Source of the DNA: an uncultured Alphaproteobacteria bacterium
GTDB lineage: Bacteria; Pseudomonadota; Alphaproteobacteria; Rhizobiales; Xanthobacteraceae
Direction of reading: 5' to 3'
NCBI GenBank assembly: GCA_963737755.1
Contig: CAVTTZ010000033.1
Location: 803,056 to 867,055 of the forward strand
Length of the DNA stretch: 64,000 nucleotides
The notes under the pieces are model-generated. The model was not told where the DNA came from. It worked only from the letters and a program-made list of their open reading frames with translations, and did not search any database. The position numbers and the translations under genes are program-made. This document shows, piece after piece, positions 1 to 64,000 of this stretch (positions are counted from its first letter, which is position 1; every line of letters starts with the position of its first letter).

Positions 1-85
1 TCTCGTCCGCGGCCAGTGCCGGCCGCAGTCCGATCAGGGCGGTTGCCGCCGCGCTGGCGACGAAATCACGCCGTGTCAGTTTCAT
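1..85 (-). CDS. ABC transporter periplasmic substrate-binding protein, N-terminal 28 codons only (gene continues beyond window start); Tat-like signal MKLTRRDFVASAAATALIGLRPALA
   Basis: Reverse-strand ATG at 85 preceded by GGGAGGAAG Shine-Dalgarno; twin-arginine-like signal peptide; sits downstream of two LivHM-type permeases. Confidence 0.5.
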   Translation of the reverse strand, partial: MKLTRRDFVASAAATALIGLRPALAADE

Positions 86-136
86 GTCTTCCTCCCGTAT
101 AGGCCGGCTCGTTTGCAGCCGGCGGGTTCTTGGTTG

Positions 137-1215
137 CTACCTCCTGGCCGTGCGGAACGGCCAGACCAGGAAGTAATTGCGGACATTGTCGTAGATTTTA
201 GCAAGTCCCAGCGGCTCGGCCACGAGGAACGCGATGATCAGCGCGCCGTAGAGCATCAATGGTAAATGCGCGCGCAAATCGGCATTCAGCGCAATGCCGA
301 GCCGATCGGCGCCCTGACCGATCAGATTATTGAACACGATCGGCGCGAACAGCACCAAGCCGGCGCCGAAAAAGCTTCCCAGCACGCTGCCGAGCCCGCC
401 GACGATCACCATGGCGAGAAGCTGCACCGACAGGTCGAGATGGAATTGCTCCGGTGAGACGCTGCGCAGATAGCAGACCACCAGCACCGAGCCGACGACG
501 CCGCCGATGAACGAACTGGTCCAGAACGCCGAGCAGCTTGAACTTGAAGGTATCGATGCCGATGATTTCGGCCGCATAGTCTTTTTCGCGGATCGCTGCG
601 AGCGCCCGGCCGAATGCGGTGCGATTGACGTTGAGCAGGAACATGGCGATCACGCGCGCACACCAGCAGCGCCATGTAATAGGTCGGCAGGTCGCCCTCG
701 ATGCGCACGCCGAGAAATCGCACCGGCGGCACTTCGATCGAGGCCATGCCGCCGCCGCTGACGCCCGGAATGTGCGTGATGCCGAAGTCGACAATGTATT
801 GCATCGCGATGGTGGCCATCGCGAGATAGAGGCTTTTGACCCGCAAGGCGGCGAAGCCGAAGATCACGCCGATCACCGCGCTGGCGAGACCGCCGGCGAG
901 CATCGCCAATTCCAAAGGTACGCCGAGACGCACGAGGTGCACGCTGGTGTAGGCGCCGATCGCCATCACGGCGCCGTAGCCGAGATGGATCTGGCCGGCG
1001 CCGCCCATCAGCAGATTGAGCCCGAGCGCGGCCGACGACCAGATCAGCCAGGGCAGCAGATAGGCGATCAGATAAAGCCGGTCGACCAGAAACGGCGCCG
1101 CCAACGCGAGCGCGACCACGATGCCGACCAGCAGCTTGTCGAACGGCAACGGCCAGAGCTGCCGCTCGGCGCGATAGTCGAGATGGCGGATGCCGGCGCG
1201 GCGATAGAACATCAC
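137..1215 (-). CDS. Branched-chain amino acid/organic acid ABC transporter permease (LivM family), interrupted by two single-base frame breaks (about 535 and about 655)
   Basis: Three overlapping minus-strand ORFs (406-1215, 327-794, 137-577) together give a continuous LivM-like sequence: N-terminal part, ..YYMALLV.. then VIAMFLLNVNRTAFGRALAAIREKDYAAEIIGIDTFKFKLL.. then AFWTSSFIGGVVGSVLV..LYGALIIAFLVAEPLGL; GTGA overlap with upstream permease stop. Confidence 0.7.
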
Positions 1216-2099
1216 ACCCTCTCGATCTGTTCGTGGCCGAACAGGCCGTAGGGCCGGACCATCAGCGTGACGACGATGATCACCGAGGCAACAATGTCGC
1301 GGGTGCCGCCGCCGATCATCGGATCGAGGATACCGGTGGCAAGGCTTTCACAAACGCCGACGATCAGAGCGGCGACCAGCACGCCCGGGATACTGTCGAG
1401 GCCACCCAGAATGGCGATCGCCAGCGCCTTCATCAGCAGCAGGGACAGGCTCCAATCGACGCCCTGCATGCTGCCCCAGAGAATACCGGCGGCGGTGGCG
1501 GCCACGGCCGCCAATCCCCAGGCGACCGCAATGGCGCGCTCCACCCGGATGCCGACCGACCAGGAAGCGCCCTGATCGTCGGAGACGGCCCGCATCATGA
1601 TGCCGGCCCGCGAGTTGAACAGAACGATCGCCAGGACGATCAAGGCCGCCGAAACGCCGCCGCCGATCAGATAAGCCCGGTTGATCAGCATATCGCCGAG
1701 AAAGACCGGCGCCTGCGGAATACCGAGGCTGAGGCGCTTCACCGCCGAACCCAGCAGGCCCGGCACGGCGCCGCGCAACAACAGCTCGATGCCGAAAGTC
1801 AGCATCACCACCATGATGACCGGCTGGCCGATCATGCGCCGCAACACCGTGCGCTCGATCAGAATGCCGAAGCCGAACATCACGACCATGGCCACGATGA
1901 TCGCGATCCACATCGGCAGGCCCACGGCGGCGGCAAACACCCAGGTCACATACGCGCCCATCATGGCGATGGCGCCCTGGGCGAAGTTCGCCGTACCCGA
2001 GGTTTTGTAGATCAGCACGATGCCGAGCGCGACGAGGCCATACATGCAGCCGACCAGCGCTCCGGTCAGTGCGAGTTCGCCGAGCAGCGCGATATCCAT
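1212..2099 (-). CDS. Branched-chain amino acid ABC transporter permease (LivH family)
   Basis: ORF translation MDIALLGELALTGALVGCMYGLVALGIVLIYKTSGTANFAQGA.. typical LivH; intact about 295 aa. Confidence 0.8.
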   Translation of the reverse strand: MDIALLGELALTGALVGCMYGLVALGIVLIYKTSGTANFAQGAIAMMGAYVTWVFAAAVGLPMWIAIIVAMVVMFGFGILIERTVLRRMIGQPVIMVVMLTFGIELLLRGAVPGLLGSAVKRLSLGIPQAPVFLGDMLINRAYLIGGGVSAALIVLAIVLFNSRAGIMMRAVSDDQGASWSVGIRVERAIAVAWGLAAVAATAAGILWGSMQGVDWSLSLLLMKALAIAILGGLDSIPGVLVAALIVGVCESLATGILDPMIGGGTRDIVASVIIVVTLMVRPYGLFGHEQIERV

Positions 2100-2101
2100 G
2101 G

Positions 2102-4048
2102 CTACGGCACCTCGGAGATCGAGAGCGTTCGGCTGATCGTTCCGGTCTGGCCGCTCTCGTAGGTGATGCGCGTGTTCTCGACCACCGAACTGGCGCCCGA
2201 ATACAGCGCCGCGATCACGGCCTGATAGCGTTCTTCGATGACATTGCGCCGCAGTTTCCGCGTGCGCGTGATCTCGCCGTCGTCCGGATCGAAATCCTTG
2301 TGCAGATTGACGAAGCGGCGCAGGCGCAACGGCACCGGAAGGCTTCCATTGACGTGCGCCAAAACCGATGCGACAAGCTTGGCGACCTCCGGCTTTTGCG
2401 ACAGATCCGCGTAAGACGTGAAAGACACGCCGCGCTCTTCCGCCCAATGGCCGGCGGCTTCGAGATCGATGCAAACGATCGCCGTCAGTTCATCACGGCC
2501 GGCACCGACGACGGCGACGTTGCGCACATAGGGGCTGAACTTGATCCGGTTCTCGATGTAGTTGGGAATGAAGCGCTCGCCGGCACGCGTCCGCACCACT
2601 TCGCTGACGCGGCCGAGAACAACCAGTTGGCCGCTCGGTTCCAGATAACCGGCATCGCCGGTGTGCAGCCAGCCGTCGCTCAGCGCCTTGCGGGTGGCTT
2701 CCGGATCGTCGAAATACGCGTCGATGACCGAGCCCGAGCGCACGACGATCTCACCGCTGTCGTCGATCTTCACCTCAACATTCGGCATCGGCATGCCGAC
2801 CCCGTGGAGCGTTACCGCGCCGTCCGGCTGCGCCGCGGTGAGCGCGACCGTTTCGGTCTGGCCGTAGAACTGTCGCAAGTCGATGCCGAGCGCGCGGAAG
2901 AATAAAAACGTGTCTTCGCCCATCGCCTCGCCGCCCGTATAGGCGCGATGCGTGCGCGTCATGCCGAGAAAATCTTTGATCGGCCCGAAGACAAGGATCT
3001 CGCCGAGCGCCGCGGAGATCTTTTCGGCAACGCCAGGCTGTTTGCCGGCAAGGCGCTTGCGCTCACGCTCGATCGCGCGCGGCATGAAATAATCATAGAG
3101 CCGGCGCTTGAACGGGGTGGAATCGGCCATGCCGATCTGAATGCGCGTCAGCATGTTGTCCCACGCGCGCGGCGCCGCCAGATAGATGGTCGGCGCCACT
3201 TCGCGAATGTCGCGCAGCACGGTTTCCTGGCGTTCCGGAATATGCGTCGTGAAACGCAGCCACAGTCCAGCCCCGACGGTGAAGACCAGATCGCCGACCC
3301 AGGCCATCGGCAAATAGGCGTAGTGATCTTCGTAGTCCTGGAAGTAGCCACCCGCGACAGCGTTGGTAACGCCGGCGATGATGTTGCGGTGGCGCAGCGG
3401 CACGCCCTTAGGCGCACCGGTCGTGCCCGACGAATGCAGCAGCACCGCGATATCGTCGGCGCGGGCGCGGTTCACCAGATCGGCGGCGAGCCCGGAATTG
3501 GCTTCGATCAAAGCGCGGCCGCGCGCGATCGCGGCGTCAAGCGACAACAGCCCTTCGGATTTATAGGCCAGCAGTCCGCGCGGATCGTCGTACAGAATCG
3601 TTTCCGGCCGGCCGGTGCGCTCGCGCAATTGCAGCAGCTTGTCGACTTGCTCCTGGTCTTCAGCGACCGCGATACGCGGCGCGCCAAAGCGCGTGTAAGC
3701 AACAAGCTCGTCGGGCGGAACGTCGGGAAACACCGGAGACGGAAACGCCCGCAATGTCATGGCAGCGAGCATGGCGGTGTAGAGGCGCGTGCGATTGTCG
3801 CCAATGACGGTCAACGCCTGATCGGGACCGAGCCCGAGCGCCTCCAAAGCGGCTGCCAGCGCGATGACTTCGGCGAAGGTTTCGGCCCAGTTGCGCTCCT
3901 GCCACACGCCGCGGTCACGCTCGCGGAACGCGGCGCGGCTGCCGCTCTCGGCGGCGTTGCGCGCCAGCGCCGCGATCAATGTCGCCGGACGGCCCTGCTC
4001 GGTCACCGGCCAGGACGTCACCAACGGCGTGCGCAGCGGGATGTTCAT
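2102..4048 (-). CDS. AMP-dependent acyl-CoA synthetase/ligase (long-chain fatty-acid-CoA ligase family) embedded in ABC transporter operon
   Basis: Intact 648-aa ORF with AMP-binding motif LHSSGTTGAPKGV and YGQTE; start ATG overlaps upstream ATPase stop (ATGA). Confidence 0.8.
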   Translation of the reverse strand: MNIPLRTPLVTSWPVTEQGRPATLIAALARNAAESGSRAAFRERDRGVWQERNWAETFAEVIALAAALEALGLGPDQALTVIGDNRTRLYTAMLAAMTLRAFPSPVFPDVPPDELVAYTRFGAPRIAVAEDQEQVDKLLQLRERTGRPETILYDDPRGLLAYKSEGLLSLDAAIARGRALIEANSGLAADLVNRARADDIAVLLHSSGTTGAPKGVPLRHRNIIAGVTNAVAGGYFQDYEDHYAYLPMAWVGDLVFTVGAGLWLRFTTHIPERQETVLRDIREVAPTIYLAAPRAWDNMLTRIQIGMADSTPFKRRLYDYFMPRAIERERKRLAGKQPGVAEKISAALGEILVFGPIKDFLGMTRTHRAYTGGEAMGEDTFLFFRALGIDLRQFYGQTETVALTAAQPDGAVTLHGVGMPMPNVEVKIDDSGEIVVRSGSVIDAYFDDPEATRKALSDGWLHTGDAGYLEPSGQLVVLGRVSEVVRTRAGERFIPNYIENRIKFSPYVRNVAVVGAGRDELTAIVCIDLEAAGHWAEERGVSFTSYADLSQKPEVAKLVASVLAHVNGSLPVPLRLRRFVNLHKDFDPDDGEITRTRKLRRNVIEERYQAVIAALYSGASSVVENTRITYESGQTGTISRTLSISEVP

Positions 4049-4866
4049 CACACCGCCTCTGCGCGACGCGCGGCGGCGCGCTGACCGAGATAAGCGGACA
4101 CGACGCGCGGATCCGCGATGGTCTGCGCCGGTTCGCCCTCGGCGATTTTTTCGCCGTAGCTCAGCACCACGACGTGATCGCACAGCGCCGTCACCACATC
4201 CATGTGATGCTCGATCAACAAAATCGTCGCGTTGCGCTCTTCGCGCGCGTCGAGAATGAAGCGCGCGATGTATTCCTTCTCCTCCTGATTCATGCCGGCC
4301 ATCGGCTCGTCGAGGATCAGAAGCTCGGGTTCGGCGGCAAGGGCACGCGCCAGTTCCACGCGCTTTTGCATGCCGAGAGGAATGACCTCGACCGGCTCGT
4401 CGCGAATATCCTGAATCTGCATGAAGTCGATCAGCTCTTCGACCACGCGCCGATGCTCGGTCTCGTTGCGCAAAGCCCAGACCCAGTAGAACAAACTCGC
4501 CAGCGCGCTCGCCCCCATGAACGCATGACGCCCGAGCAGAATGTTCTCCAGCACCGTCATGCCGCGAAACAGCGCGAGATTCTGAAACGTGCGCGCCACG
4601 CCGCGCGCCGCGATCCGATGCGGCTTGAGACCGATCACCTCCTGGCCGAAGAGATTCACGCTGCCCGATTGCGGACGATAAAAGCCGGTGATGACATTGA
4701 CCATGCTGGTCTTGCCGCTGCCGTTGGGACCGACAAGTCCAAAAATCTGGCCCTTCGGAATCTCCAGCGAAACGCCCTTGAGGGCGCGCAAGCCGCCGAA
4801 GGCAAGCTCGATATCCCGGCAGCGCAGCACGCTGTCGCCTTGATCTCGCTCGCCCGGTGCCCTCAT
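4048..4866 (-). CDS. ABC transporter ATP-binding protein (LivG family)
   Basis: Walker A GPNGSGKTS, signature and LIEHHMDVV motifs; intact. Confidence 0.8.
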   Translation of the reverse strand: MRAPGERDQGDSVLRCRDIELAFGGLRALKGVSLEIPKGQIFGLVGPNGSGKTSMVNVITGFYRPQSGSVNLFGQEVIGLKPHRIAARGVARTFQNLALFRGMTVLENILLGRHAFMGASALASLFYWVWALRNETEHRRVVEELIDFMQIQDIRDEPVEVIPLGMQKRVELARALAAEPELLILDEPMAGMNQEEKEYIARFILDAREERNATILLIEHHMDVVTALCDHVVVLSYGEKIAEGEPAQTIADPRVVSAYLGQRAAARRAEAV

Positions 4867-4885
4867 CGTCGGCCGCTTGATCTCA

Positions 4886-6494
4886 TCACATCCGGAACAC
4901 ACCGTAATGCGGCCGGTCGATCGGCGTATTCAGCGCAACGCTGATCGCCATCGCCAGCGCATTGCGGGTATCGGTCGGATCCAGAATACCATCGTCCCAC
5001 AGATGCGAGGTGGAATAATAGGCGCTTTGCTGGTGGCGATATTCCTCCAGGATCGGCTCGCGAATGGCCGCAATCTCGGCCGGGCTCAAGCTCTTGCCCT
5101 GACGCGCGAGCTGGCGGATCTTGATGTCGGCCAGCACGTTGGCGGCCTGCTCCGCGCCCATGACCGAAATCTGGCTCTGCGGCCACATGAACAGAAAGCG
5201 CGGATCGAACGCCCTGCCCGCCATGCCGTAGTTCCCGGCTCCGAACGATCCGTTGCAGATCACGGTGATTTTCGGCACTTCCGAGCCGGAGACCGCCATG
5301 ATCATCTTGGCGCCGTCCTTGGTGATGCCGCGGTGCTCATAGTCGCGGCCTACCATATAGCCGGTGATGTTCTGCAGGAAGATCATCGGCACGCGACTTT
5401 GGTTGCACAACTGCATGAAATGCGAGCCCTTGTGCGAGGAACTCGTTGAACAGCACGCCGTTGTTGCCGAGGATCCCGACCTTAAAGCCCCAGATATGGG
5501 CGAAGCCGCAGATCAGCGTGCTGCCATAAGCCGGCTGATATTCGTGAAAGCGGCTGCCATCGACCAGCCGCGCGATCAGTTCGCGGACGTCGAACTGAAT
5601 CTTGATGTCGCGCGGAAGGACGCCATAGAGCTCGTCGGGATCATAGTATGGCGGTTCGGGTGCGATCCGCTCGACATCGAGCTTGGTGGGGCGCTGCGTC
5701 TGCGCGACCAGTTCGCGCGCGATGGCGATCGCCTGCTCCTCGGTCGTGGCCGGATAATCCGCCGTGCCGGAAATCCGGGTGTGGACGTCGGCGCCGCCCA
5801 ATTCGTCGACCGTGACGTCTTCGCCGGTTGCCGCCTTCACCAGCGGCGGGCCGCCGAGAAAGATCGCGCCGGTGCCGCGAACAATGACATTATATTCGCT
5901 CAGCGCCGGCACATAAGCGCCGCCAGCGGTGCAATGGCCAAGCACAATGGCGACCTGCTGCACGCCGAGCTTCGACAGGATCGATTGGTTGCGGAAAATG
6001 CGGCCGGCCAGATAACGGTCGGCGAACAGATCCGCCTGCAGCGGCAGGAAGCCGCCGGCGCTGTCGCAGAGGTGGACGACCGGCAGCCGGTTCTCGATCG
6101 CGATGTCGAGGGTGCGCACGATCTTTTTGACCGAGAGCGGATACCAGGCGCCGCCTTTCACGCTGGCATCGTCGGCATGAATGATGACTTCGCGGCCCTC
6201 GACGATGCCGATGCCGCTGACGATGCCGGCGCCCGGCACCTCGCCGTCATATTCGGTGTTGGCCGCCAGCGTCGACAGTTCCAGAAACGGCGTGCCCGGA
6301 TCGAGCAATAACTCGATGCGGTCGCGCACGAACATTTTGTTCTGCCGCGCCAAGCGTTCGAGATCGCGCGCCGGGCGGTCGCGCCGCGCCGCGCGCTGAC
6401 GCTCCTTGAGCGTATCGGCGAGCCCGCGATTGTGCTTCCAGTTGAGGCGGAATTCCTCGGACGCCGTATCGATCTTGCTTTCAATGCGCCGCAT
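4886..6494 (-). CDS. mccB: Methylcrotonyl-CoA carboxylase beta subunit (carboxyltransferase, LiuB/MccB-like), one frame break near 5428
   Basis: ORFs 5337-6494 and 4886-5416 together align along the whole MCC beta sequence (..IDTASEEF.., GILGNNGVLF / QLCNQSRVPMIFLQNITGYMVGRDYE.., C-terminal ..YGVFRM); single extra base in gagttcctc region. Confidence 0.75.
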
Positions 6495-6508
6495 CGCTCA
6501 ATACTCGC

Positions 6509-7003
6509 TCACGCCGGGACCAGCGCCAGAAGCTGTGCGCCGCGCTGAAAAGTCTGGCCGACGCCGAAATGAACCGCCGCGACCGTGCCGTCGCGCCAGG
6601 CTTTGATCGCCGTCTCGAGCTTCATGCTCTCGATCACCATGAGGGTTTCGCCAGCCGTCACCGACTGCCCGTCTTTCACATTGACGGCGATGACGACGCC
6701 GGGCATCGGCGCCTCGGCAATATCCTCGGCAGCACCGCCGGCATGGCTGCCGTAGCGCTGCACCGGATCGACATAGCGCACCGTGAAGGTCATTCCGTCG
6801 ATATGGATGTGAACGAGGTCGCCGTCCGGCGCGACCAGCACGGGCGAGGTTTCAGTACCGAGCGTGAGACGCTGCCCGCCACCTGCAGCATCCGAAAGCG
6901 CAATCGGGACGACTGTGTCACCGACATGCAGCACATAGCCGTCGCCACGCCGCGATAAAAAGGCTTCGTGCTCGGTCTCGCCGATGACGAATGTGTGTTG
7001 CAT
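6509..7003 (-). CDS. Biotinyl (BT plus BCCP) domain protein corresponding to the C-terminal 164 aa of an MCC/PCC alpha subunit
   Basis: Biotinylation motif VIESMKLE preceded by APMPG; N-terminal beta-rich segment resembles MccA BT domain; start ATG overlaps NMO stop (TGATG). Confidence 0.7.
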   Translation of the reverse strand: MQHTFVIGETEHEAFLSRRGDGYVLHVGDTVVPIALSDAAGGGQRLTLGTETSPVLVAPDGDLVHIHIDGMTFTVRYVDPVQRYGSHAGGAAEDIAEAPMPGVVIAVNVKDGQSVTAGETLMVIESMKLETAIKAWRDGTVAAVHFGVGQTFQRGAQLLALVPA

Positions 7004-7975
7004 CAGGACGCCGCCAGGGCTGGAGACGCCGGCACCGCGCAGGCGGCGCGATAATCGGCGGCGAGCCGCTCGACAAGCTCGGCGACGCTCGGCACGTCAT
7101 GGATGGTGGCGATGCCGTGACCCGCGCTCCAGATGTCGCGCCAGGTGCGGGCTTCGGAATCGGCCAGCCCGCTCATGTCGGGAGCTTTCTTCGGTAGCGT
7201 TTCCGGATCGATGCCGTAGCGCGTGATCGACGGCAGCAGGAAATTCGCGAACACGCCGGAGAAGCGGTCGGAGTAGATGATGTCCTTGATGCTGCTGTCG
7301 ACGATCATCTGCTTGTAAGCGTCTTGCGCGTTCGAATTCGCGGGTCGCCAGAAAGCGGGTGCCCATATAGGCGAGATCGGCGCCGAGCACCTCGGCGGCG
7401 CGGATCTGATGGCCGTCGCTGATGCTGCCGCCCAGCACCAGACAGCCGTCCCAGAATTCACGCACTTCGCGCACCAGCGAAAATGCGCTTTGGCTCGACG
7501 CATGGCCACCGGCGCCGCCACCGACGCAGATCAGACCGTCGGCGCCGCCTTCGATCGCCTTGCGTGCGTGCAGCGCATTGATGACGTCGCAAAACACGAG
7601 GCCGCCATAGCCGTGAACGGCGTCGATGGTGCGGCGCGGATCGCCCAGACAGGTGATGACCAGCGGCACCTTGTGGGACACCACGACGTCCAGATCGGGC
7701 TCGTAGCGCGCGTTGGTGCGATGGACGATGAGATTGACCGCATGCGGCGCCACCTTGGCGCCCGGATGCGCTTTGGCGTGAGCGCTCAGATCGGCCTCGA
7801 TCTCGCTGAGCCACTTGTCGAGTTGATCGGCCGGCCGCGCGTTGACATGCGGGAAGGCGCCGATGACGCCGGCACGGCACAAAGCCGTGACCAGCGGCGG
7901 AAAAGAAACCAGAAACATCGGCGCGCCGATCGCCGGTACCGACAGCGTGTGTTTGAGCGCGTTCGGCAACGTCAT
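7003..7975 (-). CDS. Nitronate monooxygenase / 2-nitropropane dioxygenase (NMO, FabK-like FMN oxidoreductase) family protein, one frame break near 7340
   Basis: MTLPNALKHTLSVPAIGAPMFLVSFPPLVTALCRAGVIGAF.. and C-terminal SNAQDAYKQMIVDSS.. in a second frame (ORF 7003-7521); deleting one T in cgcgaattcgaacgc restores the frame. Confidence 0.7.
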
Positions 7976-8009
7976 TGTCGGCCTCGCGTCGATTGAGCAG
8001 CGCAACGCA

Positions 8010-9518
8010 TCAGTTTCTCCAGGCGCCCATGGCGCCGAATATTTCGGGCACCGCATCGGCCAAGTCCCGCACCGGCCGCAGCGAAAGTGCGGCCGCCGCG
8101 ATCAATTTGGTCGCCAGTTCCGGACTGACCGGCGGATCGGCGGCGAGCGCCGGATGCTCGTCCAAAAAGCCAGTGTGCAGAGCACCGGCGGCAAAATCCG
8201 GATCGGCGGTGAGGCGACGCAGGAAAGCCGTGTTGGTCTCGCAACCCAAGACCGCAAGCTCGCCCAAAGCGTCGTAACCGCGCGCGCACGCCGCCGCGCG
8301 GTCGTTGCCGTGAACGACGAGCTTCGCGAGCATCGGATCGAACGCGGCCGTGACCACCTGCCCGCGGCTGATGCCGGTGTCGACGCGGACTTCCGGATTC
8401 GCGTCCGGCAACGCCATCGCAACGATGCGGCCGGTGGTCGGCACAAAGCCGCGCGCCGGGCTCTCGGCATAAATGCGATATTCGATGGCGTGGCCGTGGA
8501 TTGCCAGCTCGGCTTGGGTGAAACGCAGCGGTTCGCCGGCGGCGACGTGAAGTTGCTCGGCGACGAGATCGATGCCGGTGATCATTTCGGTCACCGGATG
8601 CTCGACCTGCAGCCGCGTATTCATCTCAAGGAAATAAAACTCGCCGCGGCCATAGATGAACTCGATCGTGCCGGCATTGCGATAGCCGGCGGCGCGGGCG
8701 ATGCCGACGGCGATATCGCAGATCCGCTTGCGTTCGGTTTCGTCGAGCGCCGGCGACGGCGCCTCCTCGACGATCTTCTGAAAGCGGCGCTGGATCGAGC
8801 ATTCGCGATCGAACAGATGCACGACATTGCCGTGGGCGTCGCCGAGCACCTGCACCTCGATATGGCGCGGCCGCTCGACATAGCGCTCGACATAAAGGCG
8901 ACCGTCGCCGAAATACCGCGTGCCTTCGCTGCGCGCGCGCACGATCTCCTCTTCGAGCACCGCGGCCTCGCGGACAATGCGCATGCCTTTGCCGCCGCCG
9001 CCGGCCGCGGGCTTGATCAGAAGCGGAAAGCCGACCGCCCGCGCGCGCTCAGCAAACGTCTTCGGATCATCGTCCTCAATGGCCGAGGGCGCGACCGGAA
9101 AGCCGCGCTCGGCCACAAAGGCGCGGGCGCGCACCTTGTCGCCCATCAGTTCGATCGCGTCCGCCGTGGGCCCGACGAAAATGATGCCCGCCTCGGCCAC
9201 CTGGCGCGCGAAGCGCGCGTTCTCCGACAAAAAGCCGTAACCCGGATGAATGGCGCCGGCGCCGCTCGCCTGCGCCGCGGCAATGATCTGCGCGCCATCC
9301 AGATAAGCCGCGACGGGCGTCGCGCCGGCAATCTCGATCGCCTGATCCGCGGCTGCAACAGCCGGCGTCGCCGCGTCGGCCGCGTGATAGACCACGACCG
9401 CTTCGAGCCCCAGCGCCTGCACGGTGCGTAGAATGCGCAGCGCGATCTCGCCGCGATTGGCGATCAGAACGCGCCGGAACGGCCAGCCGCCGACGGGAGC
9501 GGAATCAAGCTTCGACAT
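8010..9518 (-). CDS. Biotin carboxylase (ATP-grasp); corresponds to the N-terminal about 500 aa of an MCC alpha subunit and stops right after ..GAMGAWRN
   Basis: FRRVLIANRGEIA.., [18 protein letters not shown] motifs; intact ORF; ATG at 9518. Confidence 0.8.
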   Translation of the reverse strand: MSKLDSAPVGGWPFRRVLIANRGEIALRILRTVQALGLEAVVVYHAADAATPAVAAADQAIEIAGATPVAAYLDGAQIIAAAQASGAGAIHPGYGFLSENARFARQVAEAGIIFVGPTADAIELMGDKVRARAFVAERGFPVAPSAIEDDDPKTFAERARAVGFPLLIKPAAGGGGKGMRIVREAAVLEEEIVRARSEGTRYFGDGRLYVERYVERPRHIEVQVLGDAHGNVVHLFDRECSIQRRFQKIVEEAPSPALDETERKRICDIAVGIARAAGYRNAGTIEFIYGRGEFYFLEMNTRLQVEHPVTEMITGIDLVAEQLHVAAGEPLRFTQAELAIHGHAIEYRIYAESPARGFVPTTGRIVAMALPDANPEVRVDTGISRGQVVTAAFDPMLAKLVVHGNDRAAACARGYDALGELAVLGCETNTAFLRRLTADPDFAAGALHTGFLDEHPALAADPPVSPELATKLIAAAALSLRPVRDLADAVPEIFGAMGAWRN

Positions 9519-10137
9519 TGTGCGCGTTCGCCCTTGCCGCGTTCGGACAAAGTCCATTCAAGAAAATATCGGTGATGTTGCGCGCCATGCGCTGCACGTC
9601 GAGCGGCCGCTTGCCGATGGTATGGCGCCAAGCCGAGTGTTCGATGGCGCCGAACAGCATGTCGCGCACCACGCGCGGATCCACCGCTTCCGGGATTTCG
9701 CCGCTCGCCACCGCGTCGTCGACCATCTTGACAAGGATCGACGTGTAACGCCGGTTGAGCTGCTGAATGGCCGAACCGCGATAGTCGCTGGCGATCCGCA
9801 CTTCCGAAATGAACAGCCGGCAGAGATCACGCTGCGCGACGAAGATCGTCAAATGCTCGCTGATCAAAATGTAGAGCTGCTCGCGAAATCCGCTTCCGTC
9901 CGCGACTTTGGTGCCTAGATCCTCGATCAGGCGCTCGTAGAATTTCCTCAGGACATGCTCGAGCAGGTCGCGCTTGTTGGAAAAGTATTTGTAGATCAGG
10001 CCATCCGAGACTTCGGCAGCACGCGCGATCTCGGTGATCGAGGTGGTTTCATATCCTTTTTCTGCAAACGCGCGCGAAGCTGCAGCGAGGATCGTCTCGT
10101 AGCGATCACGCATCCGCTCGGGACTGATGGCCGGCAT
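9505..10137 (-). CDS. TetR family transcriptional regulator
   Basis: N-terminal HTH ILAAASRAFAEKGYETTSITEIARAAEVSDGLIYKYFSNKRDLL; divergent from acyl-CoA dehydrogenase gene. Confidence 0.8.
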   Translation of the reverse strand: MPAISPERMRDRYETILAAASRAFAEKGYETTSITEIARAAEVSDGLIYKYFSNKRDLLEHVLRKFYERLIEDLGTKVADGSGFREQLYILISEHLTIFVAQRDLCRLFISEVRIASDYRGSAIQQLNRRYTSILVKMVDDAVASGEIPEAVDPRVVRDMLFGAIEHSAWRHTIGKRPLDVQRMARNITDIFLNGLCPNAARANAHNVEA

Positions 10138-10313
10138 TAGACGCCCAAGAAAAAGTGACAAAAGAGAGCGTGGGAGAAGCCGGGGAAGCCAGGAACCCGC
10201 ACGCGCGATGATGTTTGGCCGAACCGGCGCATGCCCTTGCCGTCCTCCCCCCTTTGGCGGGGCGCCAATTTCCGCGCCCAGCCCTTGATTACCCATATTG
10301 AATACGCTTCACT

Positions 10314-10346
10314 TTGACATGTCAACGCGACCCTGTTTAGGTCGCG
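10314..10346. promoter_or_regulatory. Two adjacent palindromes (TTGACATGTCAA and CGCGACC-N7-GGTCGCG) in the divergent TetR/ivd intergenic region; candidate operator overlapping a TTGACA -35 element
   Basis: Perfect 12-bp palindrome 10314-10325 and 7-bp inverted repeat 10326-10346, 25-58 bp upstream of the ivd ATG (10372) whose SD is AGGGAGGA. Confidence 0.4.
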
Positions 10347-10371
10347 CCGGAAAAGATCAGGGAGGAATTCC

Positions 10372-11583
10372 ATGACGACTGCGGCAGCGGACACGCGCGC
10401 TCAGTCATTTGCGGCCGGCGGCTTCCGCCTGAGTGAAGACCAGGAAGAGATCCTCACCACCAGCGATCGCTTCGCGCAGGCGGAGTTATGGCCGCTGCAG
10501 CAGCGCATGGACGACGAGGAATGGTGGCCGCCGGAGGCGATGCCGGCGCTCGCCCGCATGGGCTTTCTCGGCGTCACCGCCCCGACGCAGCTTGGCGGCG
10601 CCGGCGGCGACTTCTTCACCTCGGGTTTGATTACGCAAGGGCTTGCGCGCTGGAACCCGGCGGTCGCGCTCAGCTACGTCGCCCACGAAAATCTCTGCCT
10701 CAACAACATCGCGCGCAACGGCTCCGATGAGATCCGCACGCGCTTCCTGCCGCGGCTGTGCGACGGCAGCGCCATCGGCGCGCTCGGACTGACCGAGCCC
10801 GGCGCCGGCTCCGACGCACTGGGCTCGATGGCGACGACCGCGCGCCGCGACGGCGATCATTATGTGCTCAACGGCAGCAAGCTCTACATCACCAACGGCC
10901 CGGTCGCCGAATTCTTCTGGTCTACGCCAAGACCGACAAAGCGCAGGGCGCCAAGGGCATTTCGGCTTTCGTGGTCGAGCGCGGCACGCCCGGATTCGCG
11001 GTCGCGCAAAAACTCGACAAGATGGGTTTTCGCGGCAGCACCACCGCCGAACTCGTGTTCAACGATTGCCGGGTGCCGGCAGAAAACCTTGTCGGCGCGG
11101 AAAACAGCCGGCGTCGCGGTGGTGATGAGCGGCCTCGACCTCGAGCGCGCGATCGTCGCCATGATCAATGTCGGCATGGCGGAACGCGCTTTCGCGCTGG
11201 CGCTCGACTACGCGAAGACCCGCAAGCAGTTCAACCGCCCGATCGGCGAATTTCAGCTCGTGCAGGGCAAGCTCGCCGACATGTACACCACGATCGAGAC
11301 GATGCGGACCTTCTGCTACCGCACGCTCGCCGAAGCCAACGATCTGGAAGTCGGCGGCGGCGGCCGCGGCGAAATTCACAAGCTCACCGCCGCGAGCATT
11401 CTCTATGCCGCGGAAGGCTGCACGCGGGTGATGGAGCACGCCGTGCAGATCTTCGGCGGCGCCGGCTACATGCGCGAGACCGAGATCAACCGGCTTTATC
11501 GCGCCAGCAAACTTCTGGAGATCGGCGCCGGCACCTCGGAGATCCGCCGGCTGATCATCGGCGGCGAGTTGATGCGGGGTTGA
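10372..11583 (+). CDS. Isovaleryl-CoA dehydrogenase-like acyl-CoA dehydrogenase, two frame breaks (about 10912 and about 11100)
   Basis: ORFs 10372-11583 and 10758-11621 alternate frames; joined sequence LLVYAKTDKAQGAKGISAFVVERGTPGFAVAQKLDKMGFRGSTTAELVFNDCRVPAENLVGAEN / KGVAVVMSGLDLERAIV.. matches IVD closely. Confidence 0.75.
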   Translation: MTTAAADTRAQSFAAGGFRLSEDQEEILTTSDRFAQAELWPLQQRMDDEEWWPPEAMPALARMGFLGVTAPTQLGGAGGDFFTSGLITQGLARWNPAVALSYVAHENLCLNNIARNGSDEIRTRFLPRLCDGSAIGALGLTEPGAGSDALGSMATTARRDGDHYVLNGSKLYITNGPVAEFFWSTPRPTKRRAPRAFRLSWSSAARPDSRSRKNSTRWVFAAAPPPNSCSTIAGCRQKTLSARKTAGVAVVMSGLDLERAIVAMINVGMAERAFALALDYAKTRKQFNRPIGEFQLVQGKLADMYTTIETMRTFCYRTLAEANDLEVGGGGRGEIHKLTAASILYAAEGCTRVMEHAVQIFGGAGYMRETEINRLYRASKLLEIGAGTSEIRRLIIGGELMRG

Positions 11584-11794
11584 GCGTTCATTCGATCGTA
11601 CGGCGTGTGCGCTTTTTCTGAACGCAAATCAGCCAGCGTCGTCGAAGGGCCGAGCCTCGAGCGGCCGCTGACATCGATCAGCCATGTAACAAAGATAAAC
11701 TCCGTCACCATCGGATGCATCGATGGACTTTTTCGCGTGCCCGGGCGAAAGTCGCGCCACGCTGAAATCCCCGTTTTTATTCAATGGCCGTCCA

Positions 11795-13336
11795 TGGTCG
11801 AGAAACAAGACGCGGGTAACGGCTCAGTCGGATCGGGGCGATCCCGCACTGAGAGCCGACGAAGGCGTCCTCGGTCGAAGCGGGCGCCGAAAGTCGTTGC
11901 AACAGCTGACCCGACAAAATCATCGGCCAAGATGGAAACGAAATTTGGCTCTAGGCGCGCTGGCCGTCGTGTTGCTGGCGGCCATCTGGAAATTCGGCAT
12001 CCCGTGGATCGAACTGACGCTCAACACAGTCTCGACGGACGACGCCTATGTGAGCGGGCACGTCACGTTCGTTGCCCCGCGCGTCAGCGGCCAAGTCGCC
12101 AGGGTTTTGGTCGACGATAACAACCGCGTCCGCAAGGGTGACCTCCTCGTTCAGTTGGACAAGGAGCCCTACGAAGACGACGTCGCCGTGAAACGAGCAG
12201 CCGTCGAAACCGCCAAGGCGGATTTGCTCGCCGCCACGGCCACGGTGCGTGGCCTTGAAGCCCAGGCCAGGAGCCAGTTCTGGCAACTGGAAAACGCCAT
12301 GGAGGACGTGGACAACCGGATGGCCCAGTTGCGGGCCCGCGTTGCCACGCTCGACAAGAACAACGCCGCGCTCAAGTTGGCGCAGCTGGATTTCGCCCGC
12401 GCCGAACAATTGCTGCCGTCGCAAACGGTAAGCCGGCAGGAATATGATCGGCGGCAGGCGGTGCTGTCGGAAGCGCAGGCGGAGGTGGCGCAAGCTACCG
12501 CGGATGTGCATCAAATCCGAGTCTCCTTGGGCTTGCCGGCGCAGCCCAAAAGCGGCGATCTCGGCGAGGTGCCGGCCGGATGTCGACGAGACCTTCTCGT
12601 CGGTCCGCGATGCGCAGGCCGCGCCTGATCCGCACAGCCGCTCAGCTCGGCGTCAGCCATTCCTTCAAGCAACTGCCGAAGCAGATGCTGCAGCAGTTCG
12701 AGAACCTCAATCGCGGTGACGTCGATCGAGACGCTTGCCGACATGACGACGAACGCTCCTGCGGTCAAACAAGCGCAGGCCAAGCTCGAAGCCGCCAATC
12801 GCGATCTCGTTCAGGCCGAGCTCAACCTTCGCTACTGTGACATTGTCGCCGAGATTGACGGCGTCGTGACGCGCCGCAACGTCAACCCGGGCAACAACGT
12901 CAAGGCCGGCCAGAGTTTGATGGCGCTGCGTTCGCTGAATGAAATTTGGGTCGACGCCAATTTCAAGGAGACGCAGTTGCGCGATCTGCGCATCGGCCAG
13001 CCTGTCGATCTGTACGTCGACATGTATGGCGGCCGGCACGTCTTCAAGGGCCGGGTCTCCGGCTTCACCATGGGCACCGGATCGACGCTGGCATTGCTCC
13101 CGGCGGAGAATGCCACCGGCAACTTTGTCAAAGTGGTGCAGCGGCTGCCGGTCCGCATCGACCTTGAAGACTACGATCCGAACCAGAATACGCTGTTCAT
13201 CGGCACGTCGGTCGTTCCTTACGTCTACATCAACAAGCCGGCCACCGGGCCCGACGCCGGCAAGTTTCTGCAGGCGAACAGTCCCTTCTCGCCCGACCGC
13301 CAGTCCGCCCCAGAGCCCGATCGGTCCGACAAATGA
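11795..13336 (+). pseudogene. HlyD/EmrA-type membrane fusion protein of a multidrug efflux pump with at least 4 frame breaks (pseudogene or low-quality sequence)
   Basis: Fragments in three frames: TM segment LALGALAVVLLAAIWKFGIPW, coiled-coil region, and C-terminal ..VDANFKETQLRDLRIGQPVDLYVDMYGG..GTGSTLALLPAENATGNFVKVVQRLPVRIDL (EmrA-like). Confidence 0.6.
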
Positions 13337-14946
13337 CCGTCGCGGCGGTTTCGCCATCAAGACCGCCGCGGCGGCTCGAAGCCCGTGGCTGGTGGCCGCC
13401 GTCGTGGTTGTGCCGACCTTCATGGAGGTGCTCGACACCACCATCGCGGTGGTGGCGTTGCGCTATATCGTCGGCGGCCTGTCGGCGACCGTCGATGACG
13501 GCGAATGGGTCATCACCAGCTATCTGGCCGCCAACGCCATCATTCTGCCGATCACCGGCTGGTTGAGCGCGCATCTCGGGCGCCGCAACTACTTCCTCAT
13601 ATCGATCGCCATTTTTACCATCGGCTCCGCGCTGTGCGGCATGTGCCGGCAGTCTCGGCCAGCTCATCCTGTTCCGCATCATTCAGGGTCTCGCAGGCGG
13701 CGGCCTGCAGCCGAGCAGTCAGGCCGTTTTGCTGGACGCCTTCCCGCGCGAAAGGCAGGGCGTGGCGATGACACTGTTCGGCCTGGCCGCCTTGCTGGCG
13801 CCGGTCGTCGGCCCGACCTTGGGCGGTTGGTTGACGGACCAGTACGATTGGCGATGGGTCTTTTTGATCAACGTGCCCTTCGGTCTCGTCGCCTTCGCGC
13901 GGATGTTACGCCGTGCTGCGCGACCCGGACTATCTGGTGAACGAACGTGCGGAGCTGAAGCGACGGCCGTTTCATTTCGACGGTCTCGGCCTGACGCTGC
14001 TCGTCGTCGTCATGGTGTGCTGGGAAGTAATGCTCAGCAAGGGCCAGGAATGGGACTGGATGGGCGACCCGTTCTGGCGCGTGCAGACGTTAGCCATTCT
14101 CTGTGCGGCGGGTTTGCTCGGATTGATCATCTGGGAATTGCGCAACCCCAACCCCGTGGTCAATTTCCGGCCGTTGCGCGAACGCAATTTCGCTGGCGTG
14201 CTGCATCATTATTTTTTGCGCTTATGCCGTGCTCTACGGCGCTACGAAATCTTTGCCCGGCTTGCTGCAATCGTTGTTCGGCTACAACGCGCTGGCCGCA
14301 GGGCTGGTCATGTCGCCGGCCGGCTTCTTCGCTGTCCTCGCCATGCCGATCGTCAGCCGGTTGCTCGGCCTCAAGACCGATGCCCGCTGGCTGATCGGCG
14401 GCGGATTGCTGCTCATCGCCGCCAGCAATTACTGGATGTCGCAGATGAACCTCGACATCAGTCCCGACCAGGTCATCTGGCCGCGCGCCGGCTTGGTCGT
14501 CGGACTGGCGATCGTTTTCGCGCCCGTGAACGTCGCCGCCTATCTGTACACGCCGCCGCTTATTGCGCGGCGCGGCGGTCGGCCTGTTGAGCCTGCTGCG
14601 CAACGAAGGCGGCAGCGTCGGCGTATCGATGGCGCAAACCCTGCAGGAACGACGCGACCAATTCCATACGCTGCGGCTGGGCGAGTCGCTGGATCCTCTC
14701 AATCCCGCGGTGCAGTCGTTTCTCGATCAGGCGCAAGCGCGTTTCCTGCAGCAGACCGGCGATCCGGTTGCCGCGCAGCAACTGGCGTTGCAGGCGCTGG
14801 AGAACCTGCGCCAGCAGCAAGCGTCGGCGTTGGCGTATTTCGATTGCTTCTGGCTGTTCGCCGTCGTGGCGTTCGCGGTCGCGTTCTGCGTCTTGTTGAT
14901 GAAACGTTCGGTCGCCGAAAAAGGCGCGCCCGTCGGCGGCGAGTAA
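13333..14946 (+). pseudogene. EmrB/QacA-type MFS efflux transporter with at least 5 frame breaks (pseudogene or low-quality sequence); ATGA overlap with emrA-like stop
   Basis: Pieces in ORFs 12939-13940, 13729-14394, 13913-14590, 14229-14990, 14563-14946 follow EmrB order (..FMEVLDTTIAVVALRYIVGGL.., ..FRIIQGLAGGGLQP.., ..VNFRPLRERNFA.., C-terminal tail). Confidence 0.6.
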
Positions 14947-15013
14947 GTCAAATATTTTTCAGCCGGCGCCGCACATATCCGCGCGCTTGATGCCTGCCTT
15001 CAGAGGCTTGACT

Positions 15014-15870
15014 TCATCCGCCGACATTAAACCAATCGGGGCGCGGGATGGTCCATTGGTCGCCCCAGATTTCGTTGCCGCCGTCGAGCGTGATCACGGT
15101 GCCGGTGATGAACGAGCCGGACGGGCCGGCGAGATAACAGACAGCATCGGCGACATCGCGCACGTCGCCGAAGCGGCGCACCAGATTGGTCTTCGGCATC
15201 GCTTCGCGCGCTTCCTCCGAATAGACGTTCATGCCTTCGGTGGCGATGATGCCGGGCGCCACGCAATTGATCTGAACGCCGAGCGGCGCCCATTCGATCG
15301 CGACGGTCTTGGAGAGCGCGACCACGCCCGCCCGCGCCGCCGCGGTGTGCGCGACGCCCGGCATGCCGCGCGTCGTCACCGCGACGATGTTGACGATGCG
15401 GCCGCCGCGCCCGGCGTCGCGCCAGCGCCGCGCCGCCTGCTGCATCATGTACCAGGTGCCGTTGAGGTTGGTGTCGACGACCGCGTTAAAGCCTTTCGGC
15501 GAAAAATCAATCGCGGCTTGCGGAAACTGGCCGCCGGCATTGTTGACCAGAACGTCGGCGACGCCGAACCGCTCGCCAACCGCATCGAACAATCGCGTCA
15601 CCGCCTCGGGATCGCGGATCGACATCGGATGGCTGAGAACCTCAGCCCCCAATCCCGAGAGCCTGCCGGCGACAGCCGCGAGCCGTTCGGCATCGCGCCC
15701 GCAGAGAACAAGCTTGGCGCCGAGCCGCGCGAACACAAACGCAATCGCCTTGCCGATGCCCGCGCCCGGCGCCCGGATACCAGCACCACCTGGCCGGCAA
15801 ACAAGCCGTCGCGAAACGTCAGCGGCATGGTGGCGAGTTCGTCGTCGGTCTTTCCGAATTGCTGAGTCAT
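15014..15870 (-). CDS. Short-chain dehydrogenase/reductase (SDR), one frame break near 15780
   Basis: N-terminal ORF 15598-15870 (..GQVVLVSG) plus ORF 15014-15736 (NNAG, catalytic region); AtuB-like position next to AtuA-like gene. Confidence 0.65.
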
Positions 15871-15916
15871 GTCGATCCGGCGTTTTACGCGGTCTGAGAA
15901 GCGCGGTGCCCAGTCT

Positions 15917-17706
15917 TTAGACGACGTGCGCCAACGCGGCGGGTACCGGTATCGGATAGTCCATCAGCATCTGCGCATATGCCTTGCCCTGCGCATCGAC
16001 GCGCAGCGAAGCGACGCCGCCGCCGCCGAGCGCATCGTGCAGCAGGAAGTTGAATGCGTTCATGCCCGGAAGCTCGAAGCGCTCGACCTTGCTGACGCCG
16101 AGATGCGCAAAGCAGTCGCGCACGACCTCTTCCATCAGCGCGGCGCGGATCCACGGCACATACTCGGGCTTGCGGGCGATCAGGCCGATGTTGGCGGAAT
16201 TGCCTTTGTCGCCGCTGCGGCCCGACCGCCAACGCGATCAGCGGCACGGTGGCATCGGCGACGCCGACCGGCTTCGGCGTCTCCGGCATCGCCGGCAGAG
16301 CGGCGACAACGGCTGCGACGGCGCGAACGGAACGGCGATCTCCTCGCCGTCCGATATGGACGATCTGCGTGATTTTCTCCTTCGGCCACAGGAAGGAAAA
16401 CAGCCGCAGCACCGGCTGCACGCTCGGCCGGCCGGCGAAGAAGCCGGTAATGCCCTGCGCCATCGACGAGCCCGGCGGGAAAATCTCCCGCGCCAGAAAT
16501 TCGAGCGCTTGTTGATCGGCGTGCCGCGCGCCGATCTTGAGCACGACCTCGCGGCTGTCCTTGGCTCCGGCTCGGCGCCAGGGCCCGTACATGCTCTCGG
16601 AGCCCAGCACCTCGATCGAGGTCTCGGAGAAATACGGCAGGCCGCGCGCGCTGAGCAGCCGGCGCACGCGCGCCAGGATCGCTTCGCCGGCGCGCTCGGC
16701 CTTGGCGGCGGCCTCGTAGCCACCGATGGTCAGCGTGCCGATGACGCGATAGCCGTCGGGATAGGTCGCGCTCACCTTCAGGGTCGGCGTCGGCGGGCGG
16801 CCGCGCGCGCCGGCTGACGCGCACCTGATCCGGGCCGCAGACGGACATCGTCACATCGCGAGAAATCGCAGACCACATCCGGCAGCATGTAGGCAGCCGG
16901 ATCGCCGATCTCGTACAGCATCTGCTCGCCGACCGAGAGCGGCACGACGAGCCCGCCGGTGCCCGGAGGCTTGGTGACGACGAACGATCCGTCGGCGCTG
17001 CACACCGCGATCGGCATGCCCATGTCGTCCCAGCCGGGAACGTCGCGCCAGTCGGTGAACAAGCCGCCGGTGACTTGCGCGGCGCATTCCAACAAATGGC
17101 CGGCGAGGCTGCCTTGCGCGAGCTTGTCGTAATCCGTCCACGACCAGCCGAAGGCGTGCACCATGCGGGCCGAGCACCACGGCGGAATCGACGCAGCGTC
17201 CGGTGATCACCACATCGGCGCCGCGGTCGAGCGCCAGCGCGATCGGCTGCGCGCCCAGATAGGCGTTCATGGTGGTCAGCTTTTCCGGCATGGCGGCGCC
17301 GGAAAACATCTCGGTAACGCCAGCGCTGCGAATTTCGTCAGCACGGCCGCTGAGGTCGTCGCCGGTGACGACCGCGATTTTCAGCGCGATGCCGGCCTCC
17401 TCGCGCCTTGCGCTGCAAGGCCGCAGCGGCCGCTTGCGGATTGATGCCGCCGGCGTTGGAGACGAGGCGGATGCCTTTTTGTTTGATCTCAGGCAGCAGC
17501 GGCGCGATCGCCTCGACAAAATCCGGAACATAACCGAGTTCCGGCTTGCGGGCGCGCGCCCGCGCCAGCAGCGACATCGTGATCTCGGCCAGATAATCGA
17601 ACACCAGAAAGTCGATGTCGCCGTGGCGAACAAGCTGTTCGGCGCCGGCGGTGCTGTCGCCCCAGAACGCCGAGGCGCAACCGATCCGCACTGTCTCGCG
17701 TGTCAT
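15917..17706 (-). pseudogene. AtuA-family (DUF1446 N-terminal region plus C-terminal ferredoxin-like domain) protein with at least 4 frame breaks
   Basis: Ordered fragments: [26 protein letters not shown].., ..[29 protein letters not shown].., ..[34 protein letters not shown].., ..IGTLTIGGYEAAAKAERAGEAIL.., C-terminal ..LMDYPIPVPAALAHVV. Confidence 0.6.
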
Positions 17707-17710
17707 GCCG

Positions 17711-18492
17711 CTCACCGCCCGGTCCAAACCGGCGAGCGCTTCTCATTGAAGGCGCGAAAACCTTCGCGCGCGTCCTGCGTGCGCGCCATCTGCGGCAGCA
17801 CGCGCTGCGCATATTCGAGGCCGGCCTCCAACGGAAACGCCATCGATCATCGCCAGCGCCCGGCGGCCCATGCCGATCGCGGTCGGCGACGACGCGACGA
17901 TCGATGCCAGCAGCGCCTCGAGCTTCTCATCGAGGTTGGCGCGCGGCACCACGTGGTTGACGATGCCGTGCACCAGCGCGTCCGCCGCGCTGATCGGCTC
18001 GCCGGTGACGCACAATTCCAGCAGCTTGCGCCGCGAAATCGTGCGCAGCATGAACGGCAGGATCATCATCGGAAAAATGCCGATGCGGGCTTCCGGCACG
18101 CCGAGCCGCGCATGATCGGCGACGATCGCGAAGTCGCAGGCGCAAACCAAGCCGAAGCCGCCCGCGAGCGCGTGGCCATTGACGCGCGCGATCACCGGCA
18201 CGCGGGCGTCGACGATGGCGCGGAACAGTTTGACCGCCGGATTGTCGCGCTCGGCCGGATCGACGGTGAACGGGTCGCCTTCGGCGTTCGGCTTGAGATC
18301 GCCGCCGGCGCAAAACGCCTTGTCGCCGGCGCCGGTGATGACGACGGCCCGGATGTCAGGAGATGCGTCCGCTTGCGCGATACCGGCGCGAAGGCCATCG
18401 AACACGGCTTCGTTGAGCGCGTTGCGGCGCTCCTCCCGGTCGATGGTGAGCCAAAGCGCCTGCCCTTTTTGTTCGCAGCGCACGTCCGGCAT
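17711..18492 (-). CDS. Enoyl-CoA hydratase/isomerase (crotonase), frame break near the C-terminus (about 17840)
   Basis: ITGAGDKAFCAGGDLK..; true C-terminus ..EGFRAFNEKRSPVWTGR found in another frame ending with TGA at 17711-17713, 4 nt before the AtuA-like ATG. Confidence 0.7.
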
Positions 18493-18586
18493 CGCTTCCT
18501 CCATATTGAGTTGGATTCATTTTTGGGGGAGACTAGATGACCCGCGCGGTAATGACAATGCGAAACGCGGGAACAGGGAGGATGGC

Positions 18587-19378
18587 ATGCCCGAGCAGGA
18601 CCTCGTGCTGGTTGCGACCGACGGCGGCATCGCGCGGATCACATTGAACCGGCCGGACCGGCTGAATGCGCTCGATCACGATCTGGCGGTGGCGCTGGCG
18701 ACGGCGCTGGAATCGCTCGAACACGATACCGGCCTGCGCGCGGTGACGCTGATGGGAGCCGGCCGAATGTTCATGGCGGGCGGCGATATCACCGTCTTCA
18801 AGAAGGCCGGCAACGATGCGCCGAAAGTGATCGGACTGCTGATCGATCTCTTCCATCGCATCATCCGCTCGATCCGCCGGCTGCCGGCGCCGGTGATCGC
18901 GGGCGTGCACGGCGCTGCCGCCGGCGGCGCGGTCGGGCTGGCGCTGGCTTGCGACTTCGTCATCGCCAGCGAGGACGCCACGTTCGTGCCGGCTTACGCC
19001 AAACTCGGCACCAGTCCCGACGGCGGAACGACATGGTCGGTGACACGGCTGATCGGCGCGCAGCGCGCGCTCGAATGGCTGATGCTCGGCGAGGCCATCA
19101 CTGCGCGCACCGCGAAGGACATGGGCCTGATCCATCGCGTGGTCGCGAAGGATGCGCTGGCCGGCGAGGTCGACGCGCTGGCGCGGCGGATCGCGAGCGG
19201 CCCTGCCACGGCCCAAGCGTCACTCAAGCGCCTCGTCGATCAGGCGCCCTACTCATCACTCGATGCGCAGCTCGATGCCGAGCGCGAAGGTTTTGTGCGC
19301 GCCGCCGGAACGGCTGATTTTCGCGAAGGCGTCGCGGCATTTCTGGAGCGGCGGCCGGCGAAATTCGGCATGCCGTGA
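18587..19378 (+). CDS. Enoyl-CoA hydratase/isomerase family protein
   Basis: Intact 263 aa; ARITLNRPDRLNALD.., AGGDI.., AGVHGAAAGGAVGLALACDF; SD AGGGAGGA before ATG 18587. Confidence 0.8.
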   Translation: MPEQDLVLVATDGGIARITLNRPDRLNALDHDLAVALATALESLEHDTGLRAVTLMGAGRMFMAGGDITVFKKAGNDAPKVIGLLIDLFHRIIRSIRRLPAPVIAGVHGAAAGGAVGLALACDFVIASEDATFVPAYAKLGTSPDGGTTWSVTRLIGAQRALEWLMLGEAITARTAKDMGLIHRVVAKDALAGEVDALARRIASGPATAQASLKRLVDQAPYSSLDAQLDAEREGFVRAAGTADFREGVAAFLERRPAKFGMP

Positions 19379-19501
19379 CGCGCATACGCGAGACCGATCG
19401 GCGAGTTTGTCGGTCGCATCGCAGGCGACGATTGTGTCCCCAGATTTCCGCTCCAAAGCGTTAGCCGCGCCGGCGATCGGGCCTCGCGCCGCGGCGACGG
19501 T

Positions 19502-19537
19502 GGAAAGCGAACAAACAACGGAAAGCGAACAAACGAC
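19502..19537. repeat. Two tandem copies of an 18-bp unit GGAAAGCGAACAAAC(A/G)AC in a GC-rich non-coding stretch
   Basis: Direct reading of sequence. Confidence 0.5.
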
Positions 19538-19983
19538 ATCGTTCTCGCGGCGCTCCGCGCCCGAGTCGTGCCCACCACGATGCGAAGATTTGCCTCCGAC
19601 GATGAGGGAGGCGAAGCGCCGAAAGGCGCAGTCCAACACTGCCGCTTGCGCGGCGGCGCGCCTCGTCGGGGCGCACCCGCCTTCCGGCGCTTCACCGCGG
19701 CATTCGCCACCGGCTATCACCCCGATGGCTCAGCTCCAGAACCGGGTTTCCCGAGCGTCTCAAGCGCGCGGGTGTTTTGCCCGCTTGCCTCTAGCCTCGG
19801 TTAAGCACGCTCCGTGCGGGCCGGTCCTTGTGCCGGCCGACCGGTGCCCCAGAGCCGCCCGGGTGCGGATCGCATCCATCCGCGCGCGGGGACCGCACTC
19901 GCTCCGTCTTCCGAAAGTGCCCTCGCGAAAGGCGCCCCTCAGCGAGCGAGATGGGATCGCATGTAACTAATATAGGGGACGAA

Positions 19984-20016
19984 ATGCAAGATATTGTCAC
20001 GTTCACGGTGACGTGA
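19984..20016 (+). other. Very small ORF (MQDIVTFTVT, 10 aa) with AGGGGA Shine-Dalgarno, bracketed by 8-bp inverted repeat GATGGGAT/ATCCCATC; function unknown
   Basis: SD 19974-19979, ATG 19984, TGA 20014; inverted repeat at 19950-19957 and 20032-20039; lies at GC-content transition into the low-GC island. Confidence 0.15.
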
Positions 20017-20153
20017 GCCAAGCGGACGCCCATCCCATCATAAATTCGAGGCGATGTCCGGCTTCACGGGCAAAGCGGGCGGCGTGATTTCCGCTTTTGA
20101 TCCAAGCGCAGCTTGTTTCGCAGCCTGTTTCAGCTTAGCAGCGACAATGCCCG

Positions 20154-21062
20154 CTAGCCGTGACATTTCTTCCACTTCTTGCCGCTCCCACAGGGGCATT
20201 GGTCGTTCCGGCGAATCTTGCCCTTGGCTTGAGCGCTCTCAATCCGCTGCTGCTGCAACGCCTCGGCTTTCGCGCGCAGACGTTCGACCTCTGCATCTGG
20301 CACTCCGGCAAGAGTTACATGTCGCAGATGGGCGCCGTACAGTTTTCCGTCTTGGTCGTATTCATATTCGACGAGGCGGCGAACTGCGTTATTGGCCGCC
20401 AACATGACAACACGAGTGTGTTCGATCGCAAGTTCCGCATTGCGTGGCGCATCGGAAGACCAAACAAACTGAGTTATCTCCATCCCGCCATACGATGACA
20501 GCGGACGCGACCGTTTCAGTTCTTTATTTTCCTTCAGCGCGTTTTCGATCGACGAAGCGAGTGTGTTTCGCCAGTCACCTGCGCCATCCAAAATGTAACT
20601 GGATAGTTCCGCTCTATGCGGCTCGTTGGACGCGCATAGCAGATCAATAATCTCGGCTATCCGGCTTGACATTTTCTGTCGAGGCTTTGGTGGCGCATCA
20701 CCTACGAGCACGGCGCTGAAATATTCGTCGGCTGGCGTAGTATCGCCATCGAACTGCATCTTGTCGGCATTCTCGGAGAGTTCTTCCGCATACTGTGTGT
20801 AGTTGTTCTCCGTGAGATACATACCGAAGTGATCCATCTCGTCATTGAAATCGACCTTATCGCAACGACCGGCTCTTACGCGCATTTCGACGAAATGCAA
20901 AAAAACTAGCGGATTGTCGAACAGATCGGCGTAAACTCGAAGGTCGTCGAGCGACAGCTGCCACAACGGGCGTTGGCCGACATCGATCCCGAGTGCCGCA
21001 AGATGTTGCGCGCGAGCTGCCAGCGCCGTGAAGGCATCGAGCGTGATTGTGCATACGGTCAC
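20154..21062 (-). CDS. Hypothetical protein with C-terminal SEC-C zinc-ribbon motif (CPCGSGKKWKKCHG); low-GC island gene C
   Basis: 302-aa ORF, GTG start, about 52% GC versus about 65% flanks; C-terminal SecA-type metal-binding motif. Confidence 0.5.
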   Translation of the reverse strand: MTVCTITLDAFTALAARAQHLAALGIDVGQRPLWQLSLDDLRVYADLFDNPLVFLHFVEMRVRAGRCDKVDFNDEMDHFGMYLTENNYTQYAEELSENADKMQFDGDTTPADEYFSAVLVGDAPPKPRQKMSSRIAEIIDLLCASNEPHRAELSSYILDGAGDWRNTLASSIENALKENKELKRSRPLSSYGGMEITQFVWSSDAPRNAELAIEHTRVVMLAANNAVRRLVEYEYDQDGKLYGAHLRHVTLAGVPDAEVERLRAKAEALQQQRIESAQAKGKIRRNDQCPCGSGKKWKKCHG

Positions 21063-21126
21063 ATGCCGGAAATCCGAAAGTCGCAGTTTCGCAATTTCAT
21101 TGTGTCCTGCGTTCGCAATAGAGACC

Positions 21127-22074
21127 TCAGGTGCGCTTTCCTAGAAATCCACAAATCGGCTTCCTTGCCGAGCGGGCGCTTGGAGAAGCGTACGAAGTGA
21201 CACGAGATGAGCATCGAGATCGTTCGCGGGCGATGTGTACGTGAAAGCTGCCACCCTTCACCTCGATTACGAAGAGGTGGTCTTCATAGGTCAAGATGCC
21301 ATCGGCCTCATGCCACTGCGCCGGGCCACCGCCGACTTTCCATCTGTAGTAAATCGGCCGATATACGCGTGCGCCGGGCATTAACCGGGTTAGGTAGGTG
21401 AACGGCAATTCTTCAGAGACCGCCTTTTGACCGTCGTTCCACGGTTCCTTGTAGGCGGGTTCAAGCTCCACAACGATGCGCCGTAATACGCGATATATGT
21501 TGTCGAACAGGCTGAAGATGTCGAAGCAATACGTCGAGCCATTGAGCCGTATGAACGGTCGCCGCATTACCGGCCAAATGCGCAGGGGCCATCCTGCAAA
21601 TTCGCCGGGGGCGAAGAATTCCGTGTCTTCGCCGGGGGAATAACTCAGTGCGTCCAGCATGGCCCTCGGCAGGATGGTGTTTTTGCCAACGTCGAACAGA
21701 TCAAGACCGAACATCGCGCCTGCGAACCTGTCGCGCTGCGCAGCAAGGTCGCGGTCTTCAAATACTTTGGCCATCAGTGCTTCGAAGTCTAGGTCTTGGT
21801 GCTTAGCTGCAAGCTGATCAATCCGGGCCATCGACTTCGCGTGCAATTCCTTCATGTCGGTTGCGATGTTCATTAGGCCATGCGTAAGTCTAGTCAAAAT
21901 CTTGTCGAACTCCGCCGTGAGTGCAACTGCGTCAAGTCCGAACAGCTTCAACAGAATGTTCGAATGCGGAGCGAGCACATCGAGCAGCGCCCGCTGCTCA
22001 TGAAGCTGATAGCGTTTGCCTCGAATATTTAGCCAGAGTGTTTCCGCGCGAAACCGAAACTCCTCCAACTGCAT
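21127..22074 (-). CDS. Hypothetical protein with PD-(D/E)XK nuclease-like motif (..HEADGILTYEDHLFVIEVKGG..); low-GC island gene B, probably continuous with gene A through a frame break
   Basis: 315-aa ORF; D...E-V-K core at about 21256-21303; the last about 40 residues are low-complexity and may be out of frame. Confidence 0.5.
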   Translation of the reverse strand: MQLEEFRFRAETLWLNIRGKRYQLHEQRALLDVLAPHSNILLKLFGLDAVALTAEFDKILTRLTHGLMNIATDMKELHAKSMARIDQLAAKHQDLDFEALMAKVFEDRDLAAQRDRFAGAMFGLDLFDVGKNTILPRAMLDALSYSPGEDTEFFAPGEFAGWPLRIWPVMRRPFIRLNGSTYCFDIFSLFDNIYRVLRRIVVELEPAYKEPWNDGQKAVSEELPFTYLTRLMPGARVYRPIYYRWKVGGGPAQWHEADGILTYEDHLFVIEVKGGSFHVHIARERSRCSSRVTSYASPSARSARKPICGFLGKRT

Positions 22075-22609
22075 ATCCAGTTGCGAGTTCTTGAGCCCTT
22101 CGGTGAGCCGTCAGGCACATCTGATAGTCGAGCGTGAGCCGCCGGAACAATGTCTCAACATTCGCTTTCAGCTTGATCCAATCCTCCTCGCTTACGTCGG
22201 CGGCATACTGCTCCGGCTTCATTGATACGATTACGCTTTGCACATAATCGACCATCCGGGCTGCTGCGAGCTTTTCTGAATCACCAGCCTCTTTCCCGCC
22301 CAAGCCGACCATCGTTGCAGAATATTCCCACCAGCCCCGTTGAAGCAGGCGATCAGGGGGTAGGCGGACGATCTGCGCTGCGATGGAGGCGACAAGGGCG
22401 TCGATCTCGCCGACCGTCATGGGATACTGAGCCGCCATTTTGGCTTGGGCGGCCTCAAATTGCTCTTGTGTTGCCCGTGAGCGGCCTATCATCAGCCGGC
22501 CGAACCGCGCGAACTCCATAGGCCCGGCGGCGAAATAGTCGTCGGGCTTTACGTTTTTGGCCTTTCTCTTTTTTGACTTGCCCACAGTAGGTTCTCCCGC
22601 GCGAGGCAC
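21998..22609 (-). CDS. Hypothetical protein, basic N-terminus (GKSKKRKAKNVKPDD); low-GC island gene A, overlaps gene B by 77 bp in another frame (likely one gene with a frame break)
   Basis: 203-aa ORF with GTG start preceded by GGGGG; frame 0 upstream of gene B ATG is open back to 22033. Confidence 0.4.
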   Translation of the reverse strand: MPRAGEPTVGKSKKRKAKNVKPDDYFAAGPMEFARFGRLMIGRSRATQEQFEAAQAKMAAQYPMTVGEIDALVASIAAQIVRLPPDRLLQRGWWEYSATMVGLGGKEAGDSEKLAAARMVDYVQSVIVSMKPEQYAADVSEEDWIKLKANVETLFRRLTLDYQMCLTAHRRAQELATGYAVGGVSVSRGNTLAKYSRQTLSAS

Positions 22610-22858
22610 GATATACCCCCACGCTTTACCGTCTCGGCTTTGAGAACGGCGCCATCATCCTTGAGCTTGCGTTTGGAAACTCAACGTAGGGACTCGCCGC
22701 CGTCTTTATCAATCCGGCCAAAATCGTCGCAGAACCGCAAGGACTTACTCCGGCGCTTGCGCTGGTCCTACTTTAATTGCGGCGCGGACCGTCGCTATCG
22801 GCACTTAGCGATGCGGACTTTCGGAAGCAAAGCGGAGCTGCGCAAACATAAGAGAGTC

Positions 22859-24616
22859 TCACCCAGTCCGTTCGCCCGCAGCCGCGGCAAGCTCGGCCAT
22901 GATGCGTTCGCGCATGACGAATTTCTGCGGCTTGCCGGTCGCCGTCATCGGAAAGTCCGGCACGAAGCGGATGTGGCGCGGTATTTTATGATGTGAGATC
23001 TGTCCGCGGCAGAAGGTTTGGATGTCGTCCGCCGTCGCTGCCTGGCCGGGCTTGAGCACGATGAAAGCGCAAATGTCTTCGCCGAGGCGGTGATCCGGAA
23101 CGCCGAATACCTGCGCGGACTGCACCTTCGGATGACGCAGCAAAAACTCCTCGATCTCACGCGGATAAATATTCTCGCCGCCGCGGATCAGCATATCCTT
23201 GAGCCGACCGACGATGCTGCAATAACCCTGCGGGTCGATGGTCGCCAGATCGCCGGAATGCATCCAGCCGGCTTCGTCGATGGCGTCGGCGCTGCGTTCG
23301 CGATCGTCCCAGTAGCCCCGCATCACGCCATAGCCACGCGTGCACAATTCCCCCTGCTCGCCGACGCGTACGGCTTTGCCGCTCGCATCGACGATCTTGA
23401 CCTCGACATGCGGATGGATGCGCCCCACTGTCGAGACGCGGCGATCGACCGGGTCGTCGGGACGCGACTGAAATGATAGCGGGCTCGTTTCGGTCATGCC
23501 GTAGCCGATGGTGACTTCGCGCATGTGCATACGGTCGATCACCGCCCGCATGGTGTCGATCGGGCACGGCGCACCCGCCATGATGCCGGTGCGCAATGTC
23601 GAGGTGTCGTAGTTGGCGAAATTCGCGTGCTCAAGCTGGGCAATGAACATGGTCGGCACGCCATGCAGCGCGGTGCAGCGGTAACGCGCCACGGCAGCGA
23701 GCGTCGCTTCGGCATCAAACCCTTCGGCGGGAAACACCATGCCGGCGCCGACCGCCGTGCAGGTGAGCACGCCGAGCACCATGCCGAAGCAGTGATAGAG
23801 CGGCACCGGAATGCACAGCCGGTCTTCGGCCGTCAGCGCCATCGCCTTTGCCGAATAGCGCGCATTGTTGACGATGTTGAAGTGCGTCAGCGTTGCGCCC
23901 TTGGGCGATCCGGTGGTGCCGCTGGTAAATTGAATATTGATGGCGTCGTCGGGATCGAGCGTTGCAGAGAGCGCGTCGAGCCGATTGCGGTGTGCGGGTC
24001 CCGCGAGCGATACCAATTGAGAAAACAGGCGGACGCCGGAGGGATGCGGCCCGTCGTCGAGCAGCACGACGTGTTTCAGATGCGGAAGCCGTTTCGCCTG
24101 CAGGGTTTCGGCTTGCCGATCGATCTCCGGCGCGACGGTGCGCAGCATTTCGACATAGTCGCTCGCGCGGTGGCGCCGGGCCATGATCAGCGCTTTGCAG
24201 CCAACCTTGTTGAGCGCGTATTCGAGTTCGGACGCCCGATAGGCCGGATTGATGTTGACCAGAATGGCGCCGATGCGCGCGGTGCCGAATTGGGTGAAAA
24301 GCCACTCGGCACGATTGGGCGCCCAGATGCCGACCCGATCGCCGCGCCCGATGCCGAGCGCCAGAAGACCCGCGGCAACGTCATTCGCGCGCTCGCGCAA
24401 ATCGTACCAGGACAGCGATTGCTTTTTCTCAGCGAAAATCGCGGCGGGGCGTCCGCCGTGCCGGGTGCAGGCGCGATCCAGCAACTGTGCGACCGTCATG
24501 TATTTGAGCGGGTCGTCGCTGGTGCCGGCGACGTAGGATAGCGGCCCTTGCGGCCGCAGATGATCGTCGCCGCGCCCGCGCAGGAAATCCGAACTGAACG
24601 GGTTGTGGATGCTCAC
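22859..24616 (-). CDS. AMP-dependent acyl-CoA synthetase (medium-chain/AtuH-like); start uncertain (GTG 24616 or ATG 24499)
   Basis: [23 protein letters not shown] motifs; intact. Confidence 0.75.
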
Positions 24617-24651
24617 GGGGCGCAGCCGCTCATGTGGCGCACGATCGCCGA

Positions 24652-26175
24652 TCAGAAATTCCGCCAATCCCCGAACTGCTCGAAGACATGGGCGGCGCGA
24701 TAAATCGTGGTCTCGGCATAATGCTTGCCGATCAGCATCATGCCGATCGGCAGGCCGTCGCTCATGCCGCAGGGGATTTGCATCGCCGGATGCCCGGTCA
24801 CATCGAACGGACAGGTATTCGGCAGCATCTCGAAGCCGCGCTGGCACCACAGCGCCAGCGGCGCGTTGTTGGGCGGCAGCGGCGTCGCCTTCAGGGGCAG
24901 CGTCGGCATCATCAGAAGATCGTAACGCGCGAGCGCATCGTCATACGTCTTGCGCAACTGGCGGCCGAGATTTTGCGCCTTGGCGTAGAAGTGGCCGCGG
25001 TGATGCTTGATGAAATATTCGCCGGCCAGCATGGAGATTTTGAGCGTGCGCGACAGCTCGTCGGCGCGCGCGCGCCAGTTGGCATGGGCGTCGAGCAGGC
25101 TCGTGGTGTAGAGGCCCTTCCAGTTGAAGCCCATGCCGTTGCCGCTCATCATCTGGGCGACTAGGCCCTCGAGTGCGATCGGCGTCCAGATCGCGACGCC
25201 GTCGCGATGCATCGGGATCGACACCGGTTCAACAATGGCGCCGGCGCCGCGCAAACGCTCGGCGGCCTCGCGCACTTTTGCGTCAACGTCCGCTTCGCTC
25301 GCCGGCCAGCCGAAGCCTTCCTGGACAAGCCCGATGCGCATGCCGGAAACGCCGCGGCCCATGCCGGTGGTGTAGCTGTATTTTTCCGGCTGCACGTCGT
25401 ACTGGCGCGGATCGAGACCATCGGCGCCGGCAATCACCTCCAGCAACAACGCGCTGTCGGCGACCGTGGTCGTCATCGGTCCGACATGATCGATGGTCGC
25501 CTCGATCGGCATGACGCCGGTGTAGGGCACGAGGCCGTGCGTCGCCTTCATGCCGTAGCAGCCCGAATAGGCCGCCGGCATGCGGATCGAGCCGCCCTGA
25601 TCGCCGCCGATCGCCATTTCGACTTCGCCGGCGCCGACCAGCGCACCGCAGCCCGACGACGAGCCGCCGGCCGAATAGCCGTGCTTGAAGGGATTGTGCA
25701 CCGGACCGTGCGCCGAGGTGTGGCTGCCGCCGGACAAACAAAAATACTCGCAATGCGCCTTGCCGACGATGGTGCCGCCGGCATCGAGGATGCGGGTCAC
25801 GACCGTGGCGTCGATATCCGGCACATAGCCTTCCAGCGTGGAAGCGCCGTTCATCATCGGCACGCCGGCCAGGCAGATATTGTCCTTGAGGACAATGCGC
25901 TTGCCGGACAGCGGTCCGTGCGCGGCGCCGCGCACCTCCGTCTTGACCGCCCAGGCATTGAGCGGATTTTCGTTGGCGCCGGGACGATAGCCGGGCGTGC
26001 GCGGATAGCGCACCGGCGGCAAATAGTCGGGCAGCTGATTGACCCGGTCGTAGGCCTGGAAAGTGCCTTCCAGCACGTCGAGATATTCGGCGACTTCGCC
26101 TTGCGACATGCTCAGATGCAGCGAGTTGACGATGTCGTGCATCTGTTCGAGCGTTGGCCGTCTGACGGTGGACAT
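24652..26175 (-). CDS. Amidase (amidase-signature family)
   Basis: [15 protein letters not shown] signature; own ATG at 26175 preceded by AGGGGG SD. Confidence 0.8.
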
Positions 26176-27192
26176 GGGGCCCCCTAATGATGTGACGGCT
26201 GCGGGCGCTGCCGGCGCCGCACTGCGCGGTCGCCCGTTGCGGGCGGATGCTGATGATGAAGCGGCGCGCGGCGCGCCGGACGGTCGAATGGCAACCGCCG
26301 TCGCAGTGTCGCGATTGGCCGGCGCGCGCTGCGGAACGTTCACCTGCGGGACGACCGTGAGCTGCGGACGCGGACGCGCCGCGGCACCGCCGCCGGTCCC
26401 CGCGTAGGTGCTGCGCGCGCCGCCGAGACCGACAAGCTCCGCAATGGCACCGCCCTGCACGGCGCCGACGTCGAGTTCGCGGGTAATGCGGCCGCGCTCG
26501 ACCAGAACGATGCGGCTGGCGACATCGAGCACGAGTTCAAGATTCTGCTCGACGATCAGCATGGAGAGACGATGCTTCTCCCGCAAACTTGCCAGCAGTT
26601 CGCCGATCTCCTGAACGATGGACGGCTGAATGCCTTCCGATGGCTCGTCGAGCAGGAGGAGCCACGGCACCGGCACCAAAGCCCGCGCCAGCGCCAGGAT
26701 CTGCTGCTCGCCGCCGGACAACGCGCCGCCACGGCGATCCAGCAATCGTGTCAGCCGCGGAAACAACGCCAGCACGCGCTCGATCGCCCGCTCTTCGGTC
26801 TCGCCTGAGTCCGGCGTCCAGGCCAGGCGCAAATTTTCGTGGGCGCTCAGGCCCGGAAGAATGCCGCGACCTTGCGGCACATAAGCAACGCCGAGCCGGC
26901 TGCGCTCATGCGCCGCCCAGGTGGTGACGTCGCCGCCGTCGATCACGATCTTGCCGCCGCGCGCCGGCAGCAATCCCATGATCGCCTTCATGAGCGTGGT
27001 CTTGCCCATGCCGTTGTGGCCGACGATGCCGATCGCCTCGCCTTCCCAAAGCTGCAGCGAGATGCCGTGGAGCACCGGCACTTCACCATAGCCCGCCTGC
27101 AGGTCGGTGATGTCGAGAACGATACCGCTGGGCGCAGCGTCATCGGCCGCGGTCTCGTCGCCTCGGGTCTCGCCGGCTTCGCGAACGCTCAT
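26176..27192 (-). CDS. ABC transporter ATP-binding protein (LivF/UrtE family); natural stop not identifiable, ORF reads through into the amidase gene (true C-terminus probably near 26.4 kb)
   Basis: Walker A GHNGMGKTT, LSGGEQQ, LLLDEP; ATGA overlap with upstream ATPase; the about 75 residues after ..AELVGLGG are Ala/Pro/Arg-rich low-complexity. Confidence 0.6.
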
Positions 27193-27916
27193 GCGCGGTT
27201 CCCCAGATAGACTTCGCGCACACTCGGATCGGTCAGGACTTTTTCAGCATGGCCTTCGAGCAGGATCGCGCCCTGATGAAAGACCGTGATCAGGGAATTG
27301 AGCGTCCGCACAAAATGCATGTCGTGATCGACCACGATCAGGGTCGCGGTCTGATTGATCCGGCGGATGATGGCGATCAGACGCTCGGTCTCGATATTGG
27401 TAAGGCCGGCCGCGGGCTCGTCGAGCAGAACGAGCCACGGCTTGTTGGCGAGCACGGTGCCGATTTCGACCAGTTGGCGCTGACCGTGCGCAAGCTCGCC
27501 GACCAGCCGCCGCGCGATTCCGGTCAGTTCGAGCTCGTTCAGGACTTCTTCGACGACGGCATCGACACCGTCATGGCCGGCGGTGCGGCGCGCGGAGAGC
27601 CAGAGATTTTCCGCGACCGTCAGCCCGTTCATCACCGACGGCACCTGCGTCTTGATGCCGATCCCGAGCCGTACGATCTGATGCGTCGACCAGCCGCTAG
27701 TGTCCTGGCCACGGATCAGAACGCGGCCGCTGGCATTGCCGCCGCGGACCTGGCCGGTGAGCGATTTGAAAAACGTGCTCTTGCCGGCGCCGTTCGGGCC
27801 GATCAGACAACGCAATTCGCGTTCGCGGAGCACGAAGTTGACGTGATCGACCGCAAGCACGCCGCCAAAGCGCACGGCCAGATCCTGGGTCTCGACAACC
27901 GCCTCGCTCACTGTTT
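27189..27916 (-). CDS. ABC transporter ATP-binding protein (LivG/UrtD family)
   Basis: GPNGAGKST, LSGGQ-like, HDMHFV; GTG start overlapping permease stop (GTGA). Confidence 0.75.
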
Positions 27917-28960
27917 GGCGTCCTGCAATGCGATGCGGCGCCGCCGCGTTCCGCGGGCCTGCCGGCGATGCACTTGTGCCTGAGCAAGACGCTGCCGCCA
28001 GAGCGTAAAGCTCGGCGCAAAACCGCGCGGCACAAGCAGCACCACCAGAATCAAGATCGCGCCCAGCACGAGCGAATTGTCGACCAAAGTTTGATGTCCA
28101 AGCTCGAGCTTCAGCGATCCGAGCACGATCGCCGCGATCATCGGCCCGACCAGCGTGCCGAGCCCACCGACAATGACCCAGATCAAGACCTCGGCCGTGG
28201 TGCCGAGGCTGAACACGCTCGGGGTGACGATCTCGGCCCAGTTGGCAAACAGGCAGCCGGCGAGCCCCGCCATCGCCGCGCAAACCGAAAAGATCGCGGT
28301 CTTGTAAGCCGGAACGTTGTAGCCGAGCAGCTCCATCCGGGTTTCGTTTTCACGAATGCCGATCAGCGTGCGGCCGAAGGCGCTCGACAAGATCCATCGC
28401 GCCACCAGATAAGCAAGGAACAGACAGACGATCACGACGTAATAGTAAGCGGTGCCGTAGATCTCCATCTTTGGATCGCCCGGCACATTCAATGTCGGGA
28501 ACGCCGGTATGCCGTTGAAGCCGCCGAGCCGCGCGTTGCCGATCTTGTAGGCGTCGCCGGCAGTAGCATTCATAAAGCGGTTGAGGATGAGCGTGACCAC
28601 CAGGGTCATCACGCCGAGATAGACATCGCTGATACGGCCATAGAACATCAGCGCGCCGATGATGGCGGCGACCACCGCCGGCACGATCAGCGCGAGCAGC
28701 ACCGGCACCGTGCTCTCGCCGATGTTGAAGGACGCAATCGCGTAGGTGTAGGCGCCGAGGCCGAAATAGGCGGCATGGCCGAAGCTGAGAATGCCGGCAA
28801 ATCCCCACATCAGGGCGAGCGACAAGGCGAACAACGCCCAAACCGCCAACAAAATCGGCGTATTGGTTTCGCTCACCAGCGGCAAAGCCGCCAGCAGCAC
28901 GGCGAGCGCCGCGAGCCAGTTCCATTGGATCCGCCCGATGCCGAACGCTGCGCCTGTCAT
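27908..28960 (-). CDS. ABC permease (LivM/UrtC family)
   Basis: Intact 350-aa polytopic membrane protein, LivM-like. Confidence 0.8.
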   Translation of the reverse strand: MTGAAFGIGRIQWNWLAALAVLLAALPLVSETNTPILLAVWALFALSLALMWGFAGILSFGHAAYFGLGAYTYAIASFNIGESTVPVLLALIVPAVVAAIIGALMFYGRISDVYLGVMTLVVTLILNRFMNATAGDAYKIGNARLGGFNGIPAFPTLNVPGDPKMEIYGTAYYYVVIVCLFLAYLVARWILSSAFGRTLIGIRENETRMELLGYNVPAYKTAIFSVCAAMAGLAGCLFANWAEIVTPSVFSLGTTAEVLIWVIVGGLGTLVGPMIAAIVLGSLKLELGHQTLVDNSLVLGAILILVVLLVPRGFAPSFTLWRQRLAQAQVHRRQARGTRRRRIALQDAKQ

Positions 28961-29823
28961 GTCGAGTTACGGAAAAATTGCCCGGTGATGCCTTGCGGCA
29001 TCAGCCGCAGGAGCACGAGGGCGAGCGCCAGCATGGCGATTTCACCGAGCACCGGCGTCGACGCAAACGACACCAACTGGTCGACGGCGCCGAATAGCCC
29101 GGCGGTCGACAGCGTGCCGGCGATCACGGCCGCACCACCGGTGATGACGGTGATGAACGCCTTGGCGATGTAGGCGCCTCCGATCGACGGCAGCAGCCCG
29201 GTGAGCGGCGCCATCACGCCGCCGGCAAGGCCGGACAAGGCGGCGCCGACCGTGAACGTCAGCATGAAGATCGTGCTCGGATTGTAGCCGAGCGACGCGA
29301 CCACATCCCTGCCCTGCATGGTGCCGCGCGCAATCAGCCCGACGCGGGTGTAGCGCAGCACGAACCACATCGCGCACATCAGGATCACCGCTACCGCGAT
29401 GACGAACAGATTGTAGCCGCCCATCTGATAATGGCCGATGCGATAGCCGGGGATCGGCGTCGGCACGCTCACTGGCGTATTGCCGAAGATCAAGGTGACG
29501 AGGCCGATCAGCAAAAGACTCAAGCCCCAGGTGGCGAGCATGATGTCGATCATGCGCCCATAGAGAAACCGCACGATCAAGCGTTCGACGATCAGCCCGA
29601 TAATGCCGACCACAATGGGCGCGATCACCAGCATGGCAAAATAGATGTTGATGCCGGCCTTGGCGGCCGCAATGGTCGCATAGCCGCCGAGCATGACGAA
29701 TTCGCCGTGCGCAAGGTTGATCACGCGCATCATGCCGAACACGACCGCCAATCCCGCGCTGATCAGCGCGAGAAAGGCGATCATGTAGAGAATTTCCAGA
29801 ACGACGATCGCCGCGTAGTCCAT
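28957..29823 (-). CDS. ABC permease (LivH/UrtB family)
   Basis: MDYAAIVVLEILYMIAFLALISAGLAVVFGMMRVINLAHGEF.. LivH-like. Confidence 0.8.
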   Translation of the reverse strand: MDYAAIVVLEILYMIAFLALISAGLAVVFGMMRVINLAHGEFVMLGGYATIAAAKAGINIYFAMLVIAPIVVGIIGLIVERLIVRFLYGRMIDIMLATWGLSLLLIGLVTLIFGNTPVSVPTPIPGYRIGHYQMGGYNLFVIAVAVILMCAMWFVLRYTRVGLIARGTMQGRDVVASLGYNPSTIFMLTFTVGAALSGLAGGVMAPLTGLLPSIGGAYIAKAFITVITGGAAVIAGTLSTAGLFGAVDQLVSFASTPVLGEIAMLALALVLLRLMPQGITGQFFRNST

Positions 29824-29875
29824 TCCATCAGCCCGTTTGGCGGCGGCGGGCAGCACGCCCGCCGCGCGTTCGGCT

Positions 29876-31099
29876 TTAGATCTTGACTTCGTATTGCGTG
29901 TTGTCGTCGGGGTTCTTCTGCAGGTCGCAATACTGCGCCGTGTCGGCCGGCGGTCGTTGCGGCGCGGTGTCGATGATGGTGAGCTTCTGATCCTTGACCA
30001 CCATCAGATGAATGTCGAGCGCGCAATGGTGGGTCTTGGGATCGACCGCGATAACGCCGGCCGGGCCCTCGATCTTCAGGCCGGTCTCGAGCGCCTTGAT
30101 CACCGCTTCGCGTTCGATCGATCCGGCTTTGCGCACCGCTTCCGCCCACAGCAGGATGCCCTGATATTGCGAAACCGCCAGTTCGTGCACCAGCTTGGCA
30201 TCGCCGTATTTCTTGGCCCAGGCGGCGAGGAATTTTTTGTTGGCGGGCGTGTCGATCTCAGGGCTGTAATTGCCGGCGATCAGAATGCCGTCGCCTTCGG
30301 CGGCCGACAGCGCCAGATGCTCGTTGCCGACCCCGAACGTGGTCGAGGTCAGCGGGATCTTCTTGTTCATACCGGACGCCGCCCATTGGCGGAAGAACGA
30401 CATGTGAGCGCCGCCGACCAAAGCGGCGACCACGAAGCTCGGCCCGGCATCTTGGATCTTGGCGATGGTCGAGCCGAAGTCGGAGACATCGAGCGGGAAG
30501 AAGTTCGTGGCCAGCACCGTGCCCTTGCGCGCCTCGACATAGTGCGCGACCCACTTGGCGGTGATCTGGCCGTAGTTATAGTCGGCGGCCAGCACGTAGA
30601 CCTTGTTGCCCCATTTCTTCATCGCGTAGTCGATGATCGGCTCGACCGCTTGCGCGGGCGTCGTGCCGGTGACGAAGCAATTGCGGTCGCAGACGCCGCC
30701 CTCGTAGAGGATGTTATAGAAATAAAGCGTGTTGCCGCGGCGGAAGGTCTGGCGGATCGCTTCGCGCGACGCCGAGGTGATGCCCGCATGGGCGACATCG
30801 ACCTTGTCTTCGCGCACGAGCTGCTGGGCGTATTTGGTGTAGAGCGCGATATCGGACTGGCTGTCGTACTGCTTGAGCTCGATCTTGCGGCCGAGCAACC
30901 CGCCGGCGGCGTTGATCTCCTCGACCGCCAGATTGTTCGCCATCACGATCGGCTTGCCGTAGATGTCGAGCACGCCGGAATTGTCGTCGATGGCGCCGAG
31001 CTTGATCGGCGCATCCTCCGCATGGACGGGAAACAGCGGCACGCCGGCCAGCACGGCAGCGGCACCGGCGGAATTGAGCAAGGTCCTGCGGGAAATCAT
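29876..31099 (-). CDS. Periplasmic substrate-binding protein of urea/short-chain-amide ABC transporter type (UrtA/FmdD-like)
   Basis: Signal peptide MISRRTLLNSAGAAAVLAGVPLFPVHA; type I periplasmic binding fold sequence. Confidence 0.8.
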   Translation of the reverse strand: MISRRTLLNSAGAAAVLAGVPLFPVHAEDAPIKLGAIDDNSGVLDIYGKPIVMANNLAVEEINAAGGLLGRKIELKQYDSQSDIALYTKYAQQLVREDKVDVAHAGITSASREAIRQTFRRGNTLYFYNILYEGGVCDRNCFVTGTTPAQAVEPIIDYAMKKWGNKVYVLAADYNYGQITAKWVAHYVEARKGTVLATNFFPLDVSDFGSTIAKIQDAGPSFVVAALVGGAHMSFFRQWAASGMNKKIPLTSTTFGVGNEHLALSAAEGDGILIAGNYSPEIDTPANKKFLAAWAKKYGDAKLVHELAVSQYQGILLWAEAVRKAGSIEREAVIKALETGLKIEGPAGVIAVDPKTHHCALDIHLMVVKDQKLTIIDTAPQRPPADTAQYCDLQKNPDDNTQYEVKI

Positions 31100-31143
31100 G
31101 GAAGCGTTCCTTCGGGTTCTCTGATGTCGGGAAACCTGTGCAG

Positions 31144-32776
31144 TCACTTTTTGCTGGGTTCGGCTTCGCCGTTTTTCTTATGGTGCACGACGGCTGCGCT
31201 CGACGGCTCGACCGCCGAAGCAAAGTCAAGTCCGATCGAGTCGCCGATGCTGCGCAGCGCCGGAAGCTGCAGCGCCATGCCCAAAATGCTGTCCATCACC
31301 TGATTGATCGGGGGCTTCTGGCTGCCGTCGCCATTGCCGTTGCCGCCCGGCGTCCCGGGGGCATTGCCGCCGAAGCCGTTGAGCTGATGAATGCGGATGG
31401 AGTCGATCTTCTCCGCCGGCTTCATCATCTGCGAGACGATCTCGGGCAGCCGGTCGAGGCGGTATTGCTCGAGCTTCATGCGGATCAGCGCGTCGGTCTG
31501 TGAGTTCTCGGCGTCGATCACCGCGCGCTCGCCCTCGGATTGCGGCCAGCAGCCGCAAACGTTCGGCCTCCGCCTTGGTGCGCACCGCCTCGGACTCGGC
31601 GCGGATCCGCCGCAGCAGCACACCGGCTTCGGTCTCGGCCTTGGCCTGCTCCACCGCGCCCTGCTCGTTGACGCGCTTGAGCGCGATCTCGTGGGAGCGA
31701 TCGGCGACGGCGCGGTCGCGCTCGGTCTGCACATGCTCTTCCGCCAGCACCACTTCGGTGCGGGCCAGCTCGGCCTGGGCGCGCGACTTCGCCTCTTCGA
31801 CATGCTTGGCGGCAAGCTGGATCGCGCTGTCCACTTTCTTGAGCTCGACGCCAAGCTGCAACTCGACCTCGAGCTTGCGCAACTGGCTCTGCTTGGCGAC
31901 TTCCGTGGCCTTGGTCTGGCGCTCGCGCTCGATGCGCGCTTCTTCGGACGCGATCATCGCCTCCTCGCGCGCCTTGGCGGCTTCCGCGTCGCTCGCGGCA
32001 CGGATCTTTTCGATCTCGAGATGCTGGTTGATCTGCGCTTCTTCTTCCTGCTTCGACAGAACGAGCCGCTGCTTGGTGGCTTCGAGCTGGGTCTGCCGCA
32101 CCGAAATGTCGGCATCCGCCTCGATCTCGGCCCGCTTCTTGCGGTTGACCGCAATGATCTCGGCGAGCTTGCGCAGGCCGACCGCGTTGAAAGCGTTGTT
32201 CTCGTCGAACGATGAAAACGCCGACTGATCGAGCCGTGTCAGCGACACTAAATCGAGCAGGATGCCGTTCTGCTTGAGGTTCTCGCGCAGCAGATCGGAG
32301 ATGTTGCCAACAAACTCGGCGCGGCCTTCGTGCAGGCTGTCCATGGTGTGACGCGCCGCCACCGCCTGCACGGCATCGACAAACCGGCCTTCGAGCAGAT
32401 TGCGAATGCCGTCGACCGTGAATGACTTGGCGCCGAGCGCCTGCGCCGCCGTGGCAATGCCGTCGGCCGTCGGAATGACCCGCACATAGAATTCAAGCTC
32501 GACATCGACCCGCATGCGATCTTCGGTGATCACCGATTTGTCGCCGGTGCGACGGACCTCGATGCGCAAGGTGCGCATGTTGATCTCTTCGACCTTGTGC
32601 AGGAATGGCAGCGCCAGGCAGCCGCCGGAAATGAGAATGCGCTGTCCGCCGAATCCGGTCCGGACCAGCGCGATGTCGCGCGTGGACTTGCGATAAAAGC
32701 GGTTGAGAAACAGAACCGCAATCGCGATCACCACAACCGCGACGGCTATGGCGAGCACCCATCCGAGGATGACCAT
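31144..32776 (-). CDS. Flotillin-like SPFH/band-7 protein (YqiK family), one frame break near 31555
   Basis: N-terminal TM helix then SPFH domain and long Glu/Ala/Arg/Lys coiled coil; C-terminus ..VIDAENSQTDALIRMKLEQYRLDRLPEI.. in second frame; SD GAGGTGGGGG. Confidence 0.7.
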
Positions 32777-32951
32777 GGCCCCCACCTCGTGGTCTAAACA
32801 CCCAAAACTATTTGAAAAGTGAAGTATCTCCTTTCGGCTGTCAATAGCCTCGCGGCGCACGCCTTCCGGGGCTTCATTGTTTGATGTCAAACGGCGAAGG
32901 GGCGCGCGGCAGCGCGGCGAAAATGCCGGCAGGAATGGAAACGCGATATGC

Positions 32952-33392
32952 CTACGATCCGGTGCGATCGATCAGCTCTGACAACAGCCGCTTGAGCTGC
33001 TCGGTCTCGCGGTCGCCATAGCCCTCGACGATTTCGGCTTGCCGCGAATTGGCAAGACGGCTGAGCCGGTCGTTGAGCGCGCGGCCGCGGTCCGAAATGA
33101 AGATCAGCACTTTGCGGCCATCCTTCGGATCCGGGCGGCGGTAAACGAGCGCGTCGGAGACCATGCGGTCGATCATCTTGGTCAGCGTCGGATGGTTGAG
33201 CAGCGCGGCCTGGGTCAGGTCGCTCATCGGACGACCGTTCGTCTCGACCAGAAGCTTCAGGATGCGCCAGTGTTCGACCGGCACGCCCTCGCTGCGAAAT
33301 TCCTCGTCGAGTTGCTGGTGCACCTGCCGGGTCGCGCGCGCCAAAAGGTAAGCAATGTGCTCGTTAATCGGGCGATTACGGGGCATAGCCAT
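32952..33392 (-). CDS. MarR family transcriptional regulator
   Basis: wHTH ..RPMSDLTQAALLNHPTLTKMIDRMVSDALVYRRPDPKDGRKVLIFISDRG..; SD AAGAAGG. Confidence 0.75.
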   Translation of the reverse strand: MAMPRNRPINEHIAYLLARATRQVHQQLDEEFRSEGVPVEHWRILKLLVETNGRPMSDLTQAALLNHPTLTKMIDRMVSDALVYRRPDPKDGRKVLIFISDRGRALNDRLSRLANSRQAEIVEGYGDRETEQLKRLLSELIDRTGS

Positions 33393-33590
33393 TGGCCTTC
33401 TTGGAGAATCCGTTTCCACGGGCCGCGGTTAGCTGCTAGCATTTTATGCGGCGGATAACCATTCGACGACGGTATATCTGCTAGCGGCCGGGGACAGGAC
33501 AGCGTGATGATTGTTACATCCCCAATCGCAGCATTGCGTCCGCGTTCGCTCTCGCCGCGCGTGATGAGCGGCGGCTGCGACGACATCGAC

Positions 33591-34674
33591 ATGTCATTGG
33601 CGCGGGCGCGCAGCCGCTCGGATCGCTTGCGCATCGCCTTTCTGATTCCGCTCAGCGGCCCGGCCGGCCTGTGGGGGCCGTCATGTCAGGCCAGCGCGGT
33701 GCTGGCCTCGCAAGAGGTGAACGCCGCCGGCGGCATTTTGGGCCGCGAGATCGAACTGGTTTTCGCCGACGCCGGCGCCGATCCCGATTTGGTGGCCGAA
33801 GATACCCTCGACCTGATCGCGGACAACCAGGCCGAGGCGGTGATCGGCATGCATATCAGCGCCGTGCGGGTGGCTTTGGTGCGCGCTTTGCGCGGCCGGC
33901 TGCCGTACGTCTACACGCCGGTTTATGAAGGCGGCGAGCGCTCGCCCGGTTTGTTCATGGTCGGCGAAACGCCGGCGCGGCAGCTCAAGCCGGCGATCCA
34001 CTGGCTCGCCGAACAGCGCCGCGCGCGCCGCTGGTATCTGATCGGCAACGATTACGTCTGGCCTCACGTGTCGCATCGCGCCGCTCGGCGCTATGTCAAA
34101 GAAACCGGCGGCGAAGTGGTCGGCGTCGACTACGTGCCATTCGGCTGCGAGGATCACGACTGCGTATCTGGCGCGCATCAGCAGGGCGAAGCCCGATGTC
34201 GTTTTGGTCTCGATGGTCGGGACCGACTGCGTCACCTTCAACCGCGCCTTCGCGGCCGCCGGACTTGCCCGTCACATGCTGCGCTTGTCGGTCGCGAGCG
34301 AGGAAAATACCTTGCTGGGCATCGGCGCGCGGCAGGCCGAGAATTTCTACTTCACGGCCGGCTATCTGTCGGTGCTGGATACGCCGGCCAACGCGGCGTT
34401 TCTCGACCGCTATGATGCCGCCTTCGGCCGCGAGGCGCCGATGCCCAATACGATCGGCCAATCCTGCTACGAAGGCATTCGCCTCTATGCGGAGCTTGCG
34501 CGGCGCGCCGGCTCGCTCGGCGTCGCCGAGCTTTCACGGGTGTCCGAAGGCCTGAGCTACACGGGCGGCCGCGGCCGCGTCACCGTACAGAAACGGCATC
34601 TCTTGTCCGATATCTATCTGGCGCAAGCCGACGGGCTGAAATTCAAGATCCTGGCGCACTTTCCGGCGCCGTAA
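33591..34674 (+). CDS. AmiC-like cytoplasmic amide-binding sensor (LivJ-fold, no signal peptide), one frame break near 34150
   Basis: RLRIAFLIPLSGPAGLWGPS.. aligns with AmiC; second half in ORF 34093-34674. Confidence 0.65.
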
Positions 34675-34680
34675 ATAGTC

Positions 34681-35310
34681 TCAGGCCGCGAATGCGCTGC
34701 GGTGTTCTTCCAGCTTGCGGATCATGCTGGCGGTATTCTCGACCTGTGCGAAGGCGGCCTTCAACGTCGCCAGCACGACCGGCTGAATCTGCTCCGCCGA
34801 AACCTCCGGCGTATTGAAGGTCGCGGTGCCATCGCTGATGAAAAACACCTTGTAGTCCCGCATGTTGGCTTCGCGCGCCGTCGTCTCGCAGCAGACATTG
34901 GTGCAAATGCCGGTGATGATCACCGTATCGATGCCGCGATTGCGCAGAATGAGATCGAGATCGGTGCCGTGGAAAGCACCGTAGCGGGGCTTTTCGAGCA
35001 GGATGTCGTTCTTGCCGACGACGATTTCGGGATGCAGCTCGGCCTGCTTGTTGCCCTTGTTGATCAAGCCGGCCGCGATCGCCGGAATGATCACGCCCAT
35101 CACGCCGGTATTGCTGCCGTCCGGCCGCACCAGATGCAAGGTGTGAATGACCAGCGCGCCGCGGCGGCGGCAGACATCGGCGAGCTTGTTGATGCGCGGC
35201 ACAATCTCGCGGCCGCGCGGCGCCGCAACCGGAGAGTTCTCGACGAAGCAGTTCTGCATGTCGATGTTCAGAAGCGCGGTCTTGCGCGGATCGAACTTGA
35301 AATCGGTCAT
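34681..35310 (-). CDS. Isochorismatase-family cysteine hydrolase
   Basis: Intact 209 aa; ..TALLNIDMQNCF.., ..VIITGICTNVCCETTAREA. Confidence 0.8.
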   Translation of the reverse strand: MTDFKFDPRKTALLNIDMQNCFVENSPVAAPRGREIVPRINKLADVCRRRGALVIHTLHLVRPDGSNTGVMGVIIPAIAAGLINKGNKQAELHPEIVVGKNDILLEKPRYGAFHGTDLDLILRNRGIDTVIITGICTNVCCETTAREANMRDYKVFFISDGTATFNTPEVSAEQIQPVVLATLKAAFAQVENTASMIRKLEEHRSAFAA

Positions 35311-35368
35311 GCCTGCCTCCGTCGCCGCGTGCGTTACCAGGTTGCGTCAGTCCATTTCCCTGCAAAAG

Positions 35369-36346
35369 CTAGGCCGACAATAACGACCGCAGCTTCGCGT
35401 CCCGCGCTTTATTCTCGGCCCGCGCTTTCAACGCAGCCGCCATATCGACAACGACGAAGCGCGCGAGATTGTTGGGCTGCATCTGCGCGACACGATCCAT
35501 GTCGGCGCTGATCACGGTGCCGATCATTGCATAGCCGCCGCCCGACACCGCATCGCGATGCAGAATGATCGGCTCGAGACCGCCCGGCACCTGGACCGAG
35601 CCATAGGGATAGCCGGCATCGACGATGTTGGACGGATCGGACCCGGCGCCGAACGGCTGCTTGCGTTCGCGGAACGACAGCGGACGGCCCTTGCGGTAGC
35701 GATAGCCGATGCGATCAGCCTCGGGCGCCACGGTCCAGGTGTCCTCGAAGAAGTTCTTGGCGGCTTCGTCGGTCAGGCGATGATAGTAGAGACCGGTCAG
35801 CACCCGCAATTCGAGCGACTTCGGGTAGCTCGGCGTCAGTTCGCTCGATAGCTTGCGGCCGGCGCGCGCGCCGGAGCGCGGCTGGCCGACCGGGAGCACG
35901 TCACCGGCCGCGATCTTGCGGCCGGAAAATCCACCCAATGCGCCGAGCCCGTAGGTCGAACGGCTGCCCAGCACGACCGGCACGTCGATGCCTCCGGCCA
36001 CGGCGATGTAGCAGCGCGCACCGGCTTTCATGAAATCGAAGGTGAGCTTGTCGTCGGCCTTCACGGCGAACAACTCGTTGCGCGGCCGCGCCTCGCCGTT
36101 GATCTTCGGCGTTGCTTCGGCGCCGCTGATCGCGACGATCGCGGGCGCGCGAAACACCAGCTCCGGCGCCAGCAGGCTCGCTTCCAGAACCGCGGCGCCC
36201 TCGTCGTTACCGACCAGAAGGTTGGCAATCTTCAGGGCGTATTGGTCGAGCGCGCCCGACAGCGGAATACCGATATTGTAATAGCCCGGCCGGCCCGCAT
36301 CCTGAACGGTGGTCGCGAGACCCGGTTTGATAACCTCAATGGCCAT
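35369..36346 (-). CDS. pxpC: 5-oxoprolinase subunit C / KipA-like (allophanate hydrolase subunit 2 family)
   Basis: Intact 325 aa, ..KPGLATTVQDAGRPGY.. family hallmark. Confidence 0.8.
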   Translation of the reverse strand: MAIEVIKPGLATTVQDAGRPGYYNIGIPLSGALDQYALKIANLLVGNDEGAAVLEASLLAPELVFRAPAIVAISGAEATPKINGEARPRNELFAVKADDKLTFDFMKAGARCYIAVAGGIDVPVVLGSRSTYGLGALGGFSGRKIAAGDVLPVGQPRSGARAGRKLSSELTPSYPKSLELRVLTGLYYHRLTDEAAKNFFEDTWTVAPEADRIGYRYRKGRPLSFRERKQPFGAGSDPSNIVDAGYPYGSVQVPGGLEPIILHRDAVSGGGYAMIGTVISADMDRVAQMQPNNLARFVVVDMAAALKARAENKARDAKLRSLLSA

Positions 36347-37214
36347 TGAGCGCTCCCGCCAGATGCCGGGCGTAGCCGCTCGGATCTTTCTTGAAATCTT
36401 TCAATGAGAACGTGACCGGATGGAACGTCATGTTGAAGGTTCCGGCCTCGACCGCCTTGATGTCGCGGTCGTATTCTTCGCGCGTGATCGGCTTGAATTT
36501 CACCATGTCGCCGGGCTTGAAGATGGCGAGGAAGTCCTTGAAATACGGCAACGACTGCGCCGGATCGTAGATCGGCGCCGGCGTGATGCCGAGCATCTGA
36601 TAGCCGCCGGCACCCCGCACCGAATAGATCGCGATGAAGCAGCCGCCGTGGCCGATAGTCAGCTTCGGCGTGTCGGTGCGTGGCCGCAGATATTTCGGCA
36701 CCTCGATCTGCTTCGAGCGCTCGACGATCTGATAAAGCCACGGAAGACCGGCGACAAAACCGACCATCGAGACGAACCACGGCGCGCCCGAGTGCGCGGC
36801 GATGAAGTCGTCGACGGTTTTGTAGCCGTTGATGCGAGCGGCGTATTCGATGTCGGTGCTGCTCGGATCCTGGTGCCGCTCGCGGAAGCGCGCCCCGGTC
36901 TCGTTGGTCCAGGGATCGTTATAGAGCACCGGCATCTCGACAATGCGGGTCGGCAGTTCGCCCTCGGCGTCGCCGACTTGCGACTCGATCTCCTTCAGGG
37001 TCGCCAGCATCTTGTCCGGATGAATCACATCGGGATCGAAGCGCACCAGATAGGACGCATTCGACGGGCAGATTTCCGTGACGCCGGGAATCTTGCGCTT
37101 CTCGAGTTCCTTGCAGATCGCCATGCCCTTGAAAAAGGCTTCCAGCGACATCTCCTCGCCGATCTCAGCGAAGACATGCTCGTCGGCGCCGAAGGAGTAA
37201 CGAATTCCGCTCAT
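36336..37214 (-). CDS. pxpB: 5-oxoprolinase subunit B / KipI-like (allophanate hydrolase subunit 1 family)
   Basis: Intact; cyclophilin-like family sequence. Confidence 0.8.
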   Translation of the reverse strand: MSGIRYSFGADEHVFAEIGEEMSLEAFFKGMAICKELEKRKIPGVTEICPSNASYLVRFDPDVIHPDKMLATLKEIESQVGDAEGELPTRIVEMPVLYNDPWTNETGARFRERHQDPSSTDIEYAARINGYKTVDDFIAAHSGAPWFVSMVGFVAGLPWLYQIVERSKQIEVPKYLRPRTDTPKLTIGHGGCFIAIYSVRGAGGYQMLGITPAPIYDPAQSLPYFKDFLAIFKPGDMVKFKPITREEYDRDIKAVEAGTFNMTFHPVTFSLKDFKKDPSGYARHLAGALNGH

Positions 37215-37234
37215 GCGTCTCTGCCCCTCGTTGC

Positions 37235-38597
37235 CTACCCTGCCGGCTGTTGCGGCGCCGCCAACCATCGTTCCAACGATCCGGTGTCGAAACGCGCCGC
37301 CTTCACGTCGTCCAACCGGGCCAACCGCTTATGCAGGCCTGCGGTCGTGACCAACCCTTCGATCGCAAATTCGTCGAGCGCGCGGCGCAGCCGTGCCAGC
37401 GCCAGGTCGCGAGTTTCGGCATGAACAACGATCTTGGCAAGGAGAGAGTCGTAGTACGCCGGCACGGAATATCCGGGATACAGCATGGTGTCGACCCGCA
37501 CCCCCGGCCCGGCCGGCAACGTCAACGCGCCGATTTTGCCGGGCGACGGCCGGAAATTCTTGTCCGGATCCTCGGCATTGATCCGCACCTCGATGGCGGC
37601 CCCGCGCCGTTGCACATCGGCTTGCGTCAGCCGCAGCGGCTCGCCCTGGGCGATACGGATCATCTCGCGCACCAGATCGATGCCGGTGATCATCTCGGTG
37701 ATCGGGTGCTCGACCTGGATGCGGGTGTTCATCTCGATGAAGAAGAACTCGCCGGTCGTTTCGTCGTAGAGATATTCCAGCGTCCCGGCCCCGCGATAGC
37801 CGGCGCGCTCCGCGAGCCGCACCGCCGACGCGCACAGCTCCTGACGGGTTTTCTCATCGATCGCCGGTGACGGCGCCTCTTCCCAGACTTTCTGCCGCCG
37901 CCGCTGCAGCGAACATTCACGCTCGAAGCAGTGAATGACGTTCTTGCCGTCGCCCAGCACCTGCACTTCGAGGTGACGCGCGCGCGCCAGGAAGCGCTCG
38001 AGATAAAGCGCACCATTGCCGAAGGCGGCCTTGGCTTCGGCCTGCGCGGTGTTGAAATGATGTTCGAAGCCGGCCTCATCGCTCGGCGACCCGAATGCCG
38101 CGACCGCCGCCGCCGGCGCTGGCTTTGAGCATGACCGGAAAGCCGATCTTGCGGGCCGCGATCAGTGCCTGCTCGATGTCGGCGACTTCGCCTTCGCTGC
38201 CCGGCACCACCGGTACGCCGGCGGCCTGCGCGGCCGCACGCGCCGCCGCCTTGTCGCCCATCGTGCGGATCGTGTCGGCGCTCGGCCCGACAAAAACGAG
38301 GCCCGCCGCGGTCACGGCGTCGACGAAGTGTGCGTTCTCGGACAGGAAGCCATAGCCCGGATGGACCGCGCCGGCACCGGACTGCTGCGCGGCCGCAATG
38401 ATCGCATCGATGTTCAGGTAGCTCTTGCCGGCGGGCGACGGCCCGATATGGACGGCCTCGTCGGCAAGACGCACCGCAAGGCTGTCCTTGTCGGCATCGC
38501 TGAACACCGCGACGGTGCGCAGATCGAGCTCTTTGGCCGCGCGAATAATCCGCACAGCGATTTCGCCGCGATTGGCGACTAGGAGTTTGTCAAACAC
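37235..38597 (-). CDS. Biotin carboxylase (AccC-like) associated with PxpBC, one frame break near 38070
   Basis: [20 protein letters not shown].. then ..[22 protein letters not shown].. in a second frame. Confidence 0.7.
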
Positions 38598-38674
38598 GCG
38601 CGCTTATTCCGCAACAGCCGTTCCTGCCGGGTCGCGAACATTCTCTTTATCTCGACGAGCCGTCAAGCTTGCGC

Positions 38675-40261
38675 TCAATATCCCAGCGCCATGCCGTCTT
38701 TGCGCGGATCGGAGCCACCAATCAGCACGCCGCGCTCGTGATCGATCCAGATCGCCTGGCAGCCGCCGAGCGGCTTCTCGGTAAAGACCACCTTGTGGCC
38801 GCGCCGTTCGAGTTCGGCGGCGGTGGCGGTATCGATCGTCGGTTCAAGTTGCAGCACGCCGCCGTAAGCGAAACTGCGCGGCGCGTCGGCTGCGGCCTGC
38901 GGATCAAGACCCTCCGCGCAACACGCGGGTGAGAAAATGCGCATGGCCGGCAGCCTGATAGTGCCCGCCCATCACGCCGAACGGCATGACCGCGCGGCCG
39001 TTCTTCATCAGCATGGCCGGAATGATGGTGTGCAGCGGCCGCTTGCGTGGCGCGATCGCGTTCGGATGCCCCGGCAAGACCCGGAAGCTCGAGCCGCGGC
39101 TGTGAAACAACACGCCGCTGTTCGGCGCCATGATGCCGGAGCCGAATTCGCGCGAACAGCGAATTGATGAACGAGATGGCGTTGCCGTCGCGATCGACGA
39201 CGCAGAGATAGACCGTGTCCTTGTGCTCCACCTCATCGAGCAGCAACGCTTCGGATACACCGCGAAGACTGATCGCCGCGCGGATGCGCTCGGCGTAGGC
39301 GTCAGACAGAAACCGCGGCACGTCGAGCGGATGAGCGACCGGATCGCAGAAATAAGCATCGCGCGCGCCGTAGGCCGCCTTGGCGACTTCGGCCAAAACA
39401 TGAATCCGATCGGCGTCGCTGGACGGCGCATCGAACAGATCGAAGCCGGCCAGCGCCTTGACCATCATCAGCGCGACGATGCCCTGGCCGTTCGGCGGGC
39501 ATTCATAAACGTCGTGTCCCGCATACGCGGCCGATATCGGCGTCTCATAAACGGCCCGCTGCGCGGCGAAATCCTCCAGCGTGTGCAAGCCGCCGGCGGC
39601 CCGCAGCCGCGCCACCATGTCGTCGGCGACCGGGCCTTCGTAGAAAGCCGCTGCGTCCTTCTTTGGCGATGCGCCGCAGCGTGGCCGCCAACAGCGGCTG
39701 CCGGACGATCTCGCCGAGCTCAAGCGGCTTGGCGCCCGGAAAGAACAACGGCGCGGCCGTCGGGTCGTCGGCGACGCGCGCACAAGAACCGCGGAGGTCG
39801 AAGGCCACCCGCGGCGCGACCGGACAGCCTTCCTCAGCCAAACGGATCGCCGGCTGCAGCAATTCGCCCAACTCGCGGGTGCCGTAATCAGCCGCCAGCC
39901 GGACCCAGCCGTCGACCGCGCCCGGTACGGTGACGGCGTGCGCGGATCGCTCCGGGATGTCACGAAAGCCGTGCTCCAAATACCAGTCGAGCGTGGCAGC
40001 GGCCGGCGCACGGCCCGAGGCGTTGAGCGCGACCGGCGCGCCGCCCTTCGGCGAATAGAGAACAAAACAATCGCCGCCGATCCCGGTCATGTGCGGCTCG
40101 GCGAGACACAGCACCGCCGACGCCGCGATCGCAGCATCGACAGCGTTGCCGCCGTCGCGCAAGACCGCGATGGCGGCTTCGGTGGCGAGCGGGTGTGAGG
40201 TCGCGGCCATCGCCTGGTCGCTGACGGCAGCCGAACTATTCGGCCGTTGGAAGTGCTTCAT
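38675..40261 (-). pseudogene. Gamma-glutamyltransferase family protein without signal peptide, at least 3 frame breaks
   Basis: Fragments ..MTGIGGDCFVLY.., ..[20 protein letters not shown].., ..[28 protein letters not shown].., C-terminal ..[14 protein letters not shown] in four ORFs. Confidence 0.6.
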
Positions 40262-40451
40262 CGCTAACGTGTCCCGGCAGAAAGCTGGAGCATGTTCCGG
40301 AAAAGTGGAAACCGGTTTTCCGGGACATGCGAGAACAAATAAATCCAGAGCACTTCCGATTCAATCGAGGTGAGACGTGCTCTGGGCTCGGCTTAGCATC
40401 GCGCTGCAAGGCAAGGGCGAGCGCGGCTTGCCCGCCCTGCCGATATGCAGA

Positions 40452-41949
40452 TCAAAGCGGCGGCGTCGACGCCGGCGGCTTGCGATGATGCGTCGCCTGC
40501 TCGAAGGCGTAGCCGAGGCGGAACAGATCGGGCTCGTGATAAGGCAGCACGACCATTTCCAGACCGACCGGAATGCCGGCGGACGAAAAACCGGCGGGCA
40601 GACAGATCGACGGCAGCCAGGTTTGCGCCGCGATCAGCGTGTTGGTCGGGAAGGTCAGCACCGTCCAGCGCCCGTTGTTGAGCTCTTCGCGGGTCGGCGG
40701 CAACACTTGGCACGACGGGAAGCAAATACCATCGAGTTTGTTGGCGGCGATGATGTTGACGACCGCGCGCTGGAAGGCGTCGCGCGCCGCGAGTTTGCGA
40801 TAATAGTCCGGATCGTCTTCCGGCTTCGCCGGACCGGTCATGATGTCTTTGATGAGATCGAGATTCTTGTGGTACTTGCCGTCTTTGTAGATCGCGTCGA
40901 TCGACTTGTAGGCGAAGTCCGGATTCTTGCCGAGGAACGCGTTGATGTCGTGGCGCGAGTGCGTGATGTAGAGCGACGTCTCGATGATGAAATCCATCAT
41001 CTTCGGCAGGCTGACATCGACAACTTCGGCGCCGGCAGCCGCGATTGATTTGATCGCCGCGCGCACCACTTTGTTCACCTCGGCGCAATCCGGATCGCTG
41101 TCGCTGCCGAAAGCTTCTTTCAGAACGCCGATGCGCGCGCCCTTGAGGCCGTTGGCATCGAGGTTTTGGGTGTAGCTGCCTTTGTGGCCGGCGATGGCGT
41201 AAGCGGCCGTGTAGGGGTCCGCCGGATCGTAGCCGACGATCGCGTCGAGCACGATCGCGGTGTCCTTGACGGTGCGGCCCATCGGCCCGGCGGTGTCCTG
41301 AAACACCACCAGCGGCGACAAGCCCTTGCGGCTGATCAGGCCGGGCGTAACGCGCACGCCGACCAGATTGTCGAAGCTCGCCGGCAGACGGATGGAGCCG
41401 CCGGTATCTTCGCCGATGCCGACCGTCGCCAGATTGGCGGCGACCGCCGCGCCGGTGCCGGCGCTGGAGCCGCCCGGATCGCGGGCCAGATCATAGGGAT
41501 TTTTGGTCTCGCCGCTGGCCGACGAATAGCCGAACCAGGAGGTGGCGAAATCCGGCAAGGTGGTTTTGCCGAGGATGATCGCGCCGGCCTCTTTGAGCTT
41601 GGCGACGAGCGTCGAAGTCTTCCTTCGGCACATAGCCCTTGATGGCGATCGAGCCGAAGCTTGTCGGGATCCCCTTGCTCTCGGCCTGATCCTTGACGCC
41701 GATCGGGATGCCGTGCAGCGGGCCGCTGAGCTTGCCGGATTTCTGGAATGCGGCGTCGAGCGCGGCGGCTTCCTTCAGCGCGTCCGGATTGAGCGCCACG
41801 AAGGCGTTCAGCGCCGGACCTTTCTGATCGTAGGCCGCGATCCGGTCGAGATAGGCTTGCACGAGTTCGACGCAGGTCAGCGTTTTCGCCCGAAAGGCAT
41901 CGTGAATCTGGTCGATCGTCGCTTCTTCGAGAACAAAACTCTTTGCCAC
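40452..41949 (-). CDS. Amidase (amidase-signature family), one frame break near 41630; GTG start after AAGGAGAAG
   Basis: GGSSAGTGAAVAANL signature; N-terminal 150 aa in ORF 41491-41982. Confidence 0.7.
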
Positions 41950-42029
41950 GGACTTCTCCTTGATAATTCCGATCCCGCCCACAAGACCGACAGCGCAGAC
42001 AGAACGCGCGCGTCAGCCGCAAGTGTTCT

Positions 42030-43022
42030 TTATTTGGCGCGCACCAGGCGCGTCAGGCCACCATCGAGCGCCAGGGCCGCGACAATGATCGCGCCTTTGA
42101 TGATCGATTGATAGTACGGACTGATGTCGAGCAGCACGAAACCGTTCGAGATCGTGGCGATGATCCCGAGGCCGACGACGGTGCGCCACATCGCGCCGAC
42201 CCCGCCCGACAGCGAGGTTCCGCCGACCACCACGATGGTGAGCACGTCGAAAATGATGCCGGGATCGAGGTTGGCTTGCGCCGACGAAAGCTGCGAGGCG
42301 ACGATGCTGCCGGCAAGACCGATGCAGCCGCCGAGCACCACATAGGTGCTGGCGACGACCGTGCGCACGCGGATGCCGGAGAGCCGGCTCGCCTCGTAAT
42401 TGCCGCCGACCGAATAGATCGCCTCGCCGTAGACGGTGCGGGCGAGAATAAAGCCGAACACCAGCAGGAAGACGATCAGCAGCATGCCGGAATACGGGAC
42501 GCCGTGCCAGCGCCCGGCGCCGAGCACGCCGAAGTTCGGGTCGTCGACCAGGAAGGCCGCGTTCTTGGTCATCACCAACGCGACGCCGTTGATGACGAAG
42601 CCGCTGCCGACGGTGGTGATGAACGGATTGATCCGCACCACGGCGACCAGGAGGCCGTTGACCAGACCGAATACCAGTCCGACCACGATCGCAGCCGCGA
42701 ACGCGATCGAAGGCGGATAGCTTTGCCCCACATAGGCCGCGACCACCGCGCAGAGCGAATAGCCCGAGGCGACCGACAGATCGAACCCGCCGGTGAGAAT
42801 GACGAAGGTCATCCCCACCGCCATGATGCCGGCCGGCGCCCACTGCGAGAGCATGTTGAAGATGTTCTGCGGCGACAGGAAGGCTGGATTGCCGATCCCG
42901 ACCACCGCGATCAGCAGCACCAGGGTCAGGATGATGCCGTAGACGCGGATCAGGGTCGGCAATTGATCGCGCCAGGCCCCCACGGGCCGGGGCACAGGAC
43001 GCGCCGTGTTGATGGTGGTCAT
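42030..43022 (-). CDS. ABC permease (ribose/xylose RbsC family)
   Basis: Intact 330 aa. Confidence 0.8.
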   Translation of the reverse strand: MTTINTARPVPRPVGAWRDQLPTLIRVYGIILTLVLLIAVVGIGNPAFLSPQNIFNMLSQWAPAGIMAVGMTFVILTGGFDLSVASGYSLCAVVAAYVGQSYPPSIAFAAAIVVGLVFGLVNGLLVAVVRINPFITTVGSGFVINGVALVMTKNAAFLVDDPNFGVLGAGRWHGVPYSGMLLIVFLLVFGFILARTVYGEAIYSVGGNYEASRLSGIRVRTVVASTYVVLGGCIGLAGSIVASQLSSAQANLDPGIIFDVLTIVVVGGTSLSGGVGAMWRTVVGLGIIATISNGFVLLDISPYYQSIIKGAIIVAALALDGGLTRLVRAK

Positions 43023-43038
43023 CCGAGAACTCGCAATG

Positions 43039-44586
43039 CTAGCTCGCCATGGCGGGACGGTCTTCGACCGCGAAGATCAGATTGAGGATGCGCTCGACAC
43101 TCGCCTCGTGGCCGTCGAGCGTTGCAATTTGCTTGCCGCGCGCCATGACCAGAACGCGATCGGCATGCTCGACGACCTCTTCCAGGTCGGACGAGACCAG
43201 GATCACGCCCATGCCCTGATCGCTGAGGCTGCGAATGGTCTGGAAAATCTCCTGCTTGGCGCCGAGATCGATGCCGCGGGTCGGCTCGTCGAGCAGAAGC
43301 ACGCGCGGCCGGCGATGCAGCCATTTGCCGATGACCAGTTTTTGTTGATTGCCGCCGGAGAGATGCAGCGCGTCGGTATCGAGCCGGTCGGGGTTGAACC
43401 CGATCTGCCGCGCCAGCATGGTCGCGGTGGCGCGCCGCGCGCTCGGCGAAACAACCGGCCCTCTGGCAACGGAACCGATATCGGCGAGCAGAAGATTCGA
43501 GATCGCCGAACGCGACAGCACCAGGCCCTCGCGCTTGCGATCTTCCGGCGCCAGCGCGATGCCGCGATCGATCGCAGCGCCGACCGATGGCGGCCACGAC
43601 ACGTCTTGGCCGCCGATCGCCATGCTGCCTTCCGACAGCGGCTCCAGTCCCGCAACGGAGCGCAAAACTTCGGTGCGGCCGGCGCCGACCAGCCCGGCGA
43701 TGCCGAGCACCTCGCCTTCGCCGAGGTCGAAATTGATGCCGGAAACTTTGCCCGGCAGCGAGAGATTACGAACGCGCAGCAATTCCTTGACGTCGGTGCG
43801 CTCGCGCTTGCGGCCGGCAACGATCTGCACGTCGCCCAGCATGGCTTTCACCAGCGTGTCTTTGGTCCAGGATGGCGCCGGACGCGTCTCGATGAGCTGG
43901 CCGTCGCGCATCACCGAAACGCGATCGCAGAGCCGCAGCACCTCGTCGAGATCGTGCGAGATGAAAATGATCGAGACGTTGTTGTCTTTCAAGCGCCCTA
44001 TCAGCTCGTAGAGCCGCGAGCGCTCGAACGGACCAAGCGGCGCAGTCGGCTCATCCATGATGATGACGTCATGCTCGGCGTGGACCGCGCGCATGATCTC
44101 CAGCATCTGCTGGTTGGCGACCGACAATGTATTGGCCTTGGCGTGCGGTGCGATCTTCACGCCCATCCACTGCGCCAGCTCGCGAAAGCGCTGCTCCATG
44201 CCGCGGCGGTCGACGATGAACCAGCGGCTCGGCACTTCGCCCAAGAACACATTAGAGACCGCGGACATCTCCGGAATAATGGTCAATTCCTGATAGATCG
44301 CGGCGATGCCGTTGTTGCGTTGCGCCCGCGGATCCTCGAACGAAATGGGCCGCCCCTGCACCTCGATGTCGCCGGTATCGGGCGTGCTGGCACCGGACAG
44401 CATGCGGATAAAGGTCGATTTGCCGGCGCCGTTGGCGCCGACCAAGCCGTGCACTTCGCCGGTTTCCAGCACGAAGCTAACCTTGCGCAGCGCCTGCACG
44501 CCGGGAAACGATTTCGAGACATTGCGCACGCGGATGGCGAGCGTCGACTCGCTCACGCGCTTGCTGCCGATCGGGGACTCCACCAT
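43039..44586 (-). CDS. ABC ATP-binding protein with duplicated NBD (RbsA-like)
   Basis: Two Walker A motifs (GANGAGKST, GLVGAGRT). Confidence 0.8.
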   Translation of the reverse strand: MVESPIGSKRVSESTLAIRVRNVSKSFPGVQALRKVSFVLETGEVHGLVGANGAGKSTFIRMLSGASTPDTGDIEVQGRPISFEDPRAQRNNGIAAIYQELTIIPEMSAVSNVFLGEVPSRWFIVDRRGMEQRFRELAQWMGVKIAPHAKANTLSVANQQMLEIMRAVHAEHDVIIMDEPTAPLGPFERSRLYELIGRLKDNNVSIIFISHDLDEVLRLCDRVSVMRDGQLIETRPAPSWTKDTLVKAMLGDVQIVAGRKRERTDVKELLRVRNLSLPGKVSGINFDLGEGEVLGIAGLVGAGRTEVLRSVAGLEPLSEGSMAIGGQDVSWPPSVGAAIDRGIALAPEDRKREGLVLSRSAISNLLLADIGSVARGPVVSPSARRATATMLARQIGFNPDRLDTDALHLSGGNQQKLVIGKWLHRRPRVLLLDEPTRGIDLGAKQEIFQTIRSLSDQGMGVILVSSDLEEVVEHADRVLVMARGKQIATLDGHEASVERILNLIFAVEDRPAMAS

Positions 44587-44659
44587 CGCGGCCTTCCCTT
44601 AAGAATCGCAGGGTCCCGCGCCAGAATGGCACGGGACCCGACGATGTGCGCGATCGTTG

Positions 44660-45712
44660 TTAGTAGACCGGCTCGTACTTGTTGGCGTTGTCCTTGGTCA
44701 TGAAGATGGTGCCGGTGGTGTCGATGATTTCCGGCAGCAACGCTTCGTCGATGTAGGCGTTGATCGGCTTGCCCTCGAGCGCCATCATCAGAGCGGCGGC
44801 GCCGTAATAAGCTTCCTGGTAGGGCAGATACGCCGTGGTCTGCGCCCAGGTGCCGGCGCGGACCTTGCCGATGCCGACCTTGGTGCCGCCGCCGGAGAAG
44901 ATCTGGATGTCCTTGCCCGGCACCTTGCCGGCGGCAACGACCGCCTGCTCGACGCCACGCGACATATCATCCCACGAGGAAATGATAATGTTGATGTCCG
45001 GATGCGCCAGCAGCGCGCTCTGGATCTTGGTCAGCGCGATGCGCGGATCGAAATTCGCCGGCTCGTCGACCACGACTTTCACATTCGGATACTTCGCGGC
45101 CGCCTTCTTGATGGCATTTTCCCAGTAGGTGAACAGATCGGAGCCGACAAAGCCGCCGACCGCCGCGACCGAGCAGTTGCCCTTGCAGGAGGCGAACGCG
45201 CTGTCGATGAACTCGTCGAAGTGCTTCGGTCCCTGCATGGTCAGCGTCGCCGCCAGACCAGGCGTGTAGTCGGGATCGCCGCACATCGCGATATCGATCG
45301 AGACGACCGGCTTGCCGGTCGGCTTGAGCAGCCGATTGTAGAGGCCACAGCCGGGCTGCGCCGCGGCCGGTCCAAACAGATAGCCGTCGAAGCCTTCGGT
45401 GACCGCATTCTCGACCACCTTCGCCTGCGTCGCCGGGCTGAAATTGGCGTCGAAGATCTTATATTCGAAGCCGAATTTTGCCGCCGCCGCCTTGAGGCCC
45501 GCAAGCCGCGCCAGACAGTACGGATTGTCGACGCATTCGGTCAGGTAGGCGATGCGATACTTTTTGGTCGGCTTCGCGCCGGACTTGTCGTAATCGACAA
45601 CGGCTTTCGCCGCCGGCGACACCTCTGCGGCCGTCGCTTTGTTGGCAGCGCTCGCCATAAGCGCGGCGCCGACCGCGACCGCAACGATCGCAGACAGCGA
45701 TCGCCGCTTCAT
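44660..45712 (-). CDS. Periplasmic substrate-binding protein (sugar/ribose-type)
   Basis: Signal peptide MKRRSLSAIVAVAVGAALMASAA; intact. Confidence 0.8.
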   Translation of the reverse strand: MKRRSLSAIVAVAVGAALMASAANKATAAEVSPAAKAVVDYDKSGAKPTKKYRIAYLTECVDNPYCLARLAGLKAAAAKFGFEYKIFDANFSPATQAKVVENAVTEGFDGYLFGPAAAQPGCGLYNRLLKPTGKPVVSIDIAMCGDPDYTPGLAATLTMQGPKHFDEFIDSAFASCKGNCSVAAVGGFVGSDLFTYWENAIKKAAAKYPNVKVVVDEPANFDPRIALTKIQSALLAHPDINIIISSWDDMSRGVEQAVVAAGKVPGKDIQIFSGGGTKVGIGKVRAGTWAQTTAYLPYQEAYYGAAALMMALEGKPINAYIDEALLPEIIDTTGTIFMTKDNANKYEPVY

Positions 45713-46339
45713 TCCTCGTGTTGCAAGCCAGTCAATCATCGTATGCCCCTTTGTTAGGTGGAAAGTGCGAAGGTGTTCGCGATGGCCCGTTCTGCGCTGT
45801 CAATCGGCAGGCGCGGCGCTCGGGCTTCTGGAAACTGTTGTGGATACGGTCGTCGCGGGCGCGATCTCTGTTGTGGCCGTAACTTTTTGCACCGCGCGCG
45901 CGGTCCGCTGTGTGTGCCGGCAAAAGAGAGCGACGCAGGTATTGCCGAAGATCGTAATTCTCACCGAACTCATCACTTATTCAGGCCCGGCTGCGACCCT
46001 CGGCCGGCAGAGCGCATCTGCCTTCGCAACCAAACACGTACTTTTGCTCTCTTGAGCACTTTGCTCATCCAGTCTTTCGTCTGCCCGCCCTCTTTGCCAA
46101 TCGACGCGCAAAAGACGTGCAAACAATCGCCTGCACACCAAAGAGGCGTGCCCGGTGAATGGGCAGAGGTTGCAGGCGGTGCGTGATCTTGTAAATTTCA
46201 AATTCCAGAAATGCGATTTCGGCAAAGCCAAACGACCGCTGATTAATTGGTGCGCAGATGTGCAGGGATTTGCACCATGCCTAGGCACAACAAATCTAAA
46301 AACGCGGAACGAGACGGCAACCTGCGGCCGGAGCGTTTC

Positions 46340-47284
46340 ATGGCGTTGGTCACGTTTCGCCAGATCCGTTATTTCATCGCCGTCGCCGAAAGCGGTAAAA
46401 TCAGCGCCGCAGCGGCGATGCTCGGCATTTCTCCGTCCGTGGTGACCGAGGCGGTGAGCGAACTGGAAACATTGTCGCGGATGAAACTATTCCAGCGACA
46501 GCCGCGCGGTCTCGATTTGACCTATGAAGGTCACCGCTTTTTGGCGCATTGCCGCAACATCTTGTCGGCGGTTGAGGGCGCCAACGACGCGCTGGCGCGG
46601 CCCGACAGCGAACTGGAAGGCACGCTCAAGCTGGCGACCACGATTACGGTCGCGGGCTATTTTCTGGCGCCGCTTTTGTCGCGTTTTCAGAAGACGTTTC
46701 CGAACATTCACGTGCAGATCGTGGAAGAAAAACGACTGCCCTTGGAAGAAGGCCTGATCGACGGCCGGCACGACCTCGCCCTGATGCTGGTATCGAATCT
46801 CACCAATCGCCAGAAGCTGTTGAGCCACACGCTGGTGCATTCGATGCGCCGGCTCTGGCTGCCGCCGAAACATCCGTTGCTCAATCAGGAGATTGTCACG
46901 CTCGCCGACGTCGCCGCCCTGCCCTACATCCAGCTCGCCATCGACGATGCCGAAGCCTCCACCGGCGCGTACTGGAATGCGCACAATCTGCGGCCGAACA
47001 TCATCATCCGCACCGAGTCGGTCGAGGCCATCCGCAGCCTGATCGCGCATCGCCACGGCGTCACCATCCTTTCAGATATGATGTATCGGCCGTGGTCGCT
47101 GGAGGGTAGCCGCATCGAAGTGCGCGAAGTGGCGGCGAACATTCCAACCATGAATACCGGCCTCGTCTGGTCGCGGGCTCGCGAGCCAAGCACCGAAGCA
47201 CGCGCTTTCATCGAGTTTTGCCGCATCGAATACGACAGCGGTCGTCTTGAGGTGCGCCGCAATATGCCGATCGAGCGGGAGTAA
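46340..47284 (+). CDS. LysR family transcriptional regulator (alternative start 46277)
   Basis: N-terminal HTH FRQIRYFIAVAESGKISAAAAMLGISPSVVTEAVSELE. Confidence 0.75.
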   Translation: MALVTFRQIRYFIAVAESGKISAAAAMLGISPSVVTEAVSELETLSRMKLFQRQPRGLDLTYEGHRFLAHCRNILSAVEGANDALARPDSELEGTLKLATTITVAGYFLAPLLSRFQKTFPNIHVQIVEEKRLPLEEGLIDGRHDLALMLVSNLTNRQKLLSHTLVHSMRRLWLPPKHPLLNQEIVTLADVAALPYIQLAIDDAEASTGAYWNAHNLRPNIIIRTESVEAIRSLIAHRHGVTILSDMMYRPWSLEGSRIEVREVAANIPTMNTGLVWSRAREPSTEARAFIEFCRIEYDSGRLEVRRNMPIERE

Positions 47285-47393
47285 TAGCTCGCACGCTTGA
47301 CGATGCTTGGCACATCGCTTGCAGGTGCCTTTGCGCCTTAAGGCGCGGCCTCGCGGGCGCGCGGCAGTACACAAAATCGTGAGGAGATGGGCG

Positions 47394-48209
47394 ATGTCGA
47401 ACAGCAAGCCGATGGTGGTTGGCGGACGTGACGTTGAATCCGCGCGTCTGGGAACCGGCGCTTACGCCTGGCAGGTCAGCCCGTCGCACGTCGACCTGTC
47501 GATGCCGGCCAAGGAGCCGTTGCTGGCGAACATTGCGGCCGAGCCGCAAAACATCACCGTCGATCTCGCCCGCTCGGCCATGATCGTGGTCGACATGCAG
47601 AACGATTTTTGCGCTCCCGGCGGTTGGGTCGATTGGCTTGGTGCCGATCTCTCGCCCGAGCGCGCGCCGATCAAGCCGCTGCAGGCAATCCTGCCGGCCC
47701 TGCGCGCCAACGGCGTGCCGATCATTTGGCTCAATTGGGGCAACCGCCCCGATCGCAAGAATCTGCCGCCGACGATTCTTTATGTGTTCAATCCGGACGG
47801 CAACGGCATCGGCATCGGTGGCGAACTGCCCGGCAACGGCGCGCATCTTCTGGAAAAGGACAGTTGGTCGGCCGCGGTGGTCGACGAACTCGAGCAACTG
47901 CCGGAAGACATCAAGGTCGACAAATATCGCATCAGCGGTTTCTGGGACACGCCGCTCGACAGCATCCTGCGCAATCTCGAGGTCAAGACGGTGTTCTTCA
48001 GCGGCGTCAACACCGACCAGTGCGTGTTGCACTCGCTGACCGATGCGCACTTCCTCGGCTACAATTGCGTGCTGGTGCAGGACTGCTGCGGCACCACCTC
48101 GCCGGATTTCTGCCACGAGGCGACCTTGTGGAATGTGAAAAAGTGCTTCGGCTTCGTGACAAAAGCTGACGATGTGATATCGGCAGTGCCGAAGAAGGCG
48201 GCCGGCTGA
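47394..48209 (+). CDS. Isochorismatase-family cysteine hydrolase (RutB / N-carbamoylsarcosine amidase-like)
   Basis: ..MIVVDMQNDFC.., ..FFSGVNTDQCVLHSLTDA..; SD GAGGAG. Confidence 0.8.
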   Translation: MSNSKPMVVGGRDVESARLGTGAYAWQVSPSHVDLSMPAKEPLLANIAAEPQNITVDLARSAMIVVDMQNDFCAPGGWVDWLGADLSPERAPIKPLQAILPALRANGVPIIWLNWGNRPDRKNLPPTILYVFNPDGNGIGIGGELPGNGAHLLEKDSWSAAVVDELEQLPEDIKVDKYRISGFWDTPLDSILRNLEVKTVFFSGVNTDQCVLHSLTDAHFLGYNCVLVQDCCGTTSPDFCHEATLWNVKKCFGFVTKADDVISAVPKKAAG

Positions 48210-48297
48210 GACGCCGCCGCCGATCACAGGACACGACCGCCCTAAGTGGACGCGAAGCCATCACGCATCGATTGGCGCAGCCTCGATAAGGCTGCGC

Positions 48298-49101
48298 TTG
48301 ACGCCGGCTTACAACAACGGCGCAGCGGTCACCAACAGCGCCGCGATCGTCGTGGCGTGGGAGCAACATAGCGCGGCCCTTCGCTCGCGGGGCGACGCGA
48401 TGCTCGATCTCGCGTACGGACCAAAGCCGCGCAACCGGATCGACTTCATCCGATGCGGCGCGCCGGATGCGCCGACGCTGGTTTTTATCCACGGCGGTTA
48501 CTGGCAGATGCGGGCGAAGGACAATTTCACTTTCCTCGCCAAGGGTCCGCTGGCGATCGGAATGAACGTTGCGCTGGTCGGCTACACGCTGGCGCCCACA
48601 GCCTCGATGGACGAGATCGTTGCCGAAATTCGCGAGGCACTCGATTGGCTCGCGGCGCAATTGCCCGCGCTCGGCGGCGATGCGGAGAAGCTTTTGGTCT
48701 CGGGCTGGTCGGCCGGCGGGCATCTCGCCGCCATGACCATGGATCATCCGGCGGTTCGCGGCTGTCTCGCGATCAGCGGCATCTACGATCTTGAGCCGAT
48801 CCGGCACTGCTACGTCAACGACAAGCTCGGTCTCGATGAAGCGGCAGCCCAGCGCAACGCGCCGATGCTCGTGCGGCCGTCACGGCAAATCCCGCTCGCG
48901 ATCGTGGTCGGCGGCGCCGAGCTTCCGCTGATGGTGCAGCAATCTGCCGATTATGCGCAGATGCTCACCCAACATGGTTGGCCGGTGCAATTTCGCGAAA
49001 TTGCCGGCGCTGATCACTTTTCCATCCTTGAAGAGATGGAGAAGGACGACGGTGCGATCACCGGCATTCTCCGCGACCTGCGAACAGCCGCCGGGCTATA
49101 G
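48298..49101 (+). CDS. Alpha/beta hydrolase of arylformamidase (kynurenine formamidase-like) type
   Basis: FIHGGYW oxyanion motif and GWSAGGHLAA nucleophile elbow. Confidence 0.7.
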   Translation: MTPAYNNGAAVTNSAAIVVAWEQHSAALRSRGDAMLDLAYGPKPRNRIDFIRCGAPDAPTLVFIHGGYWQMRAKDNFTFLAKGPLAIGMNVALVGYTLAPTASMDEIVAEIREALDWLAAQLPALGGDAEKLLVSGWSAGGHLAAMTMDHPAVRGCLAISGIYDLEPIRHCYVNDKLGLDEAAAQRNAPMLVRPSRQIPLAIVVGGAELPLMVQQSADYAQMLTQHGWPVQFREIAGADHFSILEEMEKDDGAITGILRDLRTAAGL

Positions 49102-49136
49102 CGCTACAATCTCAATCCCCAAGACGCCGCACAGGT

Positions 49137-49382
49137 TCACGCCGTCTCGATCACCACGAGCGCCTGTCCGGGCTCGACCGGCCCTTCGTTGTCGACGAGA
49201 AAGCGCACGATCTTGCCGGCGGCATCGGCGTGCACTTCGGTGAATTGCTTCATCACTTCGATGAGCCCGATGATCTCGCCCTCGGCAACCTTGTCGCCGT
49301 CTTCCTTAAAGGCCGGCTTCTCGGGTGCCGGCCGCCGGTAAAAAATTCCGGGCAGCGGGCTCAAAACTTCATGCTGCGCCAT
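49137..49382 (-). CDS. Small biotin/lipoyl-attachment domain protein (BCCP-like, 81 aa)
   Basis: ..IIGLIEVMKQFTEV.. hammerhead biotinyl fold sequence; adjacent to pxpA. Confidence 0.7.
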   Translation of the reverse strand: MAQHEVLSPLPGIFYRRPAPEKPAFKEDGDKVAEGEIIGLIEVMKQFTEVHADAAGKIVRFLVDNEGPVEPGQALVVIETA

Positions 49383-49453
49383 TCTCGCATCCCCTCTGAG
49401 CGTCGGCTTGGCTGAAAAGCTGAACCTTGAGGCTCAACCCTTAAAGGCTTGTC

Positions 49454-50212
49454 TTAAAGATAGTCGGCGACCGCGGCCTTGACGGTTTCGGCGAGTTCGA
49501 CCGCATTCGGCGTATCGGAATGCACGCAAATGCAATCGGCTCGAACCTTCACTTCCTTGCCGCTGACCGACACCGTGACGCCTTCCTTCACCGCACGCAA
49601 GGCCCGCTCGGCAGCCTGCTTCGGATCGAAGGCATGGTGCTCGCGGGTGATGATGACCATGCCGTCGTCGCCATAGTCGAGATCGGCGTAATACTCGGCG
49701 ATGAAGCCGATGCCCGCGGCCGGATAAACGCGCTCGTGGAATGTCCCGATCATTCCCATCAACGGCACATTGAAGACCTTGGCGGCTTCGGCGATCGCCT
49801 TGGCGACCTCTTCGGAGCGCGCCGCCATGCCGTACAACGATCCGTGCGGCTTGATGTGGTACAGCTCCATGCCTTCGCGCTCGAGAAAGCCTTTGATCGC
49901 GCCGACCTGATAGATGACGCAGTCGGTCAGTTCCTCGGGCCGCATTTTCATCTCGCGGCGGCCGAAGCCTTGCAGGTCGGGCAACGACGGATGGGCGCCG
50001 ACCTTCACATTATGCTGCTTCGCCAACCGCACTGTTTTCGCAATCACCGATGGGTCCGAGGCATGAAAGCCGCAGGCCACGTTGGCGATGGTGATGTGCG
50101 GCATCAGTCCTTCGTCATCACCCATTTTGTAGAGGCCGAAGCTTTCGCCCATGTCGCAATTGATCGCGACCTTGCTGTTCGATTTGGCTGCGGCCATCGT
50201 CTTGATCTCCAT
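49454..50212 (-). CDS. pxpA: 5-oxoprolinase subunit A (LamB/YcsF family)
   Basis: Intact 252 aa; ..INCDMGESFG.. family hallmark. Confidence 0.85.
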   Translation of the reverse strand: MEIKTMAAAKSNSKVAINCDMGESFGLYKMGDDEGLMPHITIANVACGFHASDPSVIAKTVRLAKQHNVKVGAHPSLPDLQGFGRREMKMRPEELTDCVIYQVGAIKGFLEREGMELYHIKPHGSLYGMAARSEEVAKAIAEAAKVFNVPLMGMIGTFHERVYPAAGIGFIAEYYADLDYGDDGMVIITREHHAFDPKQAAERALRAVKEGVTVSVSGKEVKVRADCICVHSDTPNAVELAETVKAAVADYL

Positions 50213-50499
50213 CGTCTCGCCGGGATCGTTGTTCGATCCTAAAACTGCGCTGTCAATATCCTAGTCGATAAATCCGATGCAATGAAGCCGTCGCACGCGT
50301 GGCGCATCCGACGCCATGCGAACACGTGCCGAACATCCACGCGGCGAACACCCCGACCATCGCAGAAGCTTTGCATTTGCAACTGAACGCGTTAGCTTGG
50401 CCGAAAGTGCCATCCTGTTAACGGGATCGTTGCCAGGCGACGCGTCGGCAACCGGGCATTTTGGGGCGGAAGAACGACATCTCGCGGACAAGACGGATC

Positions 50500-52404
50500 A
50501 TGGCGAAAAAAACGAATAAGGCGAAGACATCCAAGAGCGCACCTGCGCGCGCGGCAAAATCCAAGCTCGCGTCGAAATCAGCCGCGAAAGCATCGTCCGC
50601 AAAGAGGACCCTCGCCAAAAAATCCACTGCCAAGACCAAGGTGGATCCGATTACGCTGTCGGTGATCCGCGGCATTCTTGAAACCACGCAGCGCGAAATG
50701 ACGCTGTCGCTGGAGAAGACCGCGCGCTCCAGCGTGTTCAATCTGGCGCACGATTATTCGACTGCGCTGTTTAATCACGTTCCCGAAATGATCCTGCAGG
50801 GACAGGATATTCCGATCCATCTCGGTTCGCTGATTCCAGCGATGAAAGCCGTGGCGCGCTATTTCGGCGACGACATCCACGAAGGCGATCTCATTCTGCA
50901 CAACGACCCGGCCTTCGGCGGCAGCCACGCCATCGACGTGTGCATGTACAAGCCGGTATTCTACAAGGGAAAGTTGCGTTACTGGACGGTCTGCAAAGGC
51001 CACCTCACCGACATCGGCGGCCCGGTGCCGGCCGGCTATAATCCGAACGCGACGGAGATTTATGCCGAGTGCCTGCGCATTCCGCCGGTCAAGATCTGGG
51101 ACCGCGGCAAGCCGCGCAACGACGTGATCAATCTGATCTTCACCAACATGCGCGCGCGCCGCGATCAGGAAGGCGACTTCAACGCCTTGATCGGCGCCTG
51201 CCAGGTCGGCGAGCGCAATCTGATCGGCATGGTCGAAAAATACGGACTCGACCAGACCGACGCCTGCATCGAAGAACTGCTCGCGATGGCCGACCGTCAT
51301 ATGCGCAGCCTGATCAAAGCGGTGCCGGACGGCGTCTATCAGGGCGCGGCGATTCTCGAAGATGCCGGCCACGGCTTTGGCGACATCGAGATCAGCGCCA
51401 CCGTCACGATCAAGAGCGACACCTGCCACATCGCCATCAAGAGCCCGCCGCAGATCCCGTATTTCGTCAATTCATACGAGGGCAACTCGCACTCGGGCGT
51501 CTATCTCGGACTGATGATGTTCGCGCAATTGCCGCCGCCCTATAACGAGGGGCTGTATCGCTGCGTGACCGTCGATTTCGGCCCCAAAGGCACGCTGTGC
51601 AACGCGGTCGAACCGGCGCCGCACATGAACTGCACGACCACGCCGATGGAAACGCTGACCGACGCGGTGAGGCTGGCGTTCGAGAAAGCCATGCCGGCGA
51701 AAGTTTCGGCCTCGTGGGGTCACGCCAACGGCTTCAACATTGCCGGCTGGGACACCCGTACCAACGAGGAATACGTCACGATGGTGCTGGCCACCATCAT
51801 CTCCGGCGCCGGCGCCACGCCGCAGCAGGACGGTTGGCACGCGTGCGGTCCGGAATGCTGCTTCGGCGCGCTCACCTCGGGCGACGTCGAGCTTCTGGAA
51901 TATTCCTATCCGATCGTCATTCACCGCTATTCGCTGATCGAGGATTCCGGTGGCGCCGGCAAATTCCGCGGCGGATCCGGAACGGCGTGGGAGGTCGAGC
52001 CGCTCGATCGCGAAATGACCTTCATCACCTTCGGCGAAGGCCGCCGCATTCCTGCGGTCGGCGCCGCCGGCGCCGTGTCCAAAATGGTCGATACCAAGGT
52101 CGGACGCATCGAGGTCCGGCGCGACGGCAAGGTCGACACCATCCGCAAGAACGTGATCGAAAACGTAAAGCCCGGCGAGACGGTGACCAATCTCAATCCG
52201 GGCGGCGGCGGTTACGGCAATCCGTTCGAGCGGCCGGTCGAGAAGATCGTCTGGGACGTGAAGAACGGCTTGGTTTCGATCACGGGTGCGCGCGAGGATT
52301 ATGGTGTCGTCATCACCAATCCCGAAACGCTCACCGTCGATATGGCCGAAACCGAAAAATTGCGTCACACCGCGCTTGCCGGCGCCGATCGCGCCAGCGT
52401 CTGA
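50500..52404 (+). CDS. hyuB: Hydantoinase B/oxoprolinase family protein (HyuB) with about 45-aa Lys/Ala-rich N-terminal extension
   Basis: Intact; canonical N-terminus ..DPITLSVIRGILETTQREM.. preceded in frame by MAKKTNKAKTSKSAPARAAKSKLASKSAAK.. Confidence 0.8.
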   Translation: MAKKTNKAKTSKSAPARAAKSKLASKSAAKASSAKRTLAKKSTAKTKVDPITLSVIRGILETTQREMTLSLEKTARSSVFNLAHDYSTALFNHVPEMILQGQDIPIHLGSLIPAMKAVARYFGDDIHEGDLILHNDPAFGGSHAIDVCMYKPVFYKGKLRYWTVCKGHLTDIGGPVPAGYNPNATEIYAECLRIPPVKIWDRGKPRNDVINLIFTNMRARRDQEGDFNALIGACQVGERNLIGMVEKYGLDQTDACIEELLAMADRHMRSLIKAVPDGVYQGAAILEDAGHGFGDIEISATVTIKSDTCHIAIKSPPQIPYFVNSYEGNSHSGVYLGLMMFAQLPPPYNEGLYRCVTVDFGPKGTLCNAVEPAPHMNCTTTPMETLTDAVRLAFEKAMPAKVSASWGHANGFNIAGWDTRTNEEYVTMVLATIISGAGATPQQDGWHACGPECCFGALTSGDVELLEYSYPIVIHRYSLIEDSGGAGKFRGGSGTAWEVEPLDREMTFITFGEGRRIPAVGAAGAVSKMVDTKVGRIEVRRDGKVDTIRKNVIENVKPGETVTNLNPGGGGYGNPFERPVEKIVWDVKNGLVSITGAREDYGVVITNPETLTVDMAETEKLRHTALAGADRASV

Positions 52405-52413
52405 GTCAGAAAC

Positions 52414-54483
52414 ATGCGAACAAAATATCGTCTGGGAATTGACGCCGGCGGCACTTTCACCGACCTCGTCCTCGCTGCCCGATCGGGCGATGTGCGCCTC
52501 TACAAGGCGTTGTCGACGCCGGCGGATCCGACCCGCGCCATCGAAGAAGGCATGAAGTTGATCGCCGACGACCTCGGCGAAAGTCCGGCGGAGATCGTGT
52601 CCAATTCCGATCTCTGCATCAACGGCACGACAGTCGGCCTCAACGCGCTCATCCAGCACAAAGGTGGCAAGACCGGCCTGATCTGCACCGCCGGCCACGA
52701 GGATTCGATCGAGATCCGGCTCGGCCACAAGGAAGATGGCTATCGCTACGATCCAGAATATCCCGCCGCCGTCATGCTGGCCCCGCGTTACCTGCGCAAG
52801 GGCGTGCGCGAACGGGTGATTTCCAACGGCACGATCAAGACGCCAATGCACGAAGACGACGTGCGCGCGGCCTGCCGCTTCTTCCTCGATGAGGGCATCG
52901 AGGGAGTGGCGATCTCGTTTCTGTGGTCGGTGCTCAATCAGGCGCACGAGCGCCGCGCCGCCGAAATCGTTCGCGAGATGATGCCCAACGCCGCCGTCAC
53001 TGTCGGCAGCGAGCTTTATCCGCAGGTGCGCGAATACACCCGCACCTCGACCGCGGTGGTGAACGCTTATCTCGCGCCGATCCTGACCCGCTACGTCGCC
53101 GCGGTGGACGAATATTTCCGCGAACTCGGCGCCAAACATCCGGTCCGTTATTTCCAATCGAACGGCGGATTGGGTCTCGGCCAGGCGATCTCCGCACGCT
53201 CGGTCTATGCGATCAATTCCGGACCGGCATCAGCGCCGCAGGCCGGGCTGTTCGTCACGGCGCCGTTCAAGAAGAAGAACGTCATCACCGTCGACATGGG
53301 CGGCACGTCGTTCGACATCACGCTGACCCGCAACGGCGTGACCAATATCAGCAAGAATATCGACATGCTGCGTTATCGGATCGGCATTCCGATGATCCAG
53401 GTCGAAACGCTCGGCGCCGGCGGCGGCTCGATCGGCTGGATCGACAGCATGGGCTTGCTCCAGGTCGGCCCGCAAAGCGCCGGCGCGACGCCGGGCCCGG
53501 CGTGTTACGGCCAAGGCGGAACGCAACCGACCGTGACCGACGCCAATCTGGTCCTGGGTTATCTGAGCCCGAAGGGGCTGCTCGGCGGCCGACTGCCGCT
53601 CGATCTGGAAAAGGCGCGCGACGCGATCAAAAGCATCGCCGATCCGCTCGGCATCTCGGTCGAGCGCGCCGCCTACGGCATGTTCACCATCGTCAACAGC
53701 AACATGGTCAACGGCATCCGCCGCGTCTCGGTAGAGCGCGGCTATGACCCGCGCGACTTCGTGCTGGTTGGCGCCGGCGGCGCGACCGCCGCGCATATTA
53801 CGGCGCTGGCCGGCGAGATGGGCATCGATACCGTCATCCTGCCCAAACTGGCCTCGGGGCTTTGCGCCTTCGGCCAGATCATCTCCGACGTCAAATACAA
53901 CTACATGGCCACCAGCCCGTTGCGGCTCGAAGGCAAGGCGTACGGGACGATCAACGAATTGTTTGACCAGATCGAAACCGAAGGCGTGAAGCATCTCGTC
54001 GCCGACGGCTTCGCCAAATCGGCGATCCGGATCGAGCGCAGCCTCGACATGCGTTATGTTGGGCAAGTGCACGAGTGCACCGTGGAAATCGGCACCTACG
54101 CCAACGACGCGAAAGCTCTGGAGAAGGTCAAGGACGCCTTCCACAAGCGCCATGAAGAGCTCTACACCTATTCTGAACCGCACAACGCGGTGGAAGTGGT
54201 GAATATCGAGAGCACGCTTTACGGCCACGTCGAGAAACCACAACCGCCGCGCGTGAAAAAGGGCGTGCCGCCCGCGAAAGCTTTGGTCGGCCGCCGCAAG
54301 GCGATCTTCGCCGCCGATGGCAAACTGGTAAACACGCCGGTCTATGACGGCTCCCAGCTTGGCGCCGGCGCCACGATCAAAGGACCGGCGATCATCGAGG
54401 AAGTCACGACCACCATTGTGATCGAACCGCGATGGACCGCACGCCTCGACGTCAGCGGCTCTTACGTGCTGACCCGGAAGTAA
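52414..54483 (+). CDS. hyuA: Hydantoinase A / N-methylhydantoinase A family protein (HyuA)
   Basis: Intact 689 aa; ..YRLGIDAGGTFTDLVL.. Confidence 0.85.
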   Translation: MRTKYRLGIDAGGTFTDLVLAARSGDVRLYKALSTPADPTRAIEEGMKLIADDLGESPAEIVSNSDLCINGTTVGLNALIQHKGGKTGLICTAGHEDSIEIRLGHKEDGYRYDPEYPAAVMLAPRYLRKGVRERVISNGTIKTPMHEDDVRAACRFFLDEGIEGVAISFLWSVLNQAHERRAAEIVREMMPNAAVTVGSELYPQVREYTRTSTAVVNAYLAPILTRYVAAVDEYFRELGAKHPVRYFQSNGGLGLGQAISARSVYAINSGPASAPQAGLFVTAPFKKKNVITVDMGGTSFDITLTRNGVTNISKNIDMLRYRIGIPMIQVETLGAGGGSIGWIDSMGLLQVGPQSAGATPGPACYGQGGTQPTVTDANLVLGYLSPKGLLGGRLPLDLEKARDAIKSIADPLGISVERAAYGMFTIVNSNMVNGIRRVSVERGYDPRDFVLVGAGGATAAHITALAGEMGIDTVILPKLASGLCAFGQIISDVKYNYMATSPLRLEGKAYGTINELFDQIETEGVKHLVADGFAKSAIRIERSLDMRYVGQVHECTVEIGTYANDAKALEKVKDAFHKRHEELYTYSEPHNAVEVVNIESTLYGHVEKPQPPRVKKGVPPAKALVGRRKAIFAADGKLVNTPVYDGSQLGAGATIKGPAIIEEVTTTIVIEPRWTARLDVSGSYVLTRK

Positions 54484-54645
54484 CCGCAGTAACGATTGCA
54501 CGCCTCGCGGGCAGCGCCGCTAAAAAAGGCAATTGCGCGCAGTATCAGATTGCGCCGGTGCTGAATTCTTGCGAAAATTCTTTCGCAACTGCGGCAGTCC
54601 GGGCAACCGGCGTTTTTGTGCGGTATTTCCAGAGGGGAGTCGTCA

Positions 54646-55711
54646 ATGAAACACACAACACTCTTGGTAGGAGCGGCGATCGCCGCGACCACCGCGATCA
54701 CAGCAGGCACAGCGCACGCCGACCAAAAGTGGTGGCCGGCCAAATATTACAACCTCGATTCCGGCTCGCCCAAGGTCGAGGAATACACGCCGCTCGAAAA
54801 GGCGTCGAAGCCGTGGAACATCTGCGTGCTGTTTCCGCACATGAAGGACACCTTCTGGGTGGCCGTGGACTACGGCGTGGTCGAGGAAGCCAAGCGCGAA
54901 GGCGTCAACATCACGGTCTATCAGGCCGGCGGTTACGAGAACCTGCCGAAGCAGCTTTCTCAGTTCGACGACTGCCTGTCCGGCAACTTCGATGCGATCG
55001 TCGTCGGGCCGATCTCGGAGGCCGGCCTCGACAAGCAATTCGCCAAGGGCGTTGCCTCGGGCAAGCCGATCATCTCGACGATCAACCCGGTTGCGAAGGC
55101 GACCGTGACCGCGAAGATGACGGTCGACTTCGACACCATGGGCGAACAGACCGGCAGCTATCTGGTCGATTATCTCAAGGGCAAGACCGCGAAGGTCGGC
55201 ACTTTCCCGGGCCCGTCCGGCTCGGGTTGGGCGGAAGCGTTCCTCGAAGGCTTCAAGAAGGCCGTCAAGGGCAAGAGCAACATCACCATGCTGGACGACA
55301 AGTTCGGCGATTCCGGCGTCGCCGTGCAACTCGGTCTGATCCAGAATGCCTTGCAGGCTTATCCGGATATGAACGTGATCTGGGGCTGCGCTCCGGCCGC
55401 GGAAGCTGCCGTCGGCGCCGTCGCGCAAGCCGGCAAGAAGGACGTGCTGATCATGTCGTCCTACGAGAACCAGGCAATGCTTGACGCTCTGCAAAAAGGC
55501 GAGATCCTTGGCTTCGCCACCCAGTATCCGGTGCATGCAGGGCCGCATCGCCATCGATACGGCGGTTCGCATCCTGGAGAAGAAGGACTACGTGAAGAGC
55601 GCCAAGGCGATCCCCGAAATGGTCGCCAAGAGCAATATCGACAAGATCAACATGGACTCGGTGCTTGCTCCGGCCGACTTCAAGGCCGTCTATTCCGTGA
55701 AGGCGCCGTGA
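54646..55711 (+). CDS. Periplasmic substrate-binding protein (sugar-type), frame break near 55540
   Basis: Signal peptide MKHTTLLVGAAIAATTAITAGTAHA; C-terminal 60 aa in ORF 55481-55711; one extra C between gtg and atg. Confidence 0.7.
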
Positions 55712-55742
55712 TCGGCGAACAGCATGACTGACGGTTGCGCAA

Positions 55743-57365
55743 ATGACCGCAGTCGCAGATAGCAATACATCGCGGGCCGCCGACGCGGCCCGCGACACCG
55801 GCGATCTCCTTCTCGAGCTTTCCAAAATCTCGAAGCGTTTTCCCGGCGTGATCGCCTTGGAGGGCGTCGACTTCGACTTGCGGCGCGGCGAAGTCCATGT
55901 GCTGTTCGGCGAGAACGGCGCCGGCAAGTCGACGCTGATCAACATCATCGCCGGCACCTTCCCGCCCGATACCGGCACGTTCAAATATCAGGGCAAAGAG
56001 ATCACGCATCTCACGCCGCATGACGCCCGCGTCATCGGCATCAGCCCGGTGTTCCAGGAGTTCAGCCTGGTGCCGGAGCTCACCGTCGAGCAAAATCTGT
56101 TTCTCGGCCGCGAGATCACCGCCGGCGGCTTCCTCAACCGTCCCGCCATGCGGGCCCGCGCGCGCGAAATCGTTCGCGAGCTCAATTTCGACCTTCGACC
56201 GGACTACAAGGTTTCGCAATTATCGCGCGCCCACCAGCAGATGGTGGAAATCGCCAAGGCGTTCCTCACCGAGGTCCGTCTCCTGATCCTCGACGAGCCG
56301 ACCGCGTCGCTCACCGACGCGGAGGCGACCAAGCTTTTCGGCCTCATCGCCAAGCTCAAAGCCGCGGGTGTCGGCATCATCTACGTGTCGCACCGCATGC
56401 GCGAGATCAAGCAGATCGCCGATCGCATCACGGTTCTGCGCGACGGCCACAAGATCAAGACGGTCGAGGCCAAGGACGTCTCCGAAAACGAACTGGTCGA
56501 ACTGATGACCGGCCGCAAGGTCGGCGTGCTGTTCCCGGCCATCGCGCACAAGCCGGCGGACAAGCTGCTCGAGGTCGAGCACGTCACGCTTGCGGATCGC
56601 TCGGTCAACGACGTCAGCTTCTATGCGCGCGCCGGCGAGATCACCGGCATTGCCGGTTTGGTCGGCTGCGGCAAATCGGAAATCGTTCGTGCGATCGTCG
56701 GGCTCGAACCGATGGAAAGCGGCACGATCCGGGTCCGCGGCAAGGCGATCGCCGCGCCGACACCGGGCGCGATGCTGCGAAACCGCGTCTGCTATTTCCC
56801 CTCGGACCGCGTCGCCGAAGGTCTCGCGCTGGCCCGTCCGGTGCGCGAGAACGTGTCGATGGCGGCGCTGGATCTGCCGGGCTTTTCCCACAGCCGCATT
56901 CTGCAGCGCCGCAGCGAACGCAACATCGTGCAAGAGATCGTCGACAAGCTGACGCTGCGTCCGCCGCACATCGAACGCACGGTCGCGTCGTTCTCCGGCG
57001 GCAACCGGCAGAAAATCTTGCTGGCGCGCGGACTGACCCGCGACATCTCGGTATTTTTGTTCGACGAGCCGACGGTCGGCGTCGATGTCGGCGCCAAGAT
57101 CGAGATCTACGAGCTGATGAAGGGCCTTTTGGATACCGGCGTGGCGATCGTGCTGGTCTCGTCCGATTTGCCCGAGGTGCTCAACTTGTCGAACCGGCTT
57201 TACGTCATGCACCGGTCCCGGATGGCGGCGGAGCTTGTCGGCGCCGACATCAACGAACCGGCCGTGCTTTCGCACTTCTTCCGCGAACAGCATGCCGGCG
57301 ACGGGACGCCGGGCAATGCCGCGGCAAGCGATCCGGGGCTCAGTCACTCCGCCGCGAGCTCATAA
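55743..57365 (+). CDS. ABC ATP-binding protein with duplicated NBD
   Basis: GENGAGKST and GLVGCGKSE Walker A motifs; intact. Confidence 0.8.
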   Translation: MTAVADSNTSRAADAARDTGDLLLELSKISKRFPGVIALEGVDFDLRRGEVHVLFGENGAGKSTLINIIAGTFPPDTGTFKYQGKEITHLTPHDARVIGISPVFQEFSLVPELTVEQNLFLGREITAGGFLNRPAMRARAREIVRELNFDLRPDYKVSQLSRAHQQMVEIAKAFLTEVRLLILDEPTASLTDAEATKLFGLIAKLKAAGVGIIYVSHRMREIKQIADRITVLRDGHKIKTVEAKDVSENELVELMTGRKVGVLFPAIAHKPADKLLEVEHVTLADRSVNDVSFYARAGEITGIAGLVGCGKSEIVRAIVGLEPMESGTIRVRGKAIAAPTPGAMLRNRVCYFPSDRVAEGLALARPVRENVSMAALDLPGFSHSRILQRRSERNIVQEIVDKLTLRPPHIERTVASFSGGNRQKILLARGLTRDISVFLFDEPTVGVDVGAKIEIYELMKGLLDTGVAIVLVSSDLPEVLNLSNRLYVMHRSRMAAELVGADINEPAVLSHFFREQHAGDGTPGNAAASDPGLSHSAASS

Positions 57366-57368
57366 GGC

Positions 57369-57412
57369 CACTGGGACGCATGAACTGGGGACGCATGGAC
57401 TGGGGACGTATG
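57369..57412 (+). repeat. Three tandem copies of a 15-bp unit (A/G)ACTGGGGACG(C/T)ATG, each containing a GGGGA Shine-Dalgarno-like element and an in-frame ATG, at the 5' end of the permease gene
   Basis: In-frame ATGs at 57380, 57395, 57410. Confidence 0.5.
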
Positions 57413-58432
57413 AGTAGCCAATCAACCACGGGCGCCGCTTCGCCGATTTCGCTGTTCGAGCGGATTTTCCGCACCTATCACGCGGCCGGATTTCTGCCGA
57501 TCGTCCTGCCGCTGCTGCTCATCGCCTTCGCGCTGTTCGTTCCGAACTTCCTCAGCTTCGGCAATATCCTCAACGTGCTGCGCAGTTCGTCTTATCTCGT
57601 CATCATTGCCGCCGGGCAGATGCTGGTGCTCATCGTCGGCGGCTTCGACCTGTCGCAGGGCGCGGTCTACGCACTCACCAGCGTGACCAGCGCGCTGGTC
57701 ATGGTCGCTTTCAAGGCCATGTTCCCCAACGATCCCGGACTTGTGATTTTCGCCGGCGTGGTCGCCGGATTGGGGTGCGGCGTGATCGTCGGCCTGGTGA
57801 ACGGCCTGTGCGTTGCCTTCCTGCGCATTTCCCCGTTCATGGTGACATTGGGCACGATGTCGATTGCGACCGGCTGCGCCCTGCTTCTGACCAGCGGCAT
57901 CCCGGTCTACGGCATGCCGAAAAGCTACGTCGAGAATTTCGGCCGCGGGCTGCTGCTCGATTTACCGACAGCCGTTTATCTCGCCGCGGCCGTGGTCGTC
58001 GTTATCTGGGTGATGCAGAACTTTACCCGGATGGGCCGCTACATTCTTGCCATCGGCGGCAACATGCAGGCCGCTGTGGTCTCGGGCGTGTCCGCCAGAA
58101 CGTATCTCATTCTCTCGTACGTGCTGTGCTCCGTGCTGGCGTCCATATCGGGACTGGCCTTCACCGCGCAGCTGGGATCTGGCCAGGCGGTGATCAATGC
58201 GCAGCTCACGCTGGAAAGCATCGCGGCCGCGGTGATCGCCGGTGTGAGCATCAAGGGCGGCGTCGGCCGGGTCGAAATGGTGGCGCTCGGCGCGATCCTT
58301 TTGCTCACCCTGACCGACGCGATGGATTTGCTGCGGATCGATCCGCGCATTCAGGCGATCTTCCTCGGCATCATCGTGGTCGGGGCGGTCGCGCTCGACG
58401 AGCTTTCACAGCGGAGGGCGGCACTTGTCTGA
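57380..58432 (+). CDS. ABC permease (RbsC-like)
   Basis: Intact polytopic membrane protein; start ambiguous among three repeat-borne ATGs. Confidence 0.8.
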   Translation: MNWGRMDWGRMSSQSTTGAASPISLFERIFRTYHAAGFLPIVLPLLLIAFALFVPNFLSFGNILNVLRSSSYLVIIAAGQMLVLIVGGFDLSQGAVYALTSVTSALVMVAFKAMFPNDPGLVIFAGVVAGLGCGVIVGLVNGLCVAFLRISPFMVTLGTMSIATGCALLLTSGIPVYGMPKSYVENFGRGLLLDLPTAVYLAAAVVVVIWVMQNFTRMGRYILAIGGNMQAAVVSGVSARTYLILSYVLCSVLASISGLAFTAQLGSGQAVINAQLTLESIAAAVIAGVSIKGGVGRVEMVALGAILLLTLTDAMDLLRIDPRIQAIFLGIIVVGAVALDELSQRRAALV

Positions 58433-59447
58433 AGCCAGCATCTCCGACGCCAACATCGTCCCCGCTGCGGAAAGTCCGCGGCACCGCCAGGCCTCGCGCT
58501 GGGGTTTCGCGCTGCTGTTGCCGCTCCTGATCATCGCCATGGAGCTTGCGGTCTCGCTGATCGAGCCGCGCGTCCTGTCGATGCGCAACATCACCAACAT
58601 CCTGGTGCAGTCGAGCTATCTGCTGCTGTTCGCCTCCGCGCAGATGGTGGTGATCCTGACCGGCGGCTTCGACCTGTCGCTCGGCACGGCAGTGTCGGTC
58701 ATCAGCGTGGCCACGGCGCTTGCCACCACGGCGCTTGCGGCAGCCGGAGCGCCGGCCTGGCTCGTCCTCGTCGCCGGGCTCGCGGTCGGGCTCGGCGTCG
58801 GTTTGCTGGTTGGGATCTTCAACGGCTTTTTCGTCTCTTATGTCCGCATCAATCCGTTCGTGGTCACGCTCGGCAGTCTGAACATCTGCTACGGCCTGGC
58901 GACAACGATTTCGGGCGGCCGCCCGGTGTTCAACGTGCCCGACGCGTTCACCCGCCCGCTGTACGACGGCACCTTCATCCCCGACGTGCCGATCCCGGTG
59001 GCGCTGGCCGTTCTGGTCGCCGTGTTCCTTTACTTCCTGCTGGACCGCACCGTGTTCGGCCGCGCGCTTTATCTGATCGGCAACAACCCGCGCGCCGCCC
59101 ATCTGGCCGGCCTGCCCAGCAAACGCTACCTGTTTCTCGCCTACATCACCTGCAGTCTCTTGGCCGCGTTCGGTTCGATGATGCTGACCGCCCGCACCGG
59201 CTCGGGCGAGCCCAATCTCGGCGGCAGCCTGATGCTCGAAAGCATCGCCGCCGCCGTGATCGGCGGCGTCAGCCTGCAGGGCGGCGTCGGCGGCATCATC
59301 CCGGCGATCCTGGGCTCGATCTTCGTCACCATGCTGTCCAACGCCATGGACCTTCTCGAAGTCGGCGGCTACGTTCAGCAGATCCTGCTCGGCTGCGTGA
59401 TCATCGGCGCCATCTTCCTCGACCGCGTGCGCGCGACCCGGGCCTGA
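58425..59447 (+). CDS. ABC permease (RbsC-like), second copy
   Basis: Intact, 8-bp overlap with upstream permease. Confidence 0.8.
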   Translation: MSEASISDANIVPAAESPRHRQASRWGFALLLPLLIIAMELAVSLIEPRVLSMRNITNILVQSSYLLLFASAQMVVILTGGFDLSLGTAVSVISVATALATTALAAAGAPAWLVLVAGLAVGLGVGLLVGIFNGFFVSYVRINPFVVTLGSLNICYGLATTISGGRPVFNVPDAFTRPLYDGTFIPDVPIPVALAVLVAVFLYFLLDRTVFGRALYLIGNNPRAAHLAGLPSKRYLFLAYITCSLLAAFGSMMLTARTGSGEPNLGGSLMLESIAAAVIGGVSLQGGVGGIIPAILGSIFVTMLSNAMDLLEVGGYVQQILLGCVIIGAIFLDRVRATRA

Positions 59448-59520
59448 CCAAGACACATGTACGTCGAGTTTCTGCGTACCGAGCCTTACGGCTCCCATAA
59501 ACGACAATAGGAGAGGAAAC

Positions 59521-59832
59521 GTGAGCGAGGAGAAAGCCACTCCGACCGTTCAAATCGACAACAATCACCTGCGTGTGACCGAGTGGCGCTTCGCGCCCGG
59601 CGCGGCCACCGGCTATCACCGCCATGAGCACGATTATGTCGTGGTGCCGGCGCGTGACGGCGAACTGAAGCTGGTCGGCCCGACCGGCGAGATTTCCTTC
59701 GCAAAACTTGAAATCGGCAAATCCTACTTCCGCAATGCCGGCGTCGAACACGACGTCATCAATAACGGCTCGGGCGAGATGGTCTTCATCGAAATCGAAC
59801 TCAAGGACACGGCCGTCGGCAAGACCGTATGA
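59521..59832 (+). CDS. Cupin domain protein (103 aa)
   Basis: ..GYHRHEHDYVVVP..GVEHDVINNG.. cupin motifs. Confidence 0.7.
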   Translation: MSEEKATPTVQIDNNHLRVTEWRFAPGAATGYHRHEHDYVVVPARDGELKLVGPTGEISFAKLEIGKSYFRNAGVEHDVINNGSGEMVFIEIELKDTAVGKTV

Positions 59833-60740
59833 GCGCAGCGCAGGAGCGCCGCTCGCCGCTCGACTATGCGATGCTGCTGGGCGCGGCCGTCATCTTCGGC
59901 GCCGTGTTCAGCGTCAACAAGCTGGCGGCGAACGGCGGTGCGCCGGCGCTGGCCTACGCGTTCTGGCAATCCTTCGGCGCCGGCTTGCTGCTGTGGATCG
60001 TGCTGACGCTGCGCGGCGAAAAGCTGAGCGTGTCGCGCGCGGCGCTGATCAACTACATCGTCGTCGGCGCGCTGGTCATCGGCATTCCGATTTCGCTGCT
60101 GACGTACATTGCGCCCAAACTGCCGGCCGGCGTCATGACCCTCGTGCTGGCGCTGTCGCCGCCGTTTACGTTCATCATGGGCGTGCTCGCGCGGGTCGAG
60201 CGCTTTCGCTGGCTTGGCCTGGTCGGGCTCTTGTTCGGCTTTGCCGGCGTGGTGCTGATTGTGGCGCCCGGCGCCAGCGCGGCCGAACCGATCGCCTGGC
60301 AATGGTTTCTGCTGGCCCTGCTCGCCCCGGTCATGTTCGCCGCAGCGAACGTGTCCGCCGCACTGTTGCAGGCGCCCGCATCCTCGTCGGTCGCGACCGC
60401 CGCCGGCGTCTTGTTCGGTTCGGCGCTCGTGATCCTGCCGGTGATGCTGATTGCCGGTCAGGCGTGGGTGCCGACGCGCCTCGACGACGCTGCCATCGGC
60501 ACGCTGCTGGCCATCGCGATCAATGCCGTCTTCCTGGTGCTTTTTCTCGAAATCATCCGCCGCGCCGGGCCGGTATTCTTCGCCCAGTTCAACTATCTCG
60601 CCGTGCTCGCCGGCGTGGCGTGGGGCGCAGTGATTTTCGGCGAGCGGCTATCGATCTACGTGATCGCCGCCATGGTGCTGATGTTCGTCGGCGTGTTTTT
60701 GTCCGGCTATCGCCGGCCGGGAGCAACCGCACCGCAATAG
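59829..60740 (+). CDS. DMT superfamily (EamA-type) transporter
   Basis: 10-TM-type hydrophobic profile, two EamA-like halves; ATGA overlap with cupin gene. Confidence 0.8.
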   Translation: MSAAQERRSPLDYAMLLGAAVIFGAVFSVNKLAANGGAPALAYAFWQSFGAGLLLWIVLTLRGEKLSVSRAALINYIVVGALVIGIPISLLTYIAPKLPAGVMTLVLALSPPFTFIMGVLARVERFRWLGLVGLLFGFAGVVLIVAPGASAAEPIAWQWFLLALLAPVMFAAANVSAALLQAPASSSVATAAGVLFGSALVILPVMLIAGQAWVPTRLDDAAIGTLLAIAINAVFLVLFLEIIRRAGPVFFAQFNYLAVLAGVAWGAVIFGERLSIYVIAAMVLMFVGVFLSGYRRPGATAPQ

Positions 60741-60767
60741 AGCGCGACCGGCTAGCGTGCTCTCTGC
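60741..60767. terminator. Possible shared hairpin between convergent DMT and cupin genes (AGAGCGCG-N9-CGTGCTCT), weak U-tracts
   Basis: 8-bp stem with one G-U in the 28-bp convergent gap. Confidence 0.2.
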
Positions 60768-60768
60768 A

Positions 60769-61230
60769 TTACGTCCCTGCCGTCAAGGTTGAGAGTTGAT
60801 CGGTATCGAACCGGTCGCGCAGTTCGGCAAGCGCTTTCGGATCGGGAGAGCCCTGCGCGGCGAGTTTCGCCAGTTCCTCGAAATAATGTTCGTGTCCCGG
60901 TGGCGAGACCGTCATCAACACACGCGTCGGTTTGTCACTCACGTTGGTGATGTTATGCGGCACGCCCGGCGGGATAAACAGGAAGGTCCCCGGAGTTGCT
61001 CTGATCCTTTTCTCGCCGACCCACCATTCGCATTCGCCTTCAAGGACATAGAAGGTCTCTTCTTGAACGCGGTGAACATGCAGGCCGGTCGCGAACCGGG
61101 CCGGGATCGTCCAATCAAACATGCTGGTATGCTTGGTATTCTGGCCGGTGACGAGAAACGCCATGGGATGGCCACGTAACACGACCCCGTTGTTCTCGTC
61201 AGGCATGCGAATGACGGCAGCGGCGCTCAT
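60769..61230 (-). CDS. Cupin domain protein
   Basis: ..GLHVHRVQEETFYVLEGE..PPGVPHNITN..; second ATG 61230 has GGAGGA SD. Confidence 0.7.
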   Translation of the reverse strand: MSAAAVIRMPDENNGVVLRGHPMAFLVTGQNTKHTSMFDWTIPARFATGLHVHRVQEETFYVLEGECEWWVGEKRIRATPGTFLFIPPGVPHNITNVSDKPTRVLMTVSPPGHEHYFEELAKLAAQGSPDPKALAELRDRFDTDQLSTLTAGT

Positions 61231-61355
61231 GCGATCCTCCATTGGCTCGATACATCGTCCGCAACTAACGAGAGAAATGCCTCGGCCATGCCGGCAAGTC
61301 CTGAAATCGCTGCGAAATAGTTGCGAAATGATCCCAAACCGTATCCTCTCGGAGC

Positions 61356-62910
61356 ATGGCGACCATCCTCACGCTTGGTCCGTTCCGCCTCGACGTCGAT
61401 GCCGGGATTTTGTTTCACGGCAACGAGCCAACGACGCTCGGCCGCAGGGCGGTCGTGCTGCTGACGCTGCTCGTCACGCGCGCCGGCGAGCCGGTGTCAA
61501 AGGAAGCGCTGATCGAGGCAGCGTGGCCCGCCCAGGCGATTGAGGATAGCAACCTGACCGTCCAGATCGCCGCGATCCGGCGAACGTTCGAGGATTTGGC
61601 GGGCGGCGCAAACTGGCTCGAAACGCTTCCCCGTCGGGGCTATCGCTACATCGGACCGGCTGTTGGGAGCCGATGAATTCGAGGCAGCCCCCGCCGCACC
61701 TGCAGCGCCTGTGCTGGCTTTACCCGACAAGCCCTCGATCGCGGTTTTGCCGTTCTCGAACCTCAGTGGCGACCCCCGGCAGGAGTATTTCGCCGACGGG
61801 ATGGTCGACGACATCATCACCGGCTTGGCGCGCATCAATTGGCTGTTTGTCATCGCCCGAAATTCAACCTTCACGTACAAGGGGCGCGCCGTCGACGTGA
61901 AACAAGTCGGGCGCGAACTCGGCGTGCGTTACGTCCTCGAGGGCAGCGTGCGGAAGGCCGGGCGCAGCGTGCGGGTAACCGGTCAAATGATCGACGCATC
62001 GACCGGCGCTCATGTGTGGGCTGAGCGTTACGACCGCAACTCGAGCGATATTTTCGCGCTTCAAGACGAGATCGCGCTGTCGGCGGTCGGCGCGATCGCC
62101 CCGAGCGTGCGACGAGCCGAGATCGATAGAGTGAAGCGCAAACGGCCCGAGAGTCTCGACGCCTACGACCTCGTGCTGCGCGCGCAGATGGATGTCGATT
62201 CCGGCATGCCGGAACGCGTAACGCAAGCGCTGGCATTGCTCGAACGCGCGATTGCGATCGATCCCACGTATGCGCTTGCGTATGGCAATGCAGCGATGTG
62301 CCACCATTGCCTTTTCCTTCGCGCCGGATTTCAAGAGACCGACCGCGCCGCCTCCATACGACACGCGCGATCCGCGCTCCTGCACGGCCAGGACGATGCG
62401 GCCGCGCTCGCTCTTGCGGGATTTTCGATCGGCATGGATGGGCACGATCGCGCCGCCGCTTTCATCGCATTTGAAGCGGCACTGAGCAAAAGTCCATCGT
62501 CGGCGCTGACCTACATTTTAGGCGCCGTCGTATGCGGCTGGGGCGGGGAAGCGGAGCGCGCGGTTGAATGGAGCGAACACGGCATGCGGCTCAGTCCGTT
62601 CGATCCGTGGGCGTTTGCCGCATTCGACGCGCAGGCGATGGGTCATTTCCTGCGTGGTCGTTACGACGAAGCCTGCCGCGCCGCCTACCGGTCCGTTCAA
62701 GCCAATCCGGCCCACAGCATCACCTACGTGCAGCTAGCCGGGGCGCTGACCAAGCTCGGACGCTTGGACGAAGCCAGGGCGGCCGCAGCGCGGGTGCTCG
62801 AATTGCAGCCGGCATTTCGCTACAGCCGGCAATTCGCCGGCGTCAACTGCGCCCCTGAACTTGCGGCGTCTCTGGGTGACGCGCTCCGCGCCGCCGGACT
62901 GCCGGAGTAA
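61356..62910 (+). CDS. Transcriptional regulator with CadC/OmpR-type winged-helix N-terminus, TolB-N-like region and C-terminal TPR repeats; frame break near 61665
   Basis: ..RRAVVLLTLLVTRAGEPVSKEALIEAAWP.. wHTH; ..IAVLPFSNLSGDPRQEYFADGMVDDIITGL.. typical of this regulator class. Confidence 0.7.
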
Positions 62911-62941
62911 CGCGGGCGACAGGCTTTCCGCGAGGCGCGCG

Positions 62942-63703
62942 CTAAATCGCCGACCAGCCGGCGTCGACCATGAGGGTGGCGCCGTGGATGGCGGAAGCGT
63001 CGTCGGAGGCGAGAAACACTGCCGCGCCGGTCATTTCCTCGGGCGAAAGAAAATCGCGCCCGGTCGGCGTCAGGGTCTGCATCAGATTGATGTAGTCCTC
63101 GTTGCCCGGCCCGCGCAGGTGCGCATTCAGCGGCGTCGCCACATTGCCGGGCCCAAGCGAATTGACGTTGATGTTGTCCTTGCCGAGTTCGGCGGCCAGC
63201 GCCTTGGTCAAAATCTCGAGACCGCCCTTGGAGGCGCAATAGGCCGGACAATTCGGAAAGGCGCCGACGCCCGCGATCGAGGTGATGTTGATCACCTTGC
63301 CGCCACCCTTGCGACGGAATTCCGGCAGCGCGGCTTTGACGCAGAAGAACGCGCCGCGCAGATTGAGATCGAGCTGCTCGTCCCAAATGGCTTCGGTCGT
63401 CTCGGCAATCGGCACCGTGCGGAACACGCCGGCATTGTTGACCAGAATGTCGATGGTGCCGAAGTGCCTGATCACCTCGGCAACCATGCGCTCGATATCC
63501 GGCACCTTGGCGCAGTCGGCTTTCACCGCGATGGCGTCGCCGCCAGCATCTGTGATCCTTTTGACCACCGCCGCCGCCGAGACATCGTTGTGATGATAAA
63601 TCACCGCAACGCGCGCGCCTTCGGCGCCGTAGCGGACCGCGATCGCCTCACCGATGCCCTGCGTGCCGCCGGTGACGACCGCCACTTTGCCTTTGAGCCT
63701 CAT
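62942..63703 (-). CDS. SDR family oxidoreductase
   Basis: MRLKGKVAVVTGGTQGIGEAIA.. Rossmann; NNAG; YxxxK. Confidence 0.8.
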   Translation of the reverse strand: MRLKGKVAVVTGGTQGIGEAIAVRYGAEGARVAVIYHHNDVSAAAVVKRITDAGGDAIAVKADCAKVPDIERMVAEVIRHFGTIDILVNNAGVFRTVPIAETTEAIWDEQLDLNLRGAFFCVKAALPEFRRKGGGKVINITSIAGVGAFPNCPAYCASKGGLEILTKALAAELGKDNINVNSLGPGNVATPLNAHLRGPGNEDYINLMQTLTPTGRDFLSPEEMTGAAVFLASDDASAIHGATLMVDAGWSAI

Positions 63704-63740
63704 GCCACCCCTCTCTGCGAAGACGCGCCCGACCGGCCGA

Positions 63741-64000
63741 TTATTTCGCGCCGCGGCGCTTGAGCTCCGCATGCGTCTGGTCGAGCGTCGCCGCCAGCCG
63801 ATCGAACAATTGGTCGATCTCCTTGTCCTCGATGATCAGCGGCGGGCAAAGCGCCAGCGTGTCGCCGGCGGCGCGAATGATCAGATCGTTGTCGAGCGCC
63901 AGCTCCGCGGCCAGGGGGCCGGCAGCTACGGCAGGATCGAAGGACTTCTTGCTTTGTTTGTCCTCGACCAGTTCGACCGCACCGATCAAGCCCATGCCGC
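63741..64000 (-). CDS. Class III (omega) aminotransferase, C-terminal 84 codons (gene continues beyond window end)
   Basis: C-terminal ..LIGAVELVEDKQSKKSFDP..DLIIRAAGDTLALCPPLII.. Confidence 0.6.
   Translation of the reverse strand, partial: GMGLIGAVELVEDKQSKKSFDPAVAAGPLAAELALDNDLIIRAAGDTLALCPPLIIEDKEIDQLFDRLAATLDQTHAELKRRGAK

What the first reader, a model, noticed from the sequence alone, without database searches (positions are those of the whole stretch)
19960..22860. Low-GC island with PD-(D/E)XK-like nuclease and SEC-C zinc-ribbon ORFs, inserted into an acyl-CoA catabolic cluster
Between an enoyl-CoA hydratase gene (ends 19378) and an acyl-CoA synthetase gene (ends 22859) the GC content drops from about 65% to about 52%. 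Three minus-strand ORFs (A 21998-22609, B 21127-22074, C 20154-21062) give no family-level match by eye. Gene B carries a classic D...E-V-K restriction-endonuclease-fold motif (HEADGILTYEDHLFVIEVKGG, about 21256-21303). Gene C ends in a SecA-type SEC-C metal-binding motif (CPCGSGKKWKKCHG). Gene A has a strongly basic N-terminus. A and B overlap by 77 bp in different frames, so they are probably one gene; A+B, or A+B+C at about 820 aa, may be a single multidomain protein. Aberrant composition, nuclease fold plus zinc ribbon, and insertion inside a conserved metabolic locus all fit a horizontally acquired defence-type or mobile-element-derived module that is not an obvious member of a named system. 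No integrase or tRNA is present, and the left flank is 580 bp of GC-rich non-coding DNA.
Basis: partly seen in the sequence, partly recalled or inferred. Interest (0 to 1): 0.7.

Follow-up and report, generated by a model that had tools for sequence, protein, structure and literature searches.

The report
Broken solitary nuclease gene, likely anti-phage
The three ORFs are pieces of one horizontally acquired gene for an ~812-residue nuclease with a zinc-knuckle tail; it belongs to a large family nobody has characterised that rides on plasmids and defence islands and probably protects bacteria against phages, but the copy in this window is disrupted.

Summary
They are fragments of one gene, window 22585-20154 on the minus strand. 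The merged reading aligns end to end (81-90% identity) with intact ~812-aa proteins.

The gene is always solitary. It sits on plasmids, ICE-like islands and defence islets, once between CBASS, a type VI retron and QatABCD. In three close relatives the same ech-acs junction holds a different four-gene module.

The window copy is broken by two +1 insertions and a TTG-to-TAG nonsense codon. The insertions are probably assembly errors, because neighbouring AtuA, ech and emrB-like genes carry about twelve similar insertions without other decay. The TAG is probably real, because an independent assembly appears to share it.

Best reading: a dead copy of an uncatalogued single-gene candidate defence nuclease. 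The defence role is inferred, not shown.

The parts
20114..22810 (-). Low-GC cassette (GC 0.554): the gene plus about 225 bp of leader and about 40 bp of trailer. The same DNA occurs in unrelated genomic contexts.
   Evidence: 88.6% DNA identity to L001 over window 20114-22810 and 84.0% to L002 over 20129-22799, with unrelated flanks. GC.
20154..22585 (-). Disrupted CDS of the ~812-aa nuclease/SEC-C protein, from the GTG start at 22583-22585 to the TAG at 20154-20156. ORFs A, B and C are its fragments.
   Evidence: The merged or corrected translation aligns end to end with intact homologs P0001, P0004, P0027, P0041, P0060 and P0115.
22089..22089 (-). Frame break 1: one extra A (CAAG[A]AC), shifting ORF A into ORF B.
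   Evidence: Window-specific insertion relative to three intact genes, L001, L002 and L004.
21249..21249 (-). Frame break 2: one extra A (GGC[A]GCT) directly after EVKGG, shifting the ORF B frame into the ORF C frame.
   Evidence: Window-specific insertion relative to L001, L002 and L004.
21141..21143 (-). In-frame TAG replacing the conserved Leu of FVDF-L-ESAPE (TTG/TTA in relatives).
   Evidence: DNA alignment. P0422 from an independent assembly starts at the same downstream GTG as ORF C, which implies the stop is present there too (inference).
21250..21312 (-). PD-(D/E)XK catalytic strands HEADGILTYEDHLFVIEVKGG. The Asp codon is 21301-21303, the Glu 21262-21264 and the Lys 21256-21258.
21400..21417 (-). 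SEELPF helix carrying the conserved upstream Glu (E391 of P0001) of the E...D...ExK signature.
   Evidence: E391 is 0.99 conserved. Coordinates.
20817..20846 (-). NDEMDHFGMY, the core of a second, very strongly conserved block (D581, E582, D584, H585, G587, Y589 of P0001). Its role is unknown.
   Evidence: Conservation. The domain has no structural relative.
20157..20210 (-). SEC-C zinc knuckle RNDQCPCGSGKKWKKCHG at the C-terminus. The stop falls three codons earlier than in relatives (CAG to TAG).
   Evidence: Pfam PF02810 at E 1.5e-08. PDB sequence hits to the SecA and YchJ metal-binding domains. C-terminal alignment.
22538..22585 (-). Strongly basic N-terminus VGKSKKRKAKNVKPDD.
   Evidence: Translation. 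Conserved in close homologs.
22586..22810 (-). Conserved leader with RBS GGAGAA (22590-22597) and a near-palindrome CCAGCGCAAGCGCCGG (22750-22765).
   Evidence: Alignment of the window, L001 and L002 leaders. Coordinates.
19367..20113 (.). Orphan GC-rich segment (GC 0.652). It is non-syntenic with relatives and is not part of the shared cassette. It contains an 18-nt tandem duplication at 19502-19537.
   Evidence: Synteny breakpoints. No repeat elsewhere in the window, and no match in the fetched loci or in plasmids. Tandem copy D7.
18587..19378 (+). Left syntenic flank: enoyl-CoA hydratase gene.
   Evidence: 87% identical over 260 aa to the L093 ECH_1 protein. DNA synteny ends at 19366.
22859..24616 (-). 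Right syntenic flank: acyl-CoA synthetase gene (585 aa).
   Evidence: 89% identical to the L093 AMP-binding protein. The exact protein, P0425, is in the collection. DNA synteny resumes at 22893.

Best explanation
Window 20114-22810 is a horizontally acquired single-gene cassette. At the ech-acs junction it occupies the place that a four-gene sugar-type module holds in close relatives.

What the gene encodes. It is one ~812-residue protein of a large, uncharacterised family with a fixed architecture:
- a basic N-terminal tail and a long helical domain;
- a central restriction-endonuclease-fold (NERD-like PD-(D/E)XK) catalytic domain with a conserved E...D...ExK signature;
- a structurally novel C-terminal domain with a second conserved acidic/His block;
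- a SecA-type SEC-C zinc knuckle at the very end.

Most likely function. The family acts as a stand-alone, normally auto-inhibited Mg2+-dependent nuclease that restricts phages or other invading DNA. The non-catalytic domains would sense the invader or hold the nuclease in check. The zinc knuckle would tether it to a partner or to nucleic acid.

Shown here: gene unity, the nuclease fold, conservation of the catalytic residues, the solitary mobile lifestyle, and its neighbours in other genomes.

Inferred: the defence function, the substrate, the trigger and the role of SEC-C.

State of the window copy. It is not functional as written. It has a TTG-to-TAG nonsense codon that is probably real. 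It also has two +1 insertions that are probably consensus errors of the assembly.
For: One gene. The merged 820-aa reading matches more than 500 proteins, the best at 89% identity and 99% coverage, all about 812 aa. The alignment is collinear. The breaks are single extra A's at 22089 and 21249 and TAG at 21141-21143.

Family. 2983 representatives have E<1e-3 and 548 have E<1e-30, nearly all full length. Pairwise dN/dS is 0.10-0.16.

Fold.
- AF2 pLDDT 94.4, pTM 0.92.
- Foldseek top hit is Upx, prob 0.99.
- D428 is invariant; E391, E441 and K443 are 94-99% conserved.
- NERD PF08378 is hit weakly by 17 of 58 members.

SEC-C.

Solitary. No neighbour is conserved across divergent contexts.

Mobile and defence contexts.
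- L002: between a CBASS effector and cyclase, a type VI retron and QatABCD.
- L096: ICE-like island with AbiLi.
- L003: island with integrase and AlpA.
- L006/L007: islet with HEPN-MNT, ParE-Phd and ImmA-like genes, inside a nif cluster.
- Plasmids: next to a Lit gene in Aliarcobacter, near AbiE in Lactococcus, and in Photobacterium.
- L095: plasmid-like.
- The gene has lower GC than its flanks in 8 of 11 hosts.

Replacement. Synteny with L091-L093 breaks at 19366 and 22893.

Precedents in the literature. Stand-alone nuclease defence proteins Upx (PMC13099982) and ZwsA (bioRxiv 10.64898/2026.04.06.716636). SEC-C motifs occur in the antiphage protein Rugutis (PMC11381338) and in the PADLOC E2 and PDC-S12 models.
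Against: - No member of this family has been tested. The defence role rests on guilt by association, and I computed no background expectation.
- Only about 5 of 13 sampled contexts have a recognisable defence or toxin-antitoxin gene within 10 kb. Some contexts are plain housekeeping surroundings (L094; L001).
- No PADLOC model matches the body of the protein.
- There are no homologs in 50,697 phage records. That neither supports nor contradicts a defence role.
- The Upx resemblance is partial: TM 0.2-0.28, with 279 of 812 residues aligned.
- Nothing tells us the substrate (DNA or RNA) or the trigger.
- Whether the window copy is really dead cannot be settled without reads.
Confidence: 0.6

Rival explanations
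1. The gene is intact in the organism, and every disruption, including the TAG, is an assembly or sequencing error. On this view the window simply carries a functional copy of the family.
For: - About twelve window-specific single-base insertions sit in neighbouring genes: eight at 16223-17838 in AtuA and ech, and four frame steps in the emrB-like gene.
- With those insertions removed, AtuA has no stops and dN/dS 0.07, so insertion errors are plainly present.
- The SEC-C gene shows no relaxed constraint: lineage N/S is 43/85 against 29/66, Fisher p 0.67.
- All catalytic and conserved residues are kept.
Against: - The TAG is a substitution, not an insertion.
- AtuA shows no sign of substitution errors after correction.
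- P0422, from an independent assembly, begins at the same internal GTG as ORF C and ends at the same early stop. That is expected only if the upstream stop is also present there.
Confidence: 0.3
2. The family is a selfish addiction or toxin-type nuclease of mobile elements, or a solitary modification-dependent (type IV-like) restriction enzyme whose main effect is plasmid or ICE maintenance rather than phage defence.
For: - It is frequently carried on plasmids and ICE-like islands next to partition, Hok/Gef and toxin-antitoxin genes.
- It is solitary, with no adjacent methyltransferase or partner.
- The cleavage domain is FokI/BspD6I-like.
Against: - No cognate antitoxin or immunity gene is conserved next to it. 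That is hard to reconcile with a constitutively toxic addiction module.
- It sits among dedicated anti-phage systems in L002, L096 and L090.
- A type IV restriction enzyme would itself be a defence system, so this rival partly overlaps the best explanation.
Confidence: 0.2
3. The family is an accessory DNA repair or recombination nuclease with a cellular housekeeping-type role. Its low GC and patchy distribution would then be incidental.
For: - NERD and PD-(D/E)XK domains occur in repair enzymes.
- Some copies lie beside UmuC, RecA or DinI-like genes.
- Some lie in otherwise housekeeping surroundings.
- Purifying selection is strong.
Against: - The location differs in every genome sampled, and the gene is absent from the same locus in close relatives.
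- GC is lower than the host in most cases.
- It is carried on plasmids and ICEs.
- Copies are readily lost or broken: the window copy, and the IS30-split copy in Lactococcus.
Confidence: 0.08

Closest known systems
Upx (single-protein PD-(D/E)XK defence nuclease; PDB 9wuf; PMC13099982)
   Same: - A large stand-alone protein with no partner gene.
- A canonical D...ExK restriction-endonuclease core embedded in big helical regulatory domains.
- In the paper Upx is a Mg2+-dependent nuclease that is auto-inhibited by a middle domain and activated by a phage protein. That is the working model I borrow.
   Different: - Upx is 1272 aa, with the canonical core at the extreme C-terminus (D1161/E1176/K1178) and a second, atypical N-terminal nuclease.
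- This family is ~812 aa with a central core, a novel C-terminal domain and a SEC-C knuckle.
- There is no sequence-level relation: no PADLOC Upx hit and no HMM hit to the 9wuf sequence.
- TM-scores are only 0.20-0.28.
NERD domain proteins (Pfam PF08378), including the stand-alone effector ZwsA (bioRxiv 10.64898/2026.04.06.716636)
   Same: - The same E...D...ExK arrangement. ZwsA has E535/D567/E580/K582, and this family has E391/D428/E441/K443, with an identical 13-residue D-to-E spacing.
- Both are multidomain single-gene effectors on genomic islands.
- 17 of 58 family members hit NERD weakly.
- NCBI names the Lactococcus homolog 'NERD domain-containing'.
   Different: - The window protein and P0001 do not reach any NERD score.
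- By its paper, ZwsA has VHS, DUF647 and S4 domains, is about 82 kDa, and cuts RNA-phage genomes. It has no SEC-C tail.
FokI / N.BspD6I-R.BspD6I type IIS cleavage domains
   Different: - There is no recognisable DNA-recognition domain.
- No methyltransferase neighbour appears in any of 13 contexts.
- Sequence identity is 10-12%.
Shedu (SduA, PDB 8ps4)
   Different: SduA is about 400 aa, belongs to the DUF4263 family and forms tetramers. There is no Pfam or PADLOC Shedu hit here.
SEC-C metal-binding domain proteins (SecA C-terminus, YecA, YchJ) and the SEC-C-bearing antiphage protein Rugutis (PMC11381338)
   Same: The last ~20 residues are a textbook CxC...C(H/C) SEC-C knuckle. Databases therefore call the family 'YecA family', 'SecA' or 'SEC-C metal-binding domain-containing'.
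   Different: - Only the tail matches. The YecA model PRK10396 scores 22 bits against a cut-off of 149, over residues 788-818.
- There are no SecA motor domains.
- Rugutis is 359 aa with its motif at the N-terminus.

Membership tests
PD-(D/E)XK (restriction endonuclease-like) superfamily | Alpha-beta-beta-beta-alpha-beta core fold | tested here: met
PD-(D/E)XK (restriction endonuclease-like) superfamily | Conserved acidic residues and Lys in the D...(D/E)xK arrangement on adjacent strands | tested here: met
   D428 is invariant; E441 is 0.99, K443 0.94 and the upstream E391 0.99 conserved in 116 sequences. All are present in the window copy.
NERD domain (Pfam PF08378) | Match to the family HMM at or above its threshold | tested here: inconclusive
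   No NERD hit for the window protein or P0001 at E<=1. 17 of 58 family members hit at E<0.01, the best at 1.3e-4. A Lactococcus homolog is annotated NERD by NCBI.
Upx defence system | Sequence membership (PADLOC Upx model, or similarity to the 9wuf sequence) | tested here: not met
   No Upx model among the PADLOC hits at E<=1 for the window protein or at E<=0.01 for 58 members. The profile search of PDB sequences does not find 9wuf at E<=10.
Upx defence system | Architecture: ~1270 aa, atypical N-terminal nuclease, middle domain, canonical nuclease at the C-terminus | tested here: not met
   The family is ~812 aa with a central nuclease and a SEC-C tail. Upx architecture is taken from PMC13099982.
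YecA / SecA (the names given by databases) | Full-length match to YecA (UPF0149 domain plus SEC-C), or presence of SecA motor domains | tested here: not met
   NCBIfam PRK10396 scores 22.2 bits against a cut-off of 149, tail only. Pfam finds only PF02810. The names are artefacts of the 20-residue motif.
SEC-C metal-binding motif | C-x-C-x8-C-(H/C) knuckle matching PF02810 above threshold | tested here: met
   34.8 bits against a cut-off of 20.4. C796, C798 and C807 are 96% conserved. Metal binding itself is not testable here.
Catalogued anti-phage systems (PADLOC-DB 2.0.0) | HMM match covering the body of the protein | tested here: not met
   Only the SEC-C tails of the E2, E1-E2 and PDC-S12 models match, at residues ~778-820.
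Anti-phage defence gene (functional class) | Protection against phage when expressed, dependent on catalytic residues | not testable with these tools
   Contextual evidence only: CBASS, retron VI and Qat in L002, AbiLi in L096, Lit in L090, AbiE in L089, toxin-antitoxin genes in L006.
Type II/IIS restriction-modification system | Cognate DNA methyltransferase encoded next to the nuclease | tested here: not met
   No DNA methyltransferase is adjacent in the 13 contexts. No neighbour at all is conserved.
Classical genomic island or integrative element (for the window locus) | Integrase, tRNA target and flanking direct repeats | tested here: not met
   The non-syntenic 3.5 kb holds only this gene and a 747-bp orphan segment. 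There is no tRNA and no convincing flanking repeats.
Pseudogene (state of the window copy) | Disabling mutations that are real rather than assembly errors | tested here: inconclusive
   The two +1 insertions resemble about twelve other insertions in neighbouring genes that otherwise evolve under dN/dS 0.07. The TAG substitution is indirectly supported by the independent protein P0422. There is no relaxed constraint yet.

The most novel reading that the evidence does not exclude
The family founds a new single-protein immune system in which a FokI-like nuclease is coupled, through its SecA-type SEC-C knuckle, to the ribosome or to SecB-type chaperones (the known partners of that motif in SecA). 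The nuclease would then be released or activated when a phage takes over translation or secretion. The structurally novel C-terminal domain, with its conserved D-E-x-D-H block, would act as the sensor or as a second catalytic site.
Probability: 0.1. Interest if true: 0.75.

Novelty: new variant of a known kind. Interest (0 to 1): 0.5.

Why it matters
If the family is a defence system, it adds a widespread one to the catalogue. It has at least 548 clusters at 50% identity and spans Alpha-, Gamma- and Deltaproteobacteria, Campylobacterota, Bacillota and the genus Rhodohalobacter. Current detection tools miss it, and databases mislabel it as 'SecA' or 'YecA'.

Its architecture is not seen in any characterised nuclease effector: a FokI-like core between two novel domains, ending in a SEC-C knuckle. 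SEC-C tails recur in other defence proteins (E2-like, PDC-S12, Rugutis), which hints at a shared but unexplained role for this motif in immunity.

For this particular genome the matter is minor. The copy is probably dead and sits in a stretch of the assembly that carries many single-base insertion errors. That is itself a warning for anyone annotating the contig.

Tried and rejected
- The genome-contig scan with the family alignment was swamped by the SEC-C motif pattern. Only L008 was a true full-length relative, so there is no named-genome survey.
- The afdb50 fold library was not available.
- The profile search against PDB sequences found only SEC-C tails.
- The phage collection had no homolog.
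- Rfam, tRNA and repeat scans of the island were negative.
- ARAGORN's tRNA-Cys at 29233-29316 lies inside a permease gene and is not supported by Rfam.
- The promoter scan found nothing.
- The orphan segment 19367-20113 matched nothing in the window, the fetched loci or plasmids.
- Exact look-ups of insertion-corrected versions of the N-terminal part (480 aa, four variants) and of ech (259 aa, three variants) found nothing. This is uninformative.
- I rejected a discrete transposon-like element. The cassette ends do not coincide between contexts, there are no terminal repeats, and there is a single copy in the window.
- I rejected an operon partner, because no neighbour is conserved.
- I rejected an old pseudogene, because lineage N/S equals that of an intact relative.
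- Literature searches for SEC-C combined with nuclease, defence or NERD found no description of this family.

Full report
**1. The observation**

The three minus-strand ORFs are present at the stated coordinates: A 21998-22609, B 21127-22074 and C 20154-21062. GC falls to 0.52-0.58 across about 20000-23000, against 0.63-0.71 on either side. The shared cassette is 0.554 and the flanks are 0.64-0.65. The nuclease-like motif HEADGILTYEDHLFVIEVKGG lies at 21250-21312, and CPCGSGKKWKKCHG lies at 20157-20198. The latter matches Pfam SEC-C at E 1.5e-08.

**2. One gene, not three**

A three-frame translation shows that coding sequence passes from ORF A's frame to ORF B's frame near 22090. It passes from B's frame to C's frame directly after EVKGG, and C's frame carries an in-frame stop upstream of ORF C.

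A merged 820-aa reading matches more than 500 database proteins. The best are 89% identical over 99% of the length, and nearly all are 812 aa. The alignment is collinear end to end.

DNA alignment with three intact genes (L001, L002, L004) pins the breaks down:
- one extra A at 22089 and one extra A at 21249;
- a TTG/TTA-to-TAG substitution at 21141-21143;
- a CAG-to-TAG change that ends the protein three residues early.

The family start codon is the GTG at 22583-22585. It is preceded by a GGAGAA ribosome-binding site.

**3. Are the breaks real?**

Comparison with three syntenic relatives (L091-L093) shows that frame breaks are not peculiar to this gene. Eight window-specific frame-breaking insertions lie between 16223 and 17838, in AtuA and an ech gene. 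None lies inside coding sequence in the 7 kb from 22900 to 29860. An emrB-like gene at 13.3-14.9 kb is read through frames 2, 0, 1, 2, 0, which is four more +1 steps.

With its insertions removed, AtuA has no stop codon, and its dN/dS against relatives is 0.07. That equals the value between intact relatives. Seven frameshifts without any other decay are best explained as consensus insertion errors in a poorly supported part of the assembly. The two +1 insertions in the SEC-C gene follow the same pattern.

The SEC-C gene itself shows no relaxed constraint. Lineage-specific N/S is 43/85, against 29/66 for an intact relative (Fisher p 0.67).

The TAG is different, because it is a substitution. 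The window's genome is in the protein collection as a 917-kb contig, where ORFs B and C are called separately (P0407, P0421). An independent assembly holds P0422, which differs from ORF C at one residue. It starts at the same internal GTG and ends at the same early stop. A gene caller would have extended an open frame to the contig edge, so the upstream stop is probably present there too.

My reading is that the nonsense mutation is probably real and recent, and the insertions are probably artefacts. Reads are needed to settle this.

**4. Where it sits**

Close orthologs of the flanking acyl-CoA synthetase (88-89% identity) lie in contigs with the same gene order on both sides. DNA synteny with the window runs over 16031-19366 and 22893-29870, at 85-87% identity.

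Between those points the relatives carry an MFS transporter, a GFO/IDH/MocA oxidoreductase, a DUF993 gene and an AP_endonuc_2 gene, about 4.7 kb in all. The window carries 3.5 kb instead: a 747-bp GC-rich orphan segment (19367-20113) and the 2.7-kb cassette.

The cassette DNA recurs at 84-89% identity in L001 and L002 with unrelated flanks. There is no tRNA, no Rfam match, no terminal repeat and no integrase within the segment. The cassette ends do not coincide between contexts. It is therefore a replacement at a variable junction, not the footprint of a discrete element.

**5. The protein**

The family is large and uniform. It has 2983 representatives at E<1e-3 and 548 at E<1e-30, nearly all 790-830 aa and matched over their full length. 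Curated libraries see only the SEC-C tail. NERD (PF08378) is hit weakly by 17 of 58 members.

An AlphaFold model of the intact homolog P0001 is very confident (pLDDT 94.4, pTM 0.92). It shows these parts in order:
- a short beta unit;
- a long helical region (residues ~40-300);
- an alpha/beta core (~340-515);
- a helical region (~540-690);
- a small alpha/beta unit;
- a long helix;
- the zinc knuckle.

E391, D428, E441 and K443 are 94-100% conserved, and the window copy keeps them.

**6. Context of intact members**

The gene is solitary. No neighbouring ORF is conserved across divergent contexts. The thirteen contexts sampled are:
- a defence island with a CBASS phospholipase effector and cyclase, a type VI retron and complete QatABCD (L002);
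- an ICE-like island with relaxase, AlpA and AbiLi (L096);
- an island with integrase and AlpA (L003);
- an islet of HEPN-MNT, ParE-Phd and ImmA-like genes inside a nif cluster (L006/L007);
- a plasmid-like contig (L095);
- plasmids of Photobacterium, Aliarcobacter (next to a Lit phage-exclusion gene) and Lactococcus (split by IS30, near AbiEi/AbiEii);
- an island rich in hypothetical genes (L097);
- small hypothetical ORFs, with a DDE_3 transposase in the L005 copy (L004/L005);
- the window itself, where the cassette replaces the four-gene module between metabolic genes;
- ordinary surroundings (L001, L094).

The gene is lower in GC than its flanks in 8 of 11 hosts. No phage record encodes a homolog.

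**7. Mechanism and comparison**

The best-supported reading is a stand-alone, metal-dependent nuclease effector of the kind represented by two characterised proteins. Upx is auto-inhibited by a middle domain and activated by a phage protein (PMC13099982). The NERD protein ZwsA is the other (bioRxiv 10.64898/2026.04.06.716636).

Membership in either family is not supported:
- There is no PADLOC Upx hit.
- The size and domain order differ from Upx.

SEC-C motifs recur in defence proteins: the PADLOC E2, E1-E2 and PDC-S12 models and Rugutis (PMC11381338). Their role there is unknown. In SecA the motif binds SecB and the ribosome (established knowledge), which suggests a tethering role. This last step is speculation.

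The database names 'SecA' and 'YecA family' are artefacts of the 20-residue motif.

**8. Verdict**

The finding is a disrupted copy of an uncatalogued candidate single-gene defence nuclease, acquired horizontally at a variable junction. The family is moderately interesting as a new variant of a well-populated class. The specific copy is of little consequence and lies in a low-quality stretch of the assembly.

Noticed in passing
window about 12500-22600 (sites 16223, 16300, 16350, 16814, 16861, 17165, 17404, 17838, 21249, 22089; frame steps near 13640, 13900, 14200, 14600): This stretch carries many single-base insertions that break AtuA, an ech gene, an emrB-like MFS gene and the SEC-C gene, always by +1. 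The 7 kb from 22.9 to 29.9 kb has none in coding sequence. With the insertions removed, AtuA is clean and has dN/dS 0.07, so these look like consensus errors of the assembly rather than biology.
   Followed up: yes
window about 34160 and about 41616: tblastn with relatives' proteins matches a Peripla_BP paralog and an amidase paralog in two different frames each. This suggests further frame breaks outside the main stretch.
   Followed up: no
window 24652-27192 (-): An 846-aa fusion of an ABC-transporter ATPase with an amidase domain. It is conserved at 842-843 aa in L091 and L093, inside a urea/branched-chain-type ABC transporter operon.
   Followed up: partly
window 19367-20113: A GC-rich 747-bp orphan segment between the ech gene and the cassette. 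It has an 18-nt tandem duplication (19502-19537). It has no counterpart in syntenic relatives, in the rest of the window or in plasmids. Its origin is unexplained.
   Followed up: yes
window 29233-29316 (-): ARAGORN calls a tRNA-Cys with anticodon ACA inside the permease gene 28960-29823. Rfam finds no tRNA there, so it is probably a false positive.
   Followed up: partly
window 22750-22765 (-), and L001/L002 about 200 bp upstream of the gene: The ~210-bp leader travels with the gene between genomes. It contains a conserved near-palindrome, CCAGCGCAAGCGC(T/C)GG, which may be an operator or a hairpin.
   Followed up: partly
L003 8003-9988: In Bradyrhizobium sp. USDA 10063, a 661-aa HATPase_c_3 protein ends 13 nt before the SEC-C nuclease gene, inside an integrase/AlpA island. 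It has no PADLOC hit and is not found next to other family members.
   Followed up: partly
L089 5358-8718 (Lactococcus plasmid pUCCL637D): The family member there is split by an IS30 insertion into a 'NERD domain-containing' part and a 'SEC-C' part. This is a second example of an inactivated copy. It lies 5.6 kb from AbiEi/AbiEii.
   Followed up: partly
L091 and L092 (about 9800-14400): The relatives' contigs also show split genes (AP_endonuc_2, GFO_IDH_MocA, MFS). Frame errors therefore seem common in this set of metagenome assemblies.
   Followed up: no
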